Part shown: positions 1-18,333 of the stretch, one piece after another
How the letters are laid out: each line of letters opens with the position of its first letter
Position numbering within the stretch: position 1 is the stretch's first letter
Source of the DNA: a virus
Lineage: Duplodnaviria; Heunggongvirae; Uroviricota; Caudoviricetes
Strand: one strand, 5' to 3'
DNA: 18,333 bases
IMG/VR virus record: IMGVR_UViG_2778261506_000010
Position numbers and translations under genes: made by a program
The notes under the pieces: generated by a model
Told to the model about the DNA's origin: nothing
Databases searched by the model: none
What the model saw: only the letters and a program-made list of their open reading frames with translations

Positions 1-588
1 ATGATCGTAGATGTTGAAGAGAAAACAGTTAATGATTTCTTTAAAAGCAACACACTCTCACCTTTTTCTGTAAGAAGGTTTTATCCGGCATACTTGATGG
101 TGGAATGTGAAGATTTTTCATTGTTAAAGAACTTGATTGCATGCTTGAATTGTGATGGCAGAACTGTGGATTTTGTTAGAAATCAAATATCACTTGCATG
201 TCTTGCTATCTTATCTTCAGAGAAAATAGTGCAAAGTTTTTTATTTGGATGTCTTAATAGTTTAGGAAGTAAAGTTAAGGCTATTATTCACACGGATATA
301 TCTGCAGCATGGAGACTTTGTGATATATCTTCAAGACTGTATCTGAGTGAAAGTCTGTTAAAAAGAAAATTAAAGCACGAAGGCTTATCATTTAGTAAGT
401 TAATTCTTGAAGAGCGAATGGTGATGGCGGAAAGGTTATTAAGCTACAATTTATATTCTGTTGGAAAAGTTGCTGAGATATGCGGTTATGAAAACACGTC
501 ATATTTTGTAAGTGTTTTCAGAAGGTATTTTGGTGTTCCTCCCCATCAATATTCATCAAGATTTTTTTTAGAAAAAGACATGATGTAA
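1..588 (+). CDS. AraC/XylS-family transcriptional regulator (AppY/Rns/GadX-like subfamily), C-terminal ~195 aa; 5' end lies upstream of the window
   Basis: Reading frame is open from base 1 to TAA at 586-588. The C-terminus carries the AraC-type HTH signature (...SESLLKRKLKHEGLSFSKLILEERM...VGKVAEICGYENTSYFVSVFRRYFGVPPHQY). Sequence is visibly AT-rich. Confidence 0.8.
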   Translation: MIVDVEEKTVNDFFKSNTLSPFSVRRFYPAYLMVECEDFSLLKNLIACLNCDGRTVDFVRNQISLACLAILSSEKIVQSFLFGCLNSLGSKVKAIIHTDISAAWRLCDISSRLYLSESLLKRKLKHEGLSFSKLILEERMVMAERLLSYNLYSVGKVAEICGYENTSYFVSVFRRYFGVPPHQYSSRFFLEKDMM

Positions 589-649
589 CGTGATGCGTTT
601 TAATGATTTTGTAATTTTCGTATTTGATAATTGTATGATGCTTTCAGCT

Positions 650-680
650 ACGCCAGAATAATCGCGGCGTTTTTCTTTTT
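650..680 (+). terminator. possible weak intrinsic terminator after the regulator gene
   Basis: Short GC stem (CGCC/GGCG, 4-5 bp, ~11-nt loop) followed by TTTTTCTTTTT. The stem is weak, so this is tentative. Confidence 0.25.
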
Positions 681-775
681 GAATAGATGTTCAAGCCTTA
701 CGCTAATGTAACTTCTATACCTTTCCTCTTCGTTCCGAACCGTGTACACCATCCGTTATTTGCGGAGGTGAGGCT

Positions 776-991
776 ATGAAATCCATGGATAAGTTAACAA
801 CGGGTGTCGCCTATGGCACCTCAGCAGGTAGTGCCGGTTACTGGTTTTTACAGCTGCTCGATAAAGTCACGCCCTCACAGTGGGCAGCAATAGGTGTGCT
901 GGGTAGCCTGGTATTTGGCCTGCTGACGTACCTGACAAACCTTTATTTCAAGATTAAAGAAGATAAGCGCAAGGCTGCGAGAGGTGAATAA
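776..991 (+). CDS. S: class II holin, phage 21 S21-type pinholin (71 aa) with dual-start motif
   Basis: Strong SD GGAGGTGAGG 6 nt upstream of ATG 776. Product begins MKSMDKL (Met1-Lys-Ser-Met4 dual start for antiholin/holin forms) and is a close match from memory to S21 (...[17 protein letters not shown]...[10 protein letters not shown]...[19 protein letters not shown]). Two predicted TM segments. Its stop overlaps the next start (TAATG). Confidence 0.9.
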
Positions 992-1488
992 TGCCTCCAT
1001 CATTACGAAAAGCCGTTGCTGCTGCTATTGGTGGCGGAGCAATTGCTATAGCATCAGTGTTAATCACTGGCCCAAGTGGTAACGATGGTCTGGAAGGTGT
1101 CAGCTACATACCATACAAAGATATCGTTGGCGTATGGACTGTATGTCACGGGCATACAGGAAAAGACATCATTCCCGGTAAAACGTATACCGAAGCAGAA
1201 TGCAAAGCCCTCCTGAATAAAGACCTTGCCACGGTAGCCAGACAAATTAACCCGTACATCAAAGTCGATATACCGGAAACAACGCGCGGCGCTCTTTACT
1301 CGTTCGTCTATAACGTGGGCGCAGGCAATTTCAGAACATCTACTCTTCTTCGCAAAATAAACCAGGGCGATATCAAGGGCGCATGTGACCAGCTACGTCG
1401 CTGGGCATACGCTGGCGGTAAGCAATGGAAAGGCCTGATGACTCGTCGTGAGATTGAGCGTGAGGTCTGTTTGTGGGGGCAACAATGA
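991..1488 (+). CDS. R: SAR endolysin (phage 21 R21-like lysozyme, T4-lysozyme/GH24 fold)
   Basis: 165-aa ORF. N-terminal Gly/Ala-rich weakly hydrophobic segment ([21 protein letters not shown]) typical of signal-anchor-release domains, followed by a lysozyme-like core. ATG overlaps the holin stop. Confidence 0.9.
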
Positions 1489-1949
1489 GCAGGGTAACCG
1501 CGATTATCTCCGCTCTGGTTATCTGCATCATCGTCTGCCTGTCATGGGCTGTTAATCATTACCGTGATAACGCCATTACCTACAAAGCCCAGCGCGACAA
1601 AAATGCCAGAGAACTGAAGCTGGCGAACGCGGCAATTACTGACATGCAGATGCGTCAGCGTGATGTTGCTGCGCTCGATGCAAAATACACGAAGGAGTTA
1701 GCTGATGCGAAAGCTGAAAATGATGCTCTGCGTGATGATGTTGCCGCTGGTCGTCGTCGGTTGCACATCAAAGCAGTCTGTCAGTCAGTGCGTGAAGCCA
1801 CCACCGCCTCCGGCGTGGATAATGCAGCCTCCCCCCGACTGGCAGACACCGCTGAACGGGATTATTTCACCCTCCGGGAACGACTGGTAATGATGCAGGC
1901 CCAACTTGAAGGTGCTCAGCAATACATAACCGAGCAGTGTTTAAAGTAA
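1485..1949 (+). CDS. Rz: Rz-like i-spanin (inner-membrane spanin subunit)
   Basis: ATG 1485 overlaps the endolysin stop (ATGA). N-terminal TM helix ([16 protein letters not shown]) then a charged, coiled-coil-prone periplasmic domain. The track start at 1473 is a GTG; ATG 1485 is preferred. Confidence 0.85.
1705..1890 (+). CDS. Rz1: Rz1-like o-spanin, outer-membrane lipoprotein encoded in the +1 frame entirely inside Rz
   Basis: 61-aa ORF nested in Rz. SD AAGGAG ~8 nt upstream. Lipoprotein signal peptide [20 protein letters not shown] (lipobox VVGC) and proline-rich mature part ([15 protein letters not shown]). Confidence 0.85.
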
Positions 1950-2068
1950 AATCTTAACTACAATATGATTCATTTTGATGATTGTTTCATAAGGAACAGT
2001 GAAGTAAGATCTAAGAGGAGTTAAATTTTATACAGTATAATCATAATATTGCAGCAAGGTGGTTATAA

Positions 2069-3544
2069 TTGAAAGAATATTTAGATATGAATACATCTCA
2101 TGTAAGAGTTGTTACTCATATGTGTGGGTTCCTGGTTTGGCTCTATAGTCTTTCAATGTTGCCACCAATGGTTGTAGCATTGTTTTATAAAGAAAAAAGC
2201 CTGTTCGTTTTCTTTATAACTTTCGTTATATTTTTTTGCATTGGTGGCGGAGCGTGGTATACAACTAAGAAATCTGGCATTCAATTACGTACCCGTGATG
2301 GGTTTATTATAATTGTAATGTTTTGGATTTTGTTTTCTGTTATTAGTGCATTCCCTTTATGGATTGACTCAGAACTTAATTTAACGTTCATTGATGCTCT
2401 GTTTGAAGGGGTTTCTGGAATAACAACAACAGGAGCAACTGTAATTGATGATGTTAGTTCATTACCTCGGGCATATTTGTACTATCGGTCACAGTTAAAT
2501 TTTATAGGTGGTTTAGGAGTTATTGTTCTGGCGGTTGCTGTATTGCCATTATTGGGTATTGGTGGTACAAAGCTTTATCAGTCAGAAATGCCGGGGCCAT
2601 TTAAGGATGACAAACTCACTCCCCGCCTGGCCGATACGTCACGGACACTGTGGATAACTTATTCTTTATTAGGTATTGCTTGTATTGTCTGTTATAGACT
2701 TGCAGGAATGCCTTTGTTTGATGCTATTTGTCACGGGATTTCCACAGTTTCGCTTGGTGGTTTCTCAACTCATAGCGAGAGTATCGGATATTTTAATAAC
2801 TATTTGGTTGAGCTGGTGGCTGGTTCTTTTTCCCTGCTATCGGCTTTCAACTTCACTCTTTGGTATATTGTTATTAGCAGGAAAACGATAAAACCTTTAA
2901 TCAGAGATATTGAACTTCGTTTCTTTCTGTTAATAGCCTTAGGGGTGATCATTGTTACCTCTTTCCAGGTCTGGCATATAGGTATGTATGACTTGCATGG
3001 AAGTTTTATTCATTCGTTTTTTCTTGCCAGCTCCATGCTCACTGATAATGGTTTAGCTACGCAGGATTATGCAAACTGGCCCACGCACACGATAGTGTTT
3101 TTGCTGTCGTCAAGTTTCTTTGGGGGATGTATAGGTTCAACTTGTGGTGGAATTAAGTCACTTCGATTTCTTATACTTTTCAAACAAAGCAAACACGAGA
3201 TAAATCAGCTTTCTCATCCCAGAGCGTTGTTGAGTGTAAATGTAGGAGGGAAGATAGTTACAGATCGTGTAATGAGGTCTGTATGGAGTTTCTTTTTTCT
3301 TTATACTCTCTTCACGGTGTTTTTTATACTGGTGTTAAATGGTATGGGATATGATTTTCTTACATCATTTGCAACAGTGGCTGCATGTATTAATAATATG
3401 GGATTAGGTTTTGGGGCTACTGCATCGTCATTCGGAGTGCTTAATGACATTGCAAAATATTTAATGTGCATAGCTATGATTCTTGGTCGCCTTGAAATTT
3501 ATCCTGTTATTATATTGTTTTCAGGTTTTTTTTGGCGCTCCTAA
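2069..3544 (+). CDS. trkG: TrkH/TrkG-family potassium uptake membrane protein (Rac prophage trkG-like)
   Basis: 491-aa polytopic membrane protein with TrkH-family hallmarks (...FEGVSGITTTGATV..., ...LPLLGIGGTKLYQSEMPGPFKDDKLTPR..., ...GGCIGSTCGGIKSLRFLILFKQ..., ...ILGRLEIYPVIILF...). Very AT-rich compared with flanking phage genes. Start is TTG 2069 (SD-like AAGGTGG 6 nt upstream) or ATG 2087 (MNTSHVRVV...). Confidence 0.9.
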   Translation: MKEYLDMNTSHVRVVTHMCGFLVWLYSLSMLPPMVVALFYKEKSLFVFFITFVIFFCIGGGAWYTTKKSGIQLRTRDGFIIIVMFWILFSVISAFPLWIDSELNLTFIDALFEGVSGITTTGATVIDDVSSLPRAYLYYRSQLNFIGGLGVIVLAVAVLPLLGIGGTKLYQSEMPGPFKDDKLTPRLADTSRTLWITYSLLGIACIVCYRLAGMPLFDAICHGISTVSLGGFSTHSESIGYFNNYLVELVAGSFSLLSAFNFTLWYIVISRKTIKPLIRDIELRFFLLIALGVIIVTSFQVWHIGMYDLHGSFIHSFFLASSMLTDNGLATQDYANWPTHTIVFLLSSSFFGGCIGSTCGGIKSLRFLILFKQSKHEINQLSHPRALLSVNVGGKIVTDRVMRSVWSFFFLYTLFTVFFILVLNGMGYDFLTSFATVAACINNMGLGFGATASSFGVLNDIAKYLMCIAMILGRLEIYPVIILFSGFFWRS

Positions 3545-3628
3545 TATATGGCTGATTTATAATTGTGAGTTTAATATTATATTGACTCACTCATTGATCC
3601 AATACCTAACTTTACCAGCAACACCTCC

Positions 3629-3665
3629 GCCCCCAGTAGCACTGGCTGCTGGGGTGCGTTTTATT
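3629..3665 (+). terminator. intrinsic terminator downstream of trkG
   Basis: About 10-bp stem CCCCAGTAGC / GCTGCTGGGG (one G-U pair), 4-nt loop ACTG, then GCGTTTTATT. Confidence 0.5.
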
Positions 3666-3681
3666 CATAAAGCAAGGCTGT

Positions 3682-4470
3682 ATGAGCGAGAAATTAAAGA
3701 TAGTCTATCGCCCATTACAAGAATTGTCACCGTATGCGCACAACGCCAGGACGCACAGTACTGAGCAGGTGGCACAACTGGTAGAAAGTATTAAGCAATT
3801 CGGCTGGACTAATCCGGTGCTGATTGACGAAAAGGGCGAAATTATTGCGGGTCACGGTCGTGTTATGGCGGCTGAAATGCTCAAAATGGATTCTGTTCCG
3901 GTCATTGTTCTGTCTGGCCTGACGGATGAGCAGAAAAAGGCGTACCGCCTGGCAGATAATCGCCTACCGATGAATGCTGGCTGGGATGAAGATCTGTTGC
4001 GGATGGAGCTGTCGGACCTAATCAATGCTGATTTTGATGTCTCCCTGACAGGCTTCGGCCCGACAGAAATTGATGAACTGTTGACGGATGTTTTGCCCGG
4101 TACAGGAAATAAGGAGGAGCCGTATACGACGAAAATTGATACGCCTGTTTATGAGCCGTCGGGCGGTAAACCGGATATCAGTGAACTGTACGACGATACG
4201 AAAACTCAGGAGCTGATCAGCCGGATACGTTCGGCGTCCCTTGAGCCTGATATTGAGAAATTCCTCCTGTGTGCGGCAGAACGTCACACGGTGTTTAATT
4301 TCAGCAGAATTGCGGACTATTACGCTCATGCCCCCGCTGAAATTCAGTGCCTTTTCGAGGAGTCGGCGCTGGTGATCATTGATTATCAGCAGGCTATTGA
4401 AAATGGATTTGTCCGAATGACGCAGCGCATGGTGGCGATCATGCATAGCGGGGAGGAGGAATATGCGTGA
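3682..4470 (+). CDS. ParB-like nuclease (ParB N-terminal/sulfiredoxin-like) domain protein, ynaK-like
   Basis: 262-aa ORF. N-terminal region resembles the ParB N-domain (...YRPLQELSPYAHNARTHSTEQVAQLVESIKQFGWTNPVLIDEKGEIIAGHGRVMAA...). C-terminal half is acidic with no obvious known domain. Confidence 0.7.
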   Translation: MSEKLKIVYRPLQELSPYAHNARTHSTEQVAQLVESIKQFGWTNPVLIDEKGEIIAGHGRVMAAEMLKMDSVPVIVLSGLTDEQKKAYRLADNRLPMNAGWDEDLLRMELSDLINADFDVSLTGFGPTEIDELLTDVLPGTGNKEEPYTTKIDTPVYEPSGGKPDISELYDDTKTQELISRIRSASLEPDIEKFLLCAAERHTVFNFSRIADYYAHAPAEIQCLFEESALVIIDYQQAIENGFVRMTQRMVAIMHSGEEEYA

Positions 4471-5326
4471 TGATTTTTGCGCCTTTATTCTGACTCACGG
4501 GCGACCGGACAAAGTTCTGACTTACCGGACGTTGCGTCGTGCTGGCTATACCGGGAAAATTTTTATCGTTGTTGATGATGAAGATAAGACACGGCATCAG
4601 TACATGGCTGAATTTGGTGAACAGGTGCTGGTATTTTCCAAAGCAGATATTGCCAGTCGTTTTGACGAAGCCGATAATTTTGGTGACCGCCGCTCAATTT
4701 TTTACGCCCGTAATGCCTGTTTCGACCTGGCAAAACTGGTCGGGTGTAAATACTTCATTCAGCTCGATGATGATTATCACGAGTTCCAGTTTCGGGTGGA
4801 TCGCAACTATGACCAGGCCTATTTCCCGATAAGGAAACTGGATGCGATCCTTTCTGAAATGCTGGCGTATTACGAATCAATACCCGCGCTTTCCATCGCT
4901 ATGTCGCAGGGCGGGGATTTTCTTGGTGACAATGGCGGCCATGCTTCGTGGGTGAAACGCAAGGCAATGAACAGCTTTATCTGTTCGGTTGATCGACCGT
5001 TCTCATTCATGGGGCGCATTAACGAGGATGTGAATACGTACACGAATCTCGGTCGCCGTGGTGAATTGTTTATGACGATCGGTGCTGTCCAGTTAGGGCA
5101 GAAACAGACGCAGAAAAACAGCGGCGGAATGACCGAGCTGTATCTGGATTCCGGGACCTACGTTAAAAGTTTTTATTCCGTCATGTATGCGCCGTCGTGC
5201 GTAAAAATCTCACTGATGGGCGCCAGCCATAAACGCATTCACCATCAGGTCACCTGGAACAACGCTGCAGTAAAAATCCTTCACGAAAAATACAGGAAGA
5301 AGACACCCTGCATATTAATGGGGTGA
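4463..5326 (+). CDS. hypothetical protein, GT-A-fold (family 2-like) putative glycosyltransferase, ydaY-like
   Basis: 287-aa ORF with SD GGAGGAGG 5 nt upstream; start overlaps the ParB-like stop (ATGCGTGA), indicating translational coupling. Motif layout resembles GT2 enzymes: FILTHGRPD (cf. IPTYNRP), IFIVVDDED (cf. IVVDDGS), FYARNACFDLAKLVGCKYFIQLDDDY (DxD region). No obvious TM helices. Confidence 0.75.
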   Translation: MRDDFCAFILTHGRPDKVLTYRTLRRAGYTGKIFIVVDDEDKTRHQYMAEFGEQVLVFSKADIASRFDEADNFGDRRSIFYARNACFDLAKLVGCKYFIQLDDDYHEFQFRVDRNYDQAYFPIRKLDAILSEMLAYYESIPALSIAMSQGGDFLGDNGGHASWVKRKAMNSFICSVDRPFSFMGRINEDVNTYTNLGRRGELFMTIGAVQLGQKQTQKNSGGMTELYLDSGTYVKSFYSVMYAPSCVKISLMGASHKRIHHQVTWNNAAVKILHEKYRKKTPCILMG

Positions 5327-5329
5327 CAA

Positions 5330-5581
5330 ATGATTCCGTATTCGAAAGTCGAGTCTCTGGCAGCGTGCCGGATGACTGCACAACAAATCGCTGACGTACT
5401 GGATGTTGATCTGAACCGACTGAAAGAAAATCGGGAAGCAATGACAAATTTTTACGCGTCCATCCGTAAGGGCAGAGCGAAAGGTGAAGCCGAGCTACGG
5501 GCGGCATTGTTTAAGCTTGCCAGAAAAGGGGATGCCTTTGCCCTGCGCGAACTACTCAGGGTGGATAAAAATCAGGACTAA
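5330..5581 (+). CDS. small hypothetical protein (83 aa), possible HTH DNA-binding or terminase-associated protein
   Basis: ORF sits tightly between the GT-A-like gene (stop 5326) and terminase small subunit (start 5585). Putative HTH segment MTAQQIADVLDVDLNRLKEN. Confidence 0.55.
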   Translation: MIPYSKVESLAACRMTAQQIADVLDVDLNRLKENREAMTNFYASIRKGRAKGEAELRAALFKLARKGDAFALRELLRVDKNQD

Positions 5582-5584
5582 CTG

Positions 5585-6679
5585 ATGAGCAGACCGGACT
5601 GGGGGGCGTTGCAGCAGGAGTATATTGCTGAATACACCCGCTCCGGTATATCTCCGGTGGCATGGTGTGAAGCAAGGGGACTGAATTACGCAACAGCCCG
5701 TCGTTACATCAAAAAACCTCCGAAAAATGCGCAGACAGAAATGCGCAAAACTGCGCAAAAAAGTGCGCAGAAAAAATCTGCGCAGACTGCACAAAAGCGG
5801 AACGGAAAATCTCAGGAAAAAAAGCCAGTATCCGATGCGTACCTGAATGAGGGCGATGCGGAAGAAATTTCGTTCTGTCCCGATGAATTCGGCGTTTCTG
5901 ACCAGCAGGCGAAATTCGCAATGCTGGTTGCCCAGGGGAAAAAACTCGTTGAGGCATATCGCCTGGCAGGATACGAGTCAGAGGGGAATGCGGCCTACGT
6001 AACCGCCAGCCAGCTCCTAAGAAATCCTAAGGTTTTTCGTGCTATCAGCTACTTCCGCAATCAGTACCAGAAACGCTATACCGCAGACCTGGATTTACTG
6101 GTGAGTCAGTTGATGGCCATTGTCCAGGCCGACCCCAATCAGTTGGCACAATTTCGCCGTGTTAACTGCCGTTATTGCTGGGGCGAGAATCATCACTACC
6201 AGTGGCGCGATATAGCAGAATTCGATAAGGCAGCGGCGCAGGCCTCCAGAGATGGCAAACCCGAGCCGGAATATGGTGGCCTTGGCTTTGTTGATAACGC
6301 CATACCCAATCCGGACTGCCCGAAGTGCTGCGGTGAGGGAACGGGGCAGCTTTATATGGCTGATACCACTCTGCTTGATGGGGATGCGCGGCAATTATAT
6401 GCAGGGGCAAAGCTCGGAAAATTTGGTGTTGAGATCCTGCTGGAGGATAAGGCTGCCGCCCGGCGTGAATTGTTGCGTTTGCTTGCTGCTGGCGGGGCTT
6501 TATGTGCAGATAAGCGGCTACAGGAACTGGAAATTGAACGGCGCAGAATGGAAAACCAGAAGCTGCGCAAAGAGATCGAAACGGTGGAGGATAATGAACA
6601 TCCCCAACCTGTTGCGATCAATATTAATGTGGTTGATGCCAGAGTAAGGAGTGATGAAGATGATCTCTCCGACGCTTAA
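5585..6679 (+). CDS. terminase small subunit (Terminase_2-like core with N-terminal HTH, Cys4 zinc ribbon and C-terminal coiled coil)
   Basis: 364-aa ORF immediately upstream of the large terminase. Motif ...QQAKFAMLVAQGKKLVEAYRLAGYESEGNAAYVTASQLLRNPKVFRAI... matches the TerS family pattern. CxxC...CxxCC at 6167-6331. Confidence 0.7.
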   Translation: MSRPDWGALQQEYIAEYTRSGISPVAWCEARGLNYATARRYIKKPPKNAQTEMRKTAQKSAQKKSAQTAQKRNGKSQEKKPVSDAYLNEGDAEEISFCPDEFGVSDQQAKFAMLVAQGKKLVEAYRLAGYESEGNAAYVTASQLLRNPKVFRAISYFRNQYQKRYTADLDLLVSQLMAIVQADPNQLAQFRRVNCRYCWGENHHYQWRDIAEFDKAAAQASRDGKPEPEYGGLGFVDNAIPNPDCPKCCGEGTGQLYMADTTLLDGDARQLYAGAKLGKFGVEILLEDKAAARRELLRLLAAGGALCADKRLQELEIERRRMENQKLRKEIETVEDNEHPQPVAININVVDARVRSDEDDLSDA

Positions 6680-7961
6680 TGTGCCTCAGGCGCGATTTCT
6701 TTCAATGCCCCACAAATTTAAAGCCTATGTCGCTGGTTTTGGCTCGGGTAAAACATGGATTGGGTGTGGTGGCATATGCAAGGGGATTTGGGAACATCCT
6801 GGTATAAATCAGGGATATTTTGCGCCAACGTATCCCCAAATTCGCGATATTTTTTACCCTACAGTGGAAGAAGTTGCTGCTGACTGGGGATTGAATGTAA
6901 AAATTAATGAGGGAAATAAAGAGGTTCATTTTTATTACGGACGTCAGTATCGGGGAACCACTATCTGCAGATCGATGGAGAAGCCGCAAACGATCGTCGG
7001 TTTCAAAATTGGTAATGCGCTGGTGGATGAACTGGACATTTTGCCGAAGGAAAAAGCCAGAACAGCGTGGCGCAAGATAATTGCGCGTATGCGTTATAAG
7101 GTTGATGGACTTCGCAACGGTATTGACGTTACAACCACGCCGGAAGGATTCAAATTTGTCTACGAGCAGTTTGTTAAAGCCGTGCGTGAAAAAACAGAGC
7201 TGGCCTCACTGTATGGTCTGGTGCAGGCATCTACTTTCGATAATGAAAAGAACCTGCCAGCAGATTACATTCCTTCGCTTCTTGAGTCATACCCTCCAGA
7301 GCTGATTAAAGCCTATCTTCGAGGACAGTTTACTAACCTGACAAGTGGTACTGTTTACCATCAGTTTGACCGGAAACTGAATAATTGCGAAGAAGTGGAG
7401 CAGCCAGGGGAGCCGATTTATATTGGGATGGATTTTAACGTTGGAAAGATGGCGGGGGTCGTCCATGTACTGCGTTTGGGGCTTCCATGTGCGGTAACTG
7501 AAATCATCAATGCCTACGATACACCGGATATGATCCGCATCATTAAAGAACGCTTCTGGCTGTATGACGGGAATGATTACCGGAAAGTGAGGGAGATTTA
7601 TATTTATCCAGATGCTTCCGGAGATTCCAGAAAATCAAGTAACGCAAGTACGACGGATATAGCCCAGCTTAAGCAGGCTGGTTTTAACGTTGTGGTGAAC
7701 AGCTCGAACCCGCCAGTAAAAGATCGCGTTAACTCAATGAATGCAATGTTCTGCAATGCCAATGGCGAACGTCGCTATAAAGTTAATGTGAAGCGTTGTC
7801 CGGTATATGCCGAATCTCTGGAGCAACAGGTCTGGGATGATAAGGGGGAGCCTGATAAAAAATCAGGCAACGATCACCCGAATGATGCCGGAGGCTATTT
7901 CATCGTTAAGCAATTCCCTATTATCAAACCGACCGGAAGAGTCACATCACTTCGGATTTAA
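6660..7961 (+). CDS. terminase large subunit (ATPase/nuclease)
   Basis: Walker A-like motif AGFGSGKTW near the N-terminus; acidic nuclease-like C-terminal motifs (IYIGMDFN..., ...GNDHPNDAGGY). SD AAGGA at 6646-6650 favours ATG 6660; the track start 6651 is GTG. Overlaps the end of the small subunit gene. Confidence 0.85.
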   Translation: MISPTLNVPQARFLSMPHKFKAYVAGFGSGKTWIGCGGICKGIWEHPGINQGYFAPTYPQIRDIFYPTVEEVAADWGLNVKINEGNKEVHFYYGRQYRGTTICRSMEKPQTIVGFKIGNALVDELDILPKEKARTAWRKIIARMRYKVDGLRNGIDVTTTPEGFKFVYEQFVKAVREKTELASLYGLVQASTFDNEKNLPADYIPSLLESYPPELIKAYLRGQFTNLTSGTVYHQFDRKLNNCEEVEQPGEPIYIGMDFNVGKMAGVVHVLRLGLPCAVTEIINAYDTPDMIRIIKERFWLYDGNDYRKVREIYIYPDASGDSRKSSNASTTDIAQLKQAGFNVVVNSSNPPVKDRVNSMNAMFCNANGERRYKVNVKRCPVYAESLEQQVWDDKGEPDKKSGNDHPNDAGGYFIVKQFPIIKPTGRVTSLRI

Positions 7962-7963
7962 TT

Positions 7964-9370
7964 ATGGCTGATATATCAACACCCAACCTCGACTATAACG
8001 ATATGCTGGAGGCGTGGGATATTAACGACGCACTGATGGGCGGTACGCTTGAAATGCGCAGGCAGGGGGAAAATTATCTCCCAAAATGGCCTAACGAAGA
8101 TGAAGACGCTTATAAAAAACGCCTGTCTGTGGCTACGCTACTTCCTGTGTATGAAGAAAGCATTAAGCAAAATATTGGACGCATATTTGCAGAGCCGACA
8201 GTATTGAGTGAGGAAACGCCGGAAAAAATCAGGGAATATGCAGAAAATATCGACATGGAGGGGAGCCGACTGGATGTGTGGGCGCAGCAATTTTTCAGCC
8301 TCGCATTTCAGTATGGTGTGGCACATGCGCTGGTGGACTATCCACGAACGGATATGAAGGAGATCCGGACAAAAGCCGATGAAAATGCGGCTGGTGGTCG
8401 CCCATACGTTACGATGCTGAATCCACGCCAGGTTATTGGATGGAAATCGAAAGTTGAAAAAGGGAAAGTTGTTCTTACTGATTTGCGTATAAAAGAAGTC
8501 ATCATTGTTGATGGTGATGATTTCGTGCAGAAGAAGGTGGAGCAGATCCGCCATATTATGCCCCGTTGCGTTGAAATTTATCGACGCAGCGAAGGTACTA
8601 ATGGCGAATCTGTCTGGACGCTTCACGAGTCATGGAATACCAGCCGTGATGATATTCCTCTGGTAACACTGTATACGAAGAAAACAGGGTTTATGCGTGG
8701 TACACCGCCATTGCTTAATCTTGGCTTGCTGAATATCAAGCACTGGCAAAGCCAGAGCGAGCAGGACAATATTCTTCATGTTGCCCGCGTCCCATTGCTG
8801 GTGGCCTACGGGCTGGACAGGAATGAAGAACTGACGGTTGGTGCATCCACCGCTACGATTTTTGAGGACAGAACAAAAAATGGCCTCGAATATGTTGAAC
8901 ATAGTGGGGCAGCGATAGAATCTGGCGAAACATCACTGGAGAAGCTGGAAAATCAGATGCGTCATGCCGGCGCTAAACTTCTGCGGGCTGAAAATACATC
9001 CACCAAATCTGTTGATCAGACTAATGAAGAGCGGATGCAGGAAAACTCGCCGCTTTATACAATGGCGAACTCCCTCGAAGATGCCCTCGATAATATTCTC
9101 CAGATAATGGCGGAATGGATCGGAGAGAGTTGCGGCGGCAATGTGGATGTGCGCACTGAACTGGATGTATCTGCCCAGGTGTTTGACTCATCCTCCGCGC
9201 TGGCTGTTCAGTCATTGCGTCAGGGCGGTGATATACGTCAGATTGATGCGGTTCGGGTGTTGCAGGCGTTGAAATTTATCGATCAGGATTCCCGTCCAGA
9301 GGAAGTGATCGATGAATTAAAAAATCAGAGTGTAATGCTGATGGAAATCAATGATGCAAACCGTGAATGA
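7964..9370 (+). CDS. portal protein (putative)
   Basis: 468-aa ORF directly after the large terminase in the canonical order; size and position fit a portal. Confidence 0.65.
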   Translation: MADISTPNLDYNDMLEAWDINDALMGGTLEMRRQGENYLPKWPNEDEDAYKKRLSVATLLPVYEESIKQNIGRIFAEPTVLSEETPEKIREYAENIDMEGSRLDVWAQQFFSLAFQYGVAHALVDYPRTDMKEIRTKADENAAGGRPYVTMLNPRQVIGWKSKVEKGKVVLTDLRIKEVIIVDGDDFVQKKVEQIRHIMPRCVEIYRRSEGTNGESVWTLHESWNTSRDDIPLVTLYTKKTGFMRGTPPLLNLGLLNIKHWQSQSEQDNILHVARVPLLVAYGLDRNEELTVGASTATIFEDRTKNGLEYVEHSGAAIESGETSLEKLENQMRHAGAKLLRAENTSTKSVDQTNEERMQENSPLYTMANSLEDALDNILQIMAEWIGESCGGNVDVRTELDVSAQVFDSSSALAVQSLRQGGDIRQIDAVRVLQALKFIDQDSRPEEVIDELKNQSVMLMEINDANRE

Positions 9371-10466
9371 ACGGCTGCGTGATGAATCAATTGCTCATGC
9401 AGTCTGGATATCTCGCTATAGCACTGGTGTGGCTGCCAGAATGGTGAAAACACTGAATGACAGCGATGCGGAGCTTACAGCTCGCCTGCTGGTGGCACTG
9501 GACAGCCTCGATCCAGGTAGTTTCACCGTTACGCGCCTGGAGTCACTTCTGGCGAGTGTCAGAGAGGTTAACCGCGCTGCTATTAACAGCATGTTTACCA
9601 GGCTCTCCGGAGAGCTGAACGAGCTGGCAGTTTATGAGGCTGGTTATCAGTTAAGTCTGTTTGATTCTCTGCTACCTGATTTTGTTGCTGATGTTCACCC
9701 TCTGGTTGGTATCTCACCTGATGCACTTTATGCCGCGGCAATGGCGCGACCATTCCAGGGACGACTGCTCAGTGAGTGGGCCTCAGATCTTGAGGCGGAT
9801 CGGCTCAGACGCATAACAAATACGGTGCGTCAGGGTTTTTTGTTGGGGGATACCAATGAGCAGATCGCAAGAAAAATTCGGGGACATGTCAGTAAGGGAT
9901 TTCAGGATGGTGCATTGCAGATGAGCCGGGCTAATGCGGCCAGCATTGCAAAAACAGCGGTTGGACATCTTGCTGCTACTGCCCGTGAGAGTTTTGCCAG
10001 CGCGAATAATGATTTGATTAAGGGTAAGCAATGGTTATCAACGCTTGATAATCGTACTACGCCACAATGTCGAATCAGGGATCGCCTCAAATATACGCTG
10101 AATAATAAACCTGTAGGTCACAGCGTGCCTTATTTGCAGGGGCCGGGAAAAATTCATTTCTGCTGCCGCTCAACGGAAACGTTCATTCTGAAATCAGCGA
10201 AGGAACTGGGTATTGATGTTCGTGATATTTCCCCGGCTGAGCGGGCCAGCATGGATGGCGTGGTGGCCGGAGATACAACCTACAGGGAATGGTTTTTGCG
10301 TCAGCCTTACACCAGACAAAAACAGATTGTGGGGGAAACCCGGGCAAAGCTGATTCGGGATGGCGGTATGTCGCCAGATGAATTTTACACCGATAAAGGC
10401 GAATGGCTGACGCTGAAGCAACTCCGTGAGCGTGATGCACAGGTATTCAGAAAAGCAGGGATTTAA
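9351..10466 (+). CDS. head morphogenesis / minor capsid protein (SPP1 gp7 / Mu F-like, putative)
   Basis: 371-aa ORF overlapping the portal gene 3' end, in the position typical of this family. Confidence 0.6.
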   Translation: MMQTVNERLRDESIAHAVWISRYSTGVAARMVKTLNDSDAELTARLLVALDSLDPGSFTVTRLESLLASVREVNRAAINSMFTRLSGELNELAVYEAGYQLSLFDSLLPDFVADVHPLVGISPDALYAAAMARPFQGRLLSEWASDLEADRLRRITNTVRQGFLLGDTNEQIARKIRGHVSKGFQDGALQMSRANAASIAKTAVGHLAATARESFASANNDLIKGKQWLSTLDNRTTPQCRIRDRLKYTLNNKPVGHSVPYLQGPGKIHFCCRSTETFILKSAKELGIDVRDISPAERASMDGVVAGDTTYREWFLRQPYTRQKQIVGETRAKLIRDGGMSPDEFYTDKGEWLTLKQLRERDAQVFRKAGI

Positions 10467-10485
10467 ATAAATCATTTATTACAAC

Positions 10486-10513
10486 AGGCTACCTTCGGGT
10501 GGCCTTTTTTATT
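10486..10513 (+). terminator. intrinsic terminator between head-morphogenesis and scaffold genes
   Basis: 8-bp stem AGGCTACC / GGTGGCCT (one G-U) with TTCG loop, followed by TTTTTTATT. Confidence 0.6.
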
Positions 10514-10570
10514 GCTGCGATCCGGATGGTGAGCAGCGTAACTGTCGGAAGACTTAAACCAGGTACTAAT

Positions 10571-11335
10571 ATGAAACTGAAAACGGTCGAGATTAACGGA
10601 AAACAATACGCAGAAATTGATACTGCTGGCCTGCCAGTTTATGTGCACGACGATGGTAAAGAAATCGGCTTCGATGCACCGCTGGCGATAAAAAAAATTA
10701 CAGAGCTTAATGGCGAGGCAAAAAATCATCGCCTGGCTAAAGAAGCTGCAGAGGAAAAACTGGCTAAGTTTGCCGCTATCGAAGACCCGAAGAAGGCGAT
10801 CGAGGCACTGGAAATGCTGTCAAAAATCGACCAGAAAAAGCTGATCGATGCGGGACAGGTTGACCAGGTTAAGGCAGAAATTACGAAAAATTTTCAGCAG
10901 CAATTAGATGAAGAAAAGCAACGCTCTCAGATGCTGGAGACGCAGCTTTACGATTCTATGATTGGCGGTAGTTTTGCGGGTTCAAAATATATTGCCGATA
11001 AAATTGCGATCCCGGCAGATTTATTACAAGCCCGCTTCGGGCAGGCATTCAAAGTGGAAGAAGGGAAGATCGTTGCTTATGACGCTTCCGGCAACAAAAT
11101 TTATTCCCGCGCGAAGCCTGGCGAACTGGCGCAGTTTGATGAGGCGCTGGAGTTCCTCGTCGAAAATTACCCTCAGAAAGACTACATCCTGAAAGCCAGT
11201 GGCAACAATGGCGGCGGCTCCCGTCCGACACAGCATGATATTGGTCAGAAAACGATGAAACGCTCTGCTTTTGATGCACTGGATGTTGCAGGTAAGCAAA
11301 ACGCATTGAAAGACGGTATCACAATCGTTGATTAA
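10571..11335 (+). CDS. capsid scaffolding protein (putative)
   Basis: ATG 10571 (MKLKTVEINGKQYAEI...) lies downstream of the terminator; the track start 10499 is a GTG inside the terminator stem and is unlikely. Product is acidic and helix/coiled-coil-rich, and sits immediately upstream of the major capsid gene. Confidence 0.6.
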   Translation: MKLKTVEINGKQYAEIDTAGLPVYVHDDGKEIGFDAPLAIKKITELNGEAKNHRLAKEAAEEKLAKFAAIEDPKKAIEALEMLSKIDQKKLIDAGQVDQVKAEITKNFQQQLDEEKQRSQMLETQLYDSMIGGSFAGSKYIADKIAIPADLLQARFGQAFKVEEGKIVAYDASGNKIYSRAKPGELAQFDEALEFLVENYPQKDYILKASGNNGGGSRPTQHDIGQKTMKRSAFDALDVAGKQNALKDGITIVD

Positions 11336-11433
11336 CACATTTGTCAGCTTCCGGATGGGAGCTGGTGTCAGGGCTGGATAGCTCATTACTCCATCTATTC
11401 ACAATTACGCAAATTTTTAAGGAATATTTAATT

Positions 11434-12573
11434 ATGGCTGGAAATACCCTGACCGGGTTGATCCCGACTATTTATACCGCCCTGGATGTTGTATCCCGTG
11501 AGCAGGTAGGTTTTATCCCTGCGGTAGCAAAAAACGCAAAAGCTGACGCCGCAGCAAAAGATCAGACGGTAACCGCGCCAGTTGCGCCTGAGGCGAAAAC
11601 CGAAGATATCGTACCGGGGCCGTCAGCTCCGAATACCGGTGATCAAAATATTGGCACTGTTGATGTAAAAATTACTAAATCCAAAATGGCACCGGTTAAA
11701 TGGAATGGTGAAGAACAACTGGCTCTTGGCCCTTCAGGGACTTACAACACCATTCTGGCTGATCAGTTCAAGCAGGCTTTTCGCGCCCTTGCAAACGAGG
11801 TTGAGGCTGAGCTTGGTGCGTTGTATTTCGGTGCTTCCCGCGCCGTGGGAACCGCAGGGACAACGCCGTTTGGTGTTAAAGATGATCTTTCTGATGCTGC
11901 TCTGGCTCGTCAGGTTCTGGAGGATAACGGCGCACCGACAACCGATCTGCAGATGGTGCTTGGCTCCACTGCCATTGCTAATTTGCGCGGAAAACAGTCT
12001 GTATTGTTTAAAGTGAATGAATCCGGCACTGAACAGCTACTGCGTGAGGGCGTGTTGGGGCGTCTGGAGGGATTCAATATTCACAGTTCGGCAGGTGTGA
12101 AACGAGCGCCAAAGGTTGCTGCAACTGGTTATCTCGTGAATGGAGAGAAAAAAGAAGGCGATGTTCTTATTTCCATTGATACTGGTTCGGGGAGTATTTC
12201 TGCAGGTCAGATTGTTACGTTCGCTGGTGATCCGAATCAGTATGTTGTGGCAGCAGCGACCAGCAATCTGATTACTCTTGCAGCGCCCGGACTGCGTCAG
12301 GATCTGGCCGATGATACTGCCATCACAGTTGTTGGGGCCTTTACTGCAAATATGGCGTTTGATCGCAACGCGTTTCTGCTGGCATCCCGTACTCCGGCAA
12401 TGCCGGAAGGTGGCGATAATGCTGATGATGTAATGAATGTTACGGACCCGATTTCAGGGATTACGTTCCAGATTGCACTGTATCGTCAGTATCGCCAGGT
12501 GCGCTATGAAGTTGGACTGGCATGGGGTGTTTCATCAGTGAAGCCGGCACATGGTTGTCTGATTCTTGGTTAA
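11434..12573 (+). CDS. major capsid protein
   Basis: SD AAGGAA 8 nt upstream of ATG 11434 (MAGNTLTGL...). The track start 11341 has no SD and overlaps upstream sequence. ~380 aa product followed by a strong terminator, as expected for the most abundant structural protein. Confidence 0.75.
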   Translation: MAGNTLTGLIPTIYTALDVVSREQVGFIPAVAKNAKADAAAKDQTVTAPVAPEAKTEDIVPGPSAPNTGDQNIGTVDVKITKSKMAPVKWNGEEQLALGPSGTYNTILADQFKQAFRALANEVEAELGALYFGASRAVGTAGTTPFGVKDDLSDAALARQVLEDNGAPTTDLQMVLGSTAIANLRGKQSVLFKVNESGTEQLLREGVLGRLEGFNIHSSAGVKRAPKVAATGYLVNGEKKEGDVLISIDTGSGSISAGQIVTFAGDPNQYVVAAATSNLITLAAPGLRQDLADDTAITVVGAFTANMAFDRNAFLLASRTPAMPEGGDNADDVMNVTDPISGITFQIALYRQYRQVRYEVGLAWGVSSVKPAHGCLILG

Positions 12574-12583
12574 ACATTCAAAC

Positions 12584-12604
12584 GGGGCTTCGGCCCCATT
12601 TTTA
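12584..12604 (+). terminator. intrinsic terminator/attenuator after the major capsid gene
   Basis: GGGGC-TTCG-GCCCC (5-bp GC stem, UUCG tetraloop) followed by ATTTTTA. Confidence 0.6.
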
Positions 12605-12615
12605 ATGGGGGGCAT

Positions 12616-12792
12616 ATGGCCGGATTAACTAAAGAGCAAAGAGCACAGCGTGAAGCCGCACAAAAAACGCAAATTGAGTTAGTGGTTATGGTGACCGATT
12701 ATCAGATGTTTCCCGGCGCACCAACTATCGCTAATGTTCATCCTGATGAAGTTGACAACTGGAAGGCTATGGGCTGGAAAACTCAGGAGTAA
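12616..12792 (+). CDS. small hypothetical protein (58 aa), absent from the supplied ORF track
   Basis: ATG 12616 is preceded by a G-run (GGGGGG); ORF ends TAA 12790-12792, just upstream of the next gene start, and overlaps that gene's SD. Translation MAGLTKEQRAQREAAQKTQIELVVMVTDYQMFPGAPTIANVHPDEVDNWKAMGWKTQE looks protein-like. Confidence 0.45.
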   Translation: MAGLTKEQRAQREAAQKTQIELVVMVTDYQMFPGAPTIANVHPDEVDNWKAMGWKTQE

Positions 12793-12795
12793 CAC

Positions 12796-13191
12796 ATGAT
12801 CACTTACGTGACCTGTGATGACGTTGATAATGCGTTTGGGAACGCCTGGACGAGTGAGAACGCTAAAAATAAAGCTGTTTTAATGGCTAATGCCTGGCTT
12901 AATGGTTTCAACCTGAAAATTAACCCATCCCGTATTCCGGAAGAGGTAAAACTTGCGGGAGCGTATGCAGCCAGAATTGCCTCATTCGGTAAGTTGTTTC
13001 AGCAGAAAAATGATTCTGGCGTTGTTATCAGTAAAGCCGTGTCGGCTGACGGGGTCAGTGTATCGAAATCATTTTCTGAGTTGCCAGCAAACAGCACTGC
13101 ATTGCTTGAACCCGATTTACAGCTTGCGATAGCACTGCTGAAACCGTACGGACTTAGTCGCTCACAAGTCAGGGTTGTGAGGGGGGGATAA
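12796..13191 (+). CDS. head-tail connector / head completion protein (putative)
   Basis: 131-aa ORF with SD CAGGAG upstream, first of four tightly packed ~130-aa ORFs between capsid and major tail genes. Confidence 0.6.
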   Translation: MITYVTCDDVDNAFGNAWTSENAKNKAVLMANAWLNGFNLKINPSRIPEEVKLAGAYAARIASFGKLFQQKNDSGVVISKAVSADGVSVSKSFSELPANSTALLEPDLQLAIALLKPYGLSRSQVRVVRGG

Positions 13192-13574
13192 TGGGGCTTC
13201 GTGAAGAGATTCAGTCAGAGGTTGCCGCTGCTTTTGATGAGGATTTAGCGGACGCCGTGAGTGATATTTCTGGTTCTTACGTTACGCACCGGCACTGGGA
13301 TCCTGTGACGGAAACTGGCGGCGAATCCACCGCAATCTATACCGGGCGAGGCGTGTTGACACGTTATAAGCTGGGCAGAATTGATGGGATTAATATTTTG
13401 CATGGTGACCTTAAATTAACCGCTCTGGTATGCGAGGTTACGGATAAACCAGCTGTCGACCATATTATTGAGATTTATGATCCTGTATCAAGGCAGTTAC
13501 AACGATACGAGGTAATTACAGCAAGTGTAGATCCTTCCGCATCAGTTTACTCTATCCAGTTAAGGAGAGCGTAA
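13191..13574 (+). CDS. head-tail joining / head closure protein (putative)
   Basis: 127-aa ORF with start overlapping the previous stop (TAATGG); neck-module position. Confidence 0.55.
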   Translation: MGLREEIQSEVAAAFDEDLADAVSDISGSYVTHRHWDPVTETGGESTAIYTGRGVLTRYKLGRIDGINILHGDLKLTALVCEVTDKPAVDHIIEIYDPVSRQLQRYEVITASVDPSASVYSIQLRRA

Positions 13575-13955
13575 ATGGCAAAGGCATGGGATATAGAACC
13601 GTCAATATTTGCCGGGATGATTGAGGAAGATGTAGGGCTGAAGATTCGCTACATCGCTATTCAGATTCTTACTGCTATTGATATTGCTGCTCCGGTTGAT
13701 ACCGGACGTTTCAGAAATAACAACCTGGTGTCGTTACAGCATCCCGATTTTGGTATATCTGATAACGTGGATCCGAACGGTACGATTGCTGTTCAGCGTG
13801 GGATCGGGGTTATTTCGAAAGCTGCAAATTACGGGGTTATTTATATCCAAAATAACCTTCCTTATGCAGAGGCTCTTGAAAACGGTCATTCACAACAAGC
13901 GCCAACTGGCGTGTATGCCAACGCTTTTCATGGTGTTTTACAGGCTTACAAATGA
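13575..13955 (+). CDS. neck/tail component, HK97 gp10-like (putative)
   Basis: 126-aa ORF with SD GGAGAG upstream; contains a DTGRFRNN motif resembling the HK97 gp10 family signature. Confidence 0.6.
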   Translation: MAKAWDIEPSIFAGMIEEDVGLKIRYIAIQILTAIDIAAPVDTGRFRNNNLVSLQHPDFGISDNVDPNGTIAVQRGIGVISKAANYGVIYIQNNLPYAEALENGHSQQAPTGVYANAFHGVLQAYK

Positions 13956-14344
13956 AGTTTACTGAAATCAGAAATACGGTTATTTCCAGAATGACGGCAC
14001 AGACGATTATTGATGGAAAAGACGTATTGTATCCGAACGGGCCAACGTTCGATCCTTCCGGTAAGTTAATCTGGGCGCGGTTAAGTAATATTCCCGGGCA
14101 GGCTGGAGTTAATGAAATTGGCGCGGGGCCGGTTGTTTATCGCACGGGGATAATCATTATTCAGTTATTTGTCCCCGCAGGTTCTGGTTCAAAACTCATT
14201 ACTGAGACAGCCGATAAATTGCGGGAACTGTTTGAGTTTCAGGATGACGATCGTCTCAGTTACCAGGCTGTTTCCTCAATAGCCGTCGGCGAAAAGAATG
14301 GCTGGTTCCAGCTTAATCTTCAAATTCCATATCACGCGCTCTAG
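13952..14344 (+). CDS. tail completion / tail terminator protein (putative)
   Basis: 130-aa ORF with start overlapping the previous stop (ATGA), immediately upstream of the major tail gene. Confidence 0.55.
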   Translation: MKFTEIRNTVISRMTAQTIIDGKDVLYPNGPTFDPSGKLIWARLSNIPGQAGVNEIGAGPVVYRTGIIIIQLFVPAGSGSKLITETADKLRELFEFQDDDRLSYQAVSSIAVGEKNGWFQLNLQIPYHAL

Positions 14345-14370
14345 CGCAATTAATGACATAGGAGGCTCCT

Positions 14371-15333
14371 GTGAGTTCAGGTGCAAAGGTTATCTCGGCA
14401 TTTATCCGGGAGACAGTTGCAGGCACTACGCCAGCAAGTGGTGACTGGAGTTTATTAAAACGCACAAGCTGGGGAGTAAAACCCACCCAGAATAAAGGCG
14501 AAAATAATGAGATTGGTGGCTCCCGGATGGCTCAGGGGGCGACGCCTGGCACTGTGGATGTCGGCGGTGATGTTGGTACCAAATTTCGCTGGGGTCAACA
14601 TGATGATTTTCTTGCATCCTGTTTCGGCGCGGAATGGTCAGGCGATTCTCTGACAATGGGGAATGAGCGAATAACATTTTCTCTGGCGACCTATGCGTCC
14701 GATGTCGGAATTGCCTCTGTCGTCAGAGGAGCGCAGGTTGGCTCATGGAAAATGCAGATCCCTAACGACGGCGATATTACAGCGACCGTAACCTTTGCCG
14801 GGCTGGGCTGGGAATCAAAGGCCGATGATACGAATTTTATCAAAGGCGAACCTGTGGATAGTGCAGGAAAGTTACGCTATTCGTTTAAGGCGGTTTCAGC
14901 AGTAAGCCTGAATGGTGTTGCCGGAGGTAACGGTTTTTGTATCGACAGTTTTGATATTCAGTTCGATAACAAACTCCAGACACAGCGTTGTATCGGGACT
15001 GGCTCGCCTTATGCAGGAGCAAATATTCCGACTACTTTTACACCGTCCGGTACGGTGACGCTTTCATGGTCTAAAGCCGCGTGGGAAATCTGGAGTAAAA
15101 CACTGACTGGAGAAACAGTTCCGTTCAGCTTCACGCTTTCGAATGGAGAGGGGGCATACACTTTCAGTTTCCCGAAGGTTCAGGTGTCAGGTGAATGGCC
15201 TGATGGGGGTAATACTGACATTATCCAGGTTCAATTGAGCATTACCGCAGCAGATGAAGCACCTACGATAACCAGAAAAAAATGCTCCCCGACTGCCGTG
15301 ATCGCAAAAGCCAGTGCTGATGCGATTAGTTGA
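14371..15333 (+). CDS. major tail (tube) protein
   Basis: Strong SD AGGAGG 5-6 nt upstream of GTG 14371. 320-aa Ser/Thr/Gly-rich product in the position upstream of the G/GT chaperone pair. Confidence 0.7.
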   Translation: MSSGAKVISAFIRETVAGTTPASGDWSLLKRTSWGVKPTQNKGENNEIGGSRMAQGATPGTVDVGGDVGTKFRWGQHDDFLASCFGAEWSGDSLTMGNERITFSLATYASDVGIASVVRGAQVGSWKMQIPNDGDITATVTFAGLGWESKADDTNFIKGEPVDSAGKLRYSFKAVSAVSLNGVAGGNGFCIDSFDIQFDNKLQTQRCIGTGSPYAGANIPTTFTPSGTVTLSWSKAAWEIWSKTLTGETVPFSFTLSNGEGAYTFSFPKVQVSGEWPDGGNTDIIQVQLSITAADEAPTITRKKCSPTAVIAKASADAIS

Positions 15334-15345
15334 TTTTCCGTTATT

Positions 15346-15372
15346 CCCCCTGTGGTACTGCACTACAGGGGG
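15346..15372 (+). promoter_or_regulatory. stable hairpin without U-tract between major tail and chaperone genes (possible mRNA stabiliser/processing or translational control element)
   Basis: 11-bp stem CCCCCTGTGGT / ACTACAGGGGG (one G-U), 5-nt loop; no T-run follows. The 3' arm overlaps the likely SD (GGGGGA) of the chaperone gene. Confidence 0.4.
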
Positions 15373-15381
15373 ACGCATTGA

Positions 15382-15843
15382 ATGAGGTTATGGATGTTTA
15401 TTCTTAATCAGAAAATTATCATCGGTGGAGAACGCTGGTTTACGCCAATGAAGGACTTAAAACCTGTAGACGGGTTAAAACTGTTGGTGGCAAGCAGCGA
15501 TAACGATCAGTATCGCTCCCGTAATGCATTAATCCGTCGTCACATTGAGAAAATGGATGCCAGTTTGCACGTCGGAACGAAGGAGTTTGATATTTCAAAG
15601 GTTTCCGAGGTAGATTCTGTTGATGATTTACTCATTGATAATGCTGCTCGTTATCTGCTGAAAGACTGGAAAGGGGTTGGTGAACTGGTTAATGGTGCTG
15701 AGGTTGCACTGGAATATACGCCAGAACGAGGGATCGCGCTGCTTAAGCAGAATCCAGAGTTGTACTGGCAGATCCTTGCAGAAGCAGCCAGCATCGCCCA
15801 GGGTAAAGAGCAGCAGAAGCAGGATACGATAAAAAAGCCATAG
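15382..15843 (+). CDS. tail assembly chaperone (lambda gpG-like)
   Basis: 153-aa acidic ORF directly upstream of the tape measure gene, ending ...IKKP* with slippery heptamer A AAA AAG at 15831-15837. Alternative starts at 15394 and 15448. Confidence 0.7.
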   Translation: MRLWMFILNQKIIIGGERWFTPMKDLKPVDGLKLLVASSDNDQYRSRNALIRRHIEKMDASLHVGTKEFDISKVSEVDSVDDLLIDNAARYLLKDWKGVGELVNGAEVALEYTPERGIALLKQNPELYWQILAEAASIAQGKEQQKQDTIKKP

Positions 15844-16151
15844 CCGCCCAGCGGTGGTTATCGGAGTTCGGGGGAGAAAGGGGGGAAAAGGCAAGATGGA
15901 AGCGAGAAAAACTCAGGTTGCCACCGATACCGGAACCAGAAATAGACCCGGTGCTTAAGGAATTGTTGTACGCCTATTCGGTAATATCCCGTGCCCGACG
16001 TTATGCTGGAATGACCGGGGTGCCTTTGCCTTTATCTCTGACAGAGATAAATGAATATTTAGCCACTCATCCGGTATTGATTGAGCGCGATGAATTTGAA
16101 GCAGTGATCTTTGCACTGGATGACCAGTATTTTCAGGAGCAGTGTGTGTAG
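15382..16151 (+). CDS. tail assembly chaperone GT-like fusion made by programmed -1 ribosomal frameshift
   Basis: The -1 frame is open from 15807 to TAG 16149-16151, overlapping the G frame by 37 nt that include the slippery site. The downstream ORF has no ATG (track start is TTG 15918), as expected for a frameshift-only product. Confidence 0.65.
15831..15837 (+). other. programmed -1 frameshift slippery heptamer A AAA AAG
   Basis: Heptamer is in the correct zero-frame phasing (A|AAA|AAG, codons Lys-Lys) 4 nt before the G stop; identical to the classical dnaX / lambda G-T type slip site. Confidence 0.7.
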
Positions 16152-16271
16152 TTGTTAATTACGTACACTCTGTTACAGAGATGTGATGGTGTCTTTAATT
16201 AAATCGATGATGCTCCTGGAGAAAAGCATTGCGTGGCCTCGTAATCGCTATATCTACTATTATGTCGCCTG

Positions 16272-16300
16272 AAACCCACTTCGCGGTGGGTTTTTTGTTG
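16272..16300 (+). terminator. intrinsic terminator in the 165-bp spacer between GT and tape measure genes
   Basis: 8-bp stem AAACCCAC / GTGGGTTT with 6-nt loop TTCGCG, followed by a T-run (TTTTTTGTTG). Confidence 0.6.
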
Positions 16301-16316
16301 TCAGGAGTTTTAATAA

Positions 16317-18233
16317 ATGGCAGAGCAAACCTCGCGTCTCGCAATAATTATTGATAGCACTGGAGCGAAAAATAATGCTGACAATCTGACCTCCTCATTA
16401 GTCAAAATGACGCAGGCTGGGGAAACTGCTGCAAATAGCGCAGGGAAAGTGACTAAGGCAACAGAAGATGAGAAGAACGCGCTCGCAAAATTAAAAGCAG
16501 CTATTGATCCAGTTGGTGCCGCAATTGATACTGTCGGTCGACGCTATTCTGAATTAAAGAAATTTTTCGATAAAGGGCTTATTGATAAAGAAGAATATGA
16601 ATTTCTTGTCCGTAAACTTAATGAAACCACAGAGGAATTGAGCGGGGTTGCGCAAGCGCAGAGAGAAGCCGAGAAGGCCGGAAAACTTGCTGCCGCCCAG
16701 CAGGAAGCGCAGGCTCAGGCCTTTCAAAGAATGCTGGACAAGATCGACCCTCTGGCTGCGGCGCTAAGAAATCTTGAACAACAGCATGATGAACTTAATG
16801 CTGCGTTTGCATCCGGGAAAATAAATGGTTCTCAGTTTGAGAATTATAGCCGAAAAATACAGGAAACACGGCGAGAGCTTACCGGAGAGGCTCAGGCAGA
16901 GCGAGAAGCAGCAAAAGCGCATGATGAACAGGTTGTTGCTTTGCAACGTCTGATTGCTCAACTTGATCCTGTCGGAACTGCTTTTAATCGTCTGGTAGAA
17001 CAACAGAAACAGCTCAATGAAGCAAAAGCTAAGGGGATGCTTTCTCCTGAAATGTATGAGGAGCTTTCTGGAAAACTTCGTGCTATGCGGAGTGAGCTTG
17101 AGGTTACTCAATCACAATTAAGCAAAACCGGAATGTCGGCAAAACAAACGGCTTTTGCTATGCGCATGTTGCCTGCACAAATGACGGATATTGTTGTTGG
17201 GTTGTCCACTGGTCAGTCGCCATTTATGGTGTTAATGCAGCAGGGCGGCCAGCTAAAAGATATGTTCGGTGGGATTGGCCCGGCGATCAAAGGTGTAGGT
17301 TCTTATGTGCTGGGATTAATTAATCCTTTTACCCTGGCCGCAGCAGCCGTTGGGGTCTTAGGACTGGCTTACTATAAAGGCTCTCAGGAGCAGGACGAAT
17401 TTAATAAATCTCTTATTCTTACCGGAAATCAGTTGGGGACAACCAGCGGGCAATTGGGCGATATAGCTCAACGTGCCGGGAATGCGGCTGATTCGACAAC
17501 TGGTGCTGCGGCGGCAGTATTAAATCAGCTTGTGCGTTCGGGAAAGGTAGCGAGCAGTTCGCTGGAGCAAGTGACGACAGCGATAGTAAAAACGAGCGAA
17601 GTAACAGGAATATCAACCGAACAACTGGTTAATGACTTCAATGAAATTGCAAAGGATCCTGTCAGTGCCATATCAAAACTTAATGATCAGTACCATTTTC
17701 TGACACTTGCGACTTATAACCAGATTAAGGCGCTACAGGATGAAGGGAACCAGCAGGAGGCCGCCCGCATTGCGACAGAAGAATACTCATCCTCAATGAT
17801 CCAGCGCACCAACCAGATTAAAGAAAATCTTGGTTATCTTGAGACTGCATGGAAAGCTGTCGCAGACTCCGCAAAATGGGCATGGGATTCCATGCTGGAT
17901 ATTGGCCGTGAGGCCTCCCTTGATCAAAAAATCTCAGATGTTCTCCGTCAAATTGATGAAATAGAAAAAAATACCCGACCCGGAGTTTTCGGGTTAGGTG
18001 GCATTGGAGATGGCGGAGCTCAAAATAAAAGGCTGGCACGATTAAAGCAGCAATTGGGCGTACTTCAAGCAGAAAAAATTGCTCAGGACGTACTAAATTC
18101 ATCAATAAACGATTACAACAAGCGACAACAGGAAGGAATTGAACTCAGACAGAGAGCAGATGCCTTTTCAAAACAATATCAGACCCGGGAGCAGCAGAGA
18201 GCTAGGGAAGGTGCGAACAAGTTCCTGATATGA
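16317..18233 (+). CDS. tail tape measure protein (lambda gpH-like), N-terminal ~630 codons; 3' part interrupted by an IS5-family insertion
   Basis: SD AGGAG 9 nt upstream of ATG 16317. Central block ...[39 protein letters not shown]...[22 protein letters not shown]... matches lambda H from memory. From 18206 the frame runs into IS sequence; the last ~9 codons (REGANKFLI) and the stop at 18231-18233 are IS-derived. Confidence 0.75.
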
Positions 18234-18333
18234 GATCATCATATTCATACGGAGCGCATCCCAGAGGGACATCATGAGCCATCAACTCACCTTCGCCGAT
18301 AGTGAATTCAGCACTAAGCGCCGTCAGACCCGA
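18206..18333 (+). mobile_element. IS5-family insertion sequence, left end (continues beyond window)
   Basis: Terminal inverted repeat GGAAGGTGCGAACAAG at 18206-18221, immediately preceded by CTAG (18202-18205), which fits the IS5 YTAR target. Downstream sequence matches the transposase-proximal end of IS5 from memory. Confidence 0.85.
18274..18333 (+). CDS. insH: IS5-family transposase (InsH-like), first 20 codons; 3' end beyond window
   Basis: ATG 18274; translation [20 protein letters not shown] is nearly identical to the IS5 InsH N-terminus as recalled ([20 protein letters not shown]...). Confidence 0.85.
   Translation, partial: [20 protein letters not shown]

Follow-up and report, generated by a model that had tools for sequence, protein, structure and literature searches.

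A predicted cargo regulator of the AraC family, related to PatE and AppY, upstream of the lysis genes of a lambdoid prophage

Prophage-encoded AraC-like regulators and the gene at the start of the window

The AraC-like regulators AppY, PatE, PsrA and PsrB are encoded by prophages and feed into the acid-resistance and virulence networks of their hosts. PatE activates gadE, gadBC and hdeAB and binds the hdeA promoter, PsrA and PsrB raise GadE and YhiF, and PsrB, which like PatE activates gadE and hdeA, binds the promoters of both genes (PMC10877973). AppY binds gadE, gadY and slp directly, activating these and further genes, and a K170E change in this protein abolishes DNA binding (PMC10057817). 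The gene for PatE (Z0321, WP_000246059.1; 247 aa, 35% GC) lies in OI-8/CP-933H of O157:H7 strain EDL933, after tail-fibre and pin genes near the end of the prophage, and appY, which encodes an AraC/XylS regulator, is found at the far end of prophage DLP12 of K-12 after tail-fibre remnants. EDL933 also carries an AraC-like gene in OI-57/CP-933O, located between a DUF1133-type antiterminator and the holin gene and neighbored by tRNAs, TerB and a NanS-p esterase. Its product (WP_000301797.1, 237 aa), which we take to be PsrB from its position in OI-57, is tied to Pch regulators and T3SS effector loci. At the locus given for PsrA in a review (z1789, OI-50), a tblastn search to E 100 over 70 kb of the potB/potC prophage of re-sequenced EDL933 returned no homologue of the AraC type; according to a 2026 paper, psrA is ecs1087 and lies in Sp4. 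Among the other relatives, GadW, YdeO and GadX are chromosomal regulators of acid resistance, while Rns, CsvR and ToxT are virulence regulators with pilus and toxin genes as targets.

The DNA analysed here (referred to as the window) is a stretch of 18,333 nt from a viral record, and its first base falls inside a gene of this kind. On the plus strand one reading frame runs without interruption from base 1 to a TAA at 586–588 (195 aa, ORF list), its 195 codons containing neither a stop nor a frameshift. Base 1 does not mark the gene start: the ATG found there is codon 49 of a gene for 243 aa, and bases 1–588 are the 3' four-fifths of this gene, which encodes an AraC/XylS-family transcription factor. 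The features at this end of the window are:

1–588, plus strand: AraC/XylS-family regulator, 3' part (residues 49–243 of 243 aa); from the ORF list, Pfam and the full gene of relatives
328–558, plus strand: DNA-binding domain with two helix-turn-helix motifs (HTH_18 match); from Pfam and alignment to PatE
589–775, plus strand: intergenic gap of 187 bp between the AraC gene and the holin gene
650–680, plus strand: weakened terminator-like hairpin with T-run; from alignment of relatives and folding
764–768, plus strand: Shine-Dalgarno sequence GGAGG of the holin gene; read from the sequence and kept in all aligned loci
776–991, plus strand: S21/EssD-type (P21-type) holin of 71 aa with MKSM dual-start motif, the first lysis gene; PF04971, E 2e-35, RefSeq essD
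991–1488, plus strand: endolysin, RrrD/R21-type lysozyme; PF00959, E 8.9e-46, RefSeq rrrD
1485–1949, plus strand: Rz spanin; PF03245, E 3.7e-53, RefSeq "lysis protein" at L001:13485–13949
1705–1890: Rz1-like lipoprotein ORF embedded in Rz; from the ORF list

Pfam model HTH_18 matches residues 110–186 of the 195-aa ORF (E 6.5e-15, 55.6 bits versus a cutoff of 33.6) and HTH_AraC matches residues 152–184 (E 1e-11, 45.1 bits versus a cutoff of 26.6), in agreement with the initial annotation, which had described an AraC-family regulator with a C-terminal HTH ending at 588. Throughout Pfam and PHROG the ORF matched AraC-type models only and no Q family. The strong AT bias noted before is equally evident, with a G+C content of 32.8% at 1–588 compared to 50.3% in the lysis genes (776–1949) and 46.5% in the whole window.

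We recovered the complete gene from AR_0085 and MB52, two strains that are 100% identical to the window across bases 1–1000. It comprises 732 bp, begins 144 nt before the first base of the window (L001:11857–12588, L001 being a locus from a genome 100% identical to window 1–1000) and encodes a protein of 243 aa, WP_001146308.1. The earlier reading of the gene had been made dependent on an AraC-type N-terminal domain. The recovered protein does contain a domain of about 134 aa at this end, of which only residues 49–134 are encoded within the window; residues 1–134 align with PatE, GadW, AppY and YdeO. In blastp comparisons with PatE, the OI-57 regulator, GadW, AppY and YdeO at least residues 1–232 were covered (E 1e-38 to 1e-87), with full-length identities of 53.6% to PatE of EDL933 OI-8, 39.6% to the AraC-like protein of OI-57/CP-933O (presumably PsrB), 33.8% to GadW, 31.8% to AppY and 31.6% to YdeO. 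Of the relatives that had been proposed for such a comparison (AppY, GadX, PatE and Rns), PatE and AppY align end to end and GadX over the DNA-binding domain only (40.6% identity). The protein also matches phrog_1450 from end to end (positions 8–253 of 254, E 3.5e-107), and PatE likewise matches phrog_1450-type proteins.

Similarity to PatE is unevenly distributed, with 72% identity in the DNA-binding domain and 40% in the N-terminal domain, and both proteins have SESLLKRKLK as their first recognition helix. K169, the equivalent of AppY K170, is invariant in the alignment. The N-terminal motif M-x-x-x-C-S-[VI]-[IV] is present as well, C5 being invariant and S6 nearly so in the subfamily alignment. 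The top full-length NCBIfam match was YdeO with 127.3 bits, and none of the equivalog cut-offs was reached (348 for YdeO; 85.5 bits versus 500 for GadX; 86.8 bits versus 354 for HilD). We rejected an assignment as YdeO or GadX orthologue on these scores, which lie far under the cut-offs; judged from its sequence, the protein is a phage-borne paralogue of GadW, YdeO and GadX. Similarity to Rns extends over residues 109–236 and to ToxT over residues 22–233. Of the original label "AraC/Rns-family" we therefore keep the AraC family and replace Rns proper by the GadW/YdeO/AppY/PatE/Psr subfamily (PHROG 1450), to which the alignments assign the protein.

An AlphaFold model made from P0001, which is 99% identical to the window protein, has a pLDDT of 83 and comprises a beta-rich N-terminal domain, a helical linker and a double helix-turn-helix domain. 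In a Foldseek search of the PDB the top ranks went to full-length CsvR, Rns and ToxT, with E values of 1e-10 to 1e-7 over some 250 aligned columns, and the likeness in fold spans both domains. Identity in these matches is 16–20% and the global TM about 0.43, a low value that stems from a different orientation of the domains in the model. The closest solved domain is the DNA-binding domain of GadX (3mkl), which superposes on the model with a target-normalised TM of 0.87–0.90 and an rmsd of 1.3–1.6 A. Both the Pfam scores and the superposition of the model on the DNA-binding domains of GadX, MarA and AraC identify the two-HTH C-terminal domain of the AraC/XylS family. The protein is an AraC-family regulator with the usual two domains and belongs to the acid-resistance/prophage subfamily. 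A literature search by accession yielded nothing on WP_001146308.1, and we regard it as a further, so far uncharacterised prophage-encoded AraC-like regulator of the PatE/Psr/AppY type.

Genes from Q to the holin gene

No Q gene is found within the window, which opens inside the AraC gene, and the initial annotation was right in stating that none is recognisable in the 187-bp gap. It had advised to obtain upstream sequence, and the relatives supplied, besides the full-length regulator gene, also Q: where the window start is matched exactly or at 99%, Q sits 2.2 kb upstream of the AraC gene. The product has 125 aa, belongs to PF06530 and phrog_79 (E 2.8e-51) and is named "antiterminator Q family protein" in RefSeq; its DNA is about 91% identical to quuD of DLP12. 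A strong hairpin with a T-run is located 100 nt after Q (dG -13.8, z -4.0), which fits the usual terminator following a late promoter, and a candidate late promoter after Q was read by eye (TTGCTG-N17-TAACAT). In these relatives Q is neither missing nor replaced.

The interval from Q to the holin gene is taken up by a 3.1-kb cassette consisting of a Blc-like lipocalin gene on the opposite strand, RudS and the AraC gene. The lipocalin falls in the NCBIfam Blc subfamily, and RudS, a tRNA 4-thiouridine desulfidase and an unusual companion for such cargo, is a 319-aa TudS+DUF1722 protein. We inspected 4 kb on each side of the gene in 80 IMG/VR viral contigs carrying variants of 85–100% identity. 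The order Q, blc, RudS, AraC, holin was present in 72 of them, most of the others being cut by contig ends, and it recurs in the isolated phages IdasGreatGrand and 1H12. The prophage occupies the lambda attachment site, flanked by ybhC and bioA, and its decay is visible from IS elements and from missing immunity, replication or tail genes. Strain X14-3, the one genome that is 100% identical over all 18,333 bases, has an IS1 deletion from cIII to just upstream of RudS and hence a prophage without Q.

Comparison with prophages that share parts of this region defines the borders of the cassette. The window prophage has the rusA-ylcG-Q backbone and the essD-rrrD-rzpD lysis genes in common with DLP12, where, in addition to the conserved Q, the lysis genes are about 95% identical. 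Nevertheless, homology to DLP12 ends at the end of Q (L001:9655) and returns only at L001:12765, i.e. window base 765 (blastn), and the slot is filled with nmpC in place of the 3.1-kb cassette. The Rac-type prophage of ET358 agrees in its lysis genes, trkG and late genes, which are preceded there by tRNAs and a DUF1133 antiterminator, and has no AraC gene; its downstream breakpoint, L001:12765, is shared with DLP12 (blastn). Some whole-window matches begin at 749–761. Because prophages that share Q or the lysis genes lack the gene, it is cargo and not core. Phage morons are autonomous cargo units in the sense of Hendrix and colleagues, and two of their hallmarks are found here, presence or absence with sharp breakpoints (L001:9655 and 12765) and a deviating base composition (32.8% versus 50.3% GC). 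The comparison thus identifies the AraC gene as a moron or optional cargo of the variable Q–holin slot. The suggestion that it is a cargo regulator of the PatE/Psr/AppY kind stands on this absence together with the end-to-end homology to PatE and AppY, and the opposite case, a conserved core component of the phage family, does not agree with DLP12 and ET358.

The Q–holin slot is a well-known cargo site and carries stx in Stx phages. Members of the regulator family occupy it behind four antiterminator types, PF06530, PF03589, PF06323 and DUF1133. A 64% variant follows immediately after a PF03589 antiterminator, a 56% variant is the only gene separating a PF06323 Q from the holin gene, in a prophage that agrees with the window in its downstream TrkH, ParB, TAGT and terminase genes, and the OI-57 gene follows a DUF1133 protein. 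A 39% relative, itself closely related to the OI-57 regulator, is found between Q and stx2 in phage phiSTEC1575-Stx2k. The copies of PatE, mEp332 and ev099, on the other hand, are located after tail-fibre genes. PatE therefore resembles the window gene in being prophage-encoded and AT-rich and differs from it in location, whereas the OI-57 regulator shares the slot and differs in its neighbors, which are not RudS and Blc; the Pch and T3SS effector links are absent at the window locus. The regulator is a mobile unit that has repeatedly landed in known cargo slots.

At least 80% of window 1–1000 was found in 974 of 5426 complete E. coli genomes (about 18%), in many cases at 100% identity. The isolated phage IdasGreatGrand has a 99.2% identical copy in the same cassette together with lambda-type head genes, and phage 1H12 and several "Lambda_ev" phages have a copy that is 82.7% identical. 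The gene is accordingly present in close to a fifth of complete E. coli genomes as well as in plaque-forming lambdoid phages, in the slot which holds the Shiga toxin genes in Stx phages. Judged by title and abstract, the general papers returned by a literature search do not deal with an arrangement like that of the window.

The place directly upstream of the holin gene could also be explained by a phage-internal role, with the regulator controlling or replacing Q-dependent expression of the late and lysis genes. Family members do recur in the Q–holin slot behind four types of antiterminator, the gene is co-oriented with the late operon, and X14-3 has retained the regulator and the lysis genes after Q was deleted. 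The last point loses weight as this deletion is a case of IS1-mediated decay that also removed immunity and replication genes. Moreover, Q is intact in relatives including plaque-forming phages, where it is accompanied by the candidate promoter read by eye and the strong terminator-like hairpin, the regulator is absent from DLP12 with the same Q and from ET358 with the same lysis and late genes, other family members reside elsewhere in the phage genome, and the composition of the gene is foreign. A gene replacing Q was rejected in view of the intact Q in relatives and of DLP12 and ET358, which lack the regulator, and we hold a phage-internal role in general to be very improbable. Nothing points to an unusual control of the late genes; the arrangement is an ordinary one, and the gene, conceptually ordinary itself, reveals no new mode of such control.

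Putative transcription signals around the regulator gene

The gap between the regulator and holin genes is exactly 187 bp long, as had been given (589–775). Bases 589–764 belong to the AraC cassette, homology to prophages without the AraC gene starting at about 749–765. As a whole the gap is not unusually structured (z -0.76 on folding), and neither gap nor cassette has an Rfam match to a known RNA at E < 0.1. It contains the weak terminator-like element of the initial annotation, a hairpin with the stem ACGCC/GGCGT at 650–670 and a T-run at 670–680 (dG -7.3 kcal/mol, z -0.87), which failed a consensus terminator scan. Most relatives have an intact CGCCAG-N8-CTGGCG stem with T-run in this position (dG -11.3, z -3.0); in the 56% variant the place is taken by another stem (dG -12.5, z -3.6). 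In the window allele one T is lost (1-nt deletion) and the stem is weakened. Of the 80 viral contigs, 58 have the intact hairpin and 20 have the deletion.

Upstream of the gene the DNA cannot be aligned among the variants except for a stretch right before the start codon. This stretch contains a conserved element, (T/C)TGG(C/T)(A/G)-N17/18-TATACT, followed by a ribosome-binding site, in variants of 56% to 100% identity. At about -197 to -169, the promoter-like element precedes the window; its -35 sequence is poor in the window allele (CTGGCG), and it was missed by the consensus scan. Two sites that match the promoter consensus in 10 of 12 positions are located further upstream. In number, promoter-like sites (13) do not exceed what shuffled sequence gives (12.0). 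We also considered a 20-nt direct repeat (D1) as a shared operator, with one copy in the leader after Q and one upstream of the AraC gene (17/20 identical); since the 82% variant has lost the second copy, we treated the repeat as chance.

With the predicted sigma-70-like promoter upstream and the putative terminator hairpin downstream, the regulator gene would form its own transcription unit, and the conserved signals fit a promoter-gene-terminator unit inside the late operon. A lysogen could then already express the regulator, and after induction the gene could in addition become part of the late transcript that depends on Q. To arrive at the lysis genes, transcription starting from the late promoter behind Q would have to cross the 3.1-kb cassette.

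Putative targets and the state of the gene

Taken as a whole, we favor, with somewhat better than even confidence, a cargo regulator that forms its own unit and acts on acid-resistance promoters of the host. For the targets alone, gadE and hdeA, we put the chance at about even by analogy with the characterised relatives, and this would be the most likely action; for the identity of the protein our confidence is higher. The protein would bind DNA by its two helix-turn-helix motifs and activate gadE and hdeA, resulting in higher acid resistance. We place this reading first because the characterised members of the subfamily (GadW, GadX, YdeO, AppY, PatE, PsrA/B) all feed into gadE and the acid-fitness island and because the first recognition helix is shared with PatE. 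Against the favored reading speak the limited identity to PatE, only 54% overall and 40% in the N-terminal domain, the poor -35 sequence and weakened terminator of the window allele, and the frequent frameshifts described below. If gadE and hdeA are indeed activated, acid resistance of commensal and ETEC-type strains would receive through this gene a further input that is widespread and horizontally mobile.

AraC-family regulators often control neighboring genes, and the regulator could instead be a local, possibly ligand-responsive controller of RudS and the Blc-like lipocalin. RudS adjoins the regulator in all 80 viral contigs and Blc is also seen in 74; since RudS, and Blc given enough upstream DNA, accompany the gene throughout this set, a local target is on that count equally possible. 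The same company is kept in IdasGreatGrand and 1H12, and RudS of phage 1H12 is an experimentally active enzyme (PMC11417400). According to their PDB entry titles Rns and ToxT, which have the nearest solved folds, are fatty-acid binders, and Blc belongs to the lipocalins. Members of 56–64% identity nevertheless stand alone between Q and holin without RudS or Blc, the copies of PatE, mEp332 and ev099 are alone after tail-fibre genes, and those of OI-57 and the Stx2k phage lie beside tRNAs. Judged by these sites, the regulator moves independently of RudS and Blc. No repeated operator is conserved either, the sole 20-nt repeat, D1, being absent from the 82% variant. Overall, we consider local control unlikely.

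A T8 run in codons 39–42 (L001:11973–11980, 21–28 nt upstream of window base 1) is frequently altered. Of 516 complete genomes with the segment, the exact T8 sequence is found in 243 and the exact T7 sequence in 239; T6 and T9 alleles occur as well. In RefSeq the T7 allele is a frameshifted pseudogene. Since about half of the carrier genomes are frameshifted in this tract, the gene is often dispensable to the host. The window could accordingly hold a decaying remnant without current function in this host: the prophage is defective, with IS elements and with immunity, replication and tail genes deleted, close to half of the complete genomes with the segment (239/516) have the frameshift, which arose on several backgrounds, and the terminator is degraded in the window allele. 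Selection and the state of the closest loci weigh against such a remnant. The dN/dS between variants is 0.13–0.26, and the protein has therefore been under purifying selection. No stop or frameshift interrupts the 195 codons in the window, and functional phages hold a 99% identical copy. The six loci identical to window 1–1000 encode the intact 243-aa protein; five of them read T8 and MB52 is annotated as intact, which suggests that the source gene is probably intact as well. All in all, a functionless remnant strikes us as decidedly unlikely.

The T8 run might further be read as a slippage-prone switch, with T8 ON and T7, T6 and T9 OFF, to which we attach little credence. T7 alleles are found on several backgrounds, each nearer to a T8 haplotype than to one another, and no haplotype has both T8 and T7, so that there is no direct sign of rapid ON/OFF switching. 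Were such a switch real, the host regulon, be it acid resistance or the RudS/Blc cargo, would be phase-variable at the population level, and E. coli would have in this gene a contingency regulator delivered by a phage. The intact and frameshifted alleles, about half each in nature, provide ready-made isogenic contrasts. In the T7 allele an ORF of 195 aa remains, which starts exactly at window base 1.

Length variation of a T tract in the AraC gene

The AraC/XylS-regulator gene is subject to recurrent frameshifting at a T homopolymer, whose position we give here in L001, an E. coli prophage locus that includes the DNA upstream of the window.

L001:11973-11980, T8 homopolymer, AraC gene codons 39-42, 21-28 nt before the first base of the window

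Among the 516 complete E. coli genomes carrying the segment, the exact T8 sequence, which retains the intact 243-aa frame, was found in 243 and the exact T7 sequence in 239; T6 and T9 alleles were also found. The T7 allele occurs on several haplotype backgrounds and is annotated as a pseudogene in RefSeq, and window base 1 is the exact start of the 195-aa ORF left over in this allele.

Upstream cargo, direct repeat and loss of Q

The gene directly upstream of the regulator encodes a protein with the domain architecture of RudS.

L001:10546-11505 (also L009:7690-8649, a further locus), 'YbgA family protein', 319 aa, TudS+DUF1722, phrog_3275

Overexpression of RudS_vir from phage 1H12 in E. coli lowered tRNA 4-thiouridine (PMC11417400). 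Phage 1H12 also carries the 82.7% AraC variant, and we infer that the 319-aa cassette protein corresponds to its RudS_vir. The cargo is an odd combination, in which a tRNA de-modifying enzyme carried by a phage is accompanied by an AraC regulator and a Blc-like lipocalin.

Two copies of a short direct repeat were noted in the same locus, the first lying after the putative late promoter but before its terminator, the second upstream of the AraC gene.

L001:9744-9763 and 11699-11718, 20-nt direct repeat, 17/20 identical

As the second copy is absent from the 82% AraC variant, the repeat is probably due to chance.

All 18,333 bases of the window were matched by one genome only, that of strain X14-3 (L022), whose prophage has lost N, the immunity region, the replication genes, Q and blc.

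L022:12078-12913, IS1 junction joining cIII directly to RudS, upstream of the window

Since the deletion at the IS1 junction took Q, this prophage keeps its lysis genes without it.

Psr-like regulators in other prophages

A Psr-like AraC gene was found in the Stx phage phiSTEC1575-Stx2k (L020), in which the iraM anti-adaptor gene sits between stx2B and the holin.

L020:5001-8316 region, Psr-like AraC gene (38.8% identity), flanked by Q and the tRNA-stx2AB block

The Q-holin slot thus accommodates, alongside Shiga toxin, several cargo genes that regulate the host. The locus tags of psrA look inconsistent across the literature, being given as z1789 in OI-50 in a 2024 review and as ecs1087 in Sp4 in a 2026 paper. 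No AraC homologue was detected by tblastn (to E 100) in the EDL933 potB/potC prophage, searched in 1,625,001-1,695,000 of re-sequenced EDL933 (L011 and L012).

Lysis genes and further late-region genes

Window 776-787, holin N-terminus MKSM
Window 991-1100, hydrophobic N-terminus of the endolysin (18 residues, not shown)
Window 2069-3544, TrkG/TrkH potassium transporter gene (PF02386, E 9e-144; 37.7% GC)
Window 3682-5326, ParB_N/Srx-domain protein (262 aa) and TET-associated glycosyltransferase (TAGT), just upstream of the small terminase

We take MKSM to be a P21-type dual-start motif and the endolysin N-terminus to be of the signal-anchor-release type; the lysis system would presumably be a pinholin/SAR-endolysin pair resembling those of phage 21 and DLP12. 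The ParB_N/Srx-domain gene overlaps the TAGT gene (PF20691, E 4.9e-36; RefSeq name 'GREB1-related') by 8 nt, and the two products may form a DNA-modification pair. One or both are pseudogenes by RefSeq in several matching genomes; in the window both ORFs are intact. The TrkG/TrkH gene, with Rz on one side and the ParB-like gene on the other, adds a second AT-rich cargo gene to the late region, where the Rac prophage likewise carries one.

Follow-up and report, generated by a model that had tools for sequence, protein, structure and literature searches.

Positions 1950-3611 of the stretch of tailed-phage DNA analysed here (18,333 nt, IMG/VR record IMGVR_UViG_2778261506_000010; hereafter the window) are very probably a trkG cassette, that is, a passenger gene of the lysogenic-conversion type (a 'moron') placed between Rz and the packaging genes of a Rac-type lambdoid late region. 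The gene itself is the known E. coli trkG K+-uptake gene; it is real, and nothing about it is new as a gene. That TrkG is of phage origin, low in GC and under H-NS control is likewise established knowledge. What we read directly from the window and its relatives is the identity of the gene, its composition, the boundaries of the cassette, the endpoints of the deletions that separate it from the E. coli K-12 version, the purifying selection on it and the conservation of its upstream elements.

Genes of the window

The features of the window are collected in Table 1. As the first-pass annotation of this DNA had proposed, trkG lies between lysis genes and a packaging, head and tail-tube module. 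The latter encodes TerS, TerL, portal, head morphogenesis, scaffold, major capsid, Ad1, Hc1, Neck1, tail terminator and tail tube proteins, and its genes are intact by PGAP annotation in identical strains. Upstream of the lysis cassette, the AraC-family gene (GC 0.328, GC3 0.27; a 243-aa HTH protein in the annotation of strain X14-3) is a second cargo-like gene.

Table 1. Coordinates of features in the window (aa, amino acids)
Feature	Position	Strand	Basis or remarks
AraC-family regulator gene, 3' part (cut by window start)	1-588	+	Pfam HTH_18/HTH_AraC
Lysis cassette	776-1949	+	P21-S-type holin 776-991, lysozyme 991-1488, Rz i-spanin 1473-1949; Pfam
Rz1 o-spanin	1705-1890	+	embedded in Rz; K-12 rzoR equivalent; lipobox VVGC in translation
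Left mosaic-joint zone	1875-1949	+	last ~75 nt of Rz, always travelling with trkG
AT-rich trkG upstream region	1950-2068	+	TATAAT 2036-2041 and 2064-2069; Shine-Dalgarno AAGGTGG 2054-2060
trkG (TrkH-family K+-translocating membrane subunit)	2069-3544	+	491 aa from TTG 2069; 485 aa from ATG 2087 (RefSeq annotation); Pfam, TIGR00933, K-12 TrkG alignment, VpTrkH structures
AT-rich 3' trailer of trkG cassette	3545-3611	+	right boundary between 3594 and 3611
Intrinsic-terminator-like hairpin and T-run	3631-3664 (hairpin 3631-3654)	+	10-bp stem, 7 G-C pairs
ParB_N-domain protein, 262 aa, full-length	3682-4470	+	Pfam ParB_N
Segment absent from K-12 Rac	3936-15491		11,556-bp deletion, 2-bp (AA) microhomology
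TET-associated glycosyltransferase (TAGT, 'GREB1-related'), 287 aa	4463-5326	+	Pfam PF20691 4.9e-36
Packaging, head, connector, tail-tube module	5585-15333	+	Pfam, PHROGs
Tail assembly chaperone, 153 aa	15382-15843	+	phrog_313 8.2e-47, residues 5-153
Tape measure gene, N-terminal part	16317-18206	+	cut by IS
IS5-family element (ISKpn26), terminal inverted repeat and start	18207-18333	+	begins GGAAGGTGCGAACAAG

The N-terminal module of the ParB-like protein matches PADLOC MTase_II at 1e-38, and the same scan linked none of TrkG, TAGT and the AraC-like protein to a defence system. PGAP flags the ParB-like gene as 'incomplete'; the flag is wrong, as the open reading frame is 262 aa long and the copy in ON470595 is 263 aa. 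The 287-aa TAGT differs from a 310-aa form by one nucleotide in a G-run near the 3' end (comparison with L003). The window itself holds no early region, and Rfam and tRNA scans over its whole length found nothing.

The transporter gene

The proposal of a 491-aa TrkH/TrkG-family transporter stands. The translated gene matches the Pfam TrkH family (PF02386) from end to end (E 8.7e-144; 480 bits against a cutoff of 27; residues 40-483), scores 413 bits with TIGR00933 (cutoff 331) and matches the VpTrkH structures 4J9U/3PJZ at 4e-121. In the protein alignment with E. coli K-12 TrkG, 481 of 485 residues are the same; the substitutions (K-12 to window) are A161T, S330N, L341S and C458Y, of which S330N lies three residues from D327. 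With the NCBIfam TrkH equivalog NF008020, TrkG reaches 453 bits, below the cutoff of 866, and is therefore a paralog, not an ortholog, of TrkH.

Four pore loops with their filter glycines can be read from the translation (TTTG116AT, SLGG225FS, TDNG322LA and NNMGLGF), and the glycine positions relative to D121, E231 and D327 agree with the published description (PMC9898762). These three acidic residues, conserved in Na+-activated transporters, are all present in the window protein. The gene is under purifying selection (dN/dS 0.045, from comparison with an allele at dS 0.44). Within trkG, no minus-strand open reading frame exceeds 56 aa.

TrkG shares with TrkH of E. coli and Vibrio parahaemolyticus (3PJZ, 4J9U) its full-length fold and architecture, the four filter-glycine pore loops and gating by TrkA; it is 41% identical to the E. 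coli protein (PMC9898762). Unlike TrkH, it is Na+-dependent and less SapD-dependent (PMC9898762), and it is AT-rich and carried by a phage. In other Enterobacterales (Enterobacter, Serratia, Pantoea, E. fergusonii and more), chromosomal genes of the TrkG clade are 60-79% identical and of equal length, but stand in non-phage contexts; the Enterobacter gene, for example, lies between ygiQ and ftsP-plsC-parC.

Base composition

The first-pass claim that trkG is more AT-rich than its neighbours was borne out by sliding-window GC. The cassette (1662 nt) has a GC content of 0.365, against a mean of 0.480 (sd 0.014, minimum 0.452) in other downstream windows of the same size, which places it at z = -8.3. 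The gene alone has a GC of 0.380 and a GC3 of 0.325 (neighbouring genes, GC3 0.43-0.55), and the spacer at 1950-2086 falls to 0.255, in line with the proposed AT-rich upstream region of its own. The flanking genes have GC 0.503 (lysis) and 0.488 (ParB plus TAGT).

It might be argued that such AT-richness merely follows from coding a very hydrophobic membrane protein with T-rich codons, and is no sign of foreign origin or cargo. The gene is indeed 38% T, with a strongly negative AT skew across 2000-3600, and T-richness and negative AT skew are typical of membrane-protein genes. On the other hand, the deficit of GC extends to third codon positions, where trkG falls below its neighbours, and is deeper still in the upstream spacer, which is non-coding. 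Moreover, the Enterobacter ortholog, whose protein is 70% identical, has GC 0.567 and GC3 0.72, in keeping with the DNA around it, so the low GC of trkG is not forced by protein composition. In published figures, trkG has 38% GC, low against 53%, and the native E. coli paralog trkH has 53% (PMC9898762). We consider a composition-only account highly improbable; GC3 and the GC-rich ortholog effectively refute it.

Boundaries and distribution of the cassette

On the left, prophages with the same Rz but no trkG lose homology at window position 1874, DLP12 departs at 1939, and a trkG allele at the icd site retains 1876-1949 as a remnant of Rz. On the right, the alignment of the icd-site allele reaches 3594, the icd locus spanning window 1876-3594 and being devoid of phage late genes. 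Three trkG-less viral contigs from IMG/VR (L034, L097 and L099), which carry the same ParB-TAGT-TerS backbone and a different lysis cassette, begin their homology exactly at 3612.

A synthetic 600-nt Rz-ParB junction, used as a query for the empty site, found Rz joined to ParB in none of 5426 complete E. coli genomes. Since no genome has the two flanks adjacent, the insertion point is not definable from E. coli genomes alone, and the boundaries were drawn instead from the IMG/VR relatives, DLP12 and the second trkG locus. Among the features usual for a moron, adjacent flanks in relatives are found only loosely, because the trkG-less relatives have a different lysis cassette, whereas a distinct composition is plain for trkG in both z score and GC3. 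For a third feature, a promoter and terminator belonging to the gene itself, the signs are mixed: the hexamers are conserved and reporter activity is published for K-12, but a -35 is missing and the hairpin falls outside the cassette.

A close parallel is DLP12, in which essD-rrrD-rzpD aligns with the window at 94% over 765-1939 and is followed by borD in the trkG slot. We take bor of lambda to be a moron downstream of Rz in this same slot. The bor genes and trkG are alike in being passengers dispensable for phage growth, and according to the literature bor is expressed from the prophage. They differ in kind and strand: bor codes for a small lipoprotein and is read from the opposite strand, whereas trkG codes for a transporter, measures 1.5 kb, runs in the direction of the late operon and relies on host partner proteins.

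Among the 5426 genomes, trkG occurs in 1551, the ParB-like gene in about 1570, full ParB plus TAGT in 867, and at least 80% of the whole window in 682. Nearly all E. coli trkG copies are at least 99% identical, and a published comparison places trkG with the best-conserved genes of rac (PMC5700373).

Upstream region, start codon and terminator

Both TATAAT hexamers reported upstream of trkG are found exactly where they had been placed. Neither has a recognisable -35, and a consensus promoter scan returned 6 promoter-like sites (6.8 +/- 2.4 in shuffled sequence), the noted hexamers not among them. With the scan at shuffle level and no -35, the hexamers by themselves are no more than AT-rich DNA could yield by chance. 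What gives them weight is conservation: the trkG allele at dS 0.44 preserves both hexamers, the Shine-Dalgarno sequence and the TTG, and its upstream region of about 120 nt is about 92% identical, far above the synonymous rate. The near-identical K-12 region has promoter-reporter activity and is repressed by H-NS and StpA (PMC9898762). The hexamer at 2036-2041 is likely to be the -10 of trkG.

Alignment also suggests that translation probably begins at TTG 2069 rather than at the annotated ATG 2087, as the N-terminal hexapeptide of other Enterobacterales TrkG-clade proteins aligns with the TTG-start form. If used, the TTG start would give TrkG six extra residues.

The downstream terminator attributed to the gene is only partly upheld. 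A strong hairpin with a T-run is present (fold of 3545-3681, -38.5 kcal/mol, z -2.8), but it is situated past the mosaic joint (3612), on the phage-backbone side, and is common to relatives without trkG. It is the only good terminator, and it stands outside the cassette as set by comparison.

Relation to the K-12 Rac prophage

The postulated kinship with Rac was confirmed by BLAST against K-12, which aligns at 99.57% over 1604-3935 and at 99.43% over 15492-17251; on the left, homology begins only at about 1505. Given these alignments, K-12 is a deletion derivative of the arrangement in the window. Junction sequences show that the 11,556-bp deletion joins ynaK to ydaY, and the same junction is present in 348 of the 5426 genomes. 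K-12 trkG (b1363, in cryptic Rac) shares 99.6% DNA identity with the window, including the upstream spacer, the 3' end of Rz and the start of the ParB-like gene. Unlike the window, which has the lysis cassette, ParB/TAGT, terminase, head and proximal tail genes, it sits in a triple-deletion remnant.

The deletion endpoints give the two K-12 genes next to trkG a precise origin. The description of ynaK as a ParB-like fragment is correct: it is the first 85 codons (an N-terminal stub) of the 262-aa ParB-like gene. By contrast, the gene that had been taken as ydaY-like, following the ParB-like gene, is TAGT. The counterpart of K-12 ydaY is window 15493-15843, where the tail assembly chaperone has its C-terminal 117 codons; in K-12 a 3-codon fusion leader precedes them. 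As the chaperone gene has the tail tube gene on one side and the tape measure gene on the other, ynaK and ydaY do not come from one two-gene module, as had been supposed; they are the two ends of the 11,556-bp deletion. The K-12 ynaA remnant of the tape measure gene stops at window 17251. As judged from these alignments, the K-12 segment rzpR'-trkG-ynaK-ydaY-ynaA' is what was left after at least three deletions (upstream of about 1505, 3936-15491 and downstream of 17251). K-12 Rac has long been known as defective, and the view of the window as a more complete relative of its late region is justified by its packaging, head and proximal tail genes, all of them missing from K-12.

Type and integrity of the prophage

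The late region had also been called intact, and here the sequence disagrees: an IS5-family element (ISKpn26) cuts the tape measure gene at about 18207. This end of the window is 85% identical to the end of K-12 IS5, and beyond 18209 only strain X14-3 matches, where ISKpn26 is annotated.

In both 100%-identical strains examined (X14-3 and MB52), the prophage sits at ybhC, the lambda att region on the K-12 map, with lambda-type int/xis. The X14-3 prophage also has exo/bet/gam, and its cIII runs straight into IS1, with no cI/cro/O/P/Q; in MB52, IS3 and IS1 stand where the early region would be. Integration at ttcA with intR, recET and racR, as in K-12 Rac, is not a feature of either prophage. 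The ybhC site, the lambda-type int/xis and the IS-truncated early regions mark the prophage as a lambdoid mosaic whose late region is of Rac type, and not as Rac itself. More complete Rac prophages do occur at ttcA (intR-ralR-recET-racR); one of them, ON470595, a relative at 98% identity, carries the same late region.

Could the window nevertheless belong to a functional, inducible Rac phage? The packaging, head, connector and tail-tube frames are all open and PGAP-intact, and PHASTER calls similar regions 'intact' (bioRxiv 10.1101/2022.06.29.498070). We nonetheless give this possibility practically no credence, given the ISKpn26 insertion, the loss of cI/cro/O/P/Q beyond cIII in X14-3 and the replacement of the early region in MB52. 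vB_EcoS-683R6 and similar deposited 'phages' were considered as proof of viable virions and set aside: they were predicted by PHASTER and contain flanking bacterial DNA.

Role of trkG in phage and host

Alternatively, trkG could mainly be a phage fitness gene, helping with K+ uptake or homeostasis late in the lytic cycle or upon superinfection; its place and direction within the late operon would then be what matters functionally. The gene is part of the late operon and shares its orientation, which suggests that it would also be transcribed in lytic growth, and under Q antitermination the hairpin at 3631-3654 would presumably be read through. Its linkage to the ParB-TAGT-head backbone in E. 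coli is strict (no empty site, and nearly equal numbers of trkG and ParB genomes), purifying selection is strong, and no lysogen phenotype has been found (PMC9898762). Common descent explains the linkage equally well, however, since nearly all copies are so similar, and backbone relatives without trkG exist. In addition, trkG is kept, among the most conserved genes, in heavily decayed non-lytic prophages (K-12 and the 348 genomes with its deletion), and the icd-locus copy persists without phage late genes. Retention in both settings argues for selection in the host, and we judge a mainly phage-directed role very unlikely.

As a lysogenic-conversion gene, trkG occupies the slot that bor holds in DLP12 and lambda. 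From homology and the K-12 literature, its product would form a dimer docking onto the host TrkA RCK ring and take up K+ in a Na+-dependent, partly SapD-dependent manner, the prophage bringing only the pore subunit and the host supplying the partners. In the lysogen, transcription of trkG would start within the conserved, AT-rich DNA just upstream of it, the -10 likely being the first hexamer, and give a transcript with a short leader, the AAGGTGG Shine-Dalgarno sequence and probably the TTG start; H-NS and StpA would partly repress this region. For transport activity, TrkA/SapD dependence, H-NS repression and promoter activity we rely on the literature, and we infer the choice of -10 hexamer, the use of TTG and late-operon read-through. 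K-12 TrkG shows Na+-dependent K+ uptake and dependence on TrkA/SapD (PMC9898762), and the window protein, by its near identity, is expected to share the K-12 properties (low GC, repression by H-NS, and K+ uptake that depends on Na+ and works via TrkA). Deletion of trkG gave no growth phenotype under the stresses tested (PMC9898762), so its benefit to the lysogen is only putative.

Implications

The exact deletion endpoints behind K-12 ynaK and ydaY are a useful by-product of the comparison. The two are a truncated ParB-domain protein and a truncated tail assembly chaperone, that is, fusion artefacts and not functional genes, and annotation pipelines spread their truncated lengths into intact prophages. 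The trkG cassette, delimited from about 1875/1950 to 3594/3611 and including the conserved upstream region, offers a fragment of known extent for work on the promoter and on H-NS.

Relation to the Rac prophage

By its sequence the window comes from E. coli: over positions 1-6700 it matches several chromosomes of this species at 100% identity, and there the transporter ORF carries the trkG annotation. In K-12 MG1655, the Rac segment matches window 1604-3935 at 99.57% and then directly 15492-17251 at 99.43%, with the left limit of homology at ~1505, inside Rz. The first-pass annotation had proposed that the K-12 Rac late region is a decayed form of the arrangement seen here, and these two blocks around a deletion bear it out. 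From where the blocks end, the K-12 remnants can be identified: rzpR and rzoR are a 3' piece of Rz/Rz1, trkG is kept whole between them and ynaK, ynaK consists of codons 1-85 of the ParB-like gene, ydaY is the last 117 codons of gene 15382-15843, and ynaA is the opening portion of the tape measure gene. A deletion of 11,556 bp, with a microhomology of AA only, joined ynaK to ydaY, and the annotated ydaY start codon falls in ynaK-derived sequence.

Gene 15382-15843, flanked by the genes for tail tube and tape measure, encodes a tail assembly chaperone (phrog_313, 8.2e-47). The ydaY-like gene earlier placed after the ParB-like gene is therefore not there: that position holds a TET-associated glycosyltransferase (TAGT, PF20691), and ydaY is part of the chaperone gene. 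Similarly, the idea that ynaK and ydaY are remnants of one two-gene module is not upheld: ynaK is a ParB-like stub, and ydaY comes from the far side of the deletion. PGAP labels the intact chaperone a 119-aa 'protein YdaY' from TTG 15484 (35484-35843 in L001, a window-matching E. coli copy); the ORF from ATG 15382 has 153 aa, and its phrog_313 match begins at residue 5. Apparently, the truncated K-12 length was carried by annotation onto intact prophages, and the full-length ParB-like gene, labelled 'ynaK ... incomplete', seems to have been affected in the same way.

Features of the window and their base composition
Feature	Position	GC	GC3	Remarks
AraC-family regulator gene, AT-rich	1-588 (cut by window start)	0.33	0.27	L001 19857-20588
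Lysis genes		0.503	0.44-0.53	
trkG upstream spacer	1950-2086	0.255		
trkG ORF (+)	2069-3544	0.380	0.325	491 aa from TTG; RefSeq start ATG 2087 gives 485 aa
Hairpin	3631-3654			10-bp stem with 7 GC, then T-run
ParB_N protein + TAGT (PF20691) pair	3682-5326	0.488	0.54-0.55	Directly upstream of terminase genes
IS5-family element end, GGAAGGTGCGAACAAG	from ~18207 (18207-18333)			

Identity and composition of trkG

The assignment of this ORF (491 aa if counted from the TTG) to the TrkH family is confirmed by a full-length match to Pfam PF02386 (8.7e-144), a score above the TIGR00933 cutoff and similarity to solved Vibrio TrkH structures (4e-121). Four residues separate the protein from K-12 TrkG; its filter glycines and D121, E231 and D327 are all intact, and its score stays under the cutoff of the TrkH equivalog, the result expected of the TrkG paralog. 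TTG 2069 is probably the start, and is favoured over the annotated ATG on several grounds. A strong Shine-Dalgarno sequence (AAGGTGG) lies 8 nt 5' of the TTG, with none comparable for the ATG; many TrkG-clade homologs are 491 aa long, with N-termini that align gap-free to MKEYLDMNTSH; E. fergusonii trkG keeps GGAGG and TTG at the same relative position; and Citrobacter has CTG where E. coli has the ATG and, upstream of it, a TTG in the same frame.

The gene is indeed more AT-rich than its phage neighbours, as first noticed. The 1662-nt cassette has a GC of 0.365, 8.3 sd under all other same-size downstream windows (minimum 0.452). Low GC forced by the protein sequence is ruled out, because the Enterobacter ortholog, a 70% identical protein, has GC 0.567 and GC3 0.72, the same as its own flanks. 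TrkG-clade genes of other Enterobacterales lie in ordinary chromosomal contexts, and the mobile subclade is the low-GC one (E. coli, E. fergusonii, Citrobacter).

Cassette boundaries and upstream constraint

In DLP12, essD-rrrD-rzpD are 94% identical to window 765-1939 and are followed by borD, whereas the window has trkG 3' of these shared lysis genes; trkG thus occupies the DLP12 bor slot. In trkG-less prophages with the same Rz, homology ends at 1874. Three IMG/VR contigs without trkG share the ParB-TAGT-TerS backbone but precede it with another lysis cassette; their homology sets in at exactly 3612, so the hairpin lies on the backbone side of the mosaic joint. The downstream terminator first proposed corresponds to this terminator-like hairpin, which is present but beyond the cassette. 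No exact empty site was found among 5426 complete E. coli genomes.

A diverged trkG adjoins icd in strain E200086 (L111 8935-10633); a transposase remnant flanks it on one side and iraM on the other, and no prophage late region is recognisable around it. The locus can be aligned with window 1876-3594, keeps a 75-nt Rz 3' remnant, and shows 89% nucleotide and 96.5% amino acid identity to the window allele (dS 0.44, dN 0.019, dN/dS 0.045). In the E. coli genome search, 19 records carry trkG at 90-95% identity.

Both reported TATAAT hexamers are exactly at 2036-2041 and 2064-2069. By themselves they are within chance for such AT-rich DNA, and a promoter scan gave no enrichment of promoter-like sites over shuffles; their weight comes from conservation between alleles. 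Over the ~120 nt upstream, the window and E200086 are ~92% identical despite their synonymous divergence, with both hexamers, AAGGTGG and TTG unchanged, which argues for a constrained regulatory region. The second hexamer overlaps the TTG and, if this start is used, could not be the -10 of that mRNA, leaving the first as the candidate.

Neighbouring genes

The AraC-like gene lies directly upstream of the holin gene, preceded in strains X14-3 and MB52 by a YbgA-family gene, and looks like another cargo gene, occupying the slot that follows Q and precedes the lysis genes. Among curated entries, it matches YdeO/HilD/GadX-type regulators best, in every case far under cutoff; L034, a trkG-less IMG/VR contig, has a 44%-identical gene at the equivalent place. 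In place of the YbgA and AraC-like genes of the window clade, the ttcA-site Rac relative ON470595 (L003) has tRNA-Thr and tRNA-Gly between Q and holin (31653-31803), mutual homology starting only at window 758.

The PADLOC 'MTase_II' N-terminal module matches residues 10-141 only of the ParB protein (1e-38), and alphaproteobacterial proteins share 57-61% identity across this same stretch of ~146 residues, which suggests that the ParB/TAGT pair is a candidate DNA-modification module, in which a DNA-targeting domain from methyltransferase fusions was swapped onto a glycosyltransferase partner. A G-run of GGGG (~5318-5326) gives the TAGT gene its stop at 5326 and a length of 287 aa; with GGGGG, the ON470595 form reaches 310 aa and overlaps the gene that follows. 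The window form is 'frameshifted' according to PGAP; its stop and the ATG of the next ORF (5330) form a tidy junction.

Completeness, chassis and distribution

The late region was described as intact, which holds for the packaging, head, connector and tail-tube genes, all present and open, but not for the tape measure gene. There, an ISKpn26 end is inserted after CTAG, making the apparent 638-aa ORF 16317-18233 a truncated fusion. Only X14-3 matches past 18209, and ISKpn26 is annotated inside its tape measure gene.

The prophages of X14-3 and MB52 match the window at 100% identity and adjoin ybhC, in the lambda att region of the K-12 map. Both have lambda-type int/xis and an IS-truncated early region, X14-3 additionally including exo/bet/gam/kil/cIII. 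ON470595, which like its sibling records is a PHASTER prediction rather than an isolated phage, carries at ttcA a full Rac early region (intR, ralR, recT, recE, racC, kil, racR, ydaS-W, Q), followed by a 98%-identical late region. By these gene arrangements, the chassis of the window copy is non-Rac, and the late region is thus a module common to at least two lambdoid chassis.

In the 5426 genomes, the trkG region occurs in 1551 (nearly all at ≥99% identity), full-length ParB + TAGT in 867, at least 80% of the whole window in 682 and the K-12 ynaK-ydaY deletion junction in 348. Of the 1558 places that match the trkG region, fifteen sit on plasmids rather than chromosomes. ON032529.1 ('Salmonella phage SPF_0923') is 98.4% identical to window 1748-18209, starts inside Rz and has trkG; either its host is mislabelled or a Rac-type late region is carried across genera.

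Conclusions

From homology and published K-12 work, TrkG would act as a pore subunit partnered by host TrkA and in part by SapD, giving Na+-dependent K+ uptake. For K-12 TrkG, this uptake and its TrkA and partial SapD dependence have been described, as have partial repression of trkG by H-NS and StpA and a cloned upstream fragment that drives a reporter (PMC9898762). The location in rac, low GC, foreign origin and H-NS control are likewise published (PMC9898762, PMC5700373). The trkG finding stands, and the gene was identified correctly, but its essentials were already known and it amounts to a rediscovery. What is added here are the exact K-12 deletion endpoints and the corrected identity of ydaY, together with the cassette boundaries, the IS disruption, the non-Rac chassis of the window copy and the argument for the start codon.

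Follow-up and report, generated by a model that had tools for sequence, protein, structure and literature searches.

Related Glycosyltransferases and ParB Proteins

TAGT is a family of glycosyltransferases reportedly defined by Iyer et al. in 2013. Its Pfam family includes the enzyme with which phages T2 and T6 attach a second glucose to their DNA (PMC13216743). This beta-glucosyl-HMC-alpha-glucosyltransferase, the member on which the family was biochemically founded, is a proven DNA glycosyltransferase and resembles the protein described here in Pfam and PHROG family, GT-A fold, solubility and being phage-encoded. It glucosylates alpha-glucosyl-5hmC and requires a dCMP hydroxymethylase and an alpha-glucosyltransferase, whereas our prophage annotation and phage c5 contain neither; nor has an adaptor or ParB partner been described for it, unlike for the TAGT protein here. 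A tblastn search of the phage collection at E 1e-3 gave no match to T2 or T6, and the enzymes of T4-like Aeromonas phages are 23–25% identical to our protein, whereas the ParB-linked clade retains at least 40% identity across bacteria and archaea. A 2026 study found "solitary" TAGT genes, unaccompanied by an alpha- or beta-glucosyltransferase, in 288 of 753 glycosyltransferase-encoding phage genomes and left their function open (PMC13216743). In animals, a homologous glycosyltransferase domain occurs in GREB1, and the NCBI name of the Escherichia coli protein is "GREB1-related"; GREB1, however, is a cytoplasmic protein of 1,949 aa that O-GlcNAcylates ER-alpha and has no phage, ParB or DNA context.

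A second line of comparison comes from ParB proteins, one of which activates a phage DNA dioxygenase on double-stranded DNA (PMC13229309). In that pair, 5mYOX176/ParB176, the ParB-fold protein has an NTP-binding N-domain followed by a C-terminal domain, lacks a DNA-binding domain and is encoded beside a post-replicative DNA-modifying enzyme; 5mYOX clusters often lie near terminases and glycosyltransferases (PMC13229309). The domain architecture and the gene adjacency recur at our locus, where the neighboring enzyme is a candidate for DNA modification. The enzyme of that pair is an Fe/2OG dioxygenase, whereas ours is a glycosyltransferase and a dioxygenase is absent. Fusions of ParB to DNA methyltransferases (PHROG 498; the N-terminal region of PADLOC MTase_II) are common in phages, often near packaging genes, and their N-module corresponds to the first 140 residues of our partner protein; they join ParB directly to the enzyme, whereas here ParB is joined to an adaptor and the glycosyltransferase is encoded separately. 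The alpha-glucosyltransferase of T4 binds the gp45 sliding clamp in pull-down, which parallels both the adaptor–TAGT–DnaN and the ParB-fused layouts described below, but it has a GT-B fold and a sequence unrelated to TAGT, and for our pair it is gene order that suggests tethering.

Layout of the Locus

The window is the whole stretch of 18,333 nucleotides of a Caudoviricetes virus (IMG/VR record IMGVR_UViG_2778261506_000010), and the features discussed are collected in Table 1. The ORF coordinates agree with the initial annotation in placing three packed genes, spanning 3682–5581, between trkG and terS; the names trkG for the upstream gene and ynaK for the ParB gene come from the annotations of 100% identical E. 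coli genomes. The stop of the ParB gene overlaps the start of the 287-aa gene, as had been noted, by 8 bases (ATGCGTGA; ATG at 4463–4465, TGA at 4468–4470), and a GGAGG Shine–Dalgarno sequence for the second gene lies at 4452–4456, within the end of the first. In most dereplicated loci, the two genes likewise overlap or abut. The third gene does not belong to the universal unit: homologues of the 83-aa ORF were found in only seven dereplicated loci, all of the enterobacterial lineage, the Yersinia equivalent being 82 aa long. The locus is intact in 867 of the 5,426 complete E. coli genomes.

Table 1. Positions of the cassette and its flanking features in the window
Feature	Position	Strand	Remarks
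Intrinsic terminator hairpin of trkG	3631..3664	+	10-pair stem with 7 GC pairs, then TGCGTTTTAT; upstream boundary of the cassette
ynaK-type (ParB-like) partner, 262 aa	3682..4470	+	ParB/Srx N-module, acidic linker and TAGT-specific C-domain
ParB/Srx NTP-binding N-module, residues 1–140	3682..4101	+	Pfam, PHROG, PADLOC, Foldseek, residue conservation
Linear motif Y148-T-x-K-I-x-x-P155-x-Y157-E-P-S	4123..4161	+	Linker predicted to be disordered
Helical C-domain, residues ~165–250	4174..4431	+	Invariant partner of TAGT
Translational-coupling junction	4452..4470	+	GGAGG Shine–Dalgarno, TAGT ATG (4463), ParB TGA (4468–4470)
TAGT-family GT-A glycosyltransferase, 287 aa	4463..5326	+	DxD = D102–D104, nt 4766–4774
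83-aa ORF	5330..5581	+	Resembles a fragment of the small terminase subunit; phrog_309, E 2.5e-22
TerS (5585–6679) and TerL (6651–7961)	5585..7961	+	Conserved downstream context

The 287-aa Protein Is a TAGT-Family Glycosyltransferase

Over residues 8–222, the 287-aa protein matches the Pfam family TAGT (PF20691) with a score of 125 bits, the curated cutoff being 27.5, and over residues 1–271 it matches PHROG 842 with an E value of 1.8e-102; both a GT-A Rossmann-like fold and a DxD metal/nucleotide-sugar motif are present. The motif QLDDDY, already proposed as the DxD, occupies residues 100–105, with D102–D104 invariant among the homologues, as are the motifs DDED, DDD, NEDVN, GGMT and HH. With a maximum hydropathy of only 1.08 in 19-residue Kyte–Doolittle windows, the protein has no candidate transmembrane helix, and profile searches gave no Glycos_transf_2 or GtrB match. 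We conclude that the protein belongs to the named family TAGT, as a soluble glycosyltransferase with the GT-A fold. Its profile matches and fold keep it among glycosyltransferases, and the earlier view that it is GT-A-like, soluble and not of the GtrB type is borne out. Seroconversion by a GtrB-type enzyme, a GT2 protein with membrane segments that acts on bactoprenol, was rejected for the lack of a transmembrane helix and of such profile matches.

A profile search against PDB sequences returned nothing, and in the AlphaFold2 models, which were built from shallow alignments, the C-terminal third of the protein (residues 216–287) is poorly modelled. The donor is probably a UDP-sugar; at one locus (L194), genes for Ugd and an NDP-sugar epimerase lie downstream of TAGT. 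Among known defence systems, PADLOC matched none for TAGT and the 83-aa ORF, and for the ParB N-module only the N-terminal region of MTase_II; a reading of the cassette as a defence system was rejected on this ground.

The Partner Combines a ParB/Srx Module with a TAGT-Specific Domain

The 262-aa partner as a whole matches PHROG 620 (E 2.5e-90). Its N-module matches Pfam ParB_N (E 8.6e-7, 29.4 bits against a cutoff of 26.3), phrog_498 (3.7e-51) and PADLOC MTase_II (1e-38), Foldseek matches it to Noc, PadC, ParB-CDP, KorB and Srx, and the conserved residues R23, G57, R60 and N93 include the GxxR phosphate-binding motif, whose G57 and R60 are kept in 91–98%. The module has the ParB/Srx (ParB-CTPase) fold. 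A canonical partition ParB was considered and rejected: TIGR00180 reaches 38.1 bits, below its cutoff of 58.45 and across the N-domain only, no HTH domain was detected, the annotated prophage has no ParA gene, and no parS-like repeats occur within 3400–6800. The partner carries no recognizable DNA-binding domain and is strongly acidic (45 D/E versus 24 K/R), which counts against a DNA target.

The part that truly invariably accompanies TAGT is the uncharacterised C-terminal domain, for which we found neither a Pfam family nor a solved relative; the sole match in a profile search against PDB sequences was FadA, a chance coiled-coil similarity. The domain carries a Y-x6-P-x-Y motif, in which Y148, P155 and Y157 are 98% conserved among 46 cross-phylum partners, and the motif is kept also in proteins consisting of the C-domain only. 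It lies in a stretch, residues 136–170, with AlphaFold2 pLDDT below 50; the partner model, also built from shallow alignments, is poor there and at residues 230–262, parts of the adaptor domain included.

The sugar could instead be put on protein. The acceptor could be the partner itself, at the invariant Tyr/Thr motif of its disordered linker, in the manner of glycogenin or of a substrate carrier, or another DNA-associated protein reached by the clamp-bound complex, and the TAGT-domain protein GREB1 does have a protein acceptor. Protein O-glycosylation is the main rival to a DNA target, though one that we consider unlikely.

TAGT and the Partner C-Domain Form a Near-Obligate Pair

Two scans of viral contigs yielded almost nothing beyond near-identical copies from E. 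coli, without any gain in diversity, and the comparison was instead made on a species-dereplicated genome scan giving 73 loci from many phyla. Of these, 71 had a TAGT ORF, and among the 68 with upstream sequence, the partner C-domain lies beside TAGT in 67; at the one remaining locus, TAGT is a fragment. A partner homologue is found upstream of TAGT also in cultured phages and a haloarchaeal virus, and the pair occurs in phages c5, phi jlb1 and HHTV-2 and, at 26% identity, in a Porphyromonas phage. TAGT and the partner are the only universal neighbor families, with nothing else conserved around the loci. The sequences of TAGT and the C-domain covary (Mantel P ~0.001), and their mean identities are alike (~49% each) versus 31% for the N-module, which is fused to the C-domain in ~75–80% of the cases. 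The pairing is thus near-obligate, and chance is excluded as its cause.

The pairing noted in the initial annotation is therefore real, far beyond chance expectation, and the neighborhood survey finds it conserved across many phyla. The description of the pair as an uncharacterised system holds, but the enzyme belongs to a named Pfam family. Direct fusions of adaptor and TAGT are rare, with a single candidate (P0081) that may be an artefact. Three proteins (P0155, P0184 and P0196) have N-terminal extensions of ~180 aa that differ from both the ParB module and the adaptor.

Two Genomic Contexts of the Cassette

Cassettes with the ParB N-module adjoin the terminase genes: TerL, drawn from at least four families, lies downstream in ~46 of 52 loci. 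Those consisting of TAGT and a C-only partner are instead found in replication modules, between DNA polymerase (PolA) or a primase-helicase and DnaN, with PolA, primase, exonuclease, a TAGT paralogue, Ugd and epimerase among the flanking genes. The accessory genes near the pair belong to sugar-nucleotide metabolism or glycan tailoring and encode Ugd, an epimerase, a second TAGT, a sulfotransferase and an O-methyltransferase-like domain. A radical SAM gene is present at two loci (L174 and L198). In the virulent L. delbrueckii phage c5, whose complete genome is 31.8 kb, the cassette forms the first genes after cos, and it is found also in jumbo and replisome-encoding phages.

These contexts bear on two further explanations. 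The position at the lysis/packaging junction, adjoining the genuine cargo gene trkG, would suit prophage cargo that serves the host as an O-antigen seroconversion or antiphage defence moron; yet a terminator separates the cassette from trkG, the cassette is packed with terS, and it is carried by virulent, jumbo and replisome-encoding phages, making such a role highly improbable. The ParB/Srx module could also bind an NTP or a signalling nucleotide, with TAGT glycosylating that or a related metabolite and, for example, neutralising a defence signal. However, it is the ParB module that is dispensable and the adaptor domain that is indispensable, the placement next to polymerase and clamp or ahead of terminase would be left unexplained, and the DxD motif and family membership indicate a glycosyltransferase; we regard a nucleotide target as very unlikely.

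Search for an Acceptor-Making Enzyme

If TAGT performed a classical second step, as in T2/T6 or in TET-linked clusters, its acceptor would be a 5-hydroxymethyl-pyrimidine or a glycosylated base made by an unrecognised enzyme. This is the only phage TAGT reaction proven biochemically, a second TAGT paralogue is present at some loci, and many divergent 5mYOX-like proteins are missed by the Pfam model (PMC13229309). Yet no TET/JBP (5mYOX) dioxygenase was found in the window, in the annotation of a near-whole prophage copy, in the complete phage c5 or among the recurrent neighbors at 65 loci, and no dCMP/dUMP hydroxymethylase in the prophage annotation, in c5 or recurrently in the neighborhoods. 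None of the c5 ORFs bears the signature of a dioxygenase or of a thymidylate synthase, and the unknown ones, the largest of 208 aa, have no Pfam matches. Two unannotated neighbors, 377 and 402 aa long, share no relationship with one another or with any PDB entry. With conservation across the loci limited to TAGT and its partner, and given the distance from the T4-like enzymes, a second-step reaction appears quite improbable. Our literature searches returned no report of modified DNA for the phages that encode the pair.

To our knowledge, no DNA glycosyltransferase acts on canonical bases. The observations nevertheless allow the adaptor–TAGT pair to glycosylate canonical, unmodified DNA directly, riding a ParB-type or DnaN clamp and without prior hydroxymethylation, a specific form of a DNA target that we put forward as doubtful.

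Discussion

We favor the reading of the cassette as a clamp-tethered DNA glycosyltransferase module, and we consider the case for it about evenly balanced. It would be a two-protein, DNA-tracking module made up of the TAGT enzyme and, as its dedicated adaptor, the C-domain of the YnaK-type protein, the two binding each other physically. In this prophage, the ParB/Srx NTP-binding module fused to the adaptor may load the complex onto DNA as a clamp. The two genes are translationally coupled members of the late operon, directly ahead of the terminase genes, and this placement suggests that the sugar is added to phage DNA as it is readied for packaging. Such a sugar would most plausibly blunt restriction or other DNA-sensing defences of the next host. 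In phages with their own replisome, the ParB module is missing and the adaptor–TAGT pair lies between the polymerase and a DnaN sliding clamp, a position implying replication-coupled modification. The initial annotation, which proposed a soluble sugar transferase paired with a ParB-type domain to modify phage DNA against restriction, or another target, is thus supported in part: the enzyme and the pairing are as described, the N-domain is a ParB/Srx NTP-binding module, and the DNA target and the antirestriction role are what we infer.

Relative to the solitary TAGT genes reported earlier, the clade described here is not solitary but locked to an adaptor domain and, as we see it, coupled either with a ParB clamp next to the packaging genes or with the replisome's own clamp. 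The pair is present in culturable phages such as c5 and is therefore directly testable. If the target is DNA, the cassette would represent either a modification pathway or a delivery route for one that is new, and it would matter for how phages evade restriction and defence, for sequencing their DNA and for developing DNA-tagging enzymes; the recently shown activation of DNA-modifying enzymes by ParB would also extend to a second enzyme class. Should the direct glycosylation of canonical DNA prove true, it would be a new DNA-modification chemistry in phages whose hosts span many bacterial phyla and the haloarchaea, present in about one-sixth of complete E. coli genomes.

Gene organization of the locus

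The window belongs to a Rac-type lambdoid prophage of E. coli, and the three tightly packed ORFs that the initial annotation had placed between trkG and terminase were recovered exactly as described (see table). The start codon of the 287-aa gene (ATG at 4463) begins 5 bases ahead of the stop codon of the ParB-like gene (4468-4470), giving the reported overlap (junction ATGCGTGA). Positions 3400-5700 are 100% identical to many complete E. coli genomes, in which the upstream gene is annotated as trkG, the ParB-like gene as ynaK, and the 287-aa gene as "hypothetical" or "GREB1-related protein." The stretch has a match in 1,619 of 5,426 complete E. coli genomes, covering at least 80% of its length in 867. 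One 100%-identical genome (NZ_CP073968.1) labels ynaK a partial pseudogene despite an intact 262-aa ORF; the label was probably carried over in error from the truncated K-12 YnaK.

Given the terminator behind trkG and the tight gene spacing, we group the three genes with the terminase genes and not with the cargo gene. Of the three, the ParB-like gene (the partner) and the 287-aa gene are universal; the 83-aa ORF is a lineage-specific TerS-like fragment with homologues in just seven loci. Separately, the terS gene carries five TGCGCA palindromes within 57 bp, in a stretch encoding a repeated AQK/SAQK peptide. Over the whole window TGCGCA, at 11 copies, does not exceed chance, but these five are clustered locally, which could reflect a pac/TerS recognition site or a mere peptide repeat.

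Coordinates of features in the window and at homologous loci (L numbers)
Sequence	Feature	Positions	Details
Window	Strong terminator hairpin plus T-run	3631-3654	Ends trkG, 28 bases ahead of ParB-like gene start
Window	ParB-like gene	3682-4470	262 aa
Window	Shine-Dalgarno GGAGG	4452-4456	
Window	TAGT gene	4463-5326	287 aa
Window	Small ORF	5330-5581	83 aa
Window	TerS	5585-6679	
Window	TerL	6651-7961	
Window	TGCGCA cluster	5728-5784	Inside terS
L001 (NZ_CP073968.1)	ynaK pseudogene label	20283-20540	258 nt; window 3682-3939
L002	Two Glycos_transf_2 genes	15837-16894	
L003	Two Glycos_transf_2 genes	8659-9716	
L006	Enterotoxin-like gene pair	2180-3332	Yersinia enterocolitica prophage
L174	Radical SAM gene	8830-9816	
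L198	Radical SAM gene	8860-9816	
L187	Ntox50-domain protein	12020-13603	527 aa
L194	UDP-glucose dehydrogenase and NDP-sugar epimerase/dehydratase genes	8844-11101	
L204	Stand-alone adaptor	10001-10405	
L206	Stand-alone adaptor	7306-7710	
L206	CTP_transf_like gene	8560-9282	
L207	CTP_transf_like gene	11255-11977	

A near-obligate pair

The suggestion that the 287-aa protein is GT-A-like with a DxD motif was borne out: a profile HMM search placed it in the glycosyltransferase family PF20691, "TET-Associated Glycosyltransferase" (TAGT; E 4.9e-36, 125 bits against a cutoff of 27.5), and it matches PHROG 842, "beta-glucosyl-HMC-alpha-glucosyltransferase," with E 1.8e-102. D102-D104 (QLDDDY) is invariant in homologues down to 62% identity, as are DDED 38-41, NEDVN 187-191, GGMT 221-224, and H260-H261. 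With 19-residue hydropathy peaking at 1.08, the protein is soluble, in agreement with the reported lack of transmembrane helices. Its charge is mildly basic (38 vs. 33).

A genome scan limited to a single genome for each species yielded 73 loci from many phyla, spanning Enterobacteriaceae, Bacteroidota, Firmicutes, Veillonella, Planctomycetota, Acidobacteriota, Saccharibacteria, and others, with TAGT proteins 39-99% identical to that of the window. Clustering of all neighboring ORFs left TAGT (65 loci) and the partner (62 loci) as the sole universal families; the next commonest family occurred in 19. We then searched the 71 loci having a TAGT ORF with separate HMMs for the ParB-type N-module and the C-terminal domain of the partner. 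The two were fused and next to TAGT in 49 loci, the C-domain stood alone next to TAGT in 14, and an extra TAGT gene parted partner and TAGT in 3; the others were one truncated ParB-TAGT remnant, three loci where upstream sequence is absent, and one TAGT fragment without partner. By this census, the C-domain accompanies TAGT in 67 of 68 informative loci, so the pairing is near-obligate, and the pairing proposed earlier holds.

Two modules of the partner protein

The partner narrowly passes Pfam ParB_N (29.4 bits, cutoff 26.3) and matches PHROG 620 over its full length (E 2.5e-90), and its predicted structure superposes on Noc, PadC, ParB-CDP, KorB, and sulfiredoxin. It fails the canonical partition-ParB model TIGR00180 (38 bits vs. 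58), and no HTH domain was detected by profile search. Residues 1-140 are much nearer to the module that begins phage ParB-DNA methyltransferase fusions (phrog_498, 3.7e-51; PADLOC MTase_II, 1e-38) than to partition ParB. This N-module is present in 428 phage records, in many of them either under the annotation DNA modification methylase or as the first gene ahead of terminase, and N-module proteins without the C-domain precede terminases without TAGT, e.g., in Vibrio phage X29.

In an alignment of 46 full-length partners drawn from many phyla (40% median identity), the N-module retains R23, G57, R60, and N93, at which the ParB fold binds phosphate. The strongest conservation of all falls after the N-module, in a helical domain at ~165-250 and in the motif Y148-[TS]-x-K-[IV]-x-x-P155-x-Y157-x-P, whose Y, P, and Y are each 98% conserved and which AF2 places in a predicted disordered linker. 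TAGT and the C-domain covary (Mantel p ~0.001) and have similar mean pairwise identities (48-50%), against 31% for the N-module. The C-terminal module is thus the invariant part of the partner. Proteins consisting of it alone had no Pfam match and no relative among solved structures; the stand-alone adaptor of ~132 aa has 5,815 family members, all unnamed and without a Pfam domain (among them P0383-P0502), and lies directly upstream of TAGT in a phage replication module at every locus inspected. The full-length partner is strongly acidic (45 Asp+Glu vs. 24 Lys+Arg), which is unusual where work on DNA is expected.

Packaging and replication settings

Cassettes that include the ParB module stand at the head of the packaging operon. 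The order ParB-TAGT-TerS-TerL recurs in metagenomic phages with differing head modules, in a Porphyromonas phage with TAGT identity of only 26%, and in Lactobacillus delbrueckii phage c5, where an annotated cos at bases 1-11 is followed by the partner (ORF1), TAGT (ORF2), and the small and large terminase subunits. An annotated ParB lies beneath or beside the TAGT match in L. gasseri phi jlb1 and haloarchaeal virus HHTV-2 (42% identity), and further TAGT homologues occur in other L. delbrueckii phages and Nocardia phage NTR1. Of 52 loci with downstream room, ~46 have a large terminase gene no more than a few genes further on, from at least four families (Terminase_6N 25, Terminase_3 14, TerL_ATPase 4, GpA 3).

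Where the ParB module is absent, the cassette lies within the replication module: PolA-(TAGT paralogue)-C-domain-TAGT-DnaN clamp (L153, L157, L179, L208); PolA, C-domain-TAGT, a cytidylyltransferase-like gene, and DnaN (L206, L207); primase-helicase-C-domain-TAGT-SNF2 helicase (L147); PolA, C-domain-TAGT, dUTPase, RecA, and clamp loader (L204); and, in 191-kb Vibrio phages, primase and exonuclease, C-domain-TAGT, then helicase. DnaN is the first large downstream ORF in four loci, all with a C-only partner. Of the proteins encoded between PolA and the cassette, two lack annotation and are not related to one another. Like DnaN, ParB is a DNA sliding clamp.

The initial annotation had noted that lambdoid phages often carry accessory cargo at this junction. 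A widespread cassette linked to packaging or replication, and parted from trkG by a terminator, does not fit lambdoid cargo. The absence of a PADLOC match for TAGT, the lack of a membrane segment, and the presence of the cassette in the virulent c5 make a host-serving cargo or defense function a disfavored explanation.

In L006, an Enterotoxin_a/Scabin-like gene and an LT-IIB gene, forming a heat-labile-enterotoxin-like AB5 pair, occupy the E. coli trkG slot between the lysis genes and the cassette. The L187 protein, encoded among the head-morphogenesis genes of a Veillonella prophage, has a C-terminal Ntox50 toxin domain. The Glycos_transf_2 genes after the capsid gene in cassette-bearing metagenomic phage (L002, L003) may serve a separate virion-glycosylation function.

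Accessory enzymes and the acceptor

Some cassettes have extra components, sugar-related in every case: a second TAGT, a TAGT fusion to a class-I SAM methyltransferase or to Sulfotransfer_2, a radical SAM enzyme, and UDP-glucose dehydrogenase with NDP-sugar epimerase/dehydratase. The last two genes follow TAGT in L194, and a CTP_transf_like cytidylyltransferase gene lies between TAGT and DnaN in L206 and L207; such sugar/alditol-activation genes hint at donors other than UDP-glucose. The radical SAM enzyme, whose gene separates a tandem TAGT pair from the terminase genes in two Clostridia prophages (L174, L198), is generic SPASM/MoaA-like and under every NCBIfam cutoff.

To our knowledge, all DNA glycosyltransferases need a hydroxylated base or an already attached sugar. 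No TET/JBP dioxygenase or thymidylate-synthase-type hydroxymethylase was found in the window, a near-whole copy of the prophage, the 50-ORF c5 genome, or any Pfam-annotated neighborhood. The only base-modification gene of the prophage copy is an N6-adenine methyltransferase beside ninB, the larger unknown ORFs of c5 had no Pfam match, and a C5-cytosine methyltransferase occurs in seven loci at variable distance with no dioxygenase alongside. The acceptor is therefore the weak point of the DNA-glycosylation reading, and three possibilities are left. Direct glycosylation of canonical DNA seems unlikely; the acceptor may possibly be made by an unrecognized step; or the acceptor is a protein, in our judgment equally improbable, although the invariant Tyr-containing motif of the partner speaks for it, as does the precedent of GREB1, an animal TAGT-domain protein that glycosylates a protein.

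Relation to known DNA-modification systems

The TAGT family includes the T2/T6 enzyme adding the second glucose to glucosyl-5hmC. A 2026 survey found TAGT homologues, but neither alpha-GT nor beta-GT, in 288 of 753 phage genomes encoding GTs; it termed the function of these homologues undefined and confirmed that the gp45 sliding clamp copurifies with T4 alpha-GT (PMC13216743). A phage thymine dioxygenase requires a ParB-fold protein, with an N-terminal nucleotide-binding domain, a C-terminal domain, and no DNA-binding domain, for action on dsDNA; the most frequent neighbors of phage 5mYOX genes are glycosyltransferases, ParBs, and terminases (2026 PNAS, PMC13229309). The Aravind group, as cited by Burke et al., proposed a role for ParB in directing modification machinery during packaging. 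Methyltransferase fusions are listed in a survey of the ParB-CTPase fold, which did not treat the partner-TAGT pair, and our literature search found no paper naming ParB together with a glucosyl-HMC transferase.

The idea of an undescribed DNA-modification module thus survives in its fold, pairing, and likely DNA target, but the TAGT family already has a name, and ParB-assisted phage DNA-modifying enzymes are known. Decoration of phage DNA is the best supported reading because of the family, fold, catalytic motifs, near-obligate pairing, and exclusive association with DNA-handling machinery, and we give it about an even chance. In packaging-linked cassettes, the adaptor would keep TAGT on DNA by means of its fused ParB clamp; where the ParB module is absent, it would do so by means of the replisome clamp, and TAGT so tethered would add sugar to the phage DNA.

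Follow-up and report, generated by a model that had tools for sequence, protein, structure and literature searches.

An array of short palindromic repeats inside the small terminase gene of the DNA analysed here probably constitutes the recognition part of a pac site, at which a Rac-like prophage would initiate headful packaging. The array (5728..5793, no strand assigned; delimited by sequence, clustering, and conservation) consists of five copies of the hexamer TGCGCA and one degenerate copy, TGCACA, which together would offer 5-6 binding sites to a PacA-like helix-turn-helix (HTH) domain at the N-terminus of the small terminase TerS. That the array is a functional element at the level of the DNA is strongly supported, and we regard this part of the reading as very likely; that the TerS HTH binds to it is quite likely, as judged from the comparisons described below. 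A candidate pac recognition site had been proposed here by a sequence-only reading of the same DNA; the coupling of array and HTH across genera and the homology of the HTH to PacA of phage P1 support this proposal.

The array in its gene and prophage context

The window, i.e. the complete stretch of 18.3 kb that was analysed, is part of a Rac-like lambdoid E. coli prophage. From base 5300 to base 6700, it matches the chromosome of E. coli WP8-S18-CRE-02 with 100% identity; over the same bases, the copies in strains 042 and H10407 reach 94.4% and 94.0%, respectively. Relatives with 90-95% identity are present in 906 (~17%) of the 5,426 complete genomes of E. coli. The order of the genes is lysis genes, trkG, ParB-like, glycosyltransferase-like, a small ORF, terS, terL, portal, and head genes. 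The gene terS (5585..6679, plus strand) encodes a protein of 364 residues, which is matched over its full length by phrog_51 (E 8.7e-75) and by the Pfam family Terminase_2 (PF03592; E 1.9e-9) with 38.7 bits, which is above the gathering score (cut-off 26.1), at aa 123-321; its counterpart in the identical E. coli genome is annotated as 'terminase small subunit'. The start of terL (6660) overlaps the end of terS (6679). According to profile matches, the large terminase TerL (6660..7961, plus strand) consists of Terminase_6N and an RNaseH-like nuclease and is presumed to be the cutter and motor that is recruited by TerS; the portal gene (7964-9370; DUF4055, phrog_145) is located downstream. Note that the classification of TerL as Terminase_6N/6C (T4-type Pfam families), with the portal gene next to it, is by the TerL family alone no proof of headful packaging. 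Among the genes just upstream of terS, Pfam assigns one as ParB-like and one as DNA-glycosyltransferase-like.

TerS is a chimera, in which a PacA-like HTH is followed by a linker, the Terminase_2 core, and a helix or tail at the C-terminus. The HTH, which consists of three helices (aa 1-44; 5585..5716, plus strand), was assigned by means of AlphaFold models, hhalign, and PHROG; the core (aa 123-321; 5951..6547, plus strand), which was assigned by Pfam, carries a Cys-rich insertion. A full-length AlphaFold model of TerS, generated from the single sequence, was confident for aa 1-40 only: here, pLDDT values are between 79 and 88, and the helices comprise residues 6-20, 24-31, and 35-41, the last of which (helix 3) has the sequence YATARRY. 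The linker encoded by the array was modelled with low confidence. When an alignment of 13 sequences of the HTH was compared by hhalign with the N-termini of the PacA proteins of P1 and D6, the probability was 97.7% (E 1.9e-12, 44 columns). Moreover, TerS of the window matches the N-terminus of phrog_1711, the PacA family, with an E-value of 1.4e-4, and TerS homologues do so with values down to 7e-7; P1 PacA itself matches this family at E 4e-202. A direct BLASTP comparison of TerS with P1 PacA is marginal (E 0.099); it is the profile methods that show the homology of the TerS HTH to the N-terminal part of P1 PacA. Common to both proteins is the N-terminal domain only, not the PacA body, and because the remainder of TerS beyond the HTH is a Terminase_2 core, the protein combines an HTH of the PacA type with another body. 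A search of the PDB gave no sequence relative. Foldseek, started with the N-terminal model, found weak matches (E ≥ 0.6), and since all of these were generic HTH DNA-binding domains (DeoR, IS21 IstA, MntR), this search supports the assignment as an HTH and nothing more specific.

The array comprises nucleotides 144-209 of terS and begins 14 nt past helix 3, which ends at nucleotides 129-132; the encoded peptide is NAQTEMRKTAQKSAQKKSAQTAQKR. All hexamers were found exactly at the positions listed by the sequence-only reading, and the distances of 14, 10, 12, 15, and 9 bp between their starts were confirmed. Its further statement that each hexamer precedes an A-rich tract applies to four hexamers out of six; GAC comes after hexamers 1 and 5. 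Hexamer 1 (5728..5733), which is read in the frame xxT GCG CAx and encodes NAQ, is invariant in 38 close haplotypes. Hexamer 2 (5742..5747) is not read in this frame but as xTG CGC Axx (here ATG CGC AAA, encoding MRK), whereas the other hexamers follow the pattern xxT GCG CAR (xAQ); in relatives, its variants TGTGCA and TGCGTA occur. Hexamer 3 (5752..5757; TAQ) shows zero base substitutions among the close haplotypes, and hexamer 4 (5764..5769; SAQ) is changed to TGCGCG in one sub-lineage. Hexamer 5 (5779..5784; SAQ) is nearly invariant: the residue preceding AQ is S, T, P, or F, and the third base of its codon is T. The degenerate hexamer 6, TGCACA (5788..5793), is a perfect TGCGCA in many relatives.

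With respect to the whole window, TGCGCA is not enriched, as 11 copies compare with a mean of 7.7 after shuffling. However, five of the 11 copies are located within 57 bp; the Poisson probability of such a cluster is about 7e-7, and none of 300 Markov-1 simulations contained more than two TGCGCA per 60 bp. It is the densest hexamer cluster of the window, in which other hexamers reach at most three non-overlapping copies per 60 bp. A second cluster was not found in the window, the next TGCGCA downstream of the array being that at 6564, and a scan of a collection of genome contigs gave two loci only, which are near-identical. Neither an IHF consensus nor a promoter-like site was detected near the array, and the sequence from 5400 to 6300 shows no GATC in it or close to it.

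Constraint on the DNA and covariation with the HTH

In order to separate a constraint on the DNA from one on the peptide, we used a synonymous null model, in which the peptide is fixed and the codons are redrawn from the window's own codon usage. For the array peptide, the resampled sequences contained on average 0.68 hexamers versus five observed ones (P=3e-5). Elsewhere in the genes of the window, one of 24 xAQ tripeptides is encoded as TGCGCA. Among the 38 close haplotypes, the share of variable positions is 15% for the HTH-coding segment and 17% for the hexamers, but amounts to 37% for the spacers of the array and to 53% for the next 150 nt of the linker. The residue in front of AQ varies in close relatives (S, T, P, F, N), but the third base of its codon remains T. 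Copy number shifts in frame in these relatives (+9, -12, and one larger in-frame deletion), and tandem duplication of a unit of 9-12 nt contributes to the identical codons within one array. Individual hexamers are dispensable, since some common haplotypes hold only four perfect ones. Based on frame use, the synonymous null, the conservation among haplotypes, and the distant homologues described in the following, the array is a DNA signal and not a mere repetitive linker. The frames, the null model, and the stronger conservation of hexamers than of spacers also agree with the earlier supposition that the linker between HTH and core tolerates a constraint imposed by the DNA.

The hexamers are kept in distant homologues as well as in the close haplotypes. 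Our sample of relatives consisted of 331 loci from several enterobacterial genera and Aeromonas, which were reduced to 200 unique N-termini; in all of these 200, an array begins 8-17 nt downstream of helix 3 of this HTH. Full-length homologues with 36-42% amino acid identity, which stem from Klebsiella, Yersinia, Providencia, Aeromonas, and other E. coli phages, possess an array at the equivalent place, although peptide and length of the linker differ. For 29 of 32 representatives that share less than 75% nucleotide identity in this region, between 3 and 9 hexamers were found, compared with 0.2-0.9 expected from the synonymous null (P ≤ 2e-3). The remaining three are a Stx phage with four GATCAT versus 1.98 expected (P=0.06), D6, which has none, and one frameshifted copy, which was not scored; the array of the Stx phage is not significant because the peptide IDH nearly forces GATCAT. 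All three reading frames are used: among 746 copies of TGCGCA in the 200 unique relatives, 578 encode xAQ or xAH (with 13 different preceding residues), 132 encode [MLV]R[KTNSI], and 36 encode CA, which places 168 copies outside the main frame. The consensus of the extended site is approximately AAA(C)TGCGCA(R)A.

The reverse test ignored the genes and scanned viral contigs for three TGCGCA that are 1-9 nt apart. Among the at least 120 stretches listed, 76 are located not more than 120 nt downstream of the HTH, and two more belong to the same gene, which is cut by the end of the contig. Most of the other stretches listed represent tandem coding repeats, which are located in unrelated genes on contigs rich in GC; a few belong to other proteins that begin with an HTH.

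The sequence of helix 3 and the type of hexamer vary together. All 135 unique sequences with a helix 3 of type xA-R-RY possess at least three TGCGCA (mean 5.2-6.7) and zero TGCGAA in the next 150 nt. In contrast, all 60 unique sequences with the type xA-K-RY possess at least two TGCGAA and, on average, two copies of the reverse complement TTCGCA. Arrays of this K class frequently combine both as the palindrome TGCGAATTCGCA and contain almost no TGCGCA. Three relatives (L178, L180, and L191) have K-type hexamers in the proximal and TGCGCA in the distal part. The remainder of the HTH does not separate the two classes, since the identity over aa 1-33 is 0.70 between and 0.69 within classes, and three identical aa 1-33 sequences were found with both types of helix 3. 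Fitch parsimony on a tree of aa 1-33 requires at least 12 switches between the helix classes, and each class is present on three unrelated types of TerS core.

Such a covariation is the pattern expected of a protein and its binding site, and at the level of the sequences it is suggestive, not decisive. It could also result from simple linkage, if two old haplotype blocks recombined as units; linkage could mimic covariation because just 8-17 nt separate helix 3 from the first hexamer. The base pair at position 5 of the hexamer (C:G versus A:T) changes together with Arg39/Lys39, which may, as a speculation, hint at a direct contact. Contacts of arginine with guanine are the commonest specific contacts in complexes of HTH domains with DNA.

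Candidate mechanism and rival explanations

From these data, we infer binding of TerS to the array, a role in the initiation of packaging, the position of the cut, and the direction of packaging as follows. A TerS oligomer would carry several N-terminal HTHs on flexible tethers rich in Lys, Ala, and Gln, and each HTH would read one TGCGCA in its extended form. Multivalent binding to sites that are 9-15 bp apart would provide the specificity for phage DNA. The bound TerS would then nucleate a complex of TerS and TerL, TerL would cut nearby, and headful packaging would proceed rightward through terL and the head genes. As the sites are located in the DNA that encodes the tether, the peptide at the array (xAQ, MRK) would be largely dictated by the DNA signal; as HTH and sites are adjacent, they would be inherited and exchanged together as one cassette. 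The Terminase_2 core has a DNA-binding region of its own, which could be the real pac reader and could contribute to recognition or dominate it. Our search of the literature gave neither a report that links repeats of TGCGCA or TGCGAA to packaging nor any mapping of termini or data on binding for this group of phages; the same applies to terminus data for Stx phages, the Yersinia vB_YenM phages, and the deposited vB_EcoS relatives.

The main rival explanation accepts that the HTH binds the array, and the evidence for binding consequently applies to it equally. In this case, the array would be an autoregulatory or other operator, which acts for example as a roadblock or in the translational coupling of terS and terL, and packaging specificity would reside elsewhere, e.g. 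in the Terminase_2 core. The location of the array inside the gene that is possibly regulated and the separate domain of DNA-binding type in the TerS core would fit an operator. However, the homologous arrangement in P1 was identified experimentally as the pac site, the HTH is a module of a packaging protein and is found on at least three terminase cores, and a promoter-like site is missing near the array; we consider an operator unlikely. A more trivial explanation is a low-complexity coding repeat, generated by slippage or duplication of a (S/T)AQK unit of 9-12 nt, whose DNA has no function. Tandem Repeats Finder indeed reports periods of 10, 12, and 36 for the array, the copy number varies in frame in relatives, and the linker peptide is rich in Lys, Ala, and Gln. 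This explanation is largely refuted and has become very improbable: one hexamer of the window and the 168 off-frame copies in relatives encode unrelated peptides (MRK, LRT, VRK, CA), hexamers are conserved where spacers and peptides diverge, the excess over the synonymous null was found in 29 independent divergent lineages, and the asymmetric hexamer of the K class occurs in both orientations (TGCGAA, TTCGCA).

An element of RNA or transcription is, in our estimation, just as improbable as a functionless repeat. The array would then form mRNA hairpins or serial intrinsic terminators, which stop antisense transcription of the minus strand. An RNA fold of 5715-5805 has a z-score of -5.3, and on the minus strand, four hairpins followed by T runs score like terminators, but palindromic hexamers that are separated by A-runs give hairpins by construction. 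Hairpin geometry is not conserved, as spacings of 7 (which leaves a loop of 1 nt), 9, 10, 12, and 14 are all common among the arrays of relatives; the K-class palindrome TGCGAATTCGCA lacks a loop, and the T-run is located inside the would-be loop. Neither the use of all three frames nor the dependence of the hexamer on the variant of helix 3 is predicted by a hairpin, and compensatory changes that keep the pairing but not the hexamer were not seen in the relatives. We have thus rejected hairpins and antisense terminators as a by-product of the palindromic hexamers. Least probable of all is that the hexamers are targets of a DNA methyltransferase or restriction enzyme and act via their methylation state. 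The idea is suggested by the analogy to the Dam control of P1 pac and by the ParB-like and DNA-glycosyltransferase-like genes just upstream; moreover TGCGCA is the recognition sequence of a type II enzyme (FspI), with GCGC as its core. In contrast, a scan with Pfam and PHROG profiles detected no methyltransferase domain among the window proteins scanned, the K class has TGCGAA, which lacks GCGC, at the same position, and the covariation of a helix-3 residue with the hexamer points to direct reading by the HTH.

Comparison with known packaging sites

The pac site of P1 is the apt precedent for the array, rather than those of P22 or SPP1, and by comparison of the sequences the array follows the P1 design and occupies the corresponding position next to a homologous HTH. 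P1 pac comprises about 161 bp with seven TGATCA/G repeats, which are bound by the pacase (PMC10028697; see also PMC11260489). Synonymous mutation of the P1 hexamers decreases packaging about 9-fold, and their GATC sequences bring pac under the control of Dam methylation (PMC10028697). In the annotated P1 genome, the cleavage sites of pac are located inside pacA. Just after the HTH, four copies of TGATCA (HEX4) are found at nucleotides 194-233 of pacA, with spacings of 7, 12, and 15 and in two frames; the IHF site and the cuts follow at nucleotides 256-285, with cleavage at 276-285. Our scan showed four more copies of TGATCA/G at nucleotides 324-380, of which the literature counts three as HEX3.

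Both arrays are thus situated in the small terminase gene, directly 3' of a homologous N-terminal HTH, and both consist of several palindromic repeats of 6 bp, which are irregularly spaced by 7-15 bp and read in more than one frame. They differ in several respects. The hexamer of the window is TGCGCA, that of P1 is TGATCA; as TGCGCA does not contain GATC, Dam control is not expected for the window array. The window has one cluster of 5-6 hexamers, whereas P1 has 4+3 hexamers that flank the cut. P1 possesses an IHF site and the window has no IHF consensus; the array of the window starts 14 nt after helix 3, compared with about 70 nt in P1; and the body of TerS is a Terminase_2 core and not a PacA body.

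P22 pac, located in gene 3, consists of one asymmetric element of about 22 bp and is not known to contain phased repeats. SPP1 pac is located at the 5' end of gene 1; for SPP1 and SF6, the layout is pacL-pacC-pacR, and models of binding by a TerS ring have been put forward. These phages resemble our case in that they package by the headful mechanism and have their recognition site in or at the small terminase gene, and they share the Terminase_2 core. Unlike the window, they are not known to have an extra HTH similar to that of PacA or palindromic hexamers, and the boxes of SPP1 differ in sequence and layout. In phage lambda, cosB likewise offers short repeats next to the terminase genes, which are read by an N-terminal HTH of the small terminase: the repeats R1-R3 are bound by the winged HTH of gpNu1. 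In contrast to a headful system, however, lambda has fixed cohesive ends, its R1-R3 of about 16 bp are located upstream of Nu1, and cosB depends on IHF (I1). The mapped pac of the E. coli LF82 prophage Gally (bioRxiv 10.1101/2022.10.28.514194) was considered as a guide and rejected; because the TerS of Gally (140 aa) is unrelated, this site is uninformative here.

Relation to other prophages

To our knowledge, pac sites have been determined experimentally for only a few phages, and the sequence usually does not allow their prediction; the design of P1 pac has so far been regarded as a peculiarity of P1. The element described here would be of a known kind, namely a hexamer-repeat pac inside a small terminase gene that is read by a PacA-type HTH; new are the other hexamer, the lack of Dam and IHF features, the arrangement as one cluster, and the different terminase body. 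It is a precise pac candidate for a prophage lineage that is present in the 906 E. coli genomes, and likewise for related phages from Klebsiella, Yersinia, Providencia, and Aeromonas. The candidate, if confirmed, would define where headful packaging, and hence lateral transduction, starts in these lysogens and in which direction it runs, and it would make the design of P1 pac one that is shared by a broad family. It would further provide a short portable packaging signal for the engineering of transducing particles, as is the case with P1 pac, and a natural specificity switch (Arg/TGCGCA versus Lys/TGCGAA) for studying how the HTH of a small terminase reads DNA.

A more tentative interpretation, which we regard as possible but somewhat doubtful, is that the HTH and its cognate array form a portable cassette of packaging specificity. 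Such a cassette would be widespread and shuffle among unrelated terminase cores in phages of several enterobacterial genera and of Aeromonas, seemingly including P1 and Stx phages, and would exist as discrete alleles. The alleles might, on the same tentative footing, be Arg39 paired with TGCGCA, Lys39 paired with TGCGAA, and helices of other types paired with hexamers that contain GATC; repeats of GATCAT are present in the Stx-phage relatives. If this interpretation is true, pac specificity would be readable directly from the DNA in a very large group of prophages, of which this lineage by itself is present in about 17% of complete E. coli genomes, and could be reprogrammed by the swap of one residue and one base. 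As an anecdotal observation, gpO and terS form a fusion in Rac-SA53 in which the HTH is missing, and mutations affect three of the five hexamers there, which fits the pairing of HTH and array.

Gene content around the small terminase gene

The gene of the potassium transporter TrkG (2069-3544, plus strand) lies between the lysis genes on its 5' side and the packaging genes on its 3' side, a placement which is a hallmark of Rac-type prophages. With trkG present, the prophage studied here still possesses a full terminase and head module. Just 5' of the packaging genes follow two plus-strand genes identified by domain matches: one encodes a ParB_N-domain protein (3682-4470), and its end overlaps the start of the second (4463-5326), which encodes a homologue of TET-associated glycosyltransferases (PF20691, "GREB1-related"). 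The pair (3682-5326) may constitute a DNA-modification module. In the E. coli genome WP8-S18-CRE-02, which is identical to the window over positions 5300-6700, the glycosyltransferase homologue is annotated as a frameshifted pseudogene.

Immediately 5' of terS, an ORF of 83 residues (5330-5581, plus strand) matches positions 145-218 of 319, i.e. the middle of the profile, of phrog_309, another small-terminase family (E = 2.5e-22); Pfam and NCBIfam gave no matches for it. This ORF could be the leftover of a displaced terS or, alternatively, a small HTH accessory packaging factor.

TerS core and minus strand of the array

The Terminase_2 match of the TerS core is broken by a Cys-rich insertion (approximately 6165-6340, plus strand; residues 195-250, approximately), which reads CRYCWGENHHYQW ... 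NPDCPKCCGEG and looks like a zinc ribbon.

On the minus strand of the array, four hairpins (5742-5795), each followed by a T run, were scored as intrinsic-terminator-like. We judged the signal to be a by-product of the palindromic hexamers and the A-runs, although this strand might still act in antisense termination.

Arrays in other phages and contigs

In phage Rac-SA53 (KU052037), a "gpOterS fusion by deletion" is annotated at 2912-3070. The junction lies within the array and the N-terminal HTH is lost; five hexamers remain, of which three carry mutations (TTCGCA, TGCGCT, and TGCCCA). The small terminase of the Stx phage VT2-Sakai (AP000422) carries a homologous HTH at its N-terminus, after which come four GATCAT copies (1642-1683) with an exact period of 12 bp, which encode the peptide IDHEIDHKTDHEIDH. 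These copies are Dam sites, as are the hexamers of P1 pac. Compared with the synonymous null, the array was not significant (P = 0.06), because the peptide nearly dictates GATCAT.

Three IMG/VR contigs (L178, L180, L191) combine a Lys-type helix 3 with mixed arrays (gene nucleotides 130-290, approximately): three to four TGCGAA/TTCGCA copies are followed, farther 3', by three to four TGCGCA. Such arrays could represent within-array recombinants or dual-specificity sites. In four further IMG/VR contigs (L338, L437, L417, L448), other proteins with a more distant N-terminal HTH (e.g. ...DWEKIELDYRAGIKSLRQIASEHDIAESGIRRRAK...) contain three clustered TGCGCA in the coding sequence 3' of the HTH, which hints that the layout of an HTH followed by an array reaches past the PacA-like family.

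Follow-up and report, generated by a model that had tools for sequence, protein, structure and literature searches.

Why does the tape measure protein (TMP) gene of this prophage run, at position 18206, into the end of an insertion sequence (IS), and why does the 18,333-nt stretch of DNA analysed here (virus record IMGVR_UViG_2778261506_000010, hereafter the window) stop shortly afterwards? Our comparisons indicate that insertion of an ISKpn26/IS5Y copy into a CTAG of the TMP gene very probably explains the junction, the truncation of the gene and the end of the window alike; failure of the tail is what we infer from it.

The window covers the late region of a lambdoid prophage of E. coli, through to TMP. 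Its genes run from a holin, lysozyme and Rz lysis cassette through trkG, a gene for a ParB_N protein and a TAGT/GREB1-like gene to the small and large terminase, portal, MuF-like protein, scaffold and major capsid protein, and then through head-tail genes, tail terminator, tail tube and YdaY with its -1 frameshift partner to TMP. The preliminary description of this DNA had called the late operon otherwise intact, and the structural late ORFs other than TMP are indeed full length relative to those of relatives. Upstream of TMP the gene order fits the lambda gpH type, with the tail tube gene (14371–15333) followed by YdaY and the -1 frame ORF, while the genes 3’ of TMP (gpM/L/K/I/J homologues) are seen in relatives only. 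The YdaY ORF itself ends at 15843 and the -1 frame is open from 15807 to 16151, with an A_AAA_AAG slippery heptamer at 15831–15837, in the correct phase and 6 nt before the ydaY stop; from its sequence the region looks like a programmed frameshift of the lambda G/GT type of tail assembly chaperones.

Intact TMP orthologues are 3234 nt long (1077 aa) and share 99–100% DNA identity with the window gene (99.8–100% for the 5’ part at 16317–18205), and residues 1–629 of the window product are identical to those of the intact 1077-aa TMP of strain MB52. At the insertion site the intact orthologues read ...GAGAGCTAGTGAACTT... (the intact sequence spanning the site being GAGAGCTAGTGAACTTGC), and the window reads ...cagcagagagCTAG up to the junction and GGAAGGTGCGAACAAGttcctgatatga... 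beyond it, the insertion point lying after the second base of codon 630 (of 1077). The truncated product consists of 629 native TMP residues followed by nine that are IS-encoded, REGANKFLI. The preliminary description had considered that a native tape-measure stop might lie upstream of 18206, which would have spoken against its reading; there is none in the ORF, and the TGA that ends the frame belongs to the IS (Table 1). The conserved, membrane-associated central block that it placed before the break corresponds roughly to what we see, namely one hydrophobic segment (approximately aa 327–352) within the TMP_2 domain, upstream of the break. In the intact 1077-aa TMP three domains are recognised, TMP_2 (267–471), TMP_4 (671–748) and Tape_meas_lam_C (858–932); the window ORF has TMP_2 alone, the other two being lost beyond the break. 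The window ORF is a disrupted, not a functional, lambda gpH-like tape-measure member.

The same description had placed an IS5-family element in the TMP gene, with a CTAG in front of a perfect IS5-type terminal repeat at 18206 and a transposase start on the same strand. Each of these elements was borne out, and the IS could be assigned more closely. The last part of the window has the sequence ...CAGCAGAGAG-CTAG-GGAAGGTGCGAACAAG-TTCCTGATATGA..., and a search of the window for GGAAGGTGCGAAYAAG, allowing up to two mismatches, gave a single match, at the terminal repeat, where 0.02 would be expected by chance. Of the IS5-group repeat pattern GGAAGGTGCGAA(C/T)AAG, the left end is seen in the window and the right end, CTTATTCGCACCTTCC, in OW1E2 (see below). 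The CTAG is native to the TMP gene, because intact orthologues carry it at the same point. The 20 visible transposase residues are identical to the N-terminus of the 326-aa ISKpn26 transposase, full-length copies of which match DUF772 (PF05598) and DDE_Tnp_1 (PF01609).

Table 1. Features of the late-region end of the window.
Feature	Position	Strand	Remarks
YdaY tail-assembly chaperone and overlapping -1 frame ORF	15382–16151	+	Pfam Phage_YdaY (PF27119); directly upstream of TMP
Lambda gpH-like TMP gene, 5’ part	16317–18205	+	1889 nt: codons 1–629 and 2 nt of codon 630
Truncated TMP ORF, 638 aa	16317–18233	+	Pfam TMP_2, E=5e-82, aa 267–471
CTAG target of the IS	18202–18205		TMP nt 1886–1889
Left 16-bp terminal inverted repeat, ISKpn26/IS5Y (GGAAGGTGCGAACAAG)	18206–18221	+	Perfect; same as K-12 IS5Y and IS5A left ends
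ISKpn26/IS5Y stub, first 128 nt of the 1196-bp element	18206–18333	+	Ends with contig and window
Stop of the truncated TMP frame (TGA, inside the IS)	18231–18233	+	IS-encoded
IS transposase, first 20 codons	18274–18333	+	ATG at 18274; same strand as TMP

The identity of the element was judged on 128 of its 1196 nt, against references cut from finished genomes. Over this length the stub matches K-12 IS5Y at 127/128 positions (99.2%), as it does the 1196-bp elements of OW1E2, GPEC548 and ECCHD184 (127/128 each). Canonical IS5 of K-12 (IS5A/insH1) shares with the window IS the family, the organisation, the left 16-bp repeat and a similar length (1195 versus 1196 bp), but it is 85% identical to the 128-nt stub and, as a whole element, 91.5% identical to the ISKpn26/IS5Y form; the element is therefore the ISKpn26/IS5Y isoform and not IS5 proper. 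Plasmid records matching the stub as ISKpn26 copies number 4193 (best 99.2%), of which 3805 are at 99% or above. At 18249 the window has A where K-12 IS5Y and the compared full-length copies have C, and the best plasmid matches listed also carry one mismatch; the mismatch is either peculiar to this copy, as a private SNP, or an error close to where the contig stops.

Draft contig NLVP01000070.1 (20,308 bp; GCA_002511785.1) agrees with the window at 100% identity across the 12,017 nt compared, the SNP at 18249 included, and NLVP01000070.1 ends 1 nt beyond the window end. In the public collection the exact 638-aa product occurs in 29 blocks and comes from many samples (24 contigs were read), and several other draft contigs with this product stop approximately 26–146 nt into the IS. 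The short-read contig from which the window comes breaks in this multi-copy repeat, which is why no more than 128 nt of the IS are present. Since the window ends at a contig end within such a repeat, and its stub carries a SNP absent from the best ISKpn26 matches listed (all 99.2%), one could suspect the junction to be a product of misassembly, with TMP joined to IS reads from elsewhere at a chimeric contig end. We consider this extremely improbable: the exact junction is present in four finished chromosomes, the truncated protein recurs across the collection blocks and contigs just mentioned, the break falls exactly at the IS terminal repeat and CTAG, as transposition predicts, and the contig has no break across the 2.2 kb of TMP sequence that the prophage types have in common.

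The finished E. coli chromosomes with the identical left junction are those of OW1E2 (NZ_CP067245.1), GPEC548 (NZ_CM142809.1), FDAARGOS_1249 (NZ_CP069459.1) and ECCHD184 (NZ_CP033250.1); among species-representative genomes, where E. coli has a single representative, the exact 40-nt junction found no match. All four resemble the window over 400 nt spanning the junction (99.5–99.8% identical), in the CTAG, in the orientation of the IS and in the 638-aa truncated product, but their prophage backbone is approximately 1.2–1.8% diverged from that of the window upstream of 16016. The two that were checked at locus level have Rac at ttcA/uspF, whereas the window matches the ybhC-site lambdoid type. 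PGAP labels the parts in the junction genomes as a TMP pseudogene and an ‘IS5-like element ISKpn26 family transposase’.

What lies on the far side of the IS differs among these genomes. OW1E2 reads CTAG-IS(1196 bp)-CTAG-TGAACTTGC..., with the CTAG duplication read on both sides of the IS and CTTATTCGCACCTTCC as its right end, and continues with the remaining TMP and then the homologues of gpM/L/K/I/J; GPEC548 is arranged in the same way, as a simple 1196-bp insertion. In FDAARGOS_1249 an IS3 element interrupts the IS, beyond which lies a C-terminal fragment of TMP, the distal TMP being recut by another IS5-family element. In ECCHD184 the right end of the IS adjoins CTAA and then uspF-ompN-nifJ, the remaining prophage is deleted and there is no CTAG duplication. 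The preliminary description had left the TMP ‘truncated, or split’; the frame is cut at codon 630 of 1077, and both forms occur in nature, since the complete genomes that share the junction show both outcomes. Simple insertion looks like the primary event.

ECCHD184, with the identical left junction and without the distal prophage, also gives substance to another reading of the window, in which the IS bounds an IS-mediated deletion or inter-IS recombination, the distal TMP is gone with or without the downstream tail genes, and TMP is truncated and not split. Further IS-driven erosion in FDAARGOS_1249 and many deletions bounded by IS1, IS3 or IS5 in relatives of the prophage point the same way. 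At the same time, three of the four complete genomes that share the junction have TMP sequence beyond the IS, and on the left side the IS has the look of a clean insertion into a target that it prefers; we regard a deletion at this locus as unlikely. Simple insertion, in which the IS would be complete and followed by a second copy of CTAG and the remaining TMP, is what we would expect here with fair confidence. It would give a right junction of ...CTTATTCGCACCTTCC-CTAG-TGAACTTGCAAAACTGG, and CTTATTCGCACCTTCC followed by CTAGTGAACTTGCAAAACTGG would mean simple insertion, CTAG duplication and a split TMP.

The preferred target of IS5 is YTAR, typically CTAG. CTAG occurs twice in the 3234-nt TMP gene (nt 1886 and 2143) and twice in the whole window, and the locus offers a clean example of ISKpn26/IS5Y targeting CTAG strictly. 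Among 5426 finished E. coli genomes, approximately 694 have the uninterrupted site, 4 have this insertion and 1 has an insertion in the neighbouring CTAG. E. coli X14-3 shows no difference from the window in the 6.3 kb compared, up to the insertion site of the window, but instead carries an IS5Y/IS5 hybrid element in the other CTAG of TMP (nt 2143), 257 bp downstream, with the CTAG duplicated. This element (6529–7725 of the extracted X14-3 stretch) is IS5Y/ISKpn26-like on its left and canonical IS5-like at its right end, with overall identities of 96% to IS5Y and 94.5% to IS5A, a pattern that suggests that IS5 isoforms recombined.

The backbone of the window matches the ybhC-site prophage type, differing from MB52 by four SNPs in 18.2 kb and being 99.9–100% identical to 81EVA and X14-3; in all three strains the prophage copies adjoin ybhC (the lambda attachment region). 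In the junction-bearing complete genomes examined, by comparison, the junction lies in Rac at the ttcA-uspF locus. Together these observations would fit an import of the IS-bearing TMP segment from Rac at ttcA by homologous recombination, with no new insertion in this prophage. Such an exchange is feasible because positions 16017–18205 (2.2 kb) are identical in both backbones. However, SNP mapping showed these 2.2 kb to be identical in IS-bearing and intact alleles of both backbones, intact-TMP relatives included, so the left flank is silent on whether the insertion was independent or imported; and an independent hit at the same CTAG is equally plausible, because there are two CTAGs only and both have been hit in different strains. 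Import from Rac is thus a possible origin of the allele, one that we view with some doubt. With similar reserve we suggest that both TMP CTAGs are recurrent hot spots for ISKpn26/IS5Y and that the same CTAG was hit independently in ybhC-type and Rac prophages, the other CTAG being hit in a third lineage. If so, hits at CTAG are possibly favoured by disarming the tail of the prophage. That both TMP CTAGs are occupied, in different strains, is mildly notable, as is the same site having been hit, as may be the case, in two different prophages.

The textbook parallel is lomR::IS5Y in the cryptic Rac prophage of K-12 MG1655. There, too, the element is a 1196-bp IS5Y isoform (127/128 to the window stub), the late region is of the same type (trkG-ynaK-ydaY-TMP), and an IS inactivates a gene of the late/tail region. 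K-12 Rac differs from the window in that its IS lies in lomR and in the opposite orientation, its TMP (ynaA) is truncated by a deletion and not by an IS, and most of its head genes are gone. A second parallel comes from acrR of Klebsiella pneumoniae, in which ISKpn26, an IS5-family element of 1,196 bp that generates a 4-bp CTAG direct repeat, inserted at a CTAG target with duplication of the 4 bp and inactivated the gene; in one isolate the flank and the duplicate were lost secondarily (PMC8023600). The acrR case concerns a chromosomal regulator with a selectable drug-resistance phenotype, whereas in the window the IS lies in a structural gene of a prophage, where no selected phenotype is obvious.

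On the preferred explanation, an ISKpn26/IS5Y copy transposed into the CTAG at TMP nt 1886–1889, in the same orientation as the gene, and the resulting frame of 629 + 9 residues lacks the C-terminal 448 residues of TMP, with TMP_4 and the lambda-type C-terminal domain. In lambda, assembly of a tail of defined length requires the tape measure. A TMP that lacks its C-terminal part would, by analogy with lambda gpH, be expected to allow no tail assembly and hence to yield no infectious particle, and we can soundly infer, on the same analogy, that a split TMP gives a non-functional tail. The C-terminal TMP fragment might still be expressed; split tape measures are not known to complement.

The IS in TMP need not be the sole defect of the prophage, because close relatives often carry IS lesions in the early region. 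The early region of 81EVA is near-complete (from int and xis, via repressor and replication genes, up to Q), and those of MB52 and X14-3 have IS1/IS3-bounded deletions. More generally, relatives at the ybhC site show repeated erosion, through insertion of IS1, IS3 and IS5-family elements and through deletions bounded by an IS, for example loss of the early region or an IS in the holin gene. The copy in the window, with its disrupted TMP, should be classed as defective, or cryptic, with respect to virion production. It is a case of ordinary IS-mediated prophage decay, already known, with the same allele annotated by PGAP, and its importance goes little beyond annotation, as one more instance of the IS-driven erosion of lambdoid/Rac-type prophages.

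Several GenBank ‘phage complete genome’ records (ON032529.1, ON4705xx–ON4706xx) match the window. We considered records of this kind with an intact TMP as evidence of viable relatives and rejected them: they are prophage predictions, not virion genomes. The record of Salmonella phage SPF_0923 includes chromosomal sitABCD, uspF, ompN and nifJ, and the vB_EcoS-...R.. records stem from a paper on phages ‘located in’ the genomes of clinical isolates. Because ON032529.1 and ON4705xx–ON4706xx are predictions that include chromosomal genes, they are no evidence of viable virions.

The window has three further features in the region from the lysis genes to the small terminase. The trkG gene (2087–3544) lies in the interval between lysis cassette and terminase, exactly where K-12 Rac has it, with 99.3% identity to the K-12 region, although the backbone of the window matches a prophage of the ybhC locus (lambda att). 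In the interval from trkG to the small terminase (3682–5326), the ParB_N gene (262 aa) overlaps the TAGT/GREB1-like glycosyltransferase gene (PF20691, 287 aa). The protein of the latter ORF occurs in 605 collection blocks, and PGAP annotates the gene as ‘frameshifted; internal stop’ in the MB52 copy, which is near-identical; it may be what is left of a DNA-modification moron. K-12 ynaK is a stump of the ParB_N gene. Finally, the SNP at 1427, one of the four that separate the window from MB52, falls in the lysozyme gene, for which the window has an ORF of 165 aa (991–1488) and MB52 an annotated length of 438 nt, the MB52 gene probably having a premature stop.
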